A stretch of DNA of 64,000 nt from contig CM114271.1 of the NCBI GenBank assembly GCA_050084515.1, positions 33,294,001 through 33,358,000 on the forward strand, read 5' to 3'. The notes below the pieces were generated by a model. It searched no databases. It worked only from the letters and a program-made list of their open reading frames with translations, and was not told where the DNA came from. This document shows, one piece after another, positions 1 through 64,000 of the stretch (position 1 is the stretch's first letter; every line of letters begins with the position of its first letter). The translations under genes and the position numbers were made by a program. Source of the DNA: Blasia pusilla (taxonomy: Eukaryota).

Positions 1-3000
1 TGACAGGGATGAAACGTTATCGTGTCGAGAGCCTTTCTTCGAGTAAGGGCAGGCCTTCTAGCTGCGGGAGACGCGGTCGATGCAAGATGAATTCTCTGAG
101 AAGATCTCCTTTTTCAATATAAAATTATTAAGTATACTCTCCATTTTCTCACGACAGGTATCACAAATGGAAGTGCCGAGGCGATCACTTCTTCGTAACA
201 TCGGATCCCGAAATTCCTAACTATAAAATCCCTATAAACTATTTAACGCTTGTATACGAGGAAGATAGCACAACTAGTATTAAACCCTACTTGAGCAGGC
301 CTATTGACGTCCATAGATCACCATATAAGGACATAAAAGTACAATCCCATGTCCTTCCATATGCGACGATAGGAAGGATCACCGGAGTTGAAGATTGAAT
401 GACCTGGTTCATGAACGCCTCCCCAAAGTGATAAACCAAATAGCGAGTGAACCAGTGCCTATCTACAAAGAGTATCTTGACATGGTATGGATTAAGGAAA
501 GGAAATTTGGGCACAACTCGTGCTCCACCCCTATCCATGCTTGACAGATATTCTCTACTCTCCTCAAGAATGGGTTTTGGCGGAGTTATTCTCCCAAGAG
601 GGGTAATCCACTCTCATTTGGGAAGTAACAAGCCAAAAAATTCACTATTTTAGTATGACTAAACTCCTCTAAGGTGACAAACCTCTCATCTCCACACACA
701 CACCACACTCTAGAAACCTCTCGAAGAATAGACCATGGTCAAGTTACTCTCCCAAGAGGGATGATCCACTCTCATTGGAAGAGCAAGCAATCCCAAAGTC
801 ATATACTCAAGAGTGACACGAAAGACTCAAGATGTAGAATAGAAGGTGATCAACCCTTGAAGGTCCCTCCTCTTTCTTTATATACTCACAAGGGATCCAC
901 AAGAGTACGAAATAGAGCTAATCTTATCTTGTGCCATATGGCTTCCTCTCAAGGCTTAGCCAATCACATTTTGACATAAGTAGATTTCCTCTTATCTCTT
1001 CCAAAATATCCTCTTTTATCCACTTGATATTTTCCAAATTACCCCAACTACCTTAGCCACCTACCAAGACTATTTTTGCTTTTCATTAAAGCAACTACTT
1101 TACTTTTATACAATCATCTTTTATTTATTACCTCTTTTTCCTAAAGTTGGGCCCGTAGAAAAGAGGCACCTTAAAGAGGCTTAAACATAAGAATTACCTT
1201 TTTCTAAGCCAATTTACTTAATACTAATAAAACTCTATCTAACACTTAATAAAGAAGGGGTTTACACACTGGTTGATTTTACTATACAACAATGTGTAGT
1301 CACTACTTGGTCTCGTGCACAAAATTCACACCACACAATGATAGAGCATATAATGATATTGCTAAGTTGGTAACACCATAATTTCCCAACACATTCAGTA
1401 GCCTAGATTCATTTCCCAAAGTTATTGTAGTGGTAAGTACTCAAGGCTCAAGTTTGATGAACATCATTACTTGCACCATAGCATCTTTATTTCTCACATT
1501 AGACTTGACCACGCATATCTCTTTGCTCACAAGTTATTGAAGCTCTCCAAATTCATGGCTAGATTGAATCTGATTGAGATTCCCAAATTAGGACATAGTT
1601 GTGTTAAGTCTCATTGAATATCACTAGGCACAAAGGATCTCTTAAGTGCAAAGGACCTCTTAGGTGATTTGTTGGTTCTTTCTTCAATTCATTGATAAAT
1701 CTACATAGCTAAGTCCCGTGGCCCTATGGGATCCCCATGGACAATATATATATTAATTCATTCATTCTCTCTTAAGCTCAAAAGGTTCCAAAGGATGTAA
1801 CAGCTGGTCACACCAGTATTGTTTGGTCAGCACTCACACTATGACAAACACTACTACTTGAGTACAGTCTCTCTCTTGCACAAAGGCGATTAGGGTTCTC
1901 TAGTTTGTCCTCACACATAACCTCAAGGTGCAAGATGGAGAAGAGTGATCAGGTTTTTGATAGCATGGATCTCCATATGTCCCTCCTCAAAGAGGTCATG
2001 ATTCATCCAGGCTCTAGTATGCTAAAACTTTCCTCACTAACTTCCTAAATTCTTGAAACAAGACCACATCTTCAATGCTATGGGATCATAGTGGAGTTGG
2101 TCATACTATTCCTAACTCTTTGAAACCTATTGAATATCCAATGACAACTTGAATTAAAGCTGAATATTGCTTTATCATTCAAGAATCCTTATGTCATCAG
2201 ATTCAAAAAATAACTATATACACAAGCCCAAAAACACATTTCGCAGATAGGTATTTTCTTTATGTTGGAGTGGATCACTTGAAAAATGGAACAAGTCAAC
2301 ATAAATGGGAATGGATGTAATGAGATACTCACATAACTGTGGGATGATTCCGTTTTCTTCTTGAGTACACATTTGCTAGCTTCCTGGTCAATCTCCAAGG
2401 TTCTTCTACTCATAAATAAAGAGATGGTAAGCTATTTAGTGAAGGCACTTCTCATCATCTTTTCGAGCCTTGCTATTTGCATGAAATATGGATTTGAGAC
2501 CCAAAAAATTCCCTAATTACTAGCAACACGACACTATTGTCTCAAGACAAGTCCCTAACTATTCTCTTAAGACAAGTCCCTAACTTATGCTGCCTGAAGG
2601 GATTAAATTGCATAATTTAATCCCCGTAGGATTGTGCTATAACTCTAATATCTGTCCTAGTCAACCTCAAGATTAAACAAATTGTTTTGTTTCTTGATTT
2701 TGGGAATCAAAATTGACAGTTGTACTCATCTCTGCTAGGCTTTTGTGCAATTGCCTATCCTCGATTCTTTTGGCCTTAACCTAGAGACCAAATGGATCCT
2801 CCATACGATCCATATTCATTTACTAGAGAGGGGAAACATTAGAGGGATATAGAGTGGAGAAATTATTGTTTCTTGGAAATTACTACCTCTTGGAAGGCCT
2901 CCTCAAGAGTGCATACTCATCTTCCTCTCCACGTGAACCAATAGCTCTCTTGGCCAAGAAATATTTTCTAAGGGTCGCACAAACACTATTCCACCATGGC

Positions 3001-3483
3001 CTTCATCCTCGGAGAGCCTAACGCGGGCTAAACACAACTTAGGAGTTCACTAAACTAACCAGTAAATCCTAACGCTCATCACGCAGCAACCTCTGAGCGA
3101 CAACAACGAGAAGGTGCTAGCTCCATGCGCTTGCTTAACTGCATGCGGCAACCTCTAAGTGACAACAACAAGAAAGTGCTAGCTCTATCCGCTTGCTGAA
3201 CTGAACGCGCGCTCCTTAATGCTTCACTTGCTTCCAAAACCAATGTGTCCTAAATGAATAGCATTCCCTGCCCCCTAAGCTATATTCATGCATATTGAAT
3301 CAAACTTCTCCTTCCCTCACTCTCTCCCCCCAACGTACGCACATTGCTCACCAAAGGCAGCCTACTTCATTACGGATATATCGTCCCTAACATGTACACG
3401 TCCCATCGTTGGCCAAGAGCCCCACATCAGCATTCCCTCCCATGCCCCATCATTCACCTCAGGAGCCAAGTGAGCACTCCAAT

Positions 3484-4524
3484 TTTCACGACCCTCATAA
3501 CCAAATGAACACCAAAAAGGCGCCAAGCAGAACATCAGAACTCAAGTAGACTCACGCTGCCATGATCGCACTTTGGAGAGGCTTTTCGAAGGTCTCTTGG
3601 AAAAGTCCAAGAGACGAAACGTGGAACAGAGTTGTGTGTTTCATGCATTAGTGGTCGCGACCAGGAAACCTAGACCAAACGCGAATCAAGATAAGTTGAG
3701 TTGAGACTTGAGATGAGTTGAGTCTTAGAAGGTTGGTTGCCAAAGAGATGAGAACCAGTTTTGGAACACGACTAGCGTTTGAGGAATTTGGTTGTGTTTA
3801 GGACCATCATTTTTATCTCCAAGATGCATTTGGGAAAAATATTAATGCGCTGGAAAGCTTATCTTGAGACTTCTAACACACCAAAGATCTCAGCAAACGC
3901 ATAAGTATAGGATGAGATATTGGCAAAAAATGACTCTGAGAGCAATCGGGTTGAGGGCCAATTTGAGGGGCCCAGCTATCTTTCCCTAAAGTTAGGGAGA
4001 CCCCAAAGATCCCCAGAAGTACTAGTAAGGGGGAGTTTCTACGAGGATTCTCGGAACACGAACCCCACTTTGAGCACCAAACGGCGTCTCAAGGACACGG
4101 GATGGAACGGGAGTTTGGCGTTGGAATTCGAAACCTTAACTTGATGCAAGGGAGTGAACTTTGTACGCCACTCTAGGATTCCAACCCTTGATTCATTTTT
4201 TTTGAGTCTCGGTTAGGGAATCATTGGATTTCCATTAGACAGTTAGAACCGCCAAGTGCAAAGCGCCGTTTGAGGTTCCTGAACCAACCAGAAAGTCTAT
4301 CCCAAGTCTTTCAAGACTTGCCTATGTTGGTAACCATGAAACTTGGAAAGTTGAGCTTAATGAGAGACCCAGATGATAACTTGGAGAGTTAGCCCATTGA
4401 TTGATCTAGACTCGACTAACTAGAGTGTGTGTTTGGATGCATATCAACGTTGAGAGCGTGTCTTACTGAACGCACGCTTCCGCAACAACAAAGATTAACA
4501 TTCAAGAAGAGTAGGCGCACGACA
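3484..4524 (+). repeat. 5' LTR of chromovirus copy 1
   Basis: ~1.04 kb, homologous to the LTRs at 5753, 12077, 16808 and 23217. Starts tttcacgacc (decayed TGTCGCGACC), ends gcgcacgaCA. Left flank is CCAAT. Confidence 0.92.
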
Positions 4525-4526
4525 CC

Positions 4527-4537
4527 TGGTATCAGAG
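4527..4537 (+). promoter_or_regulatory. Primer-binding site (initiator tRNA-Met type)
   Basis: TGGTATCAGAG 2 nt after the LTR end, the canonical plant tRNA-iMet PBS. Confidence 0.88.
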
Positions 4538-5244
4538 AAAATCCTCGGTGAGCGTGAACTTGGGGTTGTTTAAGTTCTGGATGTTTGAGAAGAGCTCAAG
4601 GAGGGAGACCTCGATGCTCGAGGAGGAACGCAAGAGACGAAATGCCATTCATGGGAATGGGGCGTGCTCGGAAAGTGAGCAAGTTTCTAATGGAACTCAA
4701 ACTTTACTTTGAAGCACAAAGGGTAGAGGAGCAGGACAAGGTGACTGTAGCAGTCATGTTTCTGAAGGATCCCGCTCTCCACTGGTGGATGGCTCATCGC
4801 AAAGAAGATTTTGGCCATGGAAGAACTTTGAGTTGGGGAGAGTTGAAGGTGCTGATTGGTAACTGATTCACTCCGAAATATCAAGAGTATTGCAATGGCA
4901 TGAAGTTTGTAAGGTTGCGGCAAAGCAGGTCCCTTAGCGCTTATGTGCAAGAGTTCAATGAACAAATGAGCTCACTTTCCACGGATAAGTTTACAAAGAA
5001 GGTGATCTTCTTAAGTGGACTCAAGCCGACCACCAAAAAGGCCCTCTTTCGTATGCCTCACATTCCATAGATGTGCGCGGAGCTTCTGAGGCTGGCGGGG
5101 CGGATAGGGGACAATGAAGTCCAAAACCAAAAATCCTTTGAGCCGAAAAGTTTTTCTAAGTTACCAAAAAACAAAGGGGCATCCAAGAGGGTTTGGAATG
5201 GGGGTGAGCACGACCATAGAGGGTCTCTTGCCCCAACAGCAAAA

Positions 5245-5372
5245 TGTCGTGCGCATACACATCGTTATACAACATACATCATTGTCATCGAATATACACA
5301 CAAACACGCACGATCCCATGCTAACTCATTGCATCCAAACAATGAGACAAGAAGTACTAAAATATCTCCAAT
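5245..5372 (-). repeat. Terminal repeat B2 (~128 bp) of the MTase retroelement
   Basis: Direct repeat of 13203-13330 (tgtcgtgcgcatac...aatatctccaat). Confidence 0.9.
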
Positions 5373-5752
5373 TAAAGTAAGATCCAATCTCTCTCTACAC
5401 CATCTCACACCATAGCTCTCAAAGGTGTGCACTCTCTCTCATGTCAAACCAAACCCACTCTCCTAATGAGAGGCTTGGGTTACACTCACAAGGCAAGGGA
5501 CCATAGCTTTGCCACCTCATGCTAAGAGGTTCAACAAAGAGAGAATGAGCTCTCAAGCTCTCTCTCCTGGAGGTATACCCCTCCCCTCACCCAAGCTCTC
5601 TCCATGGTAACCTATTCTCCCAAGTCACCTCCTTGGCTCTTGACCCGATGTAGGACGTCAAGGGCCACTTACCAAAAATAGCAAATTGATCATATACTCA
5701 AAATGGTGCTTAAGGGAAAACCTGCTCTCTCAGGTTTCCCAGGGCCTCAGCA

Positions 5753-6769
5753 TGTCGTGCGCCTACTCTCCTTGAACGTTAATCTTGTTTGTTGCGGAAG
5801 CGTGCGTTCAGTAGGTCACGCTCTCAACGCTGATCTGCATCCAAACACGCACTTTGGTTAGTCGGGTCTTGGATCAATCAGCGGGATTACTTTCCGAGTT
5901 CTCATCTCGGACTCTCTCTTCAAGCTCAACCTTCCTAGTTTCGCGGTTTCCAACACGGGCAAGTCTCGAAAGACTTGGGACAGACTTTTCAGTCGGTTCA
6001 AGAACGAAACGGCGTTTCGCGCCTAGCGGTTCCAACTGTCCGATGAACATCCAATGAGTTCCTCACCAAGACTCGCACAAGTGAATCTCGGGTTGGAATC
6101 CAAGTGTGGCATACAAAGTCCACTCCCTTGGATCAGGTTTGGGTTTCGGGTTTCCGCGCCAAACTCCCGTTTCATCCGTGCCTCAAACGCCGTTTGGCGC
6201 CCAAAGTGGGGTTTCGTTTCCCGAGACATCTCAGAGAAGGTACTCCCCTTACTAGTACTTCTGGGGATCTCCGGGGCCCCTACATTTAGGAAAGACACCG
6301 GGCCCCTCAATTGGCCCTCAACCCGATTGCTCTCTGAATCGTTTTCGGCCAATATCTCAGCCTGTACTTATGCGTTTGCTGAGATCTTTGGTGCGTTGGA
6401 AGCGTCTCAAGATCAGCTTTCCAACGCGCCCTTAGTTGTCCCAAACGCATCTCGGAGCTCAACGTTATGGTCCTAAACACAGTCAGATTCTCCCAAACGC
6501 TAGTCATGTTCCAAATGGTTCTCACCTCTTTGGCAACCAACCTCCAAGACTCAACTCATCTCAAGTCTCGCTCGCGTTTGGTCTAGGTTTCCTGGTCGCG
6601 ACCACTAATGCATGAAACGCACAACTCGTTTCGCGTTTCGTCTCTTAGACTTTTCCAAGAGACTCTACCAAACGCCTCTCCAAAGCGCAAACCTCGCGGC
6701 GTGAGTTCCTTTGAGTTCGATGTTTCGCATGCGCGTATTTGGTGTTGTTTGGTTATGAGGGTCGCGACA
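5753..6769 (-). repeat. 3' LTR of chromovirus copy 2
   Basis: Adjacent to the PPT; near-identical to 12077-13108. Confidence 0.95.
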
Positions 6770-7459
6770 CTCACCCCTCCTTAGAAGGTTGATGTCCTCA
6801 TCAACGCAAACCTTATTGATGTTAAGTTCTGGGAAGCCGACCCCTTAACACAGAATCGCGTTCTGGTAGCTAACCCGCAATTCCTCTTTTGGCTTAAGTC
6901 TTAGGTTTGTCGTAAAGACTTAGACTTATTAGCTTCGCTTTCGATGAGCCTAGACTAGTTCGCCAAACTAATCTAACTATCAAAATAAGCTCACTAAGTC
7001 TGCAACCTAACACTTCACTCACTATTTGTAAACAACCGCCTGTCTACCTAGCCAACTCGTACTACTTTTGGGTCACCTGTATTCCACCTAGGCGCGTCAC
7101 TAAGTTCAGTCATGAAACATGAATGAGATCACCACAAACCCCAAGACAGACTCATCTCGCTTTCGCCGACATTAGGGCGAGCCCAAATGCTAGTACTTCA
7201 ACACTTGGTCCTGATCTAGATGCCTTATCTGAATACAAGCTCTCACCTCAAATACTCATTGTTTGGTCTCCTTGACTTACATCCTAAGCATATGAAGAAC
7301 TACTCATTGCCTTGCACAAACCAAACTCAAAATTACAATACAAGCATCGAATCTCCAAATCCATGTCTTCTTTATTGCAACAACTAAACCTTTCTAGTTA
7401 CAACGGGTTATCGGCCCAAGCTTTCCGGTCACAAGTTATGTCCATTGCTTCACCATGTA

Positions 7460-10400
7460 CTAACGCACGTGCCTTTCTTGCATCCATCTGAAGTCACGCA
7501 ATGCTTCTTGCGCATGTTCTAGATCCGCCTCCGCAATCCAAGTCGCCTCTTTCACATGATAGCCTTTCCACTTGACCAAGTACTCGTACTTGGTGGCCCT
7601 ACGTCTGGAACGCAGAATAGTCTCAACCTCAAACTCTGGTTCCTCATTTCTGATGACCGGTTGTGGTCTCAACATCCTCCTTCGCTCCGGACGCACATTG
7701 TCTTGAAGATACTTCTTCAATAATGACACATGGAAAGTCGGGTGAATCTTGAACTCGATTGGCAGCTCCAACGTGTACACATCCTCAAACGGCTTTGCCT
7801 TGATCACATACTGTCCAAAGATACTTGGTGACAATTTATGAACAATTCTTTCGGAAGAGTGAGATTCTTAACACTCAACCACACTTGTTCCCCAACTTGG
7901 AAACTCACATGGCGCCGACTTTTGTTAGCATGCTTTACGTACCTTAGTTGAGCCTTGGCGAGACTTTCTCTCGCTCGCTCTTGTCGTTCGTGCATTTCCA
8001 CTAACAAACATTCCGCCGTTGCTTGACGAGTGTGTGTCGATGTATTGCCCTTCGAAAGAGCTAAGTCAAGAGGCCCTTCTGGTTCTCTTTGATACGCCAG
8101 AAGAAACGGAGATTCTCCGGTTGCAGAATGCTTAGTCTAGTTGTAACAATACTCAGCCATACTTAACCACTTGGCCCAATCTCTTTGGTCTGCACTCACG
8201 TAATTCCGTAAGTATTGGTTTACGATCGAGTTTACTTTTTCCGTTTGCCCATCCGTTTGAGGATGGAAGGCCGTACTAAAGCTGAGTTTGGTCCGGAACC
8301 TCCTGAATAGATGTTTCCAAAAGGCACTGGTAAACTTCGGATCCCGATCGGACACAATGCTCCTAGGCAATCCGTGCGCACGCCACCAACCATCCAGGAA
8401 TAGTCGGGAAGTCGCGAGGCGTCCGAGACTCTCTCGTCGGCACAAACCTCCCAACTTGCTAAACCGATCAACTATCACAAGTATAGCGTTGTATCCCTCG
8501 GATTCGGAAGACTCGTAATGAAATCCATGCTAATGCTTTGCAAGGGTCCCTCCGGATTGGCAAAGGATGAAGTAAACCTTGTTTCTTTGCATAAGACACG
8601 CGGGTTCGCCTGGCAGTCACGCATGTTTTCACATATTGAGCAACATCTTCCTTCATGTTGGGCCGGAAGAACCTCTTAGACAAAACAAAGAAGAGTGGAT
8701 TTCTCCCTTTGTGTCCCGCCAAAGGTCCATCATGACATTCCACAAACACCTTGGTCCGTAGCTTGCCTTGGCCTACATAGATCCTACTCTGCTTAAACCT
8801 TAGCAAGCCGTGTCTCAAACTCAGATTGGCCACCTTCTCGCCCCGCTTTAACTTCCCAAGGTACTCCCTCGCTTGCTCATCCTTCATGTATCCTTCACGA
8901 ATCCTTCTTTCCGGTCTGTTTCATTAGGGAACATTGCTCTCAACACTTGTGTCGTCGATGGCATGTGTTCATCCCTGCGACTTAACGCATCTGGAATGAC
9001 ATTGTCTTTCCCCGGCTTGTGGATTAGCTCCACATTCATCAACGCCAAGGTATCATGCCACCGAAGTTGTTTTGGCGTCACGCGATCCTAGGTCTCAAAA
9101 TACTTGAGCGATATGTTATCGGTGAATACTCGAGTCTGTGAAGTCCCAAATAGTGACGCCACTTCCTCAAGCAATGAACCACCCACAAACAACTCTTTCT
9201 CATGAGTAGGCCATCTCCTTTCGGTGTCGGTCAACTTCTTGCTTTCGTATGCTCTGGTCTCCTTTTGCACCAACATTCTGCAATCGCGAAATCACTAGCA
9301 TCCGTGTGCACCTCGAACGGTTGTTCAAACTCCGGAAGTTTGAACTGTTTCTGAGAGGATCTCTTTGACTCGATTGAACGCTTTATCCACTTCCTCGGTC
9401 CATGTAGTATTGGCAAACTTTGCGGTCCAATCCGTGAGAGGTTTCACTATGCCCGAAAAATTCTTCACGTATGTCCGTAAATCGACGACTCCGATGAACC
9501 TTCGCATCCCTTCACCGTGGAAGGCGGTTCCCATTCGCAATCGCGCTCACCTTTTCCATGTCTGGACTCACTCCATCCGCATCGACCACATGTCCCAAGA
9601 ACTTGATCTTCGTCAAACCGAACTCACTCTTATCCGCATTCGATATCTGACTTGTTCGCCTAAGTTTCTCAAACACCGTCTTCAAATGTCGGCGTGCTCC
9701 TCTAGTGTTTTCGAATAGATGAGTATGTCATCTATATAGATGATCACAAACTCATCCGTCTCCTTGTGAAAGATGGAGTTCATCAAAGTGGTAAACGTCG
9801 AGGCGCATTACAAAGACCGAAGGCATTACTACAAACTCGAACGAACCGTATCTCGTCCTCTGAGCGGTCTTCTCTACATCCGCCGGCAATCCGAATCGAT
9901 AATATCCTGATTTCAGGTCAATCCGCTGAAATACTTGGCACCTGAAAATCGATCAAAGAGGTCATCCATCCTCGGTAGAGGATAGTTATTCCTTATCGTC
10001 ACTTTATTCAGCGCCCGATAATCAACACAGAGTCTCAACTTCCCATCCTTCTTCTTGACAAAGAGGACGGGCGCCCCATAAGGTGACTTGCTCGTTCGGA
10101 TGTAACCCCTCTCTAGGAGTTCACCCAACTGTTTCTTCAACTCAGCAAGTTTCTCTTGATTCAACCTATATGGTGCCTTTGAAGGTGGTTGAGATCCTGG
10201 TATCACCTCAATCTTATGATCAACCGCTCTATGTGGTGGCAACTCAGTCGGAAGCTCCTTAGTCAACACATCTTCAAATTCTTTCACAACTCTCTTGAGT
10301 GTTTCAAGGATCTCCTTGAAGCTGAGTTCTGATCTCTGCATCTTGCGCTTGCATCATCCTCTACTCGTCTCATCAAGCAAAGGAATCCTTCCTCTAACTC

Positions 10401-12017
10401 GCCAAACTCGTCCTCGTGATGGCGTTCACCAACTCCGTCTTTCTAGGCACCTCACGAACCAATCGACATCCGTCCGTTTGCCGTAACCAAGACGCTTAAC
10501 CTCAAAGGTCTCCGCCTCAGTTCCACCTCATACGCATCCAAGAACGTGTTCCCCAAGACTCGTCGATACCGTCCATCTAAATCTGTAAAATTCTCCTTCA
10601 ACTCAAATACTCGCATCTCACAACTAGCCCTAAAACCAGATCGATGTCGGTGGGATTTTCCTCCCGCGAATCCTACCCTAATGGGTTCATCCGCTTTGGT
10701 GGTTGGCAATCCCAACGTTTTACGATTCTCGGACTCAAGAATGAGTGCGAAGCACTTTGTATCAACGAGCAACATCACATCGCGATTAGCGATCTTGGAT
10801 CCTAGGTAAACCAAATTGGGCGTTCTCTTGGTGACTCAGAGATGTATCTAGATCTCCCTCCGATAAATGCTTAGCGGCAAACGCAATCATACTCGGTTTA
10901 CTAACCTTGGGCCTCACACATTCCTTAGCCATATGCCCGGGTTCGCCACAATTATAACAAATCACTTTGGCATTCGTTGACTTCGTAAACGGCGGCCTCT
11001 TCGGCCAGCGTTGAGTTCCACTCGTTTTTGGCTGAGGAGAGACCCTCCGTGGTCGCGCTCACCCCCATTCCAAACCCTCTTGGATGTCCCTTTATTCTTC
11101 AGAACTTAGAAAAACTTTTTGTCTCAAAGGGTTTCGGGTGTTGGACCTCATCGTCCCCAATCCGCTCGGCTAGTCTCAAGAGGTCCGCGCACGTCTCTGG
11201 GATGTGAGGCATACGAAAGAGAGCCTTCTCGGCACTCGGTTTGAGCCCACTTAGGAAGATCACCTTTTAGTATGTTCGTCGTGGAAAGTGCACTCATGAG
11301 CGCACTAAACTCTCACATAAGCACCAAGTGATCCACTGGCGCAACCTCACCACCTCCATGCCATCGTGGTACTCCTGATATTCCGAGTGAATCGGTTCCC
11401 AATCAACTCCTTGAAATCTTCCCAACTCAACGTTTTCCCACGACCTAGATGTTCTTTCCGGTGAGCCGTCCACCAATGGAGAGCGTGATCCTTGAAACGT
11501 GACCGCTCTGATCACCTTGTCTTGTTCATCTCGCTTTTGCGCTTGAAATAGAGTTCGAGTTCCATTAGAAACTCGCTCACTTTCGAGAACGCCCCATTCT
11601 TGTGAATGGCGTTGGCAAATTAGTCTTACAAAGCTTCTTGCCGAGCTAGAGGCTCCATTTGACTTGAATTCGAGATCACCTTACTGTTCAGCCATCTGGT
11701 CCGCCATCACCTTCATCAATCCCATCATTTGGGTATAAAAGGCCGGATCGTTTAAGTTTGGACCCGAAGGTCCCGCGGAAAGATTTTCGGTTGGAACATC
11801 CTCATGTATGCGGGACTCGCACGGGAGTCGCAAATTCCACCTCCGCTCTCGGTCCGTCATTGATTCGTCTCTTGGCTTCTTTGCTTTGACTCGCGGTTTC
11901 TCGGTTCTTCGTCCTTGGTCGCCATTTGTAAAGTCGTCGCCTTTTCTCAGATCTCCTCCTCGCCTCTTGCGTTCCTCCTCGGCGTCGCGGTCTTCCGGCT
12001 ACCTTGAGTTCTCCCAA
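7460..12017 (-). pseudogene. Frameshifted gag-pol of chromovirus copy 2 (gag-CCHC-PR-RT-RH-INT-chromodomain)
   Basis: CYNCGEPGHMAKEC ~10920-10960; PR ~10450-10814; RT 9913-10341 ([28 protein letters not shown]); RH (VHTDASDFAI); INT (IVSDRDPKF, HPQTDGQTE); chromodomain 7460-7640 (FEVETIL...YLVKWKGY...ATW). Confidence 0.93.
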
Positions 12018-12076
12018 ACGCCCAGATCTTCAACGACCCCAAGTTCACGCTCATCAAGGAATTGCTCGATACCACG

Positions 12077-13108
12077 TGTCGTGCGCCTACTCTCCTTGAA
12101 CGTTAATCTTGTTTGTTGCGGAAGCGCGCGTTGATGAGGTCACGCTCTCAACGCTGATCTGCATCCAAACACGCACTTTGGTTAGTCGGGTCTTGGATCA
12201 ATCAGCGGGATTACTTTCCGAGTTCTCATCTCGGACTCTCTCTTCAAGCTCAACCTTCCTAGTTTCGCGGTTTCCAACACGGGCAAGTCTCGAAAGACTT
12301 GGGACAGACTTTCTGGTCGGTTCAAGAACCTGAAACGGCGTTTCGCGCCTAGCGGTTCCAACTGTCCGATGAACATCCAATGAGTTCCTCACCAAGACTC
12401 GCACAAGTGAATCTCGGGTTGGAATCCAAGTGTGGCATACAAAGTCCACTCCCTTGGATCAGGTTTGGGTTTCGGGTTTCCGCGCCAAACTCCCGTTTCA
12501 TCCCGTGCCTCTGAAACGCCGTTTGGCGCCCAAAGTGGGGTTTCGTTTCCCGAGACATCTCAGAGAAGGTACTCCCCTTACTAGTACTTCTGGGGATCTC
12601 CGGGGGCCCCCTACATTTAGGGAAAGACACCCGGGCCCCTCCAATTGGCCCTCAACCCGATTGCTCTCTGAATCGTTTTCGGCCAATATCTCAGCCTGTA
12701 CTTATGCGTTTGCTGAGATCTTTGGTGCGTTGGAAGCGTCTCAAGATCAGCTTTCCAACGCGCCCTTAGTTGTCCCAAACGCATCTCGGAGCTCAACGTT
12801 ATGGTCCTAAACACAGTCAGATTCTCCCAAACGCTAGTCATGTTCCAAACTGGTTCTCACCTCTTTGGCAACCAACCTCCAAGACTCAACTCATCTCAAG
12901 TCTCGGCTCGCGTTTGGTCTAGGTTTCCTGGTCGCGACCACTAATGCATGAAACGCACAACTCTGTTTCGCGTTTCGTCTCTTAGACTTTTCCAAGAGAC
13001 TCTACCAAACGCCTCTCCAAAGCGCAAACCTCGCGGCGTGAGTTCCTTTGAGTTCTGATGTTTCGCTTGGCGCGTATTTGGTGTTGTTTGGTTATGAGGG
13101 TCGCGACA
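12077..13108 (-). repeat. 5' LTR of chromovirus copy 2
   Basis: Adjacent to the PBS; near-identical to 5753-6769. Confidence 0.95.
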
Positions 13109-13202
13109 CAACAGGTCATCCTCAACCTACTGAGCGTGTCCTCCACTACTCCCGAAGGCGCTCTACTAGATCTCACCGATCTATCCTAAAAGACGTAACA
13201 AC

Positions 13203-13330
13203 TATCGTGCGCATACAAATCGCTACACAACATACATCGTTGTCACCAAACACACACACAAATACGCACAATCCCATACTAACTCATGGCATCCAAACAA
13301 CGAGACAAGAAGTACTAAAATATCTCCAAT
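13203..13330 (-). repeat. Internal repeat B1 of the MTase retroelement, preceded on the minus strand by a polypurine tract
   Basis: Copy of 5245-5372. Minus-strand TAGGGGGGACG (13331-13341) lies directly upstream. Separated from A2 by a 2-nt spacer (13201-13202). Confidence 0.88.
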
Positions 13331-13517
13331 CGTCCCCCCTAGCTGGTGGTTAAGTCCCTCTAACTCCAGATAGCCATCTATCCCTACCTACCATGACATA
13401 CATCTCTCAGACGCTAAGAGCAAGAAGGCCGGGTGCTCGTGTGGCCCCATTGTTAGTCGCCTTTTTGTCATCCATGTCATAGAAAAAGTCAAAATTGAAA
13501 CCTACCTAGTATCTCCT

Positions 13518-13665
13518 CTATGTACATCTGGGACACATCCATTGTCCCTGAGAAATCCTGGTGAGAGGTGGCGTCAAACATGTCATAGGCCAACCTCTCC
13601 AACATCCATCATAGACTAGCATCGTGGCCGCACCACGGGCAGAATCACACAATATACAACGCAAG
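13518..13665 (-). other. PHD (C4HC3) zinc finger at the integrase C-terminus
   Basis: CILCDSARGAATMLVYDGCWRGWPMTCLTPPLTRISQGQWMCPRC matches the PHD consensus CxxC...LxCDxCxxxxHxxCLxPPLxxxPxGxWxCPxC, with two ligands mutated (C>Y, H>P). Confidence 0.85.
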
Positions 13666-16600
13666 CCTGCAGGAACTACTGCTAAGCTTGGATCTACTGT
13701 ACCATCAATGTTAGGAAGGTGACATGGCGTACAATTACGCACATGGTCCTTCCATACCATACCATCGCGTCCCTCAAACAAGAAAACACCGGATGGAAAA
13801 ATATCACGCACTCTCAGGATAGTGGGCCTTGCAATCACATCCAACGTCGTCGGTGCCGTCTGTTGCAAGTAGACATAATCTCCCTGATGAAACCTCCGAA
13901 TAGTTGGTCGATAACCACCACCCCGAATAGTCGCATACCTCAACGTATCCCGATGCTGCACAATCGCCAAGTTCTCGAATACCATGGGCATCACTCTCCG
14001 AAACAACTCAGCCCTCTAAGAACATGCTCGCATCCATACATCTGGGTCATCAAGGTCCAGCACCTCACCAGCATCTCGATGAATGGCCATAGGTAAATCT
14101 GGCTATGGGCCATAAAGTAGCAAGTACGGTGAAAAAGACGCTAAGGATGCCTGCCTGCTGAATCTGTATCCCATTGCCAACCAAGGCAACAAGAGGTCCC
14201 AATCTCCTAGGTGACCTCTCTGCAAGCCATACTTGCGTAAACCCCTCTTCACCGTCTACACAACTCTCTCCGCTAATCCATCCACCTCATGATGATCTCG
14301 CGAAGTCGTGCGATGGTCGATCAGCGCCTGATCACACAAGGCCTGGAACTCACCGTGAAACTTAGTACCCTGGTCTGTCAACACCTCAGTCGGTGCGCCA
14401 TAATGACTCAGCACTATGTCAAGGAAGGCATAAGCTACTCCCTCACTCACTTTGTCAGGCAATGCAACCAACTCAATCCACTTCGAGATCTGCTCGACCA
14501 TCACCAACACATAACGACTGTGACACTCCGTCAAAGGCAAAGGTCCTGCAAAATCCAAACTCGATCTATACCCTAAGCCCATGATCGATAATGGATGCAA
14601 CTGTGGAGTCGGAGCATTGAACCATGCTTGGACCCGATCACACACCATGCACTTGGCAACAAACTGCTGAACGTTAGTCTGCATGCCTCGCCACCAATAC
14701 TGAATCTGGAGCAAGCTGTTCGTCCGCTTCATCCCAAAGTGACCCAACTCCTCGTGGGCATGCTGCACTAGTCGTGCTCTTTATGAAGGGTGCGACACTA
14801 CGCGTACTCTGCCATCCTCCCAAATCCTCAAAACATGTGTCCCCTCCCAACGGAACCGTCTGGCCCGTTGTAGGATCCGATCCTGCTCTCTAGCACCCAC
14901 GGTGCTCGCAACGCTGCCAGTCAGAAGGTACTCCAAGACTACTTCATCATCATGAATATCTCGGCCATCTGTCGTCTCCTCACTGGCCTCACCCTCCAAG
15001 GACTCTCCACTAGACCTCACCATCAAAGTCTCCACACTCTGGCTCTCCATAGCCAACATGTCTAAATAGGCTGACGCGTACCATCCTGGCATTAACTCCT
15101 CATCACTCTCTCCATGCCATCGAGTTCCAGTCGCATCTTGTTGACTCGGGCATGGGTTAAAACTCAACCCATCTGCATCCTGGTTGAGCGTCCCAGGTCT
15201 ATGTACCACCTGAAAATCATACTCCTACAACAACAGAGCCCATCTCGCAAGCGTCCCTTTAAGCTTGTCGGACTCCATCAATCACTTCTGTGGTTTCCGA
15301 ATAAGTAACCCTTGAAATGTGCGACAGCCCAGACTACAGCCAAGCACTCACCCTCATATGAGCTCTACTTTGCCTCTGCAGTGTTGTTCGAGTGGCTAGC
15401 ATAAGCCACCACAAACTCTCTACCCTCATCATCATGGTGGATGAGCACCGCTCCAAGCCCCAACATGCTCCAATCTGTGTGCAACTGGAAAGGACGCCCC
15501 CTGATCAGTCTCCTCAAGATGAGCGTGGACGTCAACCTGTCCTTGAGCAACTGAAATGCTCGCTCCTGCTCATCCCCCCAATGCCACTTGTGATCCACTT
15601 TGTTTAGCAAGGTCAGCGGCTTCGCAATCAAACTAAATCCCTTGACGTACCGCCGATAGAAGTTTTCCAATCCCATGAATGCGCGAACACGGCTCACATT
15701 TATAGGACGTGGAATGCGTGAGATGGCCTCTACCTTTGTCTGTTGAACACCAAGGCCCCCTGGGTATATCGTATGACCCAAGTACTCAATCTGATCGTAG
15801 AAGAACTTGCACTTGCCTAGATGTAGCTTCAGCCCATGTAATTGCAATCGTCGAAACACCTCCTCAAGATGTCGCTCATGCTCCTCAACCGTGGCCCTAA
15901 AGACTACGATGTCATCAATATAATACCTAGCAAAATCCAGACCAGCCAAGATCCTATCCATGAGCCTCTGAAACTCAGCCGAGGCGTTCTTTAACCCAAA
16001 TGGTAAGAATCGCCACTGGTACAAACAATCCTTCCCATGAGGATCGATGCCCCAAAATGCCATCTTCTGCCTGTCCTCCAATCTGATAGGCAGCTGATGG
16101 TATCCGGCTTGCAAATGCAATCAACTGAAAACCTTTGCATAACCAATCGCATCAAAGATCTCCTCAGGGGTGGGCATGGCATACCTATCGGACTTCGTTT
16201 GCCGATTGATAGGTCGGTAATCCCCACACATCCGCCTATCCGTCTAGTTGCCATGCACATCCTTCTTGGCGAGCATGACAATGGCAGATGCATACTCCCC
16301 ATGCGACATCTCCACTAGTCCTGCTCCAACCAAGTCCTGGCTCCTACTCTGAATCAGAGCCCTCCCCATATCACTGTACCTGTAGGCTCGTCGGAAGATC
16401 TGCGTATCACTCGAAAACTCAATGCGGATCCCCGGTCCCTTCAGCGTATCCAAATCCTCCATGCTAAATGCAAAGCAGCTCCTATAACTCTTGAGGAAGT
16501 GATGTATTCGGCGCCGCTCTCCTCCTCTCAACTTAGGGCCCATATCTGGCTCCCAAGTCTCCATCGTGACTACGGTAGGACTCGCCGGCGCGGATATCGG

Positions 16601-16807
16601 TGGTTGCTATGGTGCAACCCCGTCTCGAACAACAACACTCGACCACTCTCTTGCACCCAACTGCAAACTCTGATCTCCTCCACATACAGTGCTCAGAACC
16701 ATGCTCAATGTTGTGGCTATCATCTCCTGGCATACCTGCAAAACATCCCAAGAAGTCCAAGGGTGTCTCTCTCAATCTCCCCTGGTGTGTCAATCTCCTC
16801 ATGTCTC
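13518..16807 (-). pseudogene. Decayed pol of the MTase retroelement: RT, RNaseH, DDE integrase, C-terminal PHD finger
   Basis: ORFs 16244-16564 and 15365-16120 (GYHQL, FLPFGLKNA, YIDDIVVF, LHTDWSMLGLGAVL); 14256-14768 (AHEELGHFG, CMVC, LDFAGP, TDQG, GLAER); 13518-14006. Confidence 0.92.
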
Positions 16808-17811
16808 TGTCGCGACCCTCATGACCAAACAAGTGCCAAGCGGAACATCGGAACATTAGCGGGCTCACGCTAAGATGGTTTGCGCGTTGGAGTTGTCTCA
16901 AAGAGAAGACAAGAGACGAGACGCGAGCGAGAAGTCGCGTTTCAGATGTGATGGTCGCAACTCAAAAACCTGGACCAAATGCGGAATGAGACTTGAAAGA
17001 AGTCGAGTCTAGGAAGTGGGTTGCCAAAGGAAAGATCCGGATTTGGAACGCCACTTGCGTTTGAGAGTTTCCGACTGTATTTATGGCCATAACTTTTAGC
17101 GCCAAGATGCGTTTGGAGAAAATAAGAGTGCGTTGGAAAGCTTATGAAGAGCCGGTTCAAACACATGAAAGATCGCTGCAAACGCATAAGCAGCAGCCGA
17201 GATACGACCCGAAAACGACTGTGAGTGGAGTCGGGTTGAGGGCCACAATGAAGGGCCCGAACCTCTTTTCCCAAAGGGCAGGGGTTATTGGAGAACCCCA
17301 GAAGTACTAGTAAGGGGGAAGGTCTCCGAGAGTGCTTGGAACCCAAACCCCACTTTGGGCGCCGCGGGCGCTCAAGGGCATGGAACGGAACGCGAGTTTG
17401 GGCGTTGGGTTGGAAAACCTGCACCAAGTCCATTGAGGCGATTTTAGACATCCCTCTTGGATTTCACGCCGCGACTCAATTACTTGGGTCTCGGTTCGGA
17501 ACTCACACAAGGACCGTTGAATAGTTGGGATCGCTAGGCGTGCAAGTCTTGCATTTTTGAGATCCCTGGACTAACCAGGAAGTCTGTTCCAAGTCTTGAA
17601 GGACTTGCCATGTGTTGGGAGCTAGGAACTAAGGAAGGTTGAGCTTGATGAGACGCCGAGTTTGGGACTCGGTGGGTTGGAACGCCGGTTGGCCAAACCC
17701 GACTAACGAGAGTGCGTGTTTGGGTGCAGATCGGCGAGGAGTTCGTGACCTACTAAACGCACGCTTCCGCAACACTAAAGATTGACGTTCAAGGAGAGTA
17801 GGGGCGCGACA
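16808..17811 (+). mobile_element. Solo LTR of a diverged chromovirus subfamily
   Basis: TGTCGCGACC...GGCGCGACA, ~1 kb, similar to the other chromovirus LTRs. Perfect 5-bp TSD GTCTC (16803-16807 and 17812-17816). Confidence 0.94.
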
Positions 17812-17904
17812 GTCTCGCCCCCAGCCACTGCCTCCACCGTCTTGGTAGGCATGGGGCTCACCAACGCAACTACTGTGATCTGTCGCGATCTCATCCAACG
17901 CTGC

Positions 17905-18704
17905 TCAGCCACTCCCAAGCTGAAGATCCATGTCAAGCAGTTCAGGTCCATCGCCTGACCTAAGACATGGCGTCATGATGCCTCTGATACTGACGGTACT
18001 GCCGTCACTCATGTGGGAAATCCCATCGCCCACTCTCTCTTGTCGGTGTTGGGCTCCACCAACCTCTGAAGACCGGCCTCCTTGAATGCATATGAAGCAG
18101 GAAAACTCACAAACGTGGGAAAGGCTGCCCGCGGCTTGCCTACCCTGTTGACCACAGTCAACGGAAGTCGATCATCGTGCCTCACTGCCTGTGAGCGACG
18201 ACCTAGATCCACAATGGAATCCACTAACAAATGGGAGGGGCGCTCCACTCTCGCATATGCCCTCCGTAACACCGCATGGGGCACCAAGTTGGTCCATCAT
18301 AGACGCGGGCGATGGGCTCTAGAACCTACACTCGCCGCATCCAAGAACAATACTGGACCGATCCAGGCACGCTCTAGATGAGCACTCGTCACCACCCGTG
18401 ACCTGGAGTTTCCTAAGATTGGCACATTCTCCAGAATGTAGGCTGGAGAACGAGACTGGTGCTCCTGCAACTGCCGTAAGACCCTCAACATCTCCCAAAA
18501 CAACTTGGACCGAGTGTCAGCCAACCCGCTGCCTCGTCCAGCACTCGATTTGCCTTGACATGGCCAACCGGAAATCACCAAATCAATGGTGCCTAACCGG
18601 TCTAAGTCATGCGCCCCCAACAACGAAATATCCCTCGGTAAGGAACTCTGGTACCCTTGTACCGCGCATGCAGACAATAAGTCAGGAAAACATAGGCGTA
18701 ACTG
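17905..18704 (-). pseudogene. DNMT3-like C5 cytosine DNA methyltransferase domain (motifs IV-X) within the retroelement pol
   Basis: IDLVISGWPCQG (motif IV, catalytic PC), GLADTRSKLFWE, YILENVP (VI), DAASVGSRAHRPRL*W (VIII), REWAMGFP (IX), R(*)RHVLGQAMD (X). Contains in-frame stops. Confidence 0.88.
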
Positions 18705-19201
18705 CACCATCTCACACCATAGCTCTCAAAGGTGTGCACTCTCTCTCATGTCAAACCAAACCCACTCTCCTAATGAGAGGCTTGGGTTACACTCACAAGG
18801 CAAGGGACCATAGCTCCGCCGCCTCATGCCAAGAGGTTCAATAAAGAGAGAATGAGCTCTCAAGCTCTCTCTCTTTCTCTCCTTGAGGTATACCCCTCCC
18901 CTCACCCAAGCTCTCTCCATGGTAACCTATTCTCCCAAGTCACCTCCTTGGCTTTTGACCTGATGTAGGAGGTCAAGGGCCACTTACTAAAAATAGAAAG
19001 GTGATCATATATTCAAAATGGTACTTACCTAAAATAGTAAGTTGCTCAATATGGCTCCAAATGAACCGAAACGAAGGGGAAACCGGCTCTCTCAGGTTTC
19101 CCAGAGCCTCAGCAGGTAATCCTCGACCTACTGAGTGTGTCCTCCACTACTCATGAAGGCGCTCTACTAGATCTCACCGATCTATCCTAAAAGACGTGAC
19201 A
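18705..19201 (-). repeat. Terminal repeat A1 of MTase retroelement copy 1
   Basis: Matches 5397-5752 plus 13114-13200 and the reverse complement of 58524-~59000. Fused directly to the MTase by a deletion. Confidence 0.9.
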
Positions 19202-20734
19202 GAAAGGAGTGGAACTCAACGGAAAGCCAAGAGGGTCAACATTCTCAAAGTCACCAAACGCCAAAGTGATTTACTACAATTGTGGCGAACCCGGGCATAT
19301 GGCTAAGGAATGTGTGAGGCCCAAGGTTAGTAAACCAAGTATGATTGCGTTTCCTACTAAGCACTTATCGGCGGGAGATCTAGATACATCTCTCCAAGTC
19401 ACCAAGAGAACGCCCAATTTGTTTTACCTAGGATCCAAGATCGCTGATTGCAATGTGATGTTGCTTGTCGATATAGGTGTTTCGCACTCATTCTTGAGCC
19501 CAAGAATCTTGAAGGCATTGGGATTGCCGTGGGATGCAGAGTATTTGAGTTGAAGGAGAATTTCAAAGTTTGCGACATGGACAGAATCAATGGAGTCTTG
19601 GGGAACACGTTCTTGGATGCGTATGAGGTGGAACTGAGGCAAAGACCCTTGAGGTTGAGCATCTTGGTTAATGGCAAATGGACGGACGTTAGATTGGTTC
19701 GTGAGGTTCCTAGAAAGACGGAGTTGGTGAACGCCGTCACGAGGACGAGTTTGACCGAGTTAGAGGAAGGATTCCTTTGGTTGATGAGACAAGTAGACGA
19801 TGATAGAAGCGCAAGATGCAGAGATCAGAACTCAGCTTGAAGGGGAATCCGTGAAACACTCAAGAGAGTTGTGAAAGGATTTGGATATGTATTGACTAAG
19901 GAGCTTCCGATTGAGTTGCCACCACATAGGGCAATTGATCATAAGATAGAGGTGATTCCCGGATCTCAACCACCTTCAAAGGCGCCATATAGGTTGAATC
20001 AAGAAGAATTTGTAGAGTTGAAGAAAAATTTGGGTAAAACTCCTAGAGAGGGGTTACATCCGAACTAGCAAGTCACCTTATGGAGTGTCCGTCCTATTTG
20101 TGAAGAAGAAGGATGGAAAGTTGAGACTCTATGTTGATTGCCCGGCACTGAATAAAGTGACGATAAGGAATAACTATCCTCTTCCGGGGATGGATGACCT
20201 CTTTGATCGATTCTCAGGTGCTACGTATTTCAGCCGCACTGAGCTAAAATCAGGATATTATCAGATTCGGATTGCCCAAGCGGATGTAGAGAAGACTGCG
20301 TGTAGGACAAAATACGATTTGTTCAAGTTTGTGGTAATGCCTTTCGGTCTTTGTAATGCGCCTCCGACGTTTACCACTTTGATGAACTCCATCTTTCATA
20401 AGGAGACGGATGAGTTTGTGATCATCTACATAGATGACACTCATCTATTCGAAAACACTAGAGGAGGATGCTCGACATATGAAGACGGTGTTTGAGAAAC
20501 TCAGGGCGAACAAGTTGTATGCGAATGCGGACAAGAGTGAGTTCGGTTTGACAAAGATCAAGTTCTTGGGACATATGGTTAGTGCAGATGGAGTGAGTCT
20601 AGACATGGAGAAGGTAAGCGTGATTTCCGAATGGGAACCGCCTTCCATCGTGAAGGGGATGAGGAGGTTCATCGGAGCGGTCAAGTTTTACCGGACACAT
20701 GTGAAGAACTTTTCGGGAATAGTGAAACCTCTCA

Positions 20735-22455
20735 GAAGATTTTTTCCCTTGGAATCTTGACCGTAAAGAGAATTTTGTGACAAAATTTCATGATTTATGG
20801 AGTTTATAATGAAGAGGAGGGCCACAAAATGAAGAAGAAAGAGGATGATGAATGATTTATAAGTAATAATCCAAGTCTTCTTTGGATTTTGACCTTTTTA
20901 TTGAAGCCTCATGAGTTCCCACCATTGGATGGAGCTGAAACATGAGGGATGTGGGGTTGCAAAGGCCCTCTTGCTTTTGGACCATATGAATCTTCCATAT
21001 CATACTTCATGCTCAATTTACAATTGGGAGACCATATTCAAGGTTTCACATTTTTTATTCCTTCTTTGAGTGGTCATTTGGAGATTTTTTTTTTCCACTG
21101 GGATCGTGACACTAAAGTACATGTTTTGACAAAATTTTATGATTTATGGACTTTTTGGTGAAGAGGAGGGCCAAAAAGTGAAGAAGAAAGAGGACGATGA
21201 GTAATTTATGAGTATGTTCCAAGTTTTCTTTCGATTTTAATCTTTTTATTGAAGTATCGTGAGTCCCACCGTTGGATAAAGCTGAAACATGAGGGATGTG
21301 GGGTTGGCCTCTTGCTATTGGGTGGTGTGGATCTTCCATATCATATATATTTAATTTAAAATTGGGAGACCAGATTTAGGGTTTTGGATTTTTTATTCCC
21401 TCTATAGGTGGTCATTTGGAGATTTTTTTTCCACTAGGATTTTGACACTCAAGTGCATGCTTTGACAAAATTTCATGATTTAAGGACTTTGTGGCAAAGA
21501 GGAGAGATAGAAAATGAAGAAGAAAGAGGACAATGAGTAATGTTCCAAGTCTTCTTTCGATTTTGATCTTTTTACTAAAGTATCATGCGTTCCCACCGTT
21601 CGATTGAGTTGAAACATGAGGGTTGTCGGGTTGCAAAGGCCATCTTACTGTTGGATGGTATGGATCCTCCATATCATACACATTGTTCAATTTAAAACTG
21701 GGAGACTATATTCAGGGGTTTGAACTTTTTAAATCCCTCTACGAGTAGTCAATTGAAAATTTTATTTTTCCACTAGGATCTTGACACTGAATTTCATCTT
21801 GTGAAAATTTTTCATGATTTATGGACTTTTTGGTGAAGAGGAGGGATAGAAAATGAAGAAGAAAAAGGATGATGAGTGATTTACAAGTAATGTTCCAAGT
21901 GTTCTTTGGATTTTGACCTTTTTACTGAAGCATGAGTGATGTGGGTTTGAAAAGGCCCTCTTACTTTTGGACAGTGGAGATCCTCCATATCATACTTCAT
22001 GTTAGATTTAGAATTGGGAGAATATTTTTAGGATTTTGGACTTTTAATTCCATTTATAAGTGGGCATTTGAAGATTTTTTTCCACTAGGATCTTAACACT
22101 GAAGTGCATGTTGTGACAAACTTTCATGATTTATGGACTTTATGGTGAAGAGGAGGATCAGAATACAAAAAAGAAAGAGGATGATGAGCGATTTACAAGT
22201 AATATTTAACGTCTTCTTTGGATTTTGATCTTTTTACTGAAGCATGATTAGTTTCCAACATTGGATTGAGCTGAATTTTGAGGGATATGGGACTGGAAAA
22301 AATCTCTTGCACTTGGACCGTTTGGATCTTCCATACAAAAGTTCATACTCAATTGGGAAACCAGATTTAGGGTTTTGGATTTTTCATTTCGAATCTTCTC
22401 TGGTTATGCATTTAAAGATTTTCCTTTTTTTTGGGGATCCTGACAATTGTTGTGA
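20735..22455. repeat. Tandem repeat, about 5 diverged units of ~340 bp
   Basis: The motif gagattttttt..ggatcttgacac..caaaatttcatgatttatggac..gaagaagaaagaggatgatgag recurs at ~20735, 21080, 21420, 21755, 22070 and 22415. A remnant lies in opposite orientation at 26888-26957. Confidence 0.9.
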
Positions 22456-23216
22456 CGACACGTGGATAGGAGAACTATAGTTAAAATAACCAACAAGTAT
22501 ACATATGATTTGTAACAAAATAAACGAATTCCACCCTCTCTCAAGGGGGATGGCTAAGGGTCTTGTGAATATTTCCTCAAGAAGCAATACCTTATGGATA
22601 TTTCTGTGAGAAAACACAAAGTGACAAAATCACTGAAATCTTTACAAAACTTAGAGATAGAAAGTGGCGTAGTCCGTCCGTGCAGTCATAGAAGAGCTTC
22701 GATGGAACCTGAACATGAAGATAACTTGACATACGAGAATGCGCTACCGCTGCGGCTCGACTATTTCACTACTCGGGAAACTACGGTTTTTTACCTATTT
22801 TTCTTTGTTTCTATTAATAGAAAGTTTTTGCATATATATATATATATGGGGTTAGATAATCCTAGAAACGCTACTCCATAAACCACCTACGTCATATTAC
22901 TATGATTCCTTTGACATCTAAGTTGAAACCATCAATTTAGGCTTCTCCTCATACAAAGGGGGCGATCAGATTAATGGTGCTCAGAGAAGTGGATGTCGAG
23001 AATCCAACAATTTCATAGCGGAGAATGGTAAAATCTGATTTGAACCGGTTTTGAGATACCCATACAAAAAAATCCAAACCCTTGTATGGATCCCCCATTC
23101 TATACCTACACTTTCATGTGATGTTTTAAACAAAACGGATAGTCATGATTTTAACCCACTACGAGTACTCATAACCCTAGATCTCCCCATCATTAGAGCA
23201 CACACTGGATGATTGG

Positions 23217-26200
23217 TGTCGTGCGCATACTCTCATTGAACGTTAATCTTTGTTGTTGCGGAAGCGTGCGTTCAGTAGGACACGCTCTCAACTCTGATCT
23301 GCATCAAACACGCACTCTGGTTAGTCGGGTATGGATCAATCAACAGGCTAACTTTCCTAGTTTCACGGTTTACAACACATGCAAGTCTTGAAAGACTTGG
23401 GACAGACTTTCTGGTTGGTTCAAGAACCTCAAATGGTGTTTCGCGCCTGGCGGTTCCAACTGTCCAATGGACATCCAATGAGTCCCTAACGGAGACTCAC
23501 ACAAAATAAATCATGGGTCGGAATCCAAGTGTGGCAGACAAAGTCCATTCCCTTGGATTAGGTTTGATTTCGAATTCCAACGCCAAACTCCCTTTCCATC
23601 CCATGCCCTTGAGACGCTGTATGGTGCTCAAAATGGGGTTCGTGTTCCGAGAATCCTCAAAGAGACTCCCCCTTACTAGTACTTCTGGGGATCTCTCGGG
23701 TCTCCCTAGCTTTAGGGAAAGACAGGAGGGCCCCTCAAATTGGCCCTCAACCTGATTGCTCTCACGGTCGTTTTAGGCCAATATCTTACCCTATACCTAT
23801 GCGTTTGCTGAGATCTTTGGTACGTTGGAACCGTCTCAACATAAGATTTACAACGCGCCCTTAATTTTCCTAAACACATCTTGGGGCTAAAAGTTATGGT
23901 TCAAAACACTCAAATTCCCCAAACACTAGCCGTGTGCCAAAAGTGATTCTCACCTCTTTGGCAACCAACCTTCCAAGACTCAACTCATCTCAAGTCTAGG
24001 TTCTCATTTGGTCTAGGTTTCCTGGTCGCAACCACTAATGCATGAAATGCACAACTCTGTTCCGAGTTTGGTCTCTTGGACTTTTCCAAGAGATCTTCCA
24101 AAAGCCTCTCCAAAGCGCGATCATCGTAGTGTGAGTCTAGTTGAGTTCTGATGTTCCGCTTGGCGCCTATTTGGTGCTTTTTTGGTTATGAGGGTTGCAA
24201 CACTCACCCCTCCTTAGAAGGTTGATGTCCTCATTAACGCAAACCTCTTTTTTTTTTAATGTTAAGTTCTAGGAAGTCGACCCCTTAACACTGAATTGCG
24301 TTATGGTAGCTAATCCCCAATTCCACTTTTGGCTTAAGTCTTAGGCTGTTGCTTGCAAAACTTAGATTATTAGCTTCTCCATTTCAATTAGTCTAGATCT
24401 TTTCTGTAGAACTAATCTAAACTATCAAAATTAAGCTAACAAAGTCTGCAACCTAACACTTCACTCACTATTTGTAAACAACCACTTGTTTACCTAGCCA
24501 GCTTGTACTACTGTTGGGTCACTCATATTCTACTTAGGCGCGTCACTAAGTTCACTCATGCAACATGAATGAGATCACCATAAACCTCAAGACAGACTAA
24601 TTTTCCCCGCCGACGTTGGGGCGAGTTCAAATGTTAGTACTTCAACATTTGGTCCTGATCTAGATGCCTATCCAAATCCAAGATCTCATCTCAAATACTC
24701 ATTATTTTGCCTCCTTGACTAACATCTTAAGCATATGAAGAACTACTCATTGCCATGCACTACCAATCTCAAAATCACAATCACTAGCATCGAATCTCCC
24801 AATCCGTGCTTTCTTTATTGCAACAACTAAACTTTTATAGTTACAACGGGTTATCGGCCCAAGCTTCTTGGTCACAAGTTATGTCCTTTGCTTCACCATG
24901 TACTAACTTATATGCCTATCTTGCATCCATTTGAAGTCTCGCAATGCCTCTTGCGCATGTTCAAGATCTACCTCCGCAATCTAAGTCACCTCTTTCACAT
25001 GGTAGCCTTTCCACTTGACTAAGTTCTCATACTTGGTGGCTCTACATCTAGAGCGCAGAATGGTCTCCACCTTGACTCTGGTTTCTCATTTCTGATGACC
25101 AATTGTGGTCTCAACACAATCCTTCGATCCAAACGCACATTGTCTTGAAGACACTTCTTCAATAATGACACATGGAAAGTCGGGTGAATCTTGAACTTGT
25201 TTGGAAGCTCCAGAGTATACACATCCTCAAAAGGCTTCTCCTTGATCACATACGGTCTAGCATACTTGGCTAACAATTTTGCAGACAATTGCTTCGAAAG
25301 AGTGAGATTCTTTACACTCAGCCACACTTATTCCCCTCCTTGGAAACTCACTTGGCTCCGACTTTTGTTAGCATGTTTCACGTACCTTATTTGAGCCTTG
25401 GCAAGACTTTTTCTCGCTCGCTCTTATCGTTCCTGCATTTCCACTAACAAAAATTCTGCAGTTGCTTGACGAGTGTCTGCCGATGTAGCGCCCCTCTAAA
25501 GGGCTAAGTTGAGAGGCCATTCTGGTTCTCTTTGATACGCCCCAAGAAACGGAGATTCTCCAATTGCAGAATGCTTGGTCGCGTTGTAACAATACTAAGC
25601 CATACTTAGCCACTTTGCCTAATCTCTTTGGTCCGCACTCACGTAATTCCTTAAGTACTGGTTTACGACCGAGTTTACTTTTTCCGTTTGCCCATCCGTT
25701 TGAGGATTGAAGGCTGTACTAAAGTTGAGTTTGATCCTGAACCTCTTGAATAGATGTTTCCAAAATGCACTCATAAACTTTGGATCTTGATCGGGCACAA
25801 TGCTCCTAGGCAATCCATGAGCTCGCCACCAACCATCCAGGAATAGTTGGGAAGTAGTGCAGGCCGTCCCAGAATCTCTCGTCGGCACAAACCTCCCCAA
25901 CTTGCTAAACCGATCAACTATCACAAGTATAGCATTGTATCCCTCAGATTCCAGAAGACTCGTAATGAAATCCATGCTAATGCTTTGCAAGGGTCCCTGC
26001 ACGATCGGAAAAGGATGAAGTAAGCCTTGCTTCTTTGCATAAGAAACTCTGTTCGCCTGAAAGGTCACGCAGGTCTTCACATATTGAGCAACATCTTCCT
26101 TCATGTTGGGCCAGAAGAACCTCTTGGTCAAAACAACAAGAGTGGATTTCTCCCCCTTTTGTCGTGCCAAAGGTCCGTCATGACATTCCACGAACACTTT

Positions 26201-26887
26201 GGTCCGTAGCTTGCCTTTGCCCAAAATAGATCCTGCTTTGCTTAAACCTTAGCGAACCATGCCTCAAACTTAGATTGGCCACCTTCTCGCTCGCTTGAAC
26301 TTCCCAAGGTAATCACTCGCTTGCACATCCTTGATGTATCCTTCACGAATACTTCTTTCCACGTCTGTTTCATTAGGGAACATTGCTCTCAAGATTTGTA
26401 TTGTCGATGGCATATGCTCATCCTTGCGACTTAACGCATCTGGAATGACATTGTCTTTCCCCGGCTTGTGGATTAGCTCCACATTTGTCAATGCCAAGGT
26501 ATCATGCCATTGAATTTTCTTCGATGTTAGGCAATCCTGGGTCTCAAAATACTTGACCAAAATATTATCGGTGAATACTCGAGTCTTGTGAAGTCCCAGA
26601 TAGTGAAGCCACTTCCTCAAACAATGAACCATCGTGAACAACTCTTTCTCATGAGTGGGCCATCTCCTTTCTGTGTCGCTAAGCTTCTTGCTCTCGTATG
26701 CTATAGATCTCCCTTTTTACACCAACATTCCTGCAATCGCAAAATCACTAGCATCAATGTGCATCTCGAACGGTTGGTCGAACTCTGGCAGCTTCAGAAC
26801 TGGTTCCTGCGAGAGGATCTCTTTGACTCAGTTGAACGCCTTATCCACTTCCTCGGTCCGTGTTGTGTTGGAAAACTTGGAGGTCCA
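23217..26887 (-). mobile_element. Chromovirus copy 1, inverted 3' half (RH, INT, chromodomain, PPT, 3' LTR 23217-24202)
   Basis: INT ORF 25619-26224 and RH 26270-26800. The LTR flank ATTGG is the reverse complement of CCAAT, matching the flank at 3479-3483. Coding sequence starts where the + strand half stops. Confidence 0.93.
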
Positions 26888-27137
26888 CAAATGACCATCT
26901 AGAGAGGAAATTAAAATCCAAAACCTAAATTAATTTGGTCTCCGAATTTTAAATTGACAGAGGAAATCTCCTTAAAGCCCTCTTCTTTATCTTGAAATTT
27001 GAGGTCATGTAAGGAAAAAGTTTTGTGTGAGATTATTTTTGCAAGTTTGCATGCATTTGAAAATTATAAATATAAGTGCAAACTTGAAGTGGTTGTCAAT
27101 TGCCATATGGGCATTCTTCAAAATCTAGATTTGGTCA

Positions 27138-29525
27138 TCTATACTATTAACGGAGGATGGGATTAGACAATCCTTCCTGCTCTTATCGACACATGTCCTC
27201 CGAGAACTTTCCAAGTGGTGACGCATGTCAACGCGGGGATTAAATGTACAATCAATGAACGAATAAGGAAGACGATTCAATCAATTTCTTTTTTCCCACG
27301 TTTCATGTCATTCGTGCATAGCACGGGAAACACTGTAGAATATATATATATATATACCCGTGCGATGCACGGGTAAATAAATTTTTTTTTGAAGAGCTAG
27401 TGTATAGCCCGTGAAGGGAAGAGATTAATGATGTTGCATATAAATTCAATTTTTTTCTTCTTGCTCGTAACATGTGAAACATTTTTTTGCTATCCAGCTG
27501 CCACATGTAAAGCAGAGAGGTGTTTGCAAATCAAGAAAGCACTCTCCCATAATAATATAGATGAGGTGCCCGTGCAATGCATGGGAAATAAAAAAGTGTT
27601 TGAAGAGCTAGTGTATAGCCTGTGAAGGGAAGAGATTATTGATGTTGCACATAAATTCAATTTTTTTCTTCTTGCCAGTAGCATGTGAAACATTTTCTTG
27701 CTGCCCAGATGCCACGTGTCAAGCAGAGAAGTGTTTGCAAATCAAAAAGGCACTCTCCCATAATAATATAGATGGCCAAATCTAGATTTTGAAGATATAT
27801 ATGGATAGTTCATGTTGGAAATTTTTACAGTCTATGTGAAAGGATTTTTCACAAAAGAAGCATTGTATCACATGGAATGGTCGAAACAAGTTATATCCCA
27901 AAATTGATGAAAAACACAGTATGATTGGAGCATGAAATTATTAAAACACATAAGTCATTGAGTATGACTCACAATTACTAGGCAAGTGCAGCAAGTATGA
28001 CTTGTCATGTCTAAAGAGTATTGATAACTACTTGTGTCATAAGGAGATGACTAGGTAAGTAGCACGACCCTAAATTTAATGAATAAACCATTTACGTCAT
28101 ATTGAGTCATTCTTCCGGTCAGTCATTTAAACTTAAGTCATAAAAACCATACATTTCTTCTAACGAATTCTTTTCAATTGACGAGTAACTATGATCAATC
28201 ACACATTTGGTAACTAGACTAGATAGATCTCCTCATGAGAAATTAATAAATAAGTAATAAATAAAGAAAGAAAATAAGTAAACACGTGTTTACTTATTAA
28301 TCTCTCACCCTCTCAAAGGGGGGTGCCCTCTTTTCTATTTCTAGGCCGGTTGTGGAGTTTATGTACCCGACTCTTTGGATCCCCCTCCACTCCCACACCC
28401 TTTTTTGTATTCCGGATGGGTTTTCCATCACCCAATTTTTATTGAGAATTCTTTCTTCTCTCAGAGGGCCATATACTGGTTCATACTCGCAGTGGTCCCC
28501 TGGGAGGATTGGTTATATCTTGTCTCTACATGAAAGGGTATATAGAGCTTCAGTTCACAAACTCGTGAGAGTGCACTTCTTTATCACTCTGATCCTCCAT
28601 AAAGGTTGCACGGAAACATACAAGTTCGTCCACGAGACGGACATGCTGTCCGAATACTCACAATGTGCATCTGAATCCGCCCCCGAAACCTGCCGAGTCC
28701 ATAACGGGCACCCGAACTGGCTGAGCCTACATCGGTCAGAAAAAAAATATTCACATGCTACGGGCGGCAAAATTTATTTGAATATTTGTAACTTCATTAG
28801 TCCTTTCACTCCCGTCCCTTCCTTTCACGACGCGGAGGAAAGATTACTCAAACACTTTTTTTATTTTTCCATGCGATGCACGGGCACCTTAATAGTACTA
28901 CATGAGAGTGCTTGTTGGCCTCAGCCCGCCATTTTTGGGTATGAGCCTGTGCACCGGATTGCCACATGTCCAGCAAAGAGGTGTTTGCAAATCAAGAAGG
29001 CACTCTCCAATAATACCCACTCGTAAAGTACCCGCGCGATGCACGGAAAAAAATTTTATTTGGGTAGTTTTTGCGAGTGCACGTGAAGGGAATAATGATG
29101 CTATACATAAATTAAAAAAATTCCTGCTGCCCATGGCAAGTGAAACATTTTCTTGTTGTCGAGGTGTCATGTGTCCAACAGGGAAGTGTTTGCAAATCAA
29201 GAAGGCACTCTCCCATAATATAGACTAGTAAGGTTCCCGTGCAATGCACAAGAAATAAAAAAAGTGTTTAAAGAGCTAGTGTATAGCCTGTGAAGGGAAG
29301 AGATTAATGATGCTCTAATAAATTTAAATTTTTTTCGTCGGAGATTTGTGATTTATAGCCTGTGAAGGGAAGAGATTAATGATGATGCACATAAATTCAA
29401 ATTTTTTTGTTGCCACATGCAATGCGAGGGGAATAAAAAAAAGTGTTTGAAGAACTAGTGTATAGGGAAGAGATTAATGATGCTCTAATAAATTAAAATT
29501 TTTTTCGTCGGAGATTTGTGATTTA
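27138..29525 (-). mobile_element. Cluster of non-autonomous Helitron-like units (~200 bp), partly head-to-tail
   Basis: Hairpin CCCGTGCGATGCACGGG and variants at ~27357, 27569, 28869, 29030 and 29236. On the minus strand, hairpin...CTAG (29225-29252) runs straight into TCTATATTAT, a Helitron 3'-to-5' junction. TCTATA-type starts at 27138 (+) and ~27562 and 27772 (-). The interval 27800-28860 is other sequence. Confidence 0.62.
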
Positions 29526-30652
29526 CTATCTAGCATGAGGATATGGGGGCCCTCCTCCTAGATTGTGGATCAGGTGAGTTGTCAAGTCCCGCAGTTTTGG
29601 AAAAGTCTGTACCGTGGAGCGATGGAGGAATTGATGAATTATATGGTTTGGATTGTGATGTCGGGAAGGTTTCAGGTTGTCCCATGTCTTTTCGAGATGG
29701 TGCTACAAATTACGAGGACGATGTATAGAGAGGCATGGAAATTTCTCAGGGGCCGAACAATACTACTCGAAAGATTCATCGGAGTCAACGTATGCCACCT
29801 GGTTTATCTTATGAGGAATCGGAAGATAAACCAGATATCTTGTTTCCGCGTTCGGTGCGCTGGCTGAATTCTCAAGCAGCACAACAATCTGGACATGATA
29901 AGGTGAAAATCAATGAATGACTTCCTGCAGCAAACGAGCTTTGCGAATTTGATGCTAGTCAATTTGGTATGGCCATAACAGCACATAGGTTCTAGATCTA
30001 GTGGTGTATTAAAAGTTCGAACTCTGGTGCTTTGGGGAGGTGCAAAACCCTTTCAACGCCAGAGTACGGTGTTGTTAATAATCAATTACTTCCTTTTGCA
30101 GGGTAATTATTTCCAACTACAAGCCTAATTGTGCCTTTCACAGACCATGCGTACGTGTCTGCACATTTGAAAAGGAAAAAGTGCCACTCTCACTGTGTTG
30201 GAACATCTAGCAAAACCCAGAGGCTTCTCCCCCAGAGGAACTTCATGAATCTTTTGAAGAGCAGACGGGTGAGATCAGAGTGGACGGACTCAAGTCAGCA
30301 TTGACAACCCGGAATACCACTCTTCAGACAGCCATCGAGCATAAGGGGTTGGCAGTGATTTTGGATGCTACTTCAGAAGATTTTGCATATGTGAAGGAAT
30401 TGTTATCATTCAAGAATGGGGGTTTCCAAGGGATTTTTAGTTGCTGCGGGTCTTAAAACCGGTCCTGGTGGTCTTATATTGTGTTGCGGGAATAGGTTGA
30501 CTACGCAATAGGCATTTCAGATGAAGGAATGGAAGTAGGCAGTGGCATGGAGATGGACATATTTTCTTGTAGTAGGAGTTGTCTCTGTAAGGGAAAATAC
30601 TGAAATCTGACCCTCGTCTCACAAAACTTACTCTGGTTTACGTTCCATGCAG

Positions 30653-30877
30653 GTTGACTCACAGGCGTGATGCATCGGTTTATAATACCCCTGAAGGTCA
30701 TGCTACTCGTGATGTCCGTGAGGAAATTGCGAAGCTCGGCGGATTAAGACTCAAGATGCTAGATACTGCTGGATTGAAGACGTTCACTGAGTCTCAGACT
30801 ATACTCACCAGAACAGCAGGACTTTCTGCAACTGCCCTCTGAAAATGTCAAATTGCACTATTTGTGGTGGATGGCAG
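30653..30877 (+). pseudogene. Isolated exon of an EngA/Der-family GTPase with a premature stop
   Basis: LTHRRDASVYNTPEGHATRDVREEIAKLGGLRLKMLDTAGL...TRTAGLSATAL*KCQIALFVVDGR contains G2 (TRD), G3 (DTAG) and FVVD. Bounded by TGCAG| and |GT. TGA at 30840. Confidence 0.72.
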
Positions 30878-31899
30878 GTCTGGCTTTTTTCTCTCTGCTT
30901 TTCTCCTCCCGGCATTTTGGATTGTCTTTACAGCGACTTTAAGGGTCCAGGCATTGAGGTTGTTGGTTTGACTCTCAGTTATCTGCACTGCGTTTGAGGT
31001 GTCATTGTGTCCAAGTTTCTGTTAGGCTGTCTTAGTGCAAATTTCTGGACTGCACTTTGTCTACCTTGTTCTTTAGACTATCTTAACTCATGTCCGAATC
31101 AAAAAGTTTACTCATTGTTGGCTAGGCGTTAGTGGTCCTGGACCCGCATCAGTACAAGAACGATTTTTTTGGACGGCTATAAAACTTTGTAGGTAATGCT
31201 CTAGATATACTTCTGTTTACCGAGGCTGGTTTGGAGGACGTTAACTCTTTTAGTGATAAGAGCAGAAAATGACAGGTTTTTCAGCATGATTTGTTCTGAT
31301 TGTTTTGGGAAAGTTGACGAGAGAATCTGAGGCATTTTTCTTTTCCTGTATGCAGAGCTAGTGTGCAGCCAATGGATGCCGATGCGGAGGGACCATGCGC
31401 ATGAATGGTCCCTCCGCATGAATGGTCATACCTTCTAAACGGGTGTAAGGATCTTCTCGCCACTCCGACTGCAGCTTCTTCCAGGACAGGCTTTGGCCAC
31501 AGTCTCGGATACTTGTGTAGTGTGGGGTCCTGGTTTGCGTGCTTGTGGATGGAAGAAGAAGCGTTCACTCACCCACAGTAATACGGGTCTCAAATGGGCC
31601 TCGCCGAAAAGATCCGAGAGATAGTCCTTAGAATCATCGGGCCGGGCCGAGTGGTCGGGAACACTCGGTCAAACGTAGGCGTCTCATAACTTGATCTGCG
31701 CAGACGCCATGAGGTAGATCAGACCTCGGCTACCAAACTGGAACACTCGTACCAATCCTCTCGACAGAGCTGTTTAGATGAAGATTCTTCATTGGAGACA
31801 GCTTTTGTAAACAAGAGCTCTAGTCATCTTGATCAAGAGGCACTACAGTCGCCTTTGGTAGTGGGTATTCACTAGCAAAAGGCATTAGAGGAGGAGCTT

Positions 31900-33629
31900 G
31901 AGTCGCATAGAGCTCATTGGACTTGGGAGTATGCACACTTGCCAAGTAACAAGAAAGCAATTGGTTCCAAGTGGGTTTTCAAGACGAAACTTGCTGGAGA
32001 TCGGACAATTGAGCTATTTAAGGCTAGACTTGTTGCCAAGGGGTTCTCACAGATCAAAGGTATTGACTACACCAAAACTTTAGCACCCGTTGCACAACTT
32101 TCCACAATTCGTATATTTGTGGCCATACTTGATTGGCATCTAGAGCAACTAGATGTCATCACAGCTTACTTGAATGGTAAGCTTGAGGAGGAGAATATCT
32201 ACATGACTATTCTAGAAGGGTTGATTGTTCCTAAGGAGCTGAAGGGGAAGGTACTCCGTCTTTTGCAAACTCTATATGGCTTGAAGCAAGCCAACCGTGG
32301 ATGGAATTAGAACTTGGATAGCTCTCTACAACATCTTGGATGGAAGCCCTCAAATTCAGATCCTTGTTTATACACAATGCAAATGGAAGCTTCCTTTTGT
32401 TGCTTGTAGTTTATGTTGACGACTTGATAATCGGCGGCAAGAACTTCAAGCTAATTTGAAGAGTAAGGAGGAGTTACAGAACAAGTACAAGATGAAGGAT
32501 CTTGGAAAAATTTCATACTTTCTTGGTATCACCTTCATCCGTGATGAGAAAGCTGGCACAATTTATTTGAGTCAGGCAAAGTATATTATCCGAGAGAAAT
32601 TGAGAAAATTCGGGTTTGAAAAGGTAAAGCCTACATCTACACCAATGGAGGCAGGGCATTCTATGGAGCATCTAAATGACTCATTGTTGGATAGTAAAGG
32701 TAAAGAGCTTTATCAAAGCGAGATGGGCTCTTTGCTCTACCTTGCGAATAGTACCAGGTACGATATCTCATTTGCTTACCAACATTTTGCGCAGTACATG
32801 GCATGTCTGTAACTATCGCATTGGCAAGGACTGAAACGATTCTTCAATACCTACAAGGAACAAAGGATCTTGTCCTACAGTATGGGGGACAAAATGCGAG
32901 CTTGGAACTTGTAGGGTATAGTGATGCAGATTGGGGTGGATGTAGAAATACTCGTTGTTATGTAGGAGGATACGCATTCCTTTTGGCAGGAGCGGCGGTG
33001 CCTTGGTCAAGTAAGAAGCAGAAAAATGTTTCCCTTTCTTCTACTGAGGCGGATTATGTTGCTGCAAGCGATACTGCCAAGGAAGCTCTTTGGCTATGCA
33101 AAGCCTTAGGTGACCATGGCGTCCTACAACCAAAAGGATAATCTTCATCTATGAGGATAATCAATCATGCATTGCAATAGCAAAGAATCCTACACATCAC
33201 ACTTCGATGTCAAGACAAGGAGTGGAAGCTTAGGAGATTAGAATGGGATATTGTCCTCTAGAGGAGATGGCAGCTGATATTTTTACCAAGCCTCTTGGTT
33301 AGGCAAAGTTTGTTGCTTGCAAGAACATGCTTGGCCTAGTAGAGGGACCTGCCTCACTTATGGAGGAGGAGTGTCGTGAGTATTAGTGTCGGTGCCCATC
33401 GTGAGGGTCACGTGTAGTTTGTCACATGTGTACTTACTATCTTAAGAAAGAGGAAGCATGCTCATTCCCCCCTTTGAGTAGGACTACTAGGATATAAAAG
33501 GGGTTCATTCATTCTAATGTAGATGCTAGTGAGATTCTAAATCTTCTCTAAAAAATGTGCTAGTTTGTGGCTTAGCAAGTCATTAGGAGAAGCTACTATA
33601 TGATACATGTTGGAGAGGAGCTTACAACG
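31900..33629 (+). mobile_element. 5'-truncated Ty1/copia retrotransposon (RT-RNaseH, PPT, probable 3' LTR 33372-~33629)
   Basis: KAIGSKWVF, FKARLVAKGFSQ, QLDVITAYLNG, LYGLKQA, YVDD, GYSDADWG, SSTEADY, EDNQSCI, MAADIFTK. GGAGGAGGAG PPT followed by TGTCGTG. TATAAA at ~33494. Confidence 0.9.
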
Positions 33630-36600
33630 ACGGTAGAAGGATCTTGAAGACTTTTGAGTTTGCATCGTGTGTGCCGTTTCTATTAAAGACTTCTGAAAAA
33701 GTCTCTCATTTCCATGAAAAACGTGGCACGAAGCCTACCAATATTCCCACCCAAATCGCTAACTTACTCATACGTCCGGCAAGTACGTCCGGCAAGTAGT
33801 GCATTCGTAAAAGACGGTGGCCAAACAACTGCGTCTCCCGAATCGGACTTGACAATTGCAACGATCCCGCGTTGTAGTTTCGCGTCCGAATGCCTTTCCT
33901 TCCTACACCGATAGCACGTGATATACTGCATCCGCTGTGGATGTGGTATGAGACGAAGCCACCAACTATTTGCGCAAATGAAATAAGGAGAGATGGTGCC
34001 CGTCCCCGCAAAAGTTAGAGCATTGGACGCATGACGATAGGAGATAAGGAGAGGAACAACATCTCCGGTTCTCCAGGTACTTGTACGCTCTATTGAAAGG
34101 ATAGGGCTCGAAAGATCGTAGTTACTCAAACGGGAGAACGTAAATCGTGTTGCTTTATGCTCAAGTGTTTACGGTGGTCGATGTGGAGTGAGCGCTAAGG
34201 TTCAGGTTGTTGAAAAGAGTATATCTGTTGAACCATGTTTGTGGTTGACGGTCAAAACAGTCAAAGGAGATGACCTGTTCAGAGTGTCGTGAAACTGATT
34301 GCATGCCCCAAGATTACTTCCGCAATTGCAGTTACAGTACACGCAGTGTTCGTTTCGTTTCGGTTCCTTGAGAGCCAGTCCGAGTGAGTCATGCTGATCT
34401 TTTGTAAGTGTCTATCTGTCTGTGGCGTTCGCTTTGGGACGAAATCTGCGGGATCCTACGACGTGATCATGGACAGCTTTAACCTGTGCTCGTACGTTCC
34501 TCGAAGGAAGCCTGTTGCGCGTCGTCGTCGTCCCGCGAGATCTCTTGACCGGGAGAGCTGCGCTCATCTGGGATCGTGTGAACAGATAGACAGCAGAAAG
34601 GACGAAACCGTTCCCGAAAGAAAACACGCCGTGAGGAAGCGTCGACATATCTGCTCAACAGTTGAGAACTGAACTCCTGCGGTACAATCCGATCTCCAAT
34701 AATCTGATGAAGGATCAATGTGTGTTTCAAAATCCTTGACCGCTCCAAGATTCCAAATCTGGACGAAAAATTCCGCAGGTTTGCAACTACACCATGGGCG
34801 CCGTTGCTGCCCATGGGGCTTGGGCCAATTCCGTAAATCATTCTATGATGAGTTCCCACACAGGAAGGGGACAAGACGGAAGAGGTCGGCTTCCGCTTTG
34901 CGTTGCCCACCTCCTTCTCGGCGGGGTGGTTAAGACGACTTGAGAACGGTTTAGGGATGTCGGCGAAAACAGTATAATCAAGTTGGCTTTGGAAATTAGC
35001 TGATTGGTTTACAAACCTGCTGCGTTTGTTCGACACCTTACAATGGGGGGCAACAAGGAATTGTTCTCATGGCCCGGACCACCAGAATTAAAAATAATAA
35101 TAAATCTTACATGCCAATCAGCCCTGTGGAGGACCAGATTTGATAAATTGATGCGGCGGAGAATCTTCATCATCCGTACTCTACAACTCGTTTAATTGTT
35201 TGGGGCATTCTGTGCTACCGTCCGCGGAAGGACACGGTAGACTATTCCAAATGCACCATTGCAATTATCAATGGGCCCTCGCTAAATCATCATATTATTC
35301 AGCTGGGGGGCGATTGCATTACAAGCTCAAGCTCACATTGAATGCGATCTGGTAAGGTTTCACACATGGAGATATGGGTGGTTGTGTTTCTCCACTAACT
35401 AGCATTTTTCATGATATCTATCGCATTAATATAGGATGGACTTATGGGAACAGTTTTTCTTAGGGTTGGGGCCCATGCATGGGAAGTGGTGACTACCATT
35501 CGAAGTCACCAGTTTTTTTCACCCAAAATTTTTAAGCTATTGCTCGGTGTCCTGCCGACTTTGAGTGGTAAATATCCAATAGTAATTGTACGTAAGTGAT
35601 TTGTTTTCCTGGACTGTTTGTCAGAAAAATGATTTGGACACGTAAGTGAGGTTGTAATGACCTCTCCGGACCGGCTCTTACGTCCGCACGAGTCAATCTA
35701 TTAAGGTTTAGTGTGGGCACTAAATTTGTCCATTGAAGGAAAAAAAATTCAGGGGGTAGTTAAATTTAAAGAACAGAAGGAGTGGACGGGGAGACTCGGT
35801 TTTTTAAAATAAAGTTTCAAACCTTTTTCTGAGTAGAGGTGAAATTTGAGTATTTTTCAGATATTTTCCTTTTAAGTTTAAAAATAACTAATCTTCCCGG
35901 AAAAATTGAGAGGGATTCTATTTTTTAAGTCATCCCAATAAATTCTTTCTAAGTTTTTATTTCCCTTAAAATTTTATCAACATTATGATAGAGAAATCCC
36001 ATTTTAAAATAAAAATTATGACATGAAAAATATTCACAAAAGCCAAGAAGGTGTACGAAGTGATGTTCATTATTATGGATTCCTACCATTTTCTTATTTC
36101 TTTTCATTTTTAATCTTTCAAGATTTCTTTATTTCTGTTTACAAATTTTCCATTTGATTTTCATTGTTGTTTAAGCGTACATTTAAAAATGTGCATTGTA
36201 CCGGCATCTTAGTGGTATATCTTATTAGAAACATCTATTTTGTGTCTAAATATCCACAAGTTGACACAATAATTTTTTATCAACAAAATTTTTCAATCTC
36301 CCCTGTATGCTTGATTACTTAAGGATTTACACATGATTACAATTCGAATTTCAAAATTCAACATAGCCACTATGGCACACAAATACAACCCTTATTTTCC
36401 TAGGGTCATGTATTGCATGGGCATCTTGCTAGTTGAACATATCATCAATACCAACTCCTGTGGTAGAAAATAAGCTTAAATCTCTATTGTAATAGAGACA
36501 TGCCTCTAAATAACAAACACCTTCTAAATCTCACATGTCCTTTACATTGTCCTATCTAATTAGTAAGTCACATCGAAAGAACTTGGAGAAAAAATTTCTT

Positions 36601-39600
36601 ATCAATAGCCATTGCATCGTACAAGTATCCACTAGTTTTATAGAAGGGAGTGAGAGACATAATTGTTAAACTTCTCAACAAAGGAATGGCAACCTAATAA
36701 AGAAAAAATGATAGATAATTTTAAAGAAGAGAGGAAAGGAGAGATGATGAATAAATTTTCAATTTGGGATGAAAAAAGAGAAAGTCCTGTAATTTTAAAC
36801 AAGAAAGAGAGAATGATAAATTTTTTCAACGAGTGAGGATTCACATGAATGTTGGAAGTGTTAACTTTCAATAGAAGTAGGGAAGAGAGATCATATTGTG
36901 TTCTCAATAGGGATGGTAAAAGAGAAATGGAGAACTTTTCAACCTCGTTTTCAACAAGAGAGGATTTAGAAGGAATCTTTTAAAAATTATCAAATGATTT
37001 TATAAGAGAAGGAGTAGAGATCTAGGTTGGGAATTAATTTGAAAATGGGAGGAGAGAGAAGATGTCATAACTTTAGAGAGGCATATAGAATAACATTGAG
37101 ACCTAAAGGGGGTCTTTGTAGTCCCTATTTTAAGAGGTCAAAAGGACTTGCTACCTAAGAGGTGGTATATTTATAAGTCCCCCTTTCCTTATGAGAGTGG
37201 TATTTTTTGAGGGATTTCCATCTCTTTTATGTCTTGAGCCATATTTTTGTGCCTTAGTATATAGTGATGCCACTTGCGCCCATGAAGCTGGATGAGATGT
37301 GTCCTTGTTTTTTAGGTCTTTCCTTCATGTGTCAACATTCGATTACGTTGTAGGGGACCATGCATCATGATGTGTAAGATTAAGTACATTATGTATTTCA
37401 AGGAATTTTATGGCCTAATGTATATGGGTAACATATGCACACACATTATGGATTCATTGACAAACCATGGAAACTCATGGACAATCCATGTACTCATGGA
37501 TTATCCATGAGTGGATATACTCTAAGTGAAGCTCACTTTGAAACTCATCTTTTAGATATAAGATCTTGAGGTGGAATTTGTGATATAATGCAAATGAGTT
37601 TCTTTATTCAACAAAGCATGTATGTGGTACACATATTGTTTTAAATATCAGTCTTGTGTATCACAAAGGCTTTTGTTTTGTGTGTTACGCTCTTAATACT
37701 TATTTACATCCAAGCACACTCATATTAGTCAAATTTTTGCGTCGATCAATTTTGTATGTCCTACTTCTAATCTTGGGTTATCCCTTAAGCTTAATCATCA
37801 TAAGCACAGAAAGTACTAATTGGGCCTCTCACTCTCCAACAAAGGCAAGGCATCCGAGATTTGGAACATACTTCCTTGATAGTTTGGGGACCTAAAAGAT
37901 CGCAACCCCAACTAGACCACCCAATGGACCTCAAAAAAGTCACTAGTTGGGACTCAATATACATATCCCATGTCAAGGAGTAAGGTTAGGGTCCAAACTT
38001 GGCTTAGTATCAATATTCCAATGCCAACCTCATAGTCCACAATCCCTTGGATCGACACTCGACTCATGTACTTTCCAAGGTGGGATTCACACTCTAAACT
38101 CCCTTGGGGACCCTCCTCTTCATATATAATTTTGAAAATCTTTTTTGGTCCTCTTTTTCCCTCACGATCTCTCTAGAACCGCTACTTTTGTGCCGCAACC
38201 CAAAATGATGTTACAATGGTTGTAAGTAAGTATCAAGATTACAACTTATGCATATGTTTGAATTCTATTTTTCTTGTTAGAAAAACCTCATCCCAACCTT
38301 TTCAACACCATCTTAATTAATCCAAATGCATGTTGCCACTAGATGTAGATTCCAAGCTGGTTTGTATCCCCATTGGAATCAAATCCTTTCAGACTTAGGC
38401 CCTCGTCAAGTTCCACCCTCTCTTTGGTCATGGTCTTTGAGGCCATATGCTTCATCATTTGAAATGCTCTTTTAGGGTAGCATCTCACGTTCTTCAATGC
38501 ATATCTCGTGTGTGAGATTCCAACGTGTTTTCATCTCAATGTGAGCCCATTAGATGGTACTAATGACATAATCATCTCTCCCTTCACAGCGTAAATCGCA
38601 TCCAAGTAGATTTTCCAAGTTATGTCTAACAAGAGAATTATCAAGTTCAATATTTGTAGCAAGTTAAGTACATTGCAACGAAGTCAATTCATCTTATTCC
38701 TTGGTATCACTTGTTGATCCAAGATAAACTTCCAAAATACTTTTGACTTTGTGTTAGAAGCCTTGGTTTGAGAACTTTCGCGCTAATAATGGTTGGAGCT
38801 TCCCTTTTTTTAATTTCAATATCATCAATGCTCTCGCTTCCCGGGTTAGGATCTTTCCCCCTTACTTTCTTCGAATGGACATTTGGACTATATATCTCTA
38901 GATATCATATTTTTCTTCTAGTTGTACACTTATGCCACTTATACACTTTCCAATGAACCTCCTTGCGATATGGTGATCGTCACCATCAACCCAATTGGAA
39001 GGAATTGGTAAGATCTGACCAATACTTGAAGAAGATCTTCACATTGGAATAGATTGAACAAAACGCTTGTGTCATCATGCACCTTTCTTTGTCTCTCATC
39101 TTTGTAGGATTGTGATCCATCATATGAACTTTCCATTTCATCTTCTTCATATGTGCCCCTCTTGACATGAAGTAATTGGTCCTATGAATCTTTCATACTA
39201 ATTGCCCCTTTTTGTAGTTAGAGGGTAATTCTTCTCTAAATTTGTATGACTCATCCTTCAAAAGATTGCTTTAATTTTCCTCTATATATGTTGGGGAGTG
39301 ATCAATCTCATGAAGTTTCTCCAGGCAACCCTTGCTCTACCAATTGTAAACCAAATAGACTCTTATGCGATTTCCTACCTATTGAAGGAGGAATTTCCTT
39401 CACAATGGGATTTCCAAATAACGAATGATTACTTGCATGGATAATTCTCGTCTTGTTTGGCTTTGAAGAAGAGGTCACAAAAGCTAGAGAAAACGTATCT
39501 AATAAGAATTTTAAACCAGATTTGTCACTCATCTCTGTCCTACCTCTCTATCAATATGAACATATATTTTAGGCTAGAACCAAATAGCCCAAAAGATATT

Positions 39601-42600
39601 CTTACAGAAAATTAGAGATTCTCTAGGAGACACATAAGAATCATTTGAGAATTTTTTCAAACTTTCAAAATCAAAACCTTATATATTTGCAAGACATGTG
39701 CTATGGCACTTTGGATATGCTATGACGTAAGATCCAAAAATGGTCCTAACTCTGGTTTAGGAGAAAATCCTATGGTCAAATGTTGTATTTCTACTCTTCT
39801 AGTCCTTTTTTTTACCAAAGTTCTCCCAAATTGAATAGTCATTACCCATGCTAAACTTGACCACAAGTTAAAGTAAGATTGCTTTATCTCCAACTTTCAA
39901 TTTTTTTGGGCAAATTTTCATGACTTGAGAAATGATTCTAAACAAAGCTAATTAAGATCTTGTTATTAATTGAGTGGAAAAAGTGGACGCGCGTTTGTCT
40001 AAACTAAATCTCGTGTCGCATGCAAGATCATCCCCTTTTAATAAGGTCTTTCTGATGATTTCATGCAGAAAGTGATCAATCCATCCCATCAATCTCCTGA
40101 AACAAGTTCTTGGTCTGTTTGTGTCTCTCTTGTGCAATTGAAATAAAGAGGCTACTACAGGTTGAAAAAAATGAAGAAAGCATTTTTGAACATTTTTTAC
40201 TTGCTAAAAATACCATTTCTACGGTTGAAATTTAGATTCTTTTTAGATTCCAATCTCTTGGTTTTTAAAATCAGTTTTTAGAGACTAATTCTTTCCAATT
40301 GATTGCCTTGGTAGAAAAGAATTTGAAAGTTGTCGTTTGCATGCCACAGTTGTATGTTGATTGGATCAGAAATTTAATTGTGCTTTTTCTCTCCTTGATT
40401 GATGCTAATACAAGAAAAATGTTGTTTAATGCGGGATCTAGAGAAAAAATATATAAATCATAATAAGATTTTTTTTTTTTAAAGAGAAGGAAGAAAGGCA
40501 AGAGGATTTAGGGAGTGAGTCACCCTAGTAAGCTTCAAATTAGAAGGTTCCCTTAGAACTTAGAAGGTTCCTTATTATCTTTGGACTCGGAATTCTTAGA
40601 TTCTCTTACCTCATAATATTCCCTATGAGTTTACCATCTTCTTTTATTCGTACTAGTAAGAATGCCCAAGGGTTGCACTAACATCGGATACATTCCTACA
40701 CTCCCACTTTTTATTGAGAGGCTCGTCCTCTATCTATGAAATGCTAAGAGACTCAATTGCACAATCTTGTATACTTCATGCTTTCAAAGACGAGGGATGT
40801 AAAAGAACATATTATCTCATATTATCTCTTCCATGACCGATGAATGGGCATCAATGTGGAGACATCCCCAAAAGTAGTACACTTGGAGAAGATATGACTT
40901 GAATTTCTTGGAAATGCAAGAATTTTACTCTTGTGAACAAATTGCTAGATGGAAGGCATTGACCTAAGACACATGTCTATGGGACTTCTCAGAATCCCTG
41001 TGTTACACGCCAAATGATTCTTTAGGATTACAAGATTCTATATGTTCGATTGTAATGAATCTAGAACAAGGAAATCTACACAATGATTCTCTAAATATTT
41101 ACTCCAACTCAAAAGAAACTTGTTACAGATTTATTCTTTAATTATCCATGTCCTTAATGCGGGCTTTCATCTCCATCCCACGACGGTTATTCAATCTCAA
41201 AATAACTGCAAAATAAACATCAGTAACCAATCAATCAAAGACATAGTAATCATCTAAGAGAGTTGCCGATGAGAATTTAGTGAGTAGTGCTAGGCCTCTG
41301 CTAGTTAACTTTTAAACATCCCGACTGCTCAAGATTCAAAACACCCATGAATCTAATGACTAGTTTGCAGGCAAACGTCTTGAATATAATTCATTGTATG
41401 GGCATGAAATCACTTTCATCATAGAATTTACTCACCTTTACAAAAACTTCACCCAACTCAAAGATTCCTTGGGAGCTCCACCCCTTCTTCATAAGGCTCC
41501 AATGTCAAAGCTCCACTAATTTACATGAAATTTCTCCTACCTACTGGAAACACTGATGGTGGCTCTTCAAGTTTGATCTTCCTCACATGGACGGAAAGTG
41601 TCACCTTGTCTACGGATAGAAAAGAAAATTTATGTGGGAGGTACATAAGCTCCAATCTAATCAATCCAATATATGCAATAACATACATCTATGCATATAT
41701 CACCGTGGACACTAAAATCAATAGACTATATGCCCTAATATTTTCAAGGGACTTTGAATTTGTAGAGGAGCTTCATTTAATTGGGAGAATAATCTATATG
41801 CTAATTGGAGGATGCAGTTTTATGAAGCTGCTCCTTTGTTTGGCACGTGTCACTAAAATTCTCTCAATAATACTTTTGTCACCTTAACGGGGTCTGACAA
41901 TTGGTAAAAAGAACGAAGTTGTCAATGAGGGGCAGTGCATAGCATGGTCCCTCGCGGGTCGTAACTAGTTCTCCAAATAGTAACAAACCCTCCTCAAATC
42001 ATAGCCCTCGCGTACTTATTAAATGTTGCCTCAGGGAATCTATATACTAATTTGTCACTAAACTTCTTTCAAAAATACTTTTGGTCATTTTAAGTGGGTA
42101 AAGATAGCTACGTTTAAACATGTGCTATTAACAAGGATCCGAGCATGGTGACCCTTGTTAAAAATGCCTTACGACCTTTAACTTTTAACGGTTCGAATTA
42201 TGACCATTTTCAGATCGAGGGTCGATATTTTAGTCCCGCACCAAAAGCAAATTCAAACCTGAACCATTGATACCGACCTTGTATATTCCCTCCTCTCCGT
42301 AAGCCACACCAAGGGAGAATCTCGGACTTTCTCAGGACGCGCCCTAATGAGCCCAGAGTGACTAGATATGGCGAGGAACGGCCCTTGGACCCAAAAGTCC
42401 GTAGAATGACACCGTAAAGTGGAGGTAGTGGTTTCCCGGTGGGAGGATACGAATATCACGAAAGAGCCGGCCGAGGGAACCCGAACAGTTACACAGTAAC
42501 GAAAGGATAACACCCCGAAAAGCGCGTAGCTCGCGGTGAAAAACTTGCGTGATCATTGCTTGTGTCCGCCCACCAATCTCACTCGTCTAGTCCAATTTGC

Positions 42601-43593
42601 TGTTGTACTCCATTCCATGGCTTTCACCGTAGGAGGCTTGGAGGAAAGGTCCTCCCGACGTGGCGCGGGGGCCCATCTGGTGGGTGAAGCTCTCTGACCT
42701 AGAAAGAGTCACCCCCAAGACATGGCGGTGGGAATCGCCGTGCAATCCCAGATTCGCAGATGGAACGAAGTGCCTCCGAAGCATCCGAGAGTATGACGGA
42801 AGCGAGAAGAGCAAGTCAAACGACGGGACACAGCTATTCATTCACTTTGATGGCAATTTGGACTCTGCTCCCGGTGCCTTGCCTCGAACGACGGAAGCTT
42901 TTTGACCATATTCACGCGTAGTGTACTCGCACGCTCCACCTTGCCAGCTTCAATTCCGTTTTACTCGGGGAATGCCCCCTTCTTCCTTTTCTGGTCCTGT
43001 TGTGGCCTTCAGGTTTTGACTCTTTGAGTCCCCCTCTTTTGTACTTCCGATGGGTTTTCCATCACTCGTTTTTATCGAAGTGCATCTTCTTTTACTCGGG
43101 TGGGGCCTGGTCTAAAGCTGCGGGGGGCGTGCCTGTCGGGATATTACCCTATTTGTAGGCCCGCATATATGTTTCCGATTCATCGGGTCTGTGGCATGGG
43201 ATGAGAGCATCCATGAATATCTGCACCTTCTAGATCTTTTAAGACATACCTATATGATCAACGCTACATAAGTTGTAGCAGATCGGGTTTTATTTGCACC
43301 GTGAACATCTAAGAGGCGGAAGGTCTTAGCGTGGTTTGATTTTTCGGACGACCGATTTTTTTTTCTCTGCTTTGAGCTGTGGTCGTTTCACTATTGAAAA
43401 ACAAAAGATTGCGTTCATTTGATTTCTAGGACAATTTCGCCGATTCGCAATTCAACCTCTCGGTAGTTCGGCGGTCAACATTCGAAATTTGAAGATTTTT
43501 GCGTCTATTGTATCACTTGCTTCAAGAACAGGATATCAAGTTAGGCGGTGGAAGCCTGCGCGGATTGAATTGCTGATATTGTATTGAACGGTG

Positions 43594-43596
<3 letters not shown>

Positions 43597-43637
<41 letters not shown>
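43597..43637. repeat. (CT)n microsatellite upstream of the LEA_2/NHL gene
   Basis: Uninterrupted TC dinucleotide run of about 20 units. Confidence 0.95.
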
Positions 43638-43638
<1 letters not shown>

Positions 43639-44159
43639 AGCTGTCTATCTGACAGCTTTCATATGTTTCAAGTCGCAAAGTCTTGCAATAGTTGAGAGGA
43701 ACGGTATCCCAACAGCATAAGGAGAATCCGAGGAATCTGAAGAGCGCACAGTACAGTTCTTCTCAATCCCTATCCTTCTCGCTCAATCCAATATCTCCAA
43801 GCTGATTACGAGGTTTTGCCTCAACGTTAGAAGAGCCAAGAGGTGCAAGATCGAGTCCTTCGGACGCTCGATAACCACTGAATGTAGGCGTCCATTGCAG
43901 TTGACGGATTCGCTCGTTCTTTCTTCGGTTCGTGATTAAAATTGGGTCCACATCGTTGCTCGCAGATGAGATTTGTTATGTGTCTCGATCAAAGCATTCT
44001 TCCGTCTGATTTTGAGTCGCATGGTCATTTAGGACCCTCATTCTATTTAAGTATCTATGTGCTCATGATCTAACCGCGCTGAAAATGCGATTTATTTCCA
44101 GGTTACCTACAGAAAACTCTTCACCATCTCAAGCACCGAAAAAGCAGGAAGGAAACAAA

Positions 44160-44864
44160 ATGGGACAAGATAAAGTCTACCCTGCTGCATCTAAAGCCGC
44201 ACCTATTCCTAATGGAGCTTACTACAGCGTGAAAGATCAAGGACACCATCTCCCAGCTCCAGTTGCGTATCACCATGGTAAACGCAGGCGCAGCCGACTT
44301 TGCTGCTGCGCCATTTCGTTGTGCAGTTTCTTATGGACCTTGATCGTCCTCATTGGCATCTTGACGCTGGTCATCTGGCTGGTTCTACACCCCAAGCTTC
44401 CCAAGTACAACGTCACCGATGTCGAGCTCACTGGCCTCGACTCCAGTTTAACATCTGGGACTTTGTCCACGAAGACTTCATTCACGGTGGAGACCTACAA
44501 TCCGAATAAGAAAATTGGAATCTACTACGACGACATAAAAGTGCGGGTGGAAGCGGATGGCTTAAACATTGGATCAGGAAATCTTCCTACTTTCTATCAA
44601 GAGCATAGGAATACCACTGTCCTCCACACCACCTTGGTATCTCCGGACGTGCCCATCCAATCCGATCAACACAGCGCGCTTCTCACCGCTTCTAGCAAGG
44701 GACAGTTGCCGCTCTACATCAGGGTGGACGTGAAAGCACGTATAAAGGTCGGCTCTGTCAAATCTCACAAGTTCGAGGTCAAAGTCCGCTGCAACGTTGT
44801 AATCAATCCTACGATTACCAACGGATCGCAACTGCTGAGCAAGTCGTGCAAGGTCAAGCGGTAG
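44160..44864 (+). CDS. NDR1/HIN1-like (LEA_2 domain) membrane protein, intronless CDS
   Basis: Intact ORF with Cys-rich CCC and a single TM helix (FLWTLIVLIGILTLVIWLVLHPKLPKY), NPNKKIGIYYD, PTFYQEHRNTT and terminal C..V/SKSCKV. The start is probably MGQDK (44160), because a splice-acceptor-like TTTCCAG|G lies at ~44101; the ORF itself extends to 44085. Confidence 0.9.
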   Translation: MGQDKVYPAASKAAPIPNGAYYSVKDQGHHLPAPVAYHHGKRRRSRLCCCAISLCSFLWTLIVLIGILTLVIWLVLHPKLPKYNVTDVELTGLDSSLTSGTLSTKTSFTVETYNPNKKIGIYYDDIKVRVEADGLNIGSGNLPTFYQEHRNTTVLHTTLVSPDVPIQSDQHSALLTASSKGQLPLYIRVDVKARIKVGSVKSHKFEVKVRCNVVINPTITNGSQLLSKSCKVKR

Positions 44865-47726
44865 AGTACTGGCTCGATCGTGTCCTGCTCCATTTTCTGG
44901 CAGTGCACCTCGACGCCGATCAATTGTTGCCGACAGTGATAATGAGTTCCGAAACGAGGTTATGTCTACACTCAAGTATCGAAAATCTGAGAAATAGGTC
45001 ACCGTTTCAACAGGAAGCTGTATATTTACGCCTGTTTAGGTACCCTAGATCAAATTAATTACGAGCAGTGCTTGGATTCTAGATCCATGGGCACCTTAAC
45101 ATGGTGCGGTCTCTCCATACGATAGGTGTTTCACCGGATGCGATGGATTCTAGCTACGCGGGGGCATCATGGAATCAAGCTTTACCCCGTATGCTCGTTA
45201 CTGAGAATGGCGATGCTCCTGATTAACTACTGTGCGAGAAATGCAAGGATTTCTTATCGCAGGACACTTTTTCATCAGACTTACTGAACACATTAGATGA
45301 TACTTGATATCTTTCACGACGATCTTGGCTCATTGCTTTCCCAGCGATTGATTTGATCGTTGATTAGAGGTTTTCGAAATGAAATGAAGGAGCTCCACTT
45401 TTCGGTTCTGAAATTGTCTCTTGGCTAGGCGAAGACCATTGTGCTTGATTCTACACCAACTGGGCGATGAGCGTCCGCCTAATCCCATGAAATGTTCCTT
45501 ACGCAACTATAACTTTGAGTCAGCCCTAATCTGTAGACTCTTTACTTTCTGATTCAATCATTCTTTGTAGACACTTGAGGATCAGTTGATTCGTTGACAT
45601 AAGGGTGTACGCAGAGAATGAGTTTCTTCTTAAAATGATAGAAAAATAGTAGACTCTGACAGGATCTTCCATTGAATAATCATTTACAAACCTGAAAAGA
45701 ACAATACTGAAATGGATCGTATGTAGAATTGGTCTACAACTTCTATTGAGAATTGCATGTTTGAAAAGCAACCCTTTACTAGAATACATAAGTTTTGAAG
45801 AGGTGGTTGAAACCAAGATGCGGGAGATTGTGCTAGATTGGTATTTGGAGCATTCTCCACACCAATGCACATTCCTCCTTAGTTGATCAAGGCACCAGCA
45901 GAGGTTAAGTAGGAGCTAATCTCAAAACCCACAACCTTATAAGGCAGGAGTAGAAGTGAATCAAAGAAGAAGGGAAGAAAGGAGGAATTAAATAATTTCC
46001 TAAAAGAGACCAGCAGAAGGGACCACTGCATGATAAGGCAAGATGGCACACCATGTGCACAGTTGAACATAACCAAAACTAAAACTCACAAGAGTAGTTA
46101 AATAGGTAACTAGTAAACTAATTGAGACTTATAACTATAATAAACTTGGAACCATAGTTTGCAAAACTAATGGAAGAAAATTTTATGTGAAATCCTAACA
46201 ATATCGTCACCCTGCCCAGAGACCAGAGAGTGGATCTCTGGCAGTCGTGTACAACGTCCACGTCTTCTTAATTGTTCGTCATCCTCAGCACTCTGCGTAT
46301 GACTCAACGGAGCGACAGAAGATATAAGTCTGTCAAACTCCCTCACAAGTTCTATGGCTATGATGAGAATGTGCTCACCACGATAATGAGTGCCTCCAGA
46401 TCTCCTACCGAAGCTTCGAGCTTCCGCTGACAACTTCAAGATTCAGACTCTGTAGCATAGTCATGCACCGCTTAACTGCTGGTGGGGACAGTGTCCGATT
46501 CACAAGGCCAATTTCGCAGGCCACTGGCTGCGTCTTACAATGCCTAGTGGTGGACTCGAGCGCTACCTCGCCAATTCACAGCCGTGTCTGTCCTCTCGCC
46601 ACATGCGAGATAGAAAGCTGTAGTTCGACCCACGTAGCTGGACCTCACCACCGGTATGACATCGTCCACGCGCTCGTCTGATGTAAGCAACGAACAGATA
46701 AGGTAAGTAAGTTCCCATCAGATGAATTCACAGGTTGGTGGAATGGGAATTCCACCAAAACAAGTCGCGCGAGCAGAATCAGTCAAAATCAGCACATTCC
46801 TGGAATTCCCCCCCAGAATCCCATATTCATCTCGGTTGCCGCTGGGAAGCGGACCGTTATCTTCGAGGTTGCGGACATGTCCAGACTCCCCTACGTGAGT
46901 GATTCAATCGTCCCAGAAGGAGGAAGGTCGAACTTTATCTATGCAACTGAGTACTTGGGAATGACGAACTCCCTCCATACAACTGAGTTGGCGGGTATGA
47001 CTCGGTTGTATGGAGTCAGCTCGACCTTCCTACCCGTGGAATGATTGCACCAGACGTGATTTTGTCCCCTACCGTTTATTGATTTGATTTGATTCTACAG
47101 AAAGCGACGGGAACAAAGTACTGATCGAGTCCACATCCCTTCGCTCCAATCCGCATGAAACGCGGGGATGAAAAACCCTCATGCGGTTGTTGGAGTGATC
47201 CGGACCAATCTCCTCTGCAAATCCTTCGGCCATTGAACACTCCTCCCAGTCCTCCGCTGCCATCGGATCACTCGAGCTCTCCTCGTCACTAGGCGACATG
47301 CGGTAGGTAGATCCCTCCGCTCAGATTACCGCCTTGGGACACTTCATGGTGTAATAGGCTTCACACGGAAACTGTATGCGGCCTAACTAGTTTGATTAAT
47401 GTTGTGGAATATAACACAATATAACAAAAATGTATAGTTTCTGAAGTATCATTATAGATTGGAAATTATGGAGGTGGAAATTTAAAGAGGTTTGCATAGT
47501 GGCACATATGCAAACTCCTATGATCTCTCTGACTATCGTGAGGTGGCAGATATAGTGACACGCTGGAATAAGTTATTAGCCTTAGTCAATGGCCGAGGTC
47601 ATTAACATTTAATGCATGTAAGAAGTGTCAATTTGTACAAAACTACTTGTATTGAATCTATATGTATTGAACCTATATATGCGTTTCGCTGCAAAAGGAA
47701 TTGAGTGCGAGGTTAAGACAACTACA

Positions 47727-47873
47727 GGTATTCACTTCACTTTCGCGTTCTCTACAACATAGTTGACACGCAATTTTTGAGCTTAATTATTGTATTTATG
47801 TAGCTTACATGACACAATTACGCAGAGATGCAACATACAATACCAAAGAGAACGTGAAAGTGAAGTGAATACC
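47727..47873. repeat. Inverted repeat (27-bp arms, ~93-nt spacer); MITE-like or hairpin
   Basis: GGTATTCACTTCACTTTCGCGTTCTCT (47727-47753) versus AGAGAACGTGAAAGTGAAGTGAATACC (47847-47873), 1 mismatch. Confidence 0.75.
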
Positions 47874-50800
47874 AATAATTGTGTCTTATAAGCTACAACA
47901 ATACAACAAATGTCATTAAAGTAGAGTTCTACTTTCCAACTAATATGAAATATGTATCTCATGATTTACTATGACATCTACAAGTGGTGCAGTCCACTAA
48001 GTTATGAGCTTCAGCAACACCTTTGAACTCCGAGCAACCTCCAAGAGCTCCCGAGTAGCATTTGGATTGGCTCTCTCCTTGTACCCGAACGTCTCCTTTG
48101 TCGGTTCCATCTCCGATATAGTCTCCACAAGGCGGCCACTGGATCGACTCCCATCACATCTCTGCAAAACGAGTACGGTCTCAGGTGGCTCGAGGTCTCC
48201 TCACATCACATTTGTGCACACAAGGCGACTGAGAATAAGTCAACTAGAGGAAAGAAAACCATATATGGTGACTAGAATAATAACAAAGAAATTGAACCAA
48301 GGAAAGGGGAAGAGTATCTCCAGAGTCGTTTCATCGCATAAGCATTATGGTGTACAGACACCACATGTTGAGCTTTTAGAGAGCTCCACTATGTCTCCGA
48401 TATCTCAAGAGAATTACAAACGCCCAAGTGCTTGGAGAAAGTCGCATTTGGACGTTTTCTCTCCTTGGGAGCCTAAATACAATCCTTCGAATGTTGTGGA
48501 CTTTAGGGACGCGCGGAGGGATTCTCTTCCGAGTGAAGGAGAGTCTCCAGGATCAGATAGAGGTTACTTCCCGAGGCCTATTGAGGGCTTCGGAAAAACC
48601 AAGGATGTCAAAATAGAACTCCAAGGGTCCCCACAGTATCAACTCAAGAGACCCAACAACGAGAAAGAGTGCAAGGGTGAAGCCTCATCTGCAAAGAAGG
48701 GGCTGAAAACACCTATACATCTATCCAAAGTTCAATCCCTAGTCTCGAGGGGTTTGGCGGCCGAGCCTGTCCCACATGTGGCTAAGGGGATTTGAAATGC
48801 GCACAGGCGTGAAGGCGTGGTAATCAATGTGCAGATAGCTTTGTGATCTCCAACTCTTAACTATATGAAGGTGAGTGTGTAGACCGAATACAGAGAAGCC
48901 TGGTCTACACATTGTAAGGCTGACTTTCAATATGGAATGTTTTTGTGGAAATCCTATCATGAACGATGGAAGCATATGTTTGAAAGTCGTGTCTAAAAGT
49001 ACTCAGCTCGAGTACTTTGATCTCTTTGCAAACCCCGAATAGAATCCCACCCGCCCTTACCTTGCATGTCGACAAAGTCAAGACATTATGGAAGAACTAT
49101 GTACAACTCGGGGCCGCAACTAGAGATCGAGACCGGAAAGCAGAAACCCATCAAACCTCGAGAACCTCGAGATCAGTAAGTGCTATAGTAGGATGGCTCC
49201 AACCATGGGCATCTCATGCTTTGCACACATGCATTCTCGCCCCACGCATCTTCACACTACTCCTCCTCTCAACAAACCTCCTTAATTCCCTCTTTCCTAT
49301 CATGGGGCGCAGCATCAATAATGACATTGCCATGGTGTTCGCAAATGCTATCCCTGAAAGTAGACAAGGTGGAAGTGGAGAGAGAGCATTCTCATAAGCG
49401 CATGAGTTGCCTCCTTGCTCACGAGTGCCTACACATGGGAGTTGAGCAAAGTGGTTTCACGACCCAAGAGCTCAAGAACATGGGAGTGGAGCGCAAAGAG
49501 TGCGGAAGTCTAGCGTGAGTCACAATAGAGGCAACAAAGACGCAAGTGAAGGTGGAGAGGAGAGAAAGTGGAGTAGAGGCGGAGTCGCCTCTATGCTCAC
49601 GAATACTTGCATAGCTCAAGAACATGGGAGGGGAGGGCAGAGAGTGCAGAAGTATAGCATAAGTCGCAATAAAAAGAGACGACAACGAGCAAAGGTGGAG
49701 AGGAGAGAAAGTGGAGTAAAGAGAGAGTCACTTCTCTCCTCACGAGCATCTAAAAGGGGGAGTGGGGCAAAGGGCCCGTAGTAGTCACAAGCGCTTGTCC
49801 TGAAATACGAGGGAGTGGATCGGAGCAAAGAATCGGGAGTGAGAGGAAGCAAAGAGGAGAGGGAGCGAAGCGAAGAGGAGAGGAAAGGGAGATTTGAGTG
49901 ACCCGATAGGAGAGTGAGGACAGAATGGGAGGGAGAGAGGAAGTGAGGGGGAGGCGGATGGCAGGGACACCGTGGAAGGGGCCAGTGGATCAGAGATGCC
50001 AGGCGCGTCTCTGTTGTTCGATGAAGGGCTACAGGGAGGTGGACAGTTCGGATGCCATGGGAGGGGGCGAGCGGAGACGCCAAGCACATCTCTGTTGTCG
50101 AATGAAGGGCTACAAGGAAGAGGACGACAAGGATGTCGTGGTAAGGGGCATTTAGGTTAGGGTTAGGGAGGGGGGCCTGATAGGTTAGGGTTAGGGTTGG
50201 GTGACCCTAACCTGATAAAATTTAAATTTAATTTTTTATTTATTTTTAAATCATCACTCAATCATTTATTTTTTCATAATTTTTACCTACGCATTCTTTA
50301 TTTCTTCTTACTCCTCCTTTCAATTTTTAACTTTTTTTTCATTTTAATCCTTCTTCTAAAATATATATATACTATTAATCATCATGTTTTCTCTCATCAT
50401 GATCAATTGTACATAGAATTATTTAGAGTAGGGAAGAGGAGTTCCATCCACATTACGATTGGAAGTGATGAATATTCAAATGAGGAAGGTGACTACAAGC
50501 AAAATGTAGTGTATAAAGAAATTCTTTACTAAAATAAGAACATTCAAAAGAAATTCACACCCACGTTTGTATATCATTCCCTCTTGCACTTGTGCATCTT
50601 TGTGTATTGTGCCCTCTTACACTCATGCATCGCACGAGCACCTTACTAATTTGAAGAATTGTAAGAGTTTTTGTGTTGTATTGTGGTGGTTAAAGTGCTA
50701 TGGTAAGCAGTATGAGATGAAGAAACAAAATGAGCTTTGAAAATGGCAGAAATATCAAAGGGATGTGAGATGAAGAAATAAAAGTGAGAGTGGTTCATAG

Positions 50801-53800
50801 TGTCAGTAGAATGAGTCAAAGTATGAAATTGTGATATGTAAGAAAGAGGAAAGCAGAGTGAGATGAAGAATTTATGAGTTTTTAAGATATCCAAAACAAC
50901 AAACTGAATTCAGATCAAGGTGAGTGTTTTGCACTGGGTTTTTAGAGTGAGCTAGAGCAATCAGACTGCAATATGCCATGTAAAAATCAAAGCACTAAAT
51001 ATGAAGTAGAGGATCAAGAAATGATGCTAAAATTCATGAGGTGCGTATTAAAAGTGATTGGAAAGTCCTAACAAAAATTTGAGCATGTGAATCAATGAGA
51101 ATATAAGGAAAATTTTGCAATGAAAGTGGACATAGCATATGGATATGCCTTAAGAGTTGAGAAGTACTTCTCTGCAAGCTGAAAGTCTACAAAGCTCAGA
51201 ATACAATAGGCTAACCTCTATAGTCACGTAACGTTGATTGAAGGTCTTGTAGTTGTAATGACAACTTTGGATTGAACTGAAGTAGAGGCTCAACATCTTT
51301 TGTAAAATCAGAAAGTTCTGTATAGGAATCCTTAAGTTTCTTTTTCAGTCTATCTATCTCAGCAACATTATGCTCATTATCATATAATGCTCTATTTAGC
51401 AAACTGGTGCGAGAGTCTACTTGAGTTGATAAGCTTGAAATCTACTCTTGAGCTTTAGCTAGAGCAAGAGTGATCTGTTGGTACGGTTATGACAAAGTTT
51501 CTGATGAATCATGTACGTCTTACAATTGCACATCTACATAGATATGTTCAAGGCAACGGTTATGAGATGTGCTTGATGAAATGGACCACGGCGTACTGGT
51601 CAACGTGTACATAAATTTAATCTCAGAAAAATACATAAAGAAATACCTCAGTTAGTTATAATGAAGAAGTGAATGTTAAAAAATGAAGAGGAATATCATT
51701 AGTAGATTGAATGATAATTGAATGGAAACAATAATGCACGAGAAATATATTTATGGAAAGTGCCAATACACGACATTGTGTCGGTGCCTTTTGGATAATT
51801 GAATATATAGACAATGGGAAAAACTCGAAAGAGCAATAAAAAATTGTAGATTATTAGTAAATAATAAAAAAACTACCATATGAGAAACTAGAACATATTA
51901 GAGTAGTAAAATTCCAAATCAGCAAGTAGTAAAATCCAATCCAAACAGAATGTGGATCCATATGTTGAAGAAGAAATTGGTATAGGCCTTAGAATTAAAA
52001 CAACATGCTAAAAAGTGAACATGATGAAATATTGTTTGAATTGCTGAAACATGGCTTGAGTTGTAAGCAAAAAGAGAAATCAGACCAAATAAAAAAGAAT
52101 TCTGCTTTCATGTATAGCTATTATGAAGTAGAGAGTCAATCATAAGCACCATTGCTTGCATGCACAAAAAAGACAACAAAAATTACAAGATAAATCACAT
52201 AGAAAATGCTTGGAAAATCATAGATTCAACGAAACCATAGAAAGCAAAGCTAAGGGAGAGATGTTTTCGAAATGGCAAAGTGTATAAAGCGCAACATGGT
52301 TGAGGAGAGTGTAGCAACCATGAGTCACTCATGAGAGCAATCATGAGTCGCACATGAGAGCAATCATGATTGCCTCCACCACTAATGTAGCAATGTGGAT
52401 TATGAGAGAGGACAAGTGTGGCACCACGAGCTTAGGGAGGTAACTGTAAGCATGTGCCATCGAGATCTAATCCATCATATGTGGCGTAGCAACAACCGCT
52501 AGGAGTTATTTGGTGGGCATGTGGTGGATCCCATTGCCATCAATACAAGAGATTAGTGCATTGATATGATATGCACATAAGTCTTCATGAAACATGACAT
52601 CATCCGATATGGCCACAAGGATGGACTAGTATGATGATGAAGACGATCGTCAAAAAATAGATGAATCCAAGGACCTTAGGTGGGAGGGGGAAGAGAGGTG
52701 GGGTTTCTTTATAATCACTTATCAATCACAATCAAGGATATGATTGACAAATGATCATATTCAGGATAGATGAGATTATCTCAAGCACAAACGTTGTATT
52801 AATGAACAATAAATGTTTACATAGTTGTGTTGTTATGATATAAAGTGAGGAGCAATATAGGGTCATCTAATTAATGCTCCCTTCTCCCAATTCTTTTCTT
52901 TAAGAAAAATATGTTGGCATATAAGGTAGGGCATTGGAGGACTTGCCATCATCCCTCTATTTGGTGAGAACATATTTGATTGTATTAAGAGCCCTCTAGC
53001 TTCCACTTGGTAATGTTACTTCATATACCATCTCTATTATAGGGTCTTCACTTCCATGAGCACAGATTAGATGAATAAAGATCTAGGATGTTAGATAATT
53101 GAGTGTGTTATTTATTTGAGCATGAGTCTCACCCATCCCTCTACAACATGAATATGGAATTGGGAAGTCTCCATATTTTGGGGTCATGGAGAATATTATG
53201 GAGTTAGACTTATGGTTATTTTTGTACATTGTTTTGTGATGTATGTGGTATTGTATTATACTTTGAGGGCTATTTCCCTTAATTGTGATGGATTAGTGCG
53301 GCATCACACAAATGGACATACAATTCTTTACTAGGAAAGATTATGATGGAGATAGTTATTTTTCATTCCCATCTCTAGTGGAACAATTTAGTTCGAGATT
53401 TAGTTATGTGTATTTTCAGGATATGGAATACCATATGTTTCCAATAGTAGAAAAAGTATAGCATTGACACCACTAATGAAGAAACTAGAACCTCCATAAC
53501 ATCCTCTTCCTAATCGAGCACGCTTGGATATCAAAAAATCAAAATCATTCATGGGCGGCTCATTCTATGCAAGTATGTAAATGTTGCATAGGCAAGCATT
53601 GGTTGAATATAGTAATAAGATGCATATGATTTAAATTGTGGGAAAGATGAACAAACATGAAATGTAATTCCCAACATAGCCTAATGTGCAAGACGATGAT
53701 GGATGAGTGTCTATAAAGGTTTACTTGATTAGTGAGTTAATGAAAAGGATTGAAAGGCTAACAAAATGTAGAATCAAAATGAATTCTTAATCATTTTTTA

Positions 53801-56329
53801 TATATGTCGGGTCGGTCACAAAAGGAGTGTCTCTATATAGCTTGTTACATTGAGCTTATAAAGTTTGGTTTGTTGCAAGTTAGTGAACTAAACATTCCGC
53901 TTGGTTGGTCACAAAGAGAGGCCACATGTTCCGCAAGTCCAAGCATAGTGAAGAACTTGGTTACCTACCATGAGCATTTGTTGCAATGCAGGGGATTCGC
54001 CTTTCCTTACAACTATCTTATGCCTATTCCACGACTATTGTGGAAGACTACAATAATTTTCAATTGATAATCGTTTGGTTGTGGAGAGCTAAAAATGTTG
54101 CGACTCTCCAAGACTATACCATAGTTGCTATTTATTGTCGAGAGCAATAATCTTTCATAGCTGTCAACTATCTTTATAGCTTTGGTTCTTACTTCCAAGA
54201 GCCACAAATAACGTCTATATCTAAGTGGAGTGAAATCATTGAATAGAGGTGATTTGTAGAGAGGTTTAGATATGGTTGTAAATATGCATATTTTTGTTAA
54301 GTATGTGCATCCTTAACTACATAGACTATTCTAGTCTAGAATAAATTTTCTATACATAACTTGATTATAATGTGATAGTATGCGCAATGTAGAGGTTTTA
54401 GTTTTTTTCATTAATTTTTTAATATATTTTGTGGCATATAAACTTTATTCTTATATGCTTAAGGATAACTTGATTGAAAATTCTTAGACATAATTTTTCT
54501 CAATCAAACTTGTTATTAAATTAATATTATTTGTTGAGGAAGAGGATTAATTTGTTAGGAAAGCATATTTCCTATAAAATCAATAAAGTTTTTTCAAAGG
54601 AAAATTTAATGTGAAGTTTTATAATAATTCTTATGAACCTGAAATAAGGTGTATTATTAAATTACATGCTACTATTAATGAATGAAAAGAAAGGGAGATT
54701 ACTTACTCAATATGGAAAATAATTGAAGTAACACCTCATTACGGGATTATAAGATGTCTTTGTTTTTTTCAGAGTTGGAATTTTTTTTAATACATGAAAT
54801 CAAAATTTCCTGAAATTAAGAGGGCACATTTCCCAAAAAATAGGAAGATAAAAATCTAACTTACTAAACTTTTAGCTTACCCTAAACCTCAATCAATGAT
54901 GGATGAGTTTATCATCGCCAAGGACAAAAGTGTATTTTGATTTTTTTTAATAATACTCCATATATTCTTGCTATATTTTTCTATATTCTTGAAATTAACC
55001 GTACATGCCACTTGAAGATAAAAGATAAAAAATGATGAAAGAAAGTAACTCAAAGGGGCCTCAAATTAAAAAATTCAGAGATTGGCAATGAGTGGTGTTT
55101 TAAGAAGAGTTTTTCCATTTTGAATATTACTTTTGGATCATGAATTTCAAATGCAACATGTGTCAAGAAAGGAGAGAGTTGTTTAGGGTTGTTAGTTGTT
55201 TACACCATGTGGAATGGTGTCCCATTGAATAGTATGGATTCTTTAAACAAAAATTATAATTGTAGCTCCATGTGTCTAGGTTGCCATTTCCAAACACACA
55301 AATATTAAATCACTATCGCATACCAACAATAAAGTTATGATTTTGACTACCACCAAGACAACAATGTAAAATTTTGGACTCCAACAAATGCAAAATAAGG
55401 TTCAAGTTTGCACTACCATGGAGACATAACAACATAGGTGTTTGGACTACTGCAAAGAAATTGCGAAGTTGAAGTTTACATTACCACAAAGATATAACAA
55501 TGTAAAGTTTCGGCTACCATCGAGACAACCACTTAATTTCTATCCCCACTACTAAGCCATATTTTGGTGGCCTATGAGTGCTAGATAGAATGCTAGTGCA
55601 GAATGCAAGTTATTCTCTTGAACTTTGTAAACATAAGTTGTGAGCCAATTTAACATAGAAATTTGAGCTAACTCCACTCCTTGTTAGTACTCTCCACTCC
55701 GTACTAAACTTTCTTTTTTCTCTATTCTCAATGTTGTGTTAGCATTTATTTATCGGTTTACTCTCTACATTCCACATCTTTTTCTATTCACTCCAATTTC
55801 ATTCCTTCTAGTTTAGCGTCCAATTTAATTTTCCTCCCCATCAAACAAAGTTGGAAAAATCCCATAAATTTGTTATGGACTACTATGCAGGCACAACAAC
55901 GTAAGAGTCTAGACTACCATGATAACACAATGAGGTTGAAATTTGGTTTATTCTTAGAGTCAAAATGACCACAATGAGAAGATCTTGAAACCCTTTTTTT
56001 TATGTGTATACAATATACATTAAAATCTCATTTATTTCTATGGGGAGTCATTTGCACCATTCAATGAGGAGTTGGCTTATATTAAAGTGTTTATGTGTGC
56101 TCTAGATATAATATCTCCCTACTTGGAGAGGAGTGCCAACTTTTCAAAAAACATTGTGGTGCTCGACTTACTAAGAGCTATCATCTCAACCAAGACTAAG
56201 AAACAAATTTCCTAGTATGGTTTTTGATATGGTTCCATTCCTTCATATTGCCTCATATTCATTGTTTAAGGGTTTCTTATGTGATAATGCTTATTACAAT
56301 GAATTGTGTTGTCTTAATTTCAAGTCTTG

Positions 56330-56700
56330 TCTCTCTTAAAAAACCAAAAGTAGCATGGAATAAAGAGAATAAGAGAATGTTTATTGATTTGTCTGAAGAG
56401 TGTTACTTTCAACATTGTAATCGAGACAATGTGATCCAAGATCAATTGCGATTCCTTGCAATTCATGTGAATGAAAGATGTCAAGTGACCATACCATATG
56501 AGCCATAAATGTTAAGAAAAAAATTAGATGGGCTAGTAAAAAAGTATAAGAGTGAAAAAATAAAACAAGATCAAACGAACCAAACCAAAACAAACCAAGT
56601 GAGTGGAAATATTATGCTCAGATACACAGGTTGAGAGGTCCATCGCCAAAGAAATCAAGAATACCGGGTGCAAGTGATGCTGGTACTAATATCCAAGAAT
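56330..56700 (+). pseudogene. Myb/SANT-like (trihelix) DNA-binding ORF of a PIF/Harbinger transposon, decayed
   Basis: VAWNKENKRMFIDL...LAIHVNE...KKLDGLVKKYKSEK...SEWKYYAQIH fits the trihelix pattern. Convergent with the adjacent Harbinger transposase. Confidence 0.65.
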
Positions 56701-57436
56701 CAATTGGTATGGACTTTTTTGTTGATTTGAGTGAAGAAGACCTCATCCATACTGAATCTCAACCATCATTTATTCACATTCTATCTGATGAGGGCAATAA
56801 ATTTATGGATCAGTTTAGAAATCCTTCTATTCATCCATCAATAGATACACTATTATGTGAACCAATAGAGGTCCAAGAAGTCCAAGAAGTAAAGCATGTT
56901 CCCGACCGGGTATTGCGAGCAATATCCAGGGATAACCGGGGTTACGTGTTGAGCTGCCCAGAAGAATTTGAGAATATTTGATGCAGTTCGTTACTTTCCG
57001 GCCAAAAATTGAGGGTTCAGGGATGATGTCCTTTGTATTCGTATTTGTTTAGCCGGTTGGAATGACAAAAAATTCAAAAATTTCCGCTCGGTTTTGTAGA
57101 GACCAAAAATATACCGGTTGTCACGAAAAAACTCCCCGGACCCTGATTGCAAGATAACCAAACAAAAAAAGAAAGTCGATAAATACCAATGATATTACTA
57201 CACAATTAATGAATGTCTTTATTCAAGTTTTGAATGAGACAAGTGAGAAGAAAGCTCAACAGGAAGATAAAAAATTGGAACTCATGTCTTAAATATTCAA
57301 ACTTTGCCACATGGGGCTTCCGTTGGAGAGAGAAAAGCGAGAAGGAAAATCATCAACAACATCTTCTTTTGAAAAATAAGTATGTATATATACCTCATGT
57401 TCTATCATCGCTCAAGTAAGCATGTATGTCACAGAA

Positions 57437-58523
57437 CTATTTAAACAATGTTGCTCGCACTAGTTCACCTACGATTGCTCTTCTCCTCACAATTGTACTT
57501 CCAAGTTGTGATTGGATAATTCCACCATTCATCCTCTCATCCACTAGATTAATGTCTTGCGGTAAGGGCTTTGTAGGTAGGATAATCAAATTTTGCAGAA
57601 TTCCACATACAAGCGTTACTTTAGAAACCATTTCTAGAGACATTGGACAATCACGTAGAATTGTCCATCTTTTTTTCAAATGACCAAAAGATTTTTCTAT
57701 TTTCATCCTTGCATTTGATGTATGTCTATCAAATATAATTTCCAATGGATTGCCTTGATGTAGGTTTTGATGGAAGCCCTTCAATAGCCATGGTTGTAGG
57801 GGATAGGCTATATCCCCAAGTATTATGGGCTGAATGACTTAAACCTCTTTGTGATCAAGTGGCAATATAATTTTTTTGTTGAGAAAGGATACGTTTCTCT
57901 TCAATGCATTAAAACACTATGGATTTCCTTCAATATGCACCATCATGAGTGGATCCGGGCTCAATACAACATAAGTCCCAAAACTTCATATCGACATCAC
58001 ATATACCTTGGAGAAGCATTGAATAATCAGAGTGATTATTTCTATATATAGTGCTTTGGGAAACATTTCATAGTAGGTTTGAATTTAGGTTTTACCTGAG
58101 ACCCATCTATGGCTCCTATGGTTTGTGAAACTCCACAAATACGCTTATATTTGCAGATTTGTTCAATCTTTTCATCAATTTTTGGCCATCTAACATATTT
58201 GACGTACAATTTATGTCTTCTGCTTAGAATGTGACTGATAATGGATGTGTATTTGACAATTTCTGATTGTCCAATCTCATATAAGTCACTCAAGATTCGA
58301 AATGGTGGATTGTGGGCAAATCTATAGATAACTACCACAACACACTTTGTTATCTCAACTCTTTTTCTCGCTCTTTCCCACGTTGATATTGGTGGCATGA
58401 ATGGTTCAATCATATCTATTAGTTTATGGAAATTTTCAAAAGATATTGTATATGGACTTCGCATGTGAGTGTAAAGAAAATCGTTATTATAAGTCCAAAC
58501 CTCTTTATGCATGACCTTCAACA
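57437..58523 (-). pseudogene. PIF/Harbinger DDE transposase (HARBI1-like), decayed; 5' part interrupted by MTase retroelement copy 2
   Basis: MRS...F..L, LSDLYEIGQS, TIGAIDGSQV, GSTHD, LGDIAYPLQPWLLK, FDRHTSNARMKIEKSFGHLKKRWTIL, CGILQN. Confidence 0.88.
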
Positions 58524-59589
58524 TGTCACATCTTTTAGGATAGATCGGTAAGATGTAGTAGAGAGCCTTCGCGTGTAGTTGAGGACACACTCAAGAGGTC
58601 GAGGATGACCTGTTGAGGCTTTGGGAAACTTGAGAGAGCATGTTTCCCCTTCGTTTCGGCTCATTTGGAGTCATATTGAGGAACAAACTATTTTAGGTAA
58701 GTACCATTTTGAGTATATGGTTGACTTTCTATTTTGGGAAGTGGCCTTTGACCTCCTACATGAGGTCAAGAGCCAAGGAGGTGACTTGGGAGCAGAGGTT
58801 GCCATGGAGAGAGTTTGGGAGAAGAGAGGAGTATACATCAAGGAGAGAGAGCTTGAGAGCTCATTCTCTCGTTGTTGAACGTGTTGACACAAGGCAGTGG
58901 AGCTATGGTCCCTTGCCTTGTGAGTGCAACCCAAGTCTCTCATTAGGAGAGTGGGTTTGGTTTGATATTGAGAGAGACATGTGAGAGTGCACACATGTGA
59001 GATGTATAGTGTTGTGAGAGAGATTTCATCTTATTTTACAAAGAGAGAATTGAGAGGGTGAGAAAGCTCCATGGGAGAGCTCGCTAGTTGCTCGATATTT
59101 GGTGCAGGTTGGGGACCGTGTTCCCCACTTCATGGCTTATGGGAGTGCTCACGGGAGCAAGAGCCGCGCTATTTTGACGTTTGTGTGTCGATTTTTCATG
59201 TGAGAGAGTGGCGCGCGAAAGCGCTACCCAATTTTTTATAGGGATTGAGTATGGGGGCGGGTTGCCCCATGCCGGTGCTCTCAGGAGCACCATGTAGCTT
59301 GCTGATTTGTGCAGGTTTTACATTTTCGTTGGGAAAAATCAGTGCGGAAGTGCTGCCAAAATTTATGTAGGAGAAGAGACATTGGGATTTACAACAGTCC
59401 CCTTCAATATTTATTGGAATGTTTGATTCAAAATATTTTTAAAATCATCGTAGATCGTAAAGTTGTGCACGCTGTGCAATAGACAATGCATGATTTGGAG
59501 CTGCGAGCAGAAAGTTATGGCCAATTTGGCAAAACTGCCATTGTTAGGCAATTTTTAGGGTAAAATTGTTCAAACCGTAAATCTTCCAC

Positions 59590-59750
59590 CTTCAATGGTC
59601 CGCCATCAATGGTCAACCGTCACCATCAACGATCCGCCATCAACACTTCACCGTCACCATTGACGATCCACCATCAACGGTCCACCATCACCGTCAACGA
59701 TCCATCGTCGCCGTCTGTCGTTGACCTTTGACCGTCGACCGCCGCTGCCT
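59590..59750 (+). repeat. Degenerate minisatellite (ccatcaacgg/tccgccatca-type units) in the retroelement leader
   Basis: Repeated ccatcaa(c/t)g(g/a)tcc / ccgtcaccat motifs. Confidence 0.6.
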
Positions 59751-62700
59751 CCTACCGCCTCTCAGAGCCGCGTTCGGCCGTTGTCCACCATTGGTTGCCA
59801 TTGCCACTATTATCGAGCGGGCGATCTTCCACGATGGCCGTTGATTCTCTGACTTGCGCCGCCACCACGTTCTTTGTTGTGGCCGTCACCGTCATCGCAG
59901 TTTTGTCATCAATGAATAATGGTAGGTGAGCTTGGATTATGGTGTTTGAGTTTTTTATTTCATTCTGCAATGTTTTGATTGGTAGTCGCTCAACGACAAT
60001 CGAGTACCACGCTGTGACGCCTGTAGCCACAACGTATCGTCGATTGCTACGCCGTGCCGCTCGTGACCGCACCGCACCGTCTTGATCACGGAGCCGCTCC
60101 TTCACTAAGGAGTAGAGCGTCTGTATTGCTGATTGAGGAGGGTATGACACAGAGTGCCGCATCCCATTATCGAGTGCCGTGCCATTTTGTAGTCGTTTCC
60201 GTGCCGTACCGTACTGCTGGATCCGCACCGTATATTGAGGAGGCTTGAGCAATTTCAGTTCGCGAGGAGTACGACTTGCTGATTGGAGGAGTTGTCTTCA
60301 CGATGGAGTTGGGGTCGAGATTTGTACTTGTCGAGGAGTGACATCGACATTATTGTCATGTTATCCATTTTGGTCTCTTACCCTGCACGTATGAGGGATT
60401 TCCGGGTATTGGGAAGTTATTTGGGATATTGTGCTAATGAAGAGAGCATCGATGATGTATGGGTTTAGGGGACATAGACTTGTGTGGGATGTCGTGTTGA
60501 TGTAGTTGATTTGCCGTACCATGCCGTTGGTTTCCGCAGAGCGCACATCTCAGTGAGAGAGTGTAGATTGAGTGCCGTATGTTAGATTGACGGATTGAGT
60601 GATTACTCGCGAGGTTGAGAGTGATCGCATGAGAGGGGCACGAGGGTCATCACTGCGTCCTTTTGGGACTTTGAGAGGCAAGGAGATGGAGATGAGAGTA
60701 GCTTTAGAGAGTTTACCCAGAGTGGTGCGAGGTTTCAAGAGTCTCCACGTGAGAGACCACCTCGATCTCCTTCTATGTCGTCTTTAGACGAGGGGGAGAG
60801 TGTGAAGGAGTGTGCTAGTGATCCACTGCACACATTGGGTGGTCCTACCAATTGGGCGTACGAGATGGACGACCGGGGTAGAGGACCACATAGGCTTTCG
60901 GGTGCTATAGGCACTATAGAGTTACACGACTTCATTGCGGAGTTTAGGAGTTGGTGTGACTCACTGCAGGCTATGAACTCCAGAGAGTTTAACCCGTTTA
61001 CAACATGGAACGGTATGTTCCAGCATTTAGAGGGGCCACCCATGGACGATTAGTATGAGTTCTCCCACAGATATGCCCAGGAGATTGAGGCATGGTGACT
61101 CTACTATGACCCACACTATATGTCATGGACGAAACCGTTCCTAGATGAGGAGGAGGCGTGAGGAGAGGCTACTTCCTCTTCCACTAGTGATGTTTTAGGA
61201 GGGGTCACTTGCACTGGAGCTGTTGCACCGTCTAGTCGGGTTCGTCCTAGGTTCAACCCCATGGTTGAGTTCTTCGCTGAGTTGAGGGCAAGCCACCAAG
61301 GGGTACGGACGGAGAAGTTACGGAGCATCCACGACTTCTAGAGGCAGCCAAGTGAGAGTTTGCATGAGGCCTGCACCCGCTTGCGCTAGTTGATTAATGT
61401 CACTTAGGGGTGACAGAGGCTTAAGCTATCCAATCATGGTATGCGATGCTAGACTGGACCTGCAGACATGGGTGCAGGAGGGGATGCTTTGTATGAACAC
61501 CTCCCCTACATTGAGGGATGTTTTTAGGACTGCCGAGAACATTGAGCGCAACATGGCGGAGGAAACCGTAGCCACCATGGATTCTGGGCGAGAGCAGTCA
61601 CGATTGCCTCCACCACCAAAGCAGTAACGTGGATTCCGAGATAAGTCTGTAACACCACGAGCTCAGGGAGAATACCAAGAGGCTCTGCCATAGAGACTTG
61701 CGCCTTCATATGCGGCTCAAAAGCAGCCGCCTACGATTACTTGTTGGTCATGTGGTGGAGCCCATCATCAGCATGATTGCACTCGTCAGGGTCATAGGCG
61801 CGTGCCTTAGCATGGAGGAGGAGATGGTGCTGCACCAGGAGGTTATCAGAGTGACTATTGTCAGAGGCACGGTCACACACGCACGAGATGTTTCACCTTG
61901 CACCCTCAGTTACGTCCGGACCAAGGGCTAGAGAGGGCACCAGAGCGAGTTGCCGGTCTGGGTTGGCCTAGAGGTTGTGCATCAGGTGGTCTCATTGGGG
62001 GACGAGGAGTTGGATTTGCCCGAGAGATGGTGGAGTTGCCCGTGGAGGAGGTAGAGTCCCACCACCTAGATGCGTCGAGGGAGACGCCATGCGTGAGCCT
62101 CGGATGGCTACTCAGATACAACAGCTACATTAGTAGATTACTACTATGGCATTGAGGTTACCCGATGCCAGATCCGTGGCATTGACGTCTAATGGAGCCG
62201 CCAGAGATATTTAAGATCTTGGTTGGATGTGCGAGGTTGCCCAGATGGAGGCCGCGCAGTTGTTACGCGTGGAGGAGCGGGAAAGTTGGATCCACAACGA
62301 GGGGAAGCCAGGAAACAGACCAAGATTCCTCATTCTTTTACGTTGTCCGAGGTGATGAGGACCCCATCGATGGATCCTGAACAGAGTTCTCGGAGAGTTG
62401 GTGATCTTGTTGGTGTGCAAGCACATAGATTGATGGGAGAAGCGAGTGTGATGACTCCTATTGCTGATGCCCTGGAGGAGCATCTGTCAAGCACGTTGTT
62501 GGGGGCGGCCACTGTTGTGTACCGCCCTCCTTTGTTCTCTGCTTTCGATGTTATGACGTTGGAAGGTACGCCCGCTGAGTTTTTCCGGCTGGCTGCGGCG
62601 CTCTGGGAGCGTGGAGTTGGAGTTCCTGCATCACGTTCAGAGGTGATTGCAGAGGAGGTGATGGACCTGCCCTTGGAGCTTATGCTCGGGCCATCCACTT

Positions 62701-63574
62701 CAAATTCATGGCAGGCTGCGGTTGCTAGGATAGCGGAGATGCCTGCTAGACCCGCGATAGAGTGTGCCATGGCTTCTCCTAGTGTTGTTTTGCTGGATAA
62801 CCAGGGAGAGGTATTCCAGTTGGTGAGTCCAATAGGTAGAGCTTTTAGTCCACAGTGCGTCTTGTTGGATTCAGGAGCGCAACCTGTGATGTTGGGGAAA
62901 GCATCATTCAGAGGATTGGGCTTGACGAGAGCCAATATGGAGCGTTGTCCATCCCGGATACAAACATCCTTGGGTGGAGTGAGTACCATACAATATATCA
63001 CCCGACATAAGGTTGTGGTGAGGATTCATCTCGGACACCCTACAGATGAGTCTGTGGTGCGAGCCAAGGCGATAGTGACCGATGCATAGTCCTACGACGT
63101 CTTGGTTGGTGGAGCAGTGTTGTACCCAATGGGGTTTTCCCTAGATTATTGGGAGGAGTCAGCGTCCTACAGACCAAGATGGCAGTTAGGTGATGGGCGC
63201 CTTAGATCATTACCCATTCGATTTACAGGTGGAGTGATTGAGCGACGGCCACGAGAGATGGAGACCTTAGCATCATTTAGCAGCGCCATCACTTGGCCTA
63301 GTGATTTGATTGAGAGACATGCCCATGTAGAGGACACTCCCGTTCTTGACATTTCTATGGAGAGGAGTGTCATGGTTGCCGCATCAGTCCTTGGAGGAGA
63401 GATGCCGCTTTGGGGCTCAACTGAGGAGCTTCGATGCTTAGCCACTGAGCATCTGCAGACCACGTGGAGCGAGATGTTTGCACTAGAGCGTGACGGGTCA
63501 GAGGAATATGAGGTAGCCAAGAGTGCTATGATGACACCCTTGGATACCATACCCCTTATGTGGCGCATCCTAAA

Positions 63575-64000
63575 GGAGGGTATTCGGGTGTTGGATCTCT
63601 TTGGAGCGATCAACACTGGGTTAGCTTTTGTTTTGTACGCAAGAGTATGTGTGCAATAGTATCTGTATGTGGAGATTGATGATGTTGCGAGGCGCGCTTC
63701 ACTTCACCATGTGGCGCAGTTACGCCTCCGTTTTCTTGACTTGTTGTCTGCGTCCGCTGTCCACGGATACTAGAGTTCCCTACCAAGGGATATTTCATTG
63801 TTGGGGGCGTAGGACTTGGAGCGGGTAGGGGCCATAGATTTGGTCATTGCTGGTTGGCCGTGTCAGGGCCAATCGAGTGCTGGATGAGGTAATGGGTTAG
63901 GTGACACTCGGTCCTGGTTGTTTTGGGAGATGATGCAGATTTTGTGACACTTACAAGAGCATCAGTCTCATTCTCCAACATACTTTCTGGAGAATGTGCC
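63575..64000 (+). pseudogene. N-terminal part of the DNMT3-like C5 methyltransferase (motifs I-VI), copy 2
   Basis: GIRVLDLFGAINTGL (motif I), YLYVEID (II), RDI (III), IDLVIAGWPCQG (IV), YFLENVP (VI). Same frame as the protease-containing ORFs 62223-63659, with stops. Confidence 0.9.

Follow-up and report, generated by a model that had tools for sequence, protein, structure and literature searches.

Split direct repeats recur at the ends of a Ty3/gypsy lineage that encodes a DDE integrase and a Dnmt3-type methyltransferase

Introduction

DIRS-like repeats together with Gypsy domains have been described for KnitGypsy-Dnmt3 of Klebsormidium (de Mendoza et al. 2018, PMC5890265), and split repeats on a Dnmt3-bearing Gypsy element are, from the published passages on it, already known from an alga. 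A preliminary description of the locus analysed here had regarded this layout as foreign to gypsy elements with a DDE integrase, a view contradicted by what those passages state for KnitGypsy-Dnmt3 (PMC5890265). In the passages covered by a literature search on split direct repeats, integrase and gypsy, no DDE element with split direct repeats was found, and the passages of PMC11982613 covered by a search of the Marchantia retrotransposon literature contained no methyltransferase-bearing gypsy element. With respect to joined element ends, published passages on PFV and HIV-1 describe integrases that cut the palindromic LTR-LTR junction of 2-LTR circles (PMC1180852, PMC1905944).

Here we describe a lineage in which the split-repeat layout is a family trait and not a one-off, as it recurs in independent insertions. 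What is new here is a reading of the reverse-transcription signals (TATA box, self-primer, primer-binding site and polypurine tract), which appear to define an LTR of the form B–nn–A, with the integrase ends apparently lying back to back as a palindrome inside it.

Results

The window is the whole 64,000-nt stretch of Blasia pusilla DNA that was analysed (contig CM114271.1, positions 33,294,001 to 33,358,000). Read on its minus strand, copy 1 of the family has the order A1–ORFs–B1–nn–A2–B2, with the following features:

19202..19205, no strand: target-site duplication, 5' side (GAAA on the plus strand, TTTC on the minus strand)
18705..19201, minus strand: A1, the 5' repeat of copy 1, with a TGTCACG start and cut about 23 nt short of the true A end
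18297..18725, minus strand: C5 DNA methyltransferase fragment, motifs IV-VI (PCQ…ENV), fused to the truncated A1 (Pfam PF00145, E 1e-12; comparison with copy 2)
16808..17811, plus strand: nested solo LTR (read joints 16802->17812; sequence context)
15365..16120, minus strand: reverse transcriptase and start of RNase H (Pfam RVT_1, RT_RNaseH_2)
14256..14780, minus strand: integrase, H2C2 zinc domain and DDE core (Pfam PF17921, PF00665)
13518..14015, minus strand: integrase C-terminus with a PHD finger at its end (Pfam PF00628)
13331..13350, minus strand: polypurine tract region …ACCACCAGCTAGGGGGGACG, ending exactly at the B1 start and kept in relatives
13203..13330, minus strand: B1 (BLAST match to B2)
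13201..13202, minus strand: 2-nt spacer GT, separating the end of B from the TGT… with which A begins
13110..13200, minus strand: A2, first part, up to nested element N
5753..13109, minus strand: full-length LTR element N, a nested insertion outside the family's own structure
5373..5752, minus strand: A2, second part, holding the self-primer-like ATTCTCTCTTTG at 5546-5535
5245..5372, minus strand: B2, ending in …GCGCACGACA
5241..5244, no strand: target-site duplication, 3' side (AAAA on the plus strand, TTTT on the minus strand)

The layout and coordinates given in the preliminary description were confirmed by BLAST, in which all repeat matches fell at E<1e-10 and are therefore well beyond chance. 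A1 (19201-18705) matches A2 (13200-13110 plus 5752-5373) at 92.6% identity over 326 nt, with a 47-nt stretch of A1 absent from A2, and B1 (13330-13203) matches B2 (5372-5245) at 89.7% identity over 126 nt; before the spacer B1 ends in …CGATA, and the corresponding end of B2 is …CGACA. Comparison with a related element shows that the host gag is unbroken across 5244/19202, so that copy 1 is indeed a single inserted unit, as had been proposed. The target duplication, whose length had been left for measurement, is 4 bp in copy 1 (TTTC/TTTT on the minus strand, one mismatch) and 4 bp in relatives as well.

Copy 1 is a decayed plant retrotransposon, an old and broken copy from a Ty3/gypsy lineage. 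About 4.7 kb is missing from its 5' end (leader, gag, protease and the N-terminal part of the methyltransferase), a stretch that is present in copy 2 at 59039-63711, and the deletion joint at 18705/18704 fuses the truncated A1 to the middle of the methyltransferase. Element N (span 5753-13108/13110) has 1-kb LTRs that are 97.8% alike, a primer-binding site TGGTATCGAGC and a duplication TGTTG/TGCTG, while the nested solo LTR belongs to an unrelated tRNA-Met-primed gypsy family, carries a 5-bp duplication (GTCTC) and likewise lies outside the family's own structure. An origin of B from the nested N family was considered and rejected: the two have in common only their last 10 nt (GCGCACGACA), and the Pol proteins are 25-32% identical. 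The methyltransferase and PHD finger, the 5' deletion, the second nested insertion (the solo LTR) and the frequency of single-B ends had been overlooked in the preliminary description.

The lineage is Ty3/gypsy and encodes gag, protease, a Dnmt3-type methyltransferase, reverse transcriptase, RNase H, a DDE integrase and a PHD finger, with a single polyprotein filling the internal region. The gypsy order of Pol domains, reverse transcriptase, RNase H and then an integrase with a DDE (rve) core, was found by Pfam in the window and in three relatives (L002, L015 and L021), and the residues D, D and E with their 35-residue spacing can be read in the translation of ORF 14256-14780. In L002, PF00145 lies between gag/protease and reverse transcriptase in one reading frame, and the closest solved structures to the family's methyltransferase are DNMT3A/B/C (E 5e-11). 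No ORF scanned in the window or in the relatives matched the tyrosine recombinase family PF00589, and a Pfam scan of 10 further ORFs returned no match. All copies examined contain stop codons; the best, L002, has two in the polyprotein within the contig-held part of the element. Among the matches listed, the closest to the window's proteins are from liverworts (Marchantia, Calypogeia) at ~65% identity, and relatives are present in liverworts, a moss and a green alga.

The ends and repeats can be set against the traits of the known classes. Ends of the form TGTCA…CGACA with 4-bp duplications occur in nine relatives and in copy 1, as in gypsy elements with their TG…CA termini and short target duplications, but in place of the two identical terminal LTRs of that class there is A alone at the 5' end and B-nn-A-B or a single B at the 3' end. 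The split direct repeats of the DIRS order are present, but its tyrosine recombinase was not found in the ORFs scanned and target duplications, which that order lacks, were. Two traits of Gypsy-Dnmt3 elements, a Dnmt3-type methyltransferase inside the Pol frame and a DIRS-like repeat arrangement, are seen here.

Copy 2, the 3' end of which lies beyond the window, has three parts:

58524..59038, plus strand: complete A at the 5' end, beside unrelated flank
59039..59050, plus strand: CAAAGAGAGAAT immediately after A, complementary to a segment of A; putative self-primer-type primer-binding site
59051..64000, plus strand: leader, gag, protease-like region and N-terminal methyltransferase part, running off the window

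As previously noted, its A ends at 59038, exactly where A2 and B2 meet in copy 1, and the sequence that follows is not B. Positions 63712-64000 match 18709-18421 of copy 1, and the protease-like region has a DSG motif without a Pfam match. The earlier statement that copy 2 has no adjacent primer-binding site holds for a tRNA-type site but not for a self-primer-type site, a candidate for which directly follows A.

This candidate is one of several reverse-transcription signals. A TATA box lies ~30 nt upstream of a segment of A, 10-16 nt long, that can pair with the nucleotides just after A1 (TATAAA at position 138, the segment at 170), and in copy 2 a TATA-like GTATAC lies ~31 nt before a self-primer-like segment at ~58863-58874. 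The complementarity is 12/12 nt between the copy 2 leader and A2 of copy 1 and 16/16 nt in L027. We read this segment and the site after A, from their pairing, as a Tf1-like self-primer and its primer-binding site. The segment stands 170-176 nt before the A end in both the window's family and that of the relatives, and its sequence differs between the two. Among the relatives, the A end is followed by a CTCAAAGAAC-type leader at 24 of 25 5' ends, with complementarity of at least 8/10 nt at 169-171 nt from the A end in 21 of the 25. On the other side, the polypurine tract directly abuts the B start at 15 of 18 3' ends and in the window. A canonical AATAAA was found in neither A nor B.

The relatives used here are bryophyte-like metagenome loci that provided 25 5' ends and 18 distinct 3' ends. 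The check for recurrence that had been proposed was run on these: PPT-B-nn-A-B or a remnant of it is present at 7 of the 18 3' ends (L004, L015/45, L027, L074, L022/20, L034 and L037/48), PPT-B followed by flank at 8 and internal sequence joined to B at 3, and all 25 5' ends carry A alone. Ordinary identical LTRs, which would have made copy 1 an exception, were not found among the relatives, and a conventional LTR composed of A plus B, with B1 as a stray, is ruled out by the fact that A is followed by B at none of the 25 5' ends. Single-B 3' ends (11) thus outnumber B-nn-A-B ends (7), and what we take below as the normal form is a minority among old copies. Both forms have TGT…ACA ends and 4-bp target duplications (CATA, AAGG, TACA, TGTT, TGTG and CACA in relatives, with three more that have one mismatch or a damaged end). 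A1 and A2 of the same element are sisters in L027 and L004. In all six relatives in which the B-nn-A joint is present, it has the form …ACA-nn-TGT… (nn = GC, GC/TC, GC, AC, AC and GC), in line with the original proposal that at B1-nn-A2 two integrase-type termini meet end to end.

Raw reads from the window's own species show the family to be highly repeated, and the A|B joint is abundant among them, with hundreds of reads from two runs; in X18, among the read joints listed, 481 reads support the main joint with the 24-nt A end, ~290 support variant joints and 817 are loose ends. This read support, from binned counts, concerns the A|B joint and not the window's own B1-GT-A2 joint. Read depth over A and B is roughly twice that of the internal region, and on this basis solo units probably exist. 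Shares of the three forms estimated from these depths are only rough, as bins mix segments, and nothing here relies on them.

Discussion

Textbook LTR retrotransposons integrate linear cDNA through its own tips. In the family described here, the borders set by the reverse-transcription signals are offset by one B length from the integration ends, and unjoined cDNA tips therefore cannot give the inserted form. With the signals placed at the A1 and B1 boundaries, reverse transcription would produce a conventional linear cDNA with the LTR B–nn–A, and the integrase sites would lie away from the cDNA tips, each LTR carrying them internally as a palindrome …ACA nn TGT…. The inserted copy would then be a permuted LTR–internal–LTR, that is, a two-LTR form that was opened within its left LTR, at the palindrome, and the A2|B2 joint would represent the head-to-tail joint of two cDNA tips. 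On balance we lean towards the view that A–internal–PPT–B–nn–A–B is the normal full-length inserted form and that it arises in this way from a joined-end intermediate cut at the palindrome.

Integration from such an intermediate is the most likely route given the layout and the signals, and the unusual route through a joined-end or circular form suggested in the preliminary description is still, by that reasoning, the best reading. Candidates for the intermediate are a 2-LTR circle and a product with tandem LTRs made by reverse transcriptase reading around the end; integrase would cut the intermediate at the palindrome and then insert it. Single-B copies could result from cutting at both palindromes or from later deletion between B1 and B2. 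In this model, the start of transcription, the site of polyadenylation and the joined intermediate are predictions. In three relatives (L067, L039 and L041), truncated internal sequence meets B exactly at its start, which is what one would expect if that start were a free cDNA tip that gets joined. If the intermediate were a symmetric 2-LTR circle, however, it should be opened just as often at its other LTR, yielding the mirror form A-B-nn-A-internal-B. None of the 25 5' ends has this form, whereas 7 3' ends are of the type observed (binomial probability ~0.008 if both forms are equally likely). The joined-end model therefore needs an asymmetry, for which the timing of LTR completion or a faster loss of the mirror form would be candidates.

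The absence of the mirror form needs no special pleading if ends are regenerated as in PAT/DIRS elements, with the internal B1-nn-A2 as the template from which the absent A start and B end are restored and no circle or end-joining involved. Under this alternative, which we judge unlikely while giving it serious weight, RNA would run from inside A1 to inside or past B2, the A2|B2 joint would be inherited through RNA, strand transfers would overshoot, and integrase would trim each overshoot at the palindrome. The layout matches that of PAT/Ngaro elements, whose ends, according to the published passages, are believed to be restored from the internal junction (PMC7192593, PMC8969392). The A|B joint is of equal length in six of six relatives and mostly so in reads, a uniformity that is surprising for end-joining and compatible with inheritance through RNA. 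End regeneration, however, gives no reason for B to start exactly after the polypurine tract or for A to end exactly before the self-primer site, borders that hold in two families whose B-start and A-end sequences differ. It also assigns no role to the conserved self-primer pairing and does not account for the three copies in which truncated internal sequence runs directly into the B start.

It is considerably less probable that the element is a composite, with A-internal-B as the basic unit and the extra A-B contributed by an adjacent solo unit or by unequal recombination between copies. Copies of the form A-internal-B, flanked by 4-bp duplications of their own, are common (8 + 3 of 18), and the doubled depth of A and B, with the solo units it suggests, is compatible with such an origin. 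Against it, the spacer is always 2 nt and not a 4-bp duplication, one duplication flanks the whole A…B-nn-A-B unit, and A1 and A2 are sisters in L027 and L004. Moreover, in RNA from A-internal-B by itself the first ~170 nt of A would be missing, so that such a copy could not renew itself. A one-off tandem, deletion or mis-assembly of an element with ordinary identical LTRs, for which one might cite the 4.7-kb deletion and two nested insertions of copy 1 and the position of the copy 2 3' end outside the window, is very hard to credit and is refuted by the same layout in seven distinct insertions from other assemblies, by the A|B joint in hundreds of raw reads from two runs of the same species and by the published passages on KnitGypsy-Dnmt3 (PMC5890265).

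Returning to the joined-end reading, we suggest more tentatively, and with some doubt, that a widespread green-plant lineage with a DDE integrase has moved its integrase sites into the LTR interior, in which case renewal would be possible only through a joined-LTR intermediate, circular or tandem, cut at the inherited palindrome. If true, this would be a natural and obligatory use of the long-abandoned 'circle junction' route, and a convergence with tyrosine-recombinase elements, alongside a captured methyltransferase as in those elements. The joined-end route may also explain why the same repeat layout is found in elements with a quite different recombinase, and, if it is right, the family would offer a natural system for studying how integrase cuts an internal palindrome. 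The high copy number, together with the relatives in liverworts, a moss and a green alga, means that material for such experiments exists.

Among known systems, KnitGypsy-Dnmt3 of K. nitens shares with the window's family an LTR/Gypsy affiliation, a Dnmt3-type methyltransferase inside Pol and A-coding-B-A-B repeats (PMC5890265), a likeness taken from the published description; its host is Klebsormidium, whereas the window's best protein matches, among those listed, are to liverworts, with no K. nitens sequence among them. The published passages on that element give no primer-binding site, polypurine tract, duplication or mechanism (PMC5890265). PAT-like and Ngaro elements have the same split direct repeats, A1-internal-B1-A2-B2, with an internal B1-A2 junction that holds both element ends, and DIRS and PAT elements, in the passages cited, often carry a methyltransferase (PMC7192593). 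They differ, according to the published passages, in having their own tyrosine recombinase and no target duplication (PMC8969392), whereas the window's family combines a DDE integrase with TG…CA ends and 4-bp duplications, and no recombinase was found in the ORFs scanned. A split layout is paired with a captured methyltransferase repeatedly, in the window's family, in K. nitens, in DIRS/PAT and in SymbioDIRS.

For priming, the likeness suggested by the signals is to Tf1/Sushi and the plant Tcn1 gypsy elements, whose reverse transcription is, in the published passages, self-primed (PMC6317226). Here as in those elements there is no tRNA primer-binding site, and the stretch that follows the LTR can pair with a segment located where the RNA is predicted to begin. 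Those elements have ordinary identical LTRs and a chromodomain, in contrast to the PHD finger, methyltransferase and permuted repeats of the window's family. Finally, the 2-LTR circle junction of PFV and HIV-1 is, as published passages describe it, likewise a palindrome of two joined integrase ends that is cut internally to give processed ends (PMC1180852, PMC1905944). In retroviruses this palindrome exists only in the circle, whereas in the family described here it would be inherited in every LTR, and the newly formed joint would be A|B.

Split repeats of copies 1 and 2

The minus-strand order A1-ORFs-B1-A2-B2 of copy 1, a decayed gypsy-type element whose direct repeats are split into segments A and B, was confirmed by self-comparison of the window and by reading of the joints.

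Repeat segments and associated features of copies 1 and 2
19201-18705, minus strand: A1 (self-comparison and joint reading)
13340-13331, minus strand: polypurine tract (PPT) AGGGGGGACG, closing the coding sequence (joint reading)
13330-13203, minus strand: B1, then the spacer GT (self-comparison and joint reading)
13200-13110 and 5752-5373, minus strand: A2, split by a nested element (self-comparison and joint reading)
5753-13109, minus strand: nested full-length element N, with 1-kb LTRs 97.8% alike
5372-5245, minus strand: B2 (self-comparison and joint reading)
58524-59038, plus strand: A of copy 2 (joint reading)

In the self-comparison, A1 and A2 are 92.6% identical and B1 and B2 are 89.7% identical. 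A 4-bp target duplication with one mismatch flanks copy 1, and comparison with a related element confirmed that the host gag is uninterrupted across the insertion. Copy 1 carries a 5' deletion, with A1 stopping ~23 nt short and fused to mid-methyltransferase; the ORF adjoining A1 is a C5 DNA methyltransferase fragment, and a PHD finger lies at the integrase C-terminus. In copy 2, a relative running off the window end, A ends exactly at the position of the A2/B2 joint and is followed by non-B sequence, as the preliminary description had reported. Self-comparison matched 63712-64000 of copy 2 to 18709-18421 of copy 1 and gave no counterpart in copy 1 for 59039-63711. A 182-aa open frame without a Pfam match (58042-58590, minus strand) reaches the copy 2 insertion point and may be interrupted by it.

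The layout is a family trait

Searching metagenome contigs with an alignment of the matching methyltransferase proteins yielded 80 loci, and A and B were mapped in all of them, giving 25 5' ends (about 20 distinct insertions, judged by near-identical pairs in the tree) and 18 distinct 3' ends. A stands alone at all 25 5' ends, followed in 24 by the same leader. Seven of the 18 3' ends have PPT-B-nn-A-B, where nn is a 2-nt spacer, or a remnant of it; these include locus L004, cut by the contig end, and L037/48, where a remaining fragment of A2 runs into B2. At eight others, PPT-B leads into flank, and at three (L067 at 7303, L039 at 5768 and L041 at 4607) the PPT is absent and the first base of B is joined directly to truncated internal sequence, with differing break points (5606, 8269 and 8389 in coordinates of the L027 element). 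The anticipated recurrence of A alone at 5' ends therefore held without exception, and that of PPT-B-nn-A-B held for 7/18 3' ends, but the other 11 have a single B. Target duplications, whose length had been left for measurement, are 4 bp around both main forms (B-nn-A-B and single B), as at copy 1. In the relatives, the joint between B end and A start is invariably …ACA, two nucleotides, TGT…, and A1 and A2 of the same element are sisters in the tree (L027 and L004). The split-repeat layout is thus a trait of the family.

About 1% of each of two raw-read runs from the window's species was sampled, and across both there are hundreds of reads spanning the A|B joint. Among the joints listed for one run, X18, 481 reads have the main A|B joint and carry the 24-nt A end missing from A1 of copy 1. 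Among the loose ends listed, 1,878 run from B end and 960 from A start into diverse flanks. The census and raw reads together speak against ordinary identical LTRs in other copies, the arrangement that would have made copy 1 an exception. The spacer is 2 nt, one duplication encloses the entire unit and the layout recurs; on these grounds, both a composite origin and an artefact peculiar to copy 1 were rejected. Relative to copy 1 (13000-19400), family reads from X18 show C>T at 660 places and G>A at 612, with other types at 38-210, an excess that is expected for long-methylated repeats decaying by deamination.

Coding content

The methyltransferase fragment of copy 1 shares ~65% identity with proteins of Marchantia polymorpha and Calypogeia fissa and also matches many unnamed metagenome proteins; a longer protein search brought in Sphagnum fallax and Cymbomonas, as well as many proteins that have the full domain set. 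The nearest solved structures to the family methyltransferase are DNMT3A/B/C. Locus L002 has a nearly open polyprotein (two stops) with gag bearing a zinc knuckle, methyltransferase, RT, RNase H and integrase, its Pol being 63-75% identical to that of copy 1, and L015 has an integrase core with a PHD finger. The ORFs scanned in the window and the metagenome relatives gave no tyrosine recombinase hit. Just past the polyprotein end, L053 (~12385-13195) and L075 (~10892-11774) share the position of an additional stretch of ~800-900 nt; insertions may be frequent in the 3' untranslated region, or it may contain a variable module.

Replication signals and a possible route of integration

Three signals, a PPT, a self-complementarity and a TATA box, are kept in both families, that of the window and that of the metagenome contigs, with differing sequences. 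In both, the PPT ends exactly at the B1 start. The 10-16 nt directly 3' of A1 show complementarity to an A segment lying 170-176 nt before the A end (16/16 in L027; 12/12 between the copy 2 leader and A2 of copy 1; at least 8/10 in 21 of the 25 5' ends), and the TATA box lies ~30 nt upstream of that segment.

On the standard reading of these signals, the RNA would start inside A1 and carry B1-nn-A2 near its 3' end, and the linear cDNA would have B-nn-A as its LTR. Inserted copies, yet, have the A start as their first base and the B end as their last, and the integrase sites would therefore lie within the LTR, back to back as a palindrome. Judging from sequence, we lean towards integration from joined cDNA tips: an LTR-internal-LTR molecule would be joined at its tips, forming A2|B2, before being opened at its left-LTR palindrome. 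The abstracts of PMC1180852 and PMC1905944 describe cutting of 2-LTR circle palindromes by PFV and HIV-1 integrases. A free cDNA tip (B start) could also be joined to whatever right end exists, which fits the truncated interiors of L067, L039 and L041 with their exact joining to the B start. Copies with a single B could come directly from cuts at both palindromes, or B1×B2 deletion could have produced them afterwards.

Two observations do not fit integration from joined tips. If the circle were symmetric, opening at the other LTR would be expected as well, but the resulting mirror form was seen in 0/25 cases versus seven of the observed type; in addition, the length of the A|B joint hardly varies. 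Both points favour an alternative that we nevertheless regard as rather unlikely, in which B2 is included in the RNA and the internal joint serves to restore the ends, a proposal made for DIRS-type elements in parts of PMC7192593; this alternative leaves the exact placing of the PPT and putative self-primer site unexplained. Integration through a joined-end or circular route, one of the two first suggested, stands as the most likely interpretation, and the preliminary reading is supported in part.

Nested, host and neighbouring elements

Inside copy 1 lies a solo LTR from a gypsy family of the conventional kind (16808-17811, plus strand; 5-bp duplication GTCTC). It is skipped by most raw reads of the methyltransferase-bearing family; reads of its own family run beyond the LTR and reach the tRNA-Met-type primer-binding site AGTGGTATCAGAGC. 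The primer-binding site of element N is TGGTATCGAGC, and its duplication is TGTTG/TGCTG. The final 10 nt of the N LTR, GCGCACGACA, are shared with B, yet identity between the Pol proteins of N and the methyltransferase-bearing family is only 25-32%. The host element of copy 1 (3489-5244 and 19202-20734) is akin to N; its other half (23217-26887) has the opposite orientation, which points to an inversion or to a head-to-head pair of elements, and a ~340-bp tandem repeat array (20735-22388) separates the halves. Several families of 100-300-nt direct repeats at 27339-29525 are unrelated to the split-repeat element.

Comparison with known systems

The preliminary description had held the layout to be foreign to gypsy elements, a claim contradicted by KnitGypsy-Dnmt3 of Klebsormidium nitens, described by de Mendoza et al. 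2018 (PMC5890265). According to the figure legends of that paper, the element combines a DIRS-type arrangement of repeats with the domains of Gypsy (Fig. 4c), the DIRS arrangement being A-coding-B-A-B (Fig. 1); the sections covered offer no mechanism for the layout. Within the literature searched, no other paper names KnitGypsy-Dnmt3, and the portions of text covered hold no further split-repeat layout on integrase elements and no such elements in Marchantia. This kind of element is already known, if barely described, and the window element belongs to it. The signal pattern of the split-repeat family resembles that of self-primed elements such as Tf1/Sushi and plant Tcn1, as presented in parts of PMC6317226.

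Follow-up and report, generated by a model that had tools for sequence, protein, structure and literature searches.

Does the methyltransferase reading frame that lies among Gypsy-type sequence at this locus belong to the transposon, and what would follow if it does? Cytosine methylation is the main weapon of plants against transposons, and a transposon with its own de novo methyltransferase therefore inverts the usual picture. We analyzed a 64,000-nucleotide stretch of Blasia pusilla DNA (the window), in which an earlier note had described, at 13518-18704, a Gypsy family with a DNMT3-like cytosine methyltransferase (MTase) between protease (PR) and reverse transcriptase (RT). The domain matches support an MTase fixed at that position and, behind the integrase (INT), a PHD finger, and we put at roughly 0.8 the probability that the window holds two dead Ty3/Gypsy LTR-type copies of the "Gypsy-DNMT3" kind, organized according to the two-frame explanation proposed below. 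The feature is real, but an element of this kind has been described before, under the name KnitGypsy-Dnmt3, from Klebsormidium (de Mendoza 2018; PMC5890265); this is the charophyte precedent to which the note had referred, and it lowers the novelty. New here are the relatives in liverworts, Sphagnum and Closterium, a conserved stop between MTase and RT, selection on the MTase, and RNA from sister copies.

The span named in the note covers what is left of the coding part of copy 1, but the whole element runs on the minus strand from 19201 to 5245 and holds two nested insertions. It begins with repeat A1 (18702-19201, minus strand; sense start TGTCAC), which is 92.6% identical to 5395-5712 and 84.7% identical to 58524-59012 of copy 2, and whose terminus adjoins the flank of an interrupted host element. 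This copy has lost gag, PR and the N-terminal part of the MTase, so that A1 meets the MTase near 18702-18714. The MTase (17812-18725, minus strand) continues in a single frame with three TGA stops from upstream of motif IV through motif X to the start of a tail, where a solo LTR of another Gypsy family is nested (16801-17811, sharing ~70% identity with the LTR at 5753-6769). The C-terminal tail of the Gag-PR-MTase ORF (ERHPWTSWD...VAP; 16610-16800, minus strand) was placed by its frame and its likeness to the tail of the Marchantia protein P0163, and it ends at an in-frame TAG followed by CAA CCA (16607-16609, minus strand), the boundary with the RT ORF. As the note had it, motifs IV-X thus lead towards RT: the segments that follow on the minus strand are RT with the RNase H start and three stops (15290-16606; PF00078, PF17919; 75% identical to ORF2 of the related locus L010), the RNase H end, a linker and an integrase with H2C2 zinc finger and core (14256-15338, with a frameshift near 15290-15338), and the integrase C-terminal region with the PHD finger at its end (13518-14015). 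Pfam calls downstream of the MTase were RVT_1 (1.6e-22), RT_RNaseH_2 (2.1e-16), Integrase_H2C2 (1.1e-14), rve (5.6e-10) and PHD (PF00628, E 1.5e-5), and the PHD finger is also present in ORF2 of L019 and L022. In total, copy 1 has 12 stops (3+3+6) and one frameshift.

Copy 2 lies on the plus strand, from 58524 to the window end, and starts with a repeat A1 (58524-59038, plus strand) that has no B repeat after it. Its gag, with a zinc-knuckle remnant, nine stops and two frameshifts (60880-61912, plus strand), aligns to residues 9-354 of P0163; the gag end, an aspartic protease (LLDSGAQ) and a linker follow in a single-frame alignment to the same protein (62253-63574, plus strand), and MTase motifs I-VI continue in frame with PR until the window end truncates them (63575-64000, plus strand). 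The in-frame fusion that the note had read here is borne out, since a single reading frame (62253 to 63998) matches P0163 along residues 449-1019 (protease and MTase motifs I-VI). The gag and protease of copy 2 gave no Pfam call at E<=0.01, and their placement comes from the P0163 alignment only. Copy 2 has 15 stops (6+3+6), with five at 63402-64000, and two frameshifts, so that both copies are pseudogenes, as had been claimed. The window's two copies are fossils only.

The two copies do overlap in the MTase (289 bp, 81.7% identity), and combined they give the order gag-PR-MTase-RT-RNaseH-INT-PHD. The order PR-RT-RNaseH-INT and an integrase of H2C2 plus DDE type place the element in Ty3/Gypsy, and a DNMT3-like domain within the coding region of such an element places it with Gypsy-DNMT3. 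Intact relatives have two reading frames split by a stop, after which the same frame resumes as RT-RNaseH-integrase-PHD finger; in L019, ORF1 (gag-PR-MTase, 1369 aa) is followed by TAG and by ORF2 (RT-RNaseH-INT-PHD, 1047 aa).

The repeats depart from a standard LTR layout (two identical LTRs, a primer-binding site, and a polypurine tract before the 3' LTR); the element does have TG..CA ends and a 4-bp duplication. In copy 1 a polypurine-like tract (…GGAGTTAGAGGGAC…AGCTAGGGGGGA; 13331-13375, minus strand) stands directly upstream of repeat B1 (13204-13330, minus strand; 89.7% identical to 5247-5372) and not of A2, and the same tract occupies the same place in the related locus L030. Two nucleotides from B1 lies the first part, in sense orientation, of repeat A2 (13109-13200, minus strand; 92.4% identical to 19110-19201); A2 is split by a complete LTR retrotransposon of another Gypsy family (5753-13109, minus strand), whose LTRs at 5753-6770 and 12077-13109 are 97.8% identical, and resumes at 5373-5755 (minus strand) before repeat B2 forms the 3' terminus (5245-5372, minus strand; end ...CACGACA). 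The flanking TTTC/TTTT points to a target duplication of 4 bp. This A1-body-B1-A2-B2 pattern is complete in copy 1 and L030, with TGTC..GACA ends and 4-bp duplications, and can be followed in L002 until the contig stops; eight loci, like copy 2, have a 5' A repeat that lacks a B. A primer-binding site was looked for after A1 and none was recognised.

The MTase is closest to DNMT3A/B by sequence, profile and predicted fold, in line with the DNMT3-type catalytic domain proposed in the note. In the profile search that the note had suggested, PF00145 matched both copies above the Pfam cut-off of 22 bits (copy 1, E 1.1e-12 and 5.1e-12, 48.5 bits; copy 2, E 3.9e-10, 40.1 bits). With copy 1 as the phmmer query against the PDB, DNMT3A/B came top at 3.6e-8 and M.HaeIII reached 2.5e-4, and a family profile, also run on the PDB, ranked DNMT3A (3.3e-28) and DNMT3B (~1e-24) ahead of DRM (1e-17 to 1e-13), M.HhaI (4e-10) and DNMT2 (2e-7), with no DNMT1 chain at E<=1e-3. 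An AlphaFold2 model of the MTase domain of an uninterrupted relative (pLDDT 96.2) had DNMT3B/3A/3C for all of its best matches in Foldseek (E ~2e-20, TM 0.72-0.83, among the best 50 listed). As in host DNMT3A/3B/3C and plant DRM, which supply the best sequence, profile and fold matches, motifs I-X are present, but their order is canonical and not rearranged as in DRM (I-VI in copy 2, IV-X in copy 1, and all ten in order in P0163 and L019). Unlike the host enzymes, the element MTase has no PWWP, ADD or DUF partner domains and is fused to Gag-PR, and it aligns with the DNMT3 fold at only about 21-23% identity. Motif IV of DNMT3 reads PCN, whereas copy 1 has GWPCQG, next to its further catalytic signatures ENV and AHRPR.

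The MTase is under purifying selection, with Ka/Ks of 0.11 between L019 and L022 (323 codons), 0.23 between L019 and L021 (458 codons, dS 0.22, Fisher p 4e-14) and 0.23 between the window copies (94 codons, p 2e-6), which contradicts neutral evolution. Every relative with enough sequence keeps the MTase, although this retention is biased because the relatives were found through the MTase. The closest of these relatives are gene models from the liverworts Marchantia and Calypogeia and from Sphagnum that had drawn no comment, and Closterium has others. Sister copies are transcribed: three RNA runs with the same species label gave 4819, 5521 and 4888 reads at >=85% likeness, strand-biased, with "sense" assigned by the usual library convention. 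These reads cover MTase and RT contiguously, and those of other copies jump from 16800/16802 to 17812, leaving a depth of about 0-2 over the nested LTR. Depth over the MTase (28-85) is a third to half of that over RT-INT-PHD (about 73-190), which may reflect copies that lack the MTase or a greater divergence of this part. At >=99%, just 8, 9 and 17 reads match the window copy, which is therefore itself essentially silent.

When the boundary between MTase and RT is compared across loci, the note's description of the MTase as a fixed part of the polyprotein needs revision: it is fixed between PR and RT, but a conserved stop breaks the continuous polyprotein. A stop stands at the homologous position in every one of the 23 loci in which this boundary is preserved (17 TAG, 6 TAA). 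It is followed by CAR in 22/23 loci, with the full CAR-YYA context in 5/23 (the window included) and CAA CCC, which is not strict CAR-YYA, in 17/23; many of these loci are decayed copies of one family, and the independent lineages therefore number about five. The more distant type I proteins P0018, P0191, P0193 and P0194 are continuous through the boundary. CAR-YYA is the tobamovirus-type consensus for a leaky stop (PMC2754532). As with the tobamovirus leaky UAG and retroviral gag-pol readthrough, a UAG followed by CAA CCA, CAG TTA or CAA TCA stands here at the presumed boundary between an abundant and a rare product; unlike in those systems, the abundant product would also hold the protease and the MTase. 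Judged from the reading frames, the MTase in this clade is the C-terminal domain of a predicted Gag-PR-MTase product, apart from RT-RNaseH-INT-PHD, and the position of the stop would therefore place its synthesis at Gag amounts.

In the mechanism we propose, most ribosomes would halt at the UAG, yielding MTase in Gag amounts within the particle-forming precursor, while readthrough by a minority would supply the replication enzymes. The MTase, either joined to Gag-PR or cleaved from it, would be packaged beside new cDNA and methylate this presumed substrate before or at integration, while the PHD finger would steer integration towards chromatin without H3K4 methylation. A less likely but still serious alternative is an MTase that works in trans in the nucleus, not in the particle. 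By placing CG marks on the fresh insertion or its sister copies, it might make them look like methylated gene bodies and so evade CHG/CHH silencing; or it might damp the activity of its own family and spare the host. Such options are discussed by De Mendoza et al. (PMC5890265), and Gag-level expression from a leaky stop would also yield free MTase after protease cleavage. We think it improbable that the domain owes its retention to a function other than catalysis on DNA, for instance methylating RNA or anchoring the Gag precursor to DNA or chromatin. The Klebsormidium domain, in the only published assay of a Gypsy-DNMT3 domain, gave no DNA methylation in yeast, a result that its authors call inconclusive (PMC5890265), and glutamate replaces the proline ahead of the catalytic cysteine in 18 of 42 rows of type I and 39 of 71 of type II. 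Against such a role, the catalytic cysteine is kept in 159/161 rows (41/42 type I, 71/71 type II, 47/48 unassigned), the ENV glutamate in 161/161 and the motif VIII arginines nearly everywhere, the standard PC is found in the window copy as in its closest relatives, and the target-recognition region and fold of the modelled relative match DNMT3 bound to DNA in the predicted structure. That a host DNMT3 fragment was passively captured and is decaying neutrally, or that a host DNMT3 gene lies beside transposon debris, is scarcely credible: both window copies are full of stops, but in copy 2 and in relatives the frame of PR is also that of the MTase, the same domain order recurs in liverworts, Sphagnum, Closterium and many metagenome contigs, and Ka/Ks is low, the window copies having diverged mainly at synonymous sites.

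If methylation of cDNA within the particle is correct, the particle would be a compartment in which the element methylates its own cDNA. The broadest version, an old streptophyte Gypsy-DNMT3 lineage that has persisted and is transcribed in land plants, with a programmed leaky stop making the MTase stoichiometric in the capsid precursor and a permuted A-body-B-A-B genome, is unlikely to hold jointly in all its parts. Were it true, A-body-B-A-B would correspond to a circle with two LTRs that was opened internally, at ...ACA-NN-TGT..., and the permuted genome would imply that a DDE integrase integrates from a circular intermediate. The family occurs in liverworts, which include the laboratory model Marchantia, in Sphagnum and in Closterium; taken with the selection on the MTase, the transcription of sister copies and the apparent synthesis of the enzyme in Gag amounts, this would make it testable in a tractable land plant what a transposon gains from methylating DNA, and would date the fusion further back or indicate transfer from one lineage to another.

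Among known systems, KnitGypsy-Dnmt3 of Klebsormidium nitens is likewise Gypsy-type, and its coding region includes a DNMT3-like domain without rearrangement; its repeats are called DIRS-like (legend of Fig. 4c), a trait present in this family as split direct repeats, the Ka/Ks of its domain is below 0.2, and silent copies are common to both (PMC5890265). That published case concerns one alga and few copies, whereas the host here is land-plant-like and the nearest relatives are from liverworts and Sphagnum; the leaky stop and PHD finger present here receive no mention in the accessible part of its description (PMC5890265). The likeness is drawn from this description, and no Klebsormidium-named protein was among the relatives retrieved in our homologue searches. 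SymbioDIRS-Dnmt3 of Symbiodinium also combines a DNMT3-like domain with A-coding-B-A-type split repeats, and de novo CG methylation by that family was demonstrated in yeast, but it is a tyrosine-recombinase (DIRS) element, whereas this family has a DDE integrase with H2C2, TG..CA ends and a 4-bp duplication (PMC5890265). Type II green-algal elements, such as the Scenedesmus "pol" KAF8056149.1, carry an MTase related to this one at about 40% identity and, downstream of the integrase, the same PHD finger, but their order is RT-RNaseH-MTase-INT-PHD, with the MTase between RNase H and integrase; a tree of transposon MTases only splits cleanly by architecture (SH-aLRT 97). Chromoviruses carry a chromodomain at the integrase C-terminus, and this family resembles them in having a chromatin-reader module at that end, presumably for integration targeting, but its reader is a PHD finger, whose closest solved relatives are CHD4, PHF12, PHF21A, KDM5, ATXR5, UHRF1 and AIRE. 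DAM-LTR and EpiLTR are, similarly, LTR elements with DNA methyltransferases and chromatin readers, but they carry adenine MTases or a DNMT4-related domain, and their authors treat Gypsy-DNMT3 as a separate acquisition (bioRxiv 10.64898/2026.05.21.726589).

Stop-to-stop open reading frames (ORFs) from the window were searched against Pfam, and a retroelement domain series was found on the minus strand at 18725-13518. It consists, all on that strand, of a C5 cytosine methyltransferase (MTase; PF00145, E = 1.1e-12), a reverse transcriptase (RT; PF00078, 1.6e-22), an RNase H (PF17919, 2.1e-16), an integrase zinc finger (PF17921, 1.1e-14), an integrase core (PF00665, 5.6e-10) and a PHD finger (PF00628, 1.5e-5). 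The MTase of this element (copy 1) can be read as 304 residues in one frame, from upstream of motif IV to past motif X, with three TGA codons taken as X. A plus-strand element (copy 2) holds a single frame at 62253-63998 that aligns to the Marchantia protein P0163 and takes in, in this order, the end of gag, the protease (PR; LLDSGAQ) and MTase motifs I-VI; its MTase matches PF00145 at E = 3.9e-10, and its PR and gag ORFs, with no Pfam match at E ≤ 0.01, are assigned solely through the alignment to P0163. The MTase segments of the two copies overlap over 289 bp at 81.7% identity. An earlier note, made from the sequence alone, had described a Gypsy family with an MTase between PR and RT and had proposed a PF00145 search; with matches in both copies, the PR-MTase frame of copy 2 and the overlap, the feature is real and was correctly read. 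Both copies are, as that note also held, pseudogenes: copy 1 carries three stops in the MTase, three in the RT and six in the RNase H-integrase-PHD part, plus one frameshift, and in copy 2 gag is broken by nine stops and two frameshifts, PR-MTase by six stops.

Element boundaries were drawn by comparing the window with itself and reading the junction sequences. Copy 1 opens, in its sense orientation, with a terminal repeat A1 (19201->18702) that is joined directly to the remaining MTase, a deletion having removed gag, PR and its N-terminus. A solo long terminal repeat (LTR) of another family is nested at 17811->16801, and is followed by the MTase tail, a TAG, RT, RNase H, integrase, PHD finger, a polypurine-like tract and a second type of repeat, B1 (13330->13204). 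After 2 nt comes A2, broken into two parts (13200->13109 and 5755->5373) by an insertion from a different family, a complete 7.3-kb LTR element (5753-13109, LTRs 97.8% identical), and then B2 (5372->5245). A1 and A2 are 92.6% identical, B1 and B2 89.7%. The nested 7.3-kb retrotransposon is young and has a relative of 85% identity at 23217-26887. On either side of copy 1, 4641-5228 and 19200-20734 together form a contiguous stretch of another Gypsy element, into which copy 1 was therefore inserted. The interrupted Gypsy element spans 3486-5228 and 19200-20734, with an LTR at 3486-4640, and its halves are contiguous when set against the related element at 5753-13109. The termini of copy 1 are TGTC...GACA, and the adjoining sequence gives it a probable 4-bp target-site duplication, TTTC/TTTT.

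Copy 2 begins with its own A1 (58524-59038), with no B after it, and continues past the window end. The spacing between this repeat and gag (59039-60860) is about 1.8 kb against roughly 1 kb in relatives and may be an insertion; a 181-aa antisense ORF inside it has no Pfam match. The family may have left a third fragment at 52356-52534, which weakly matches part of the copy 2 gag region (61590-61765; 72.8% over 180 bp). Elsewhere, a tandem array at 20778-22247 (period about 312-336 bp, 2-3.4 copies, about 80% matches) directly follows a truncated Gypsy fragment, and an LEA_2 ORF at 44016-44861 on the plus strand (PF03168, E = 5e-14) is the sole clear host gene seen in the window. Together with the plant-type Gypsy debris it identifies the host as a plant. 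An ORF at 58045-58590 has no Pfam match, and its reading as a Harbinger-type transposase was dropped.

The A1-body-B1-A2-B2 pattern of copy 1 was found again in a related locus on a metagenome contig, L030 (A1 1676-2017, B1 10238-10350, A2 10350-10691, B2 10693-10805), which is bounded by TGTC...GACA and the duplication AAGG, separates B1 from A2 by 2 nt and carries the purine tract of copy 1 ahead of B1. A further metagenome locus, L002, reads A1...B1-A2 as far as its contig end, and a 5' A repeat without B is present in eight loci as well as in copy 2. Nothing convincing as a primer-binding site was seen after A1 in copy 2 or L030. Both junctions read ...CA-NN-TG..., and we hypothesize from these sequences that the repeat structure could be that of a two-LTR circle, with an LTR of B+A, opened at the internal B|A site.

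Of 1.84 billion representatives scanned in full with HMMER, 3186 proteins reached E ≤ 1e-3 and 89 reached E ≤ 1e-30. The closest named matches to the window (53-63% identity) are from Marchantia polymorpha, Calypogeia fissa, Sphagnum species and Marchantia paleacea; M. polymorpha has a dozen matching gene models, such as Mp_4g09160 (1278 aa, gag-PR-MTase), and Closterium species show the order of the window at about 35-40% identity. Neither the two cluster look-ups nor the three homology searches listed a protein named Klebsormidium. When domains were placed with phmmer probes on the top 150 representatives, the order of the window, PR-MTase-RT (type I), was found in 19 and RT-RNaseH-MTase-INT(-PHD) (type II; for example a Scenedesmus 'pol') in 63, and 68 were MTase-only fragments; every relative was recovered by way of its MTase, and the share of close RT relatives that carry one is biased accordingly. 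Types I and II are split at the midpoint of a FastTree phylogeny of 162 MTase rows (support 88). An IQ-TREE quick search on 66 of these rows (47 architecture-unassigned, 7 near-duplicate type I and 42 random type II rows having been removed) recovered a branch with all 29 type II rows on the same side (SH-aLRT 97) and grouped the window copy with Calypogeia, Marchantia and the metagenome loci L002 and L010 in a clade of nine rows (SH-aLRT 100).

One scan of metagenome contigs confirmed 113 relatives, and 80 were retained. An ORF of at least 400 aa is present in only 7 of the 31 closest loci, so that decay is also the rule among the metagenome relatives. L019 is seemingly uninterrupted, with an ORF1 of 1369 aa (protease and MTase), a TAG and a same-frame ORF2 of 1047 aa (RT, RNase H, integrase, PHD), and L022 and L010 have the same arrangement. 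The distant relative L034 (JACCDP010336710.1) has contig ends, 1-127 and 8769-8895, that are 100% identical over 127 bp, which could mean that the assembly is circular or tandem, or that a terminal repeat has been collapsed.

The stop between MTase and RT was surveyed by locating the start of the RT ORF in each locus holding it and walking upstream in frame. All 23 loci (22 from metagenomes, plus the window) have a stop at the homologous place, 17 of them TAG and 6 TAA, and the TAG of copy 1 is thus a family feature and not a disabling mutation; because many of these loci are copies of one family, we count the independent lineages as about five. CAA or CAG directly follows the stop in 22/23 loci and CAA CCC in 17/23, and the full CAR-YYA hexamer is found in five: L010, L019, L021, L022 and the window (TAG CAA CCA, at 16609-16607 in copy 1). 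UAG followed by CAR-YYA is the leaky-stop signal of tobacco mosaic virus (PMC2754532). Marchantia gene models that end just past the MTase are consistent with the conserved stop, and the more distant type I proteins are continuous, without a stop. Gag-PR-MTase would then be the abundant product and RT-RNaseH-INT-PHD a readthrough extension, as the conserved stop suggests.

The class of the MTase was placed by PDB profile and fold rankings, the trees being of transposon MTases only. A phmmer search of PDB with the copy 1 MTase ranked DNMT3A, 3B and 3C at the top (3.6e-8 and weaker), with M.HaeIII behind (2.5e-4). A 25-member family profile gave DNMT3A at 3.3e-28 and DNMT3B at about 1e-24, followed by plant DRM (1e-17 to 1e-13), M.HhaI (4e-10) and DNMT2 (2e-7), with no DNMT1 chain at E ≤ 1e-3. 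The MTase motifs are in canonical order, whereas those of DRM are not. An AlphaFold model of the uninterrupted L019 MTase domain (pLDDT 96.2) was compared using Foldseek, and all matches listed were DNMT3B, 3A or 3C (E about 2e-20, TM 0.72-0.83). A Protein Atlas look-up returned nothing more specific than generic PF00145 clusters, including a streptophyte one. In the 162-row alignment, 41/42 type I, 71/71 type II and 47/48 unassigned rows retain the catalytic Cys, and the Glu of ENV is invariant (161/161). The Pro of the catalytic 'PC' is replaced by Glu (GWECQ) in 18/42 type I rows, Closterium included, and in 39/71 type II rows, which is unusual for C5 MTases.

The earlier note had also proposed a dN/dS analysis of the MTase, and Nei-Gojobori estimates from our own script reveal constraint, with Ka/Ks of 0.11-0.23. 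L019 and L022 gave 0.11 over 323 codons of the MTase domain (dS near saturation), 0.059 over the 1047 codons of ORF2 and 0.45 over the 110-codon tail after the MTase; L019 and L021 gave 0.23 over 458 codons of the C-terminal part of ORF1 (dS 0.22, Fisher p = 4e-14). The MTase overlap of copies 1 and 2 (94 codons) also gave 0.23 (p = 2e-6), with 25.5 changes at 64.2 synonymous sites against 26.5 at 217.8 non-synonymous sites, and the divergence of the two copies therefore accrued mostly with both lineages under constraint.

No RNA run was among the results of an indexed search across sequencing runs, and the evidence of transcription comes from raw reads only. Reads of three RNA runs, whose species label is that of the best-matching DNA runs, were mapped to 13201-19201 at a likeness of at least 85%. 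They numbered 4819, 5521 and 4888, of which only 8, 9 and 17 were at least 99% alike to copy 1, so the mapped RNA stems from other copies. Strand bias was strong, with the first mate about 10-100 times more often on the plus strand; by the usual convention the RNA would be minus-strand and sense to the element, the library chemistry not being on record. RT-INT-PHD was covered to a depth of about 73-190, the MTase to 28-85 and the interior of the nested LTR to about 0-2, and reads in all three runs connect 16800/16802 with 17812; the MTase tail and RT are thus contiguous on one RNA in the expressed copies. Sense junction reads were B-then-A in 66, 121 and 78 cases versus A-then-B in 7, 6 and 8, an excess that fits transcripts ending inside A2. 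Two joints were seen in RNA only, 15367-16439 (1071 nt skipped; 5, 13 and 3 reads) and 15650-15682 (31 nt skipped; 7, 14 and 9 reads). Neither has GT..AG ends on the element's strand, and both probably derive from deleted expressed copies that lack the RT core.

The closest solved relatives of the L019 PHD finger are those of CHD4, PHF12, PHF21A, KDM5A/B, ATXR5, DPF3, UHRF1 and AIRE, fingers that mostly read unmodified H3K4 or H3R2. By analogy, the finger of the element may be a reader of unmodified H3K4 or H3R2, which we regard as a lead. The function of the element is inferred.

De Mendoza et al. (2018, PMC5890265) describe KnitGypsy-Dnmt3, a Gypsy element of Klebsormidium nitens with a DNMT3-like domain, and place its acquisition 'in the K. 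nitens lineage'. When that domain was expressed in yeast no methylation was seen, a result its authors call inconclusive (PMC5890265). Passages in later papers speak of 'streptophytes (Gypsy-DNMT3)' and do not name land plants, and our literature search, outside which most subscription journals lay, turned up no account of elements of this kind from liverworts or mosses. De Mendoza et al. describe an A-body-B-A-B type of arrangement for DIRS elements, and KnitGypsy-Dnmt3 shares it according to the legend of Fig. 4c (PMC5890265). The window element belongs to an already published kind, its kinship with KnitGypsy-Dnmt3 being one of architecture alone. The present analysis adds the distribution across bryophytes and Closterium, a conserved stop of putatively leaky design between MTase and RT, estimates of selection, a precise anatomy of the repeats, with integrase-type ends, and evidence of transcription.
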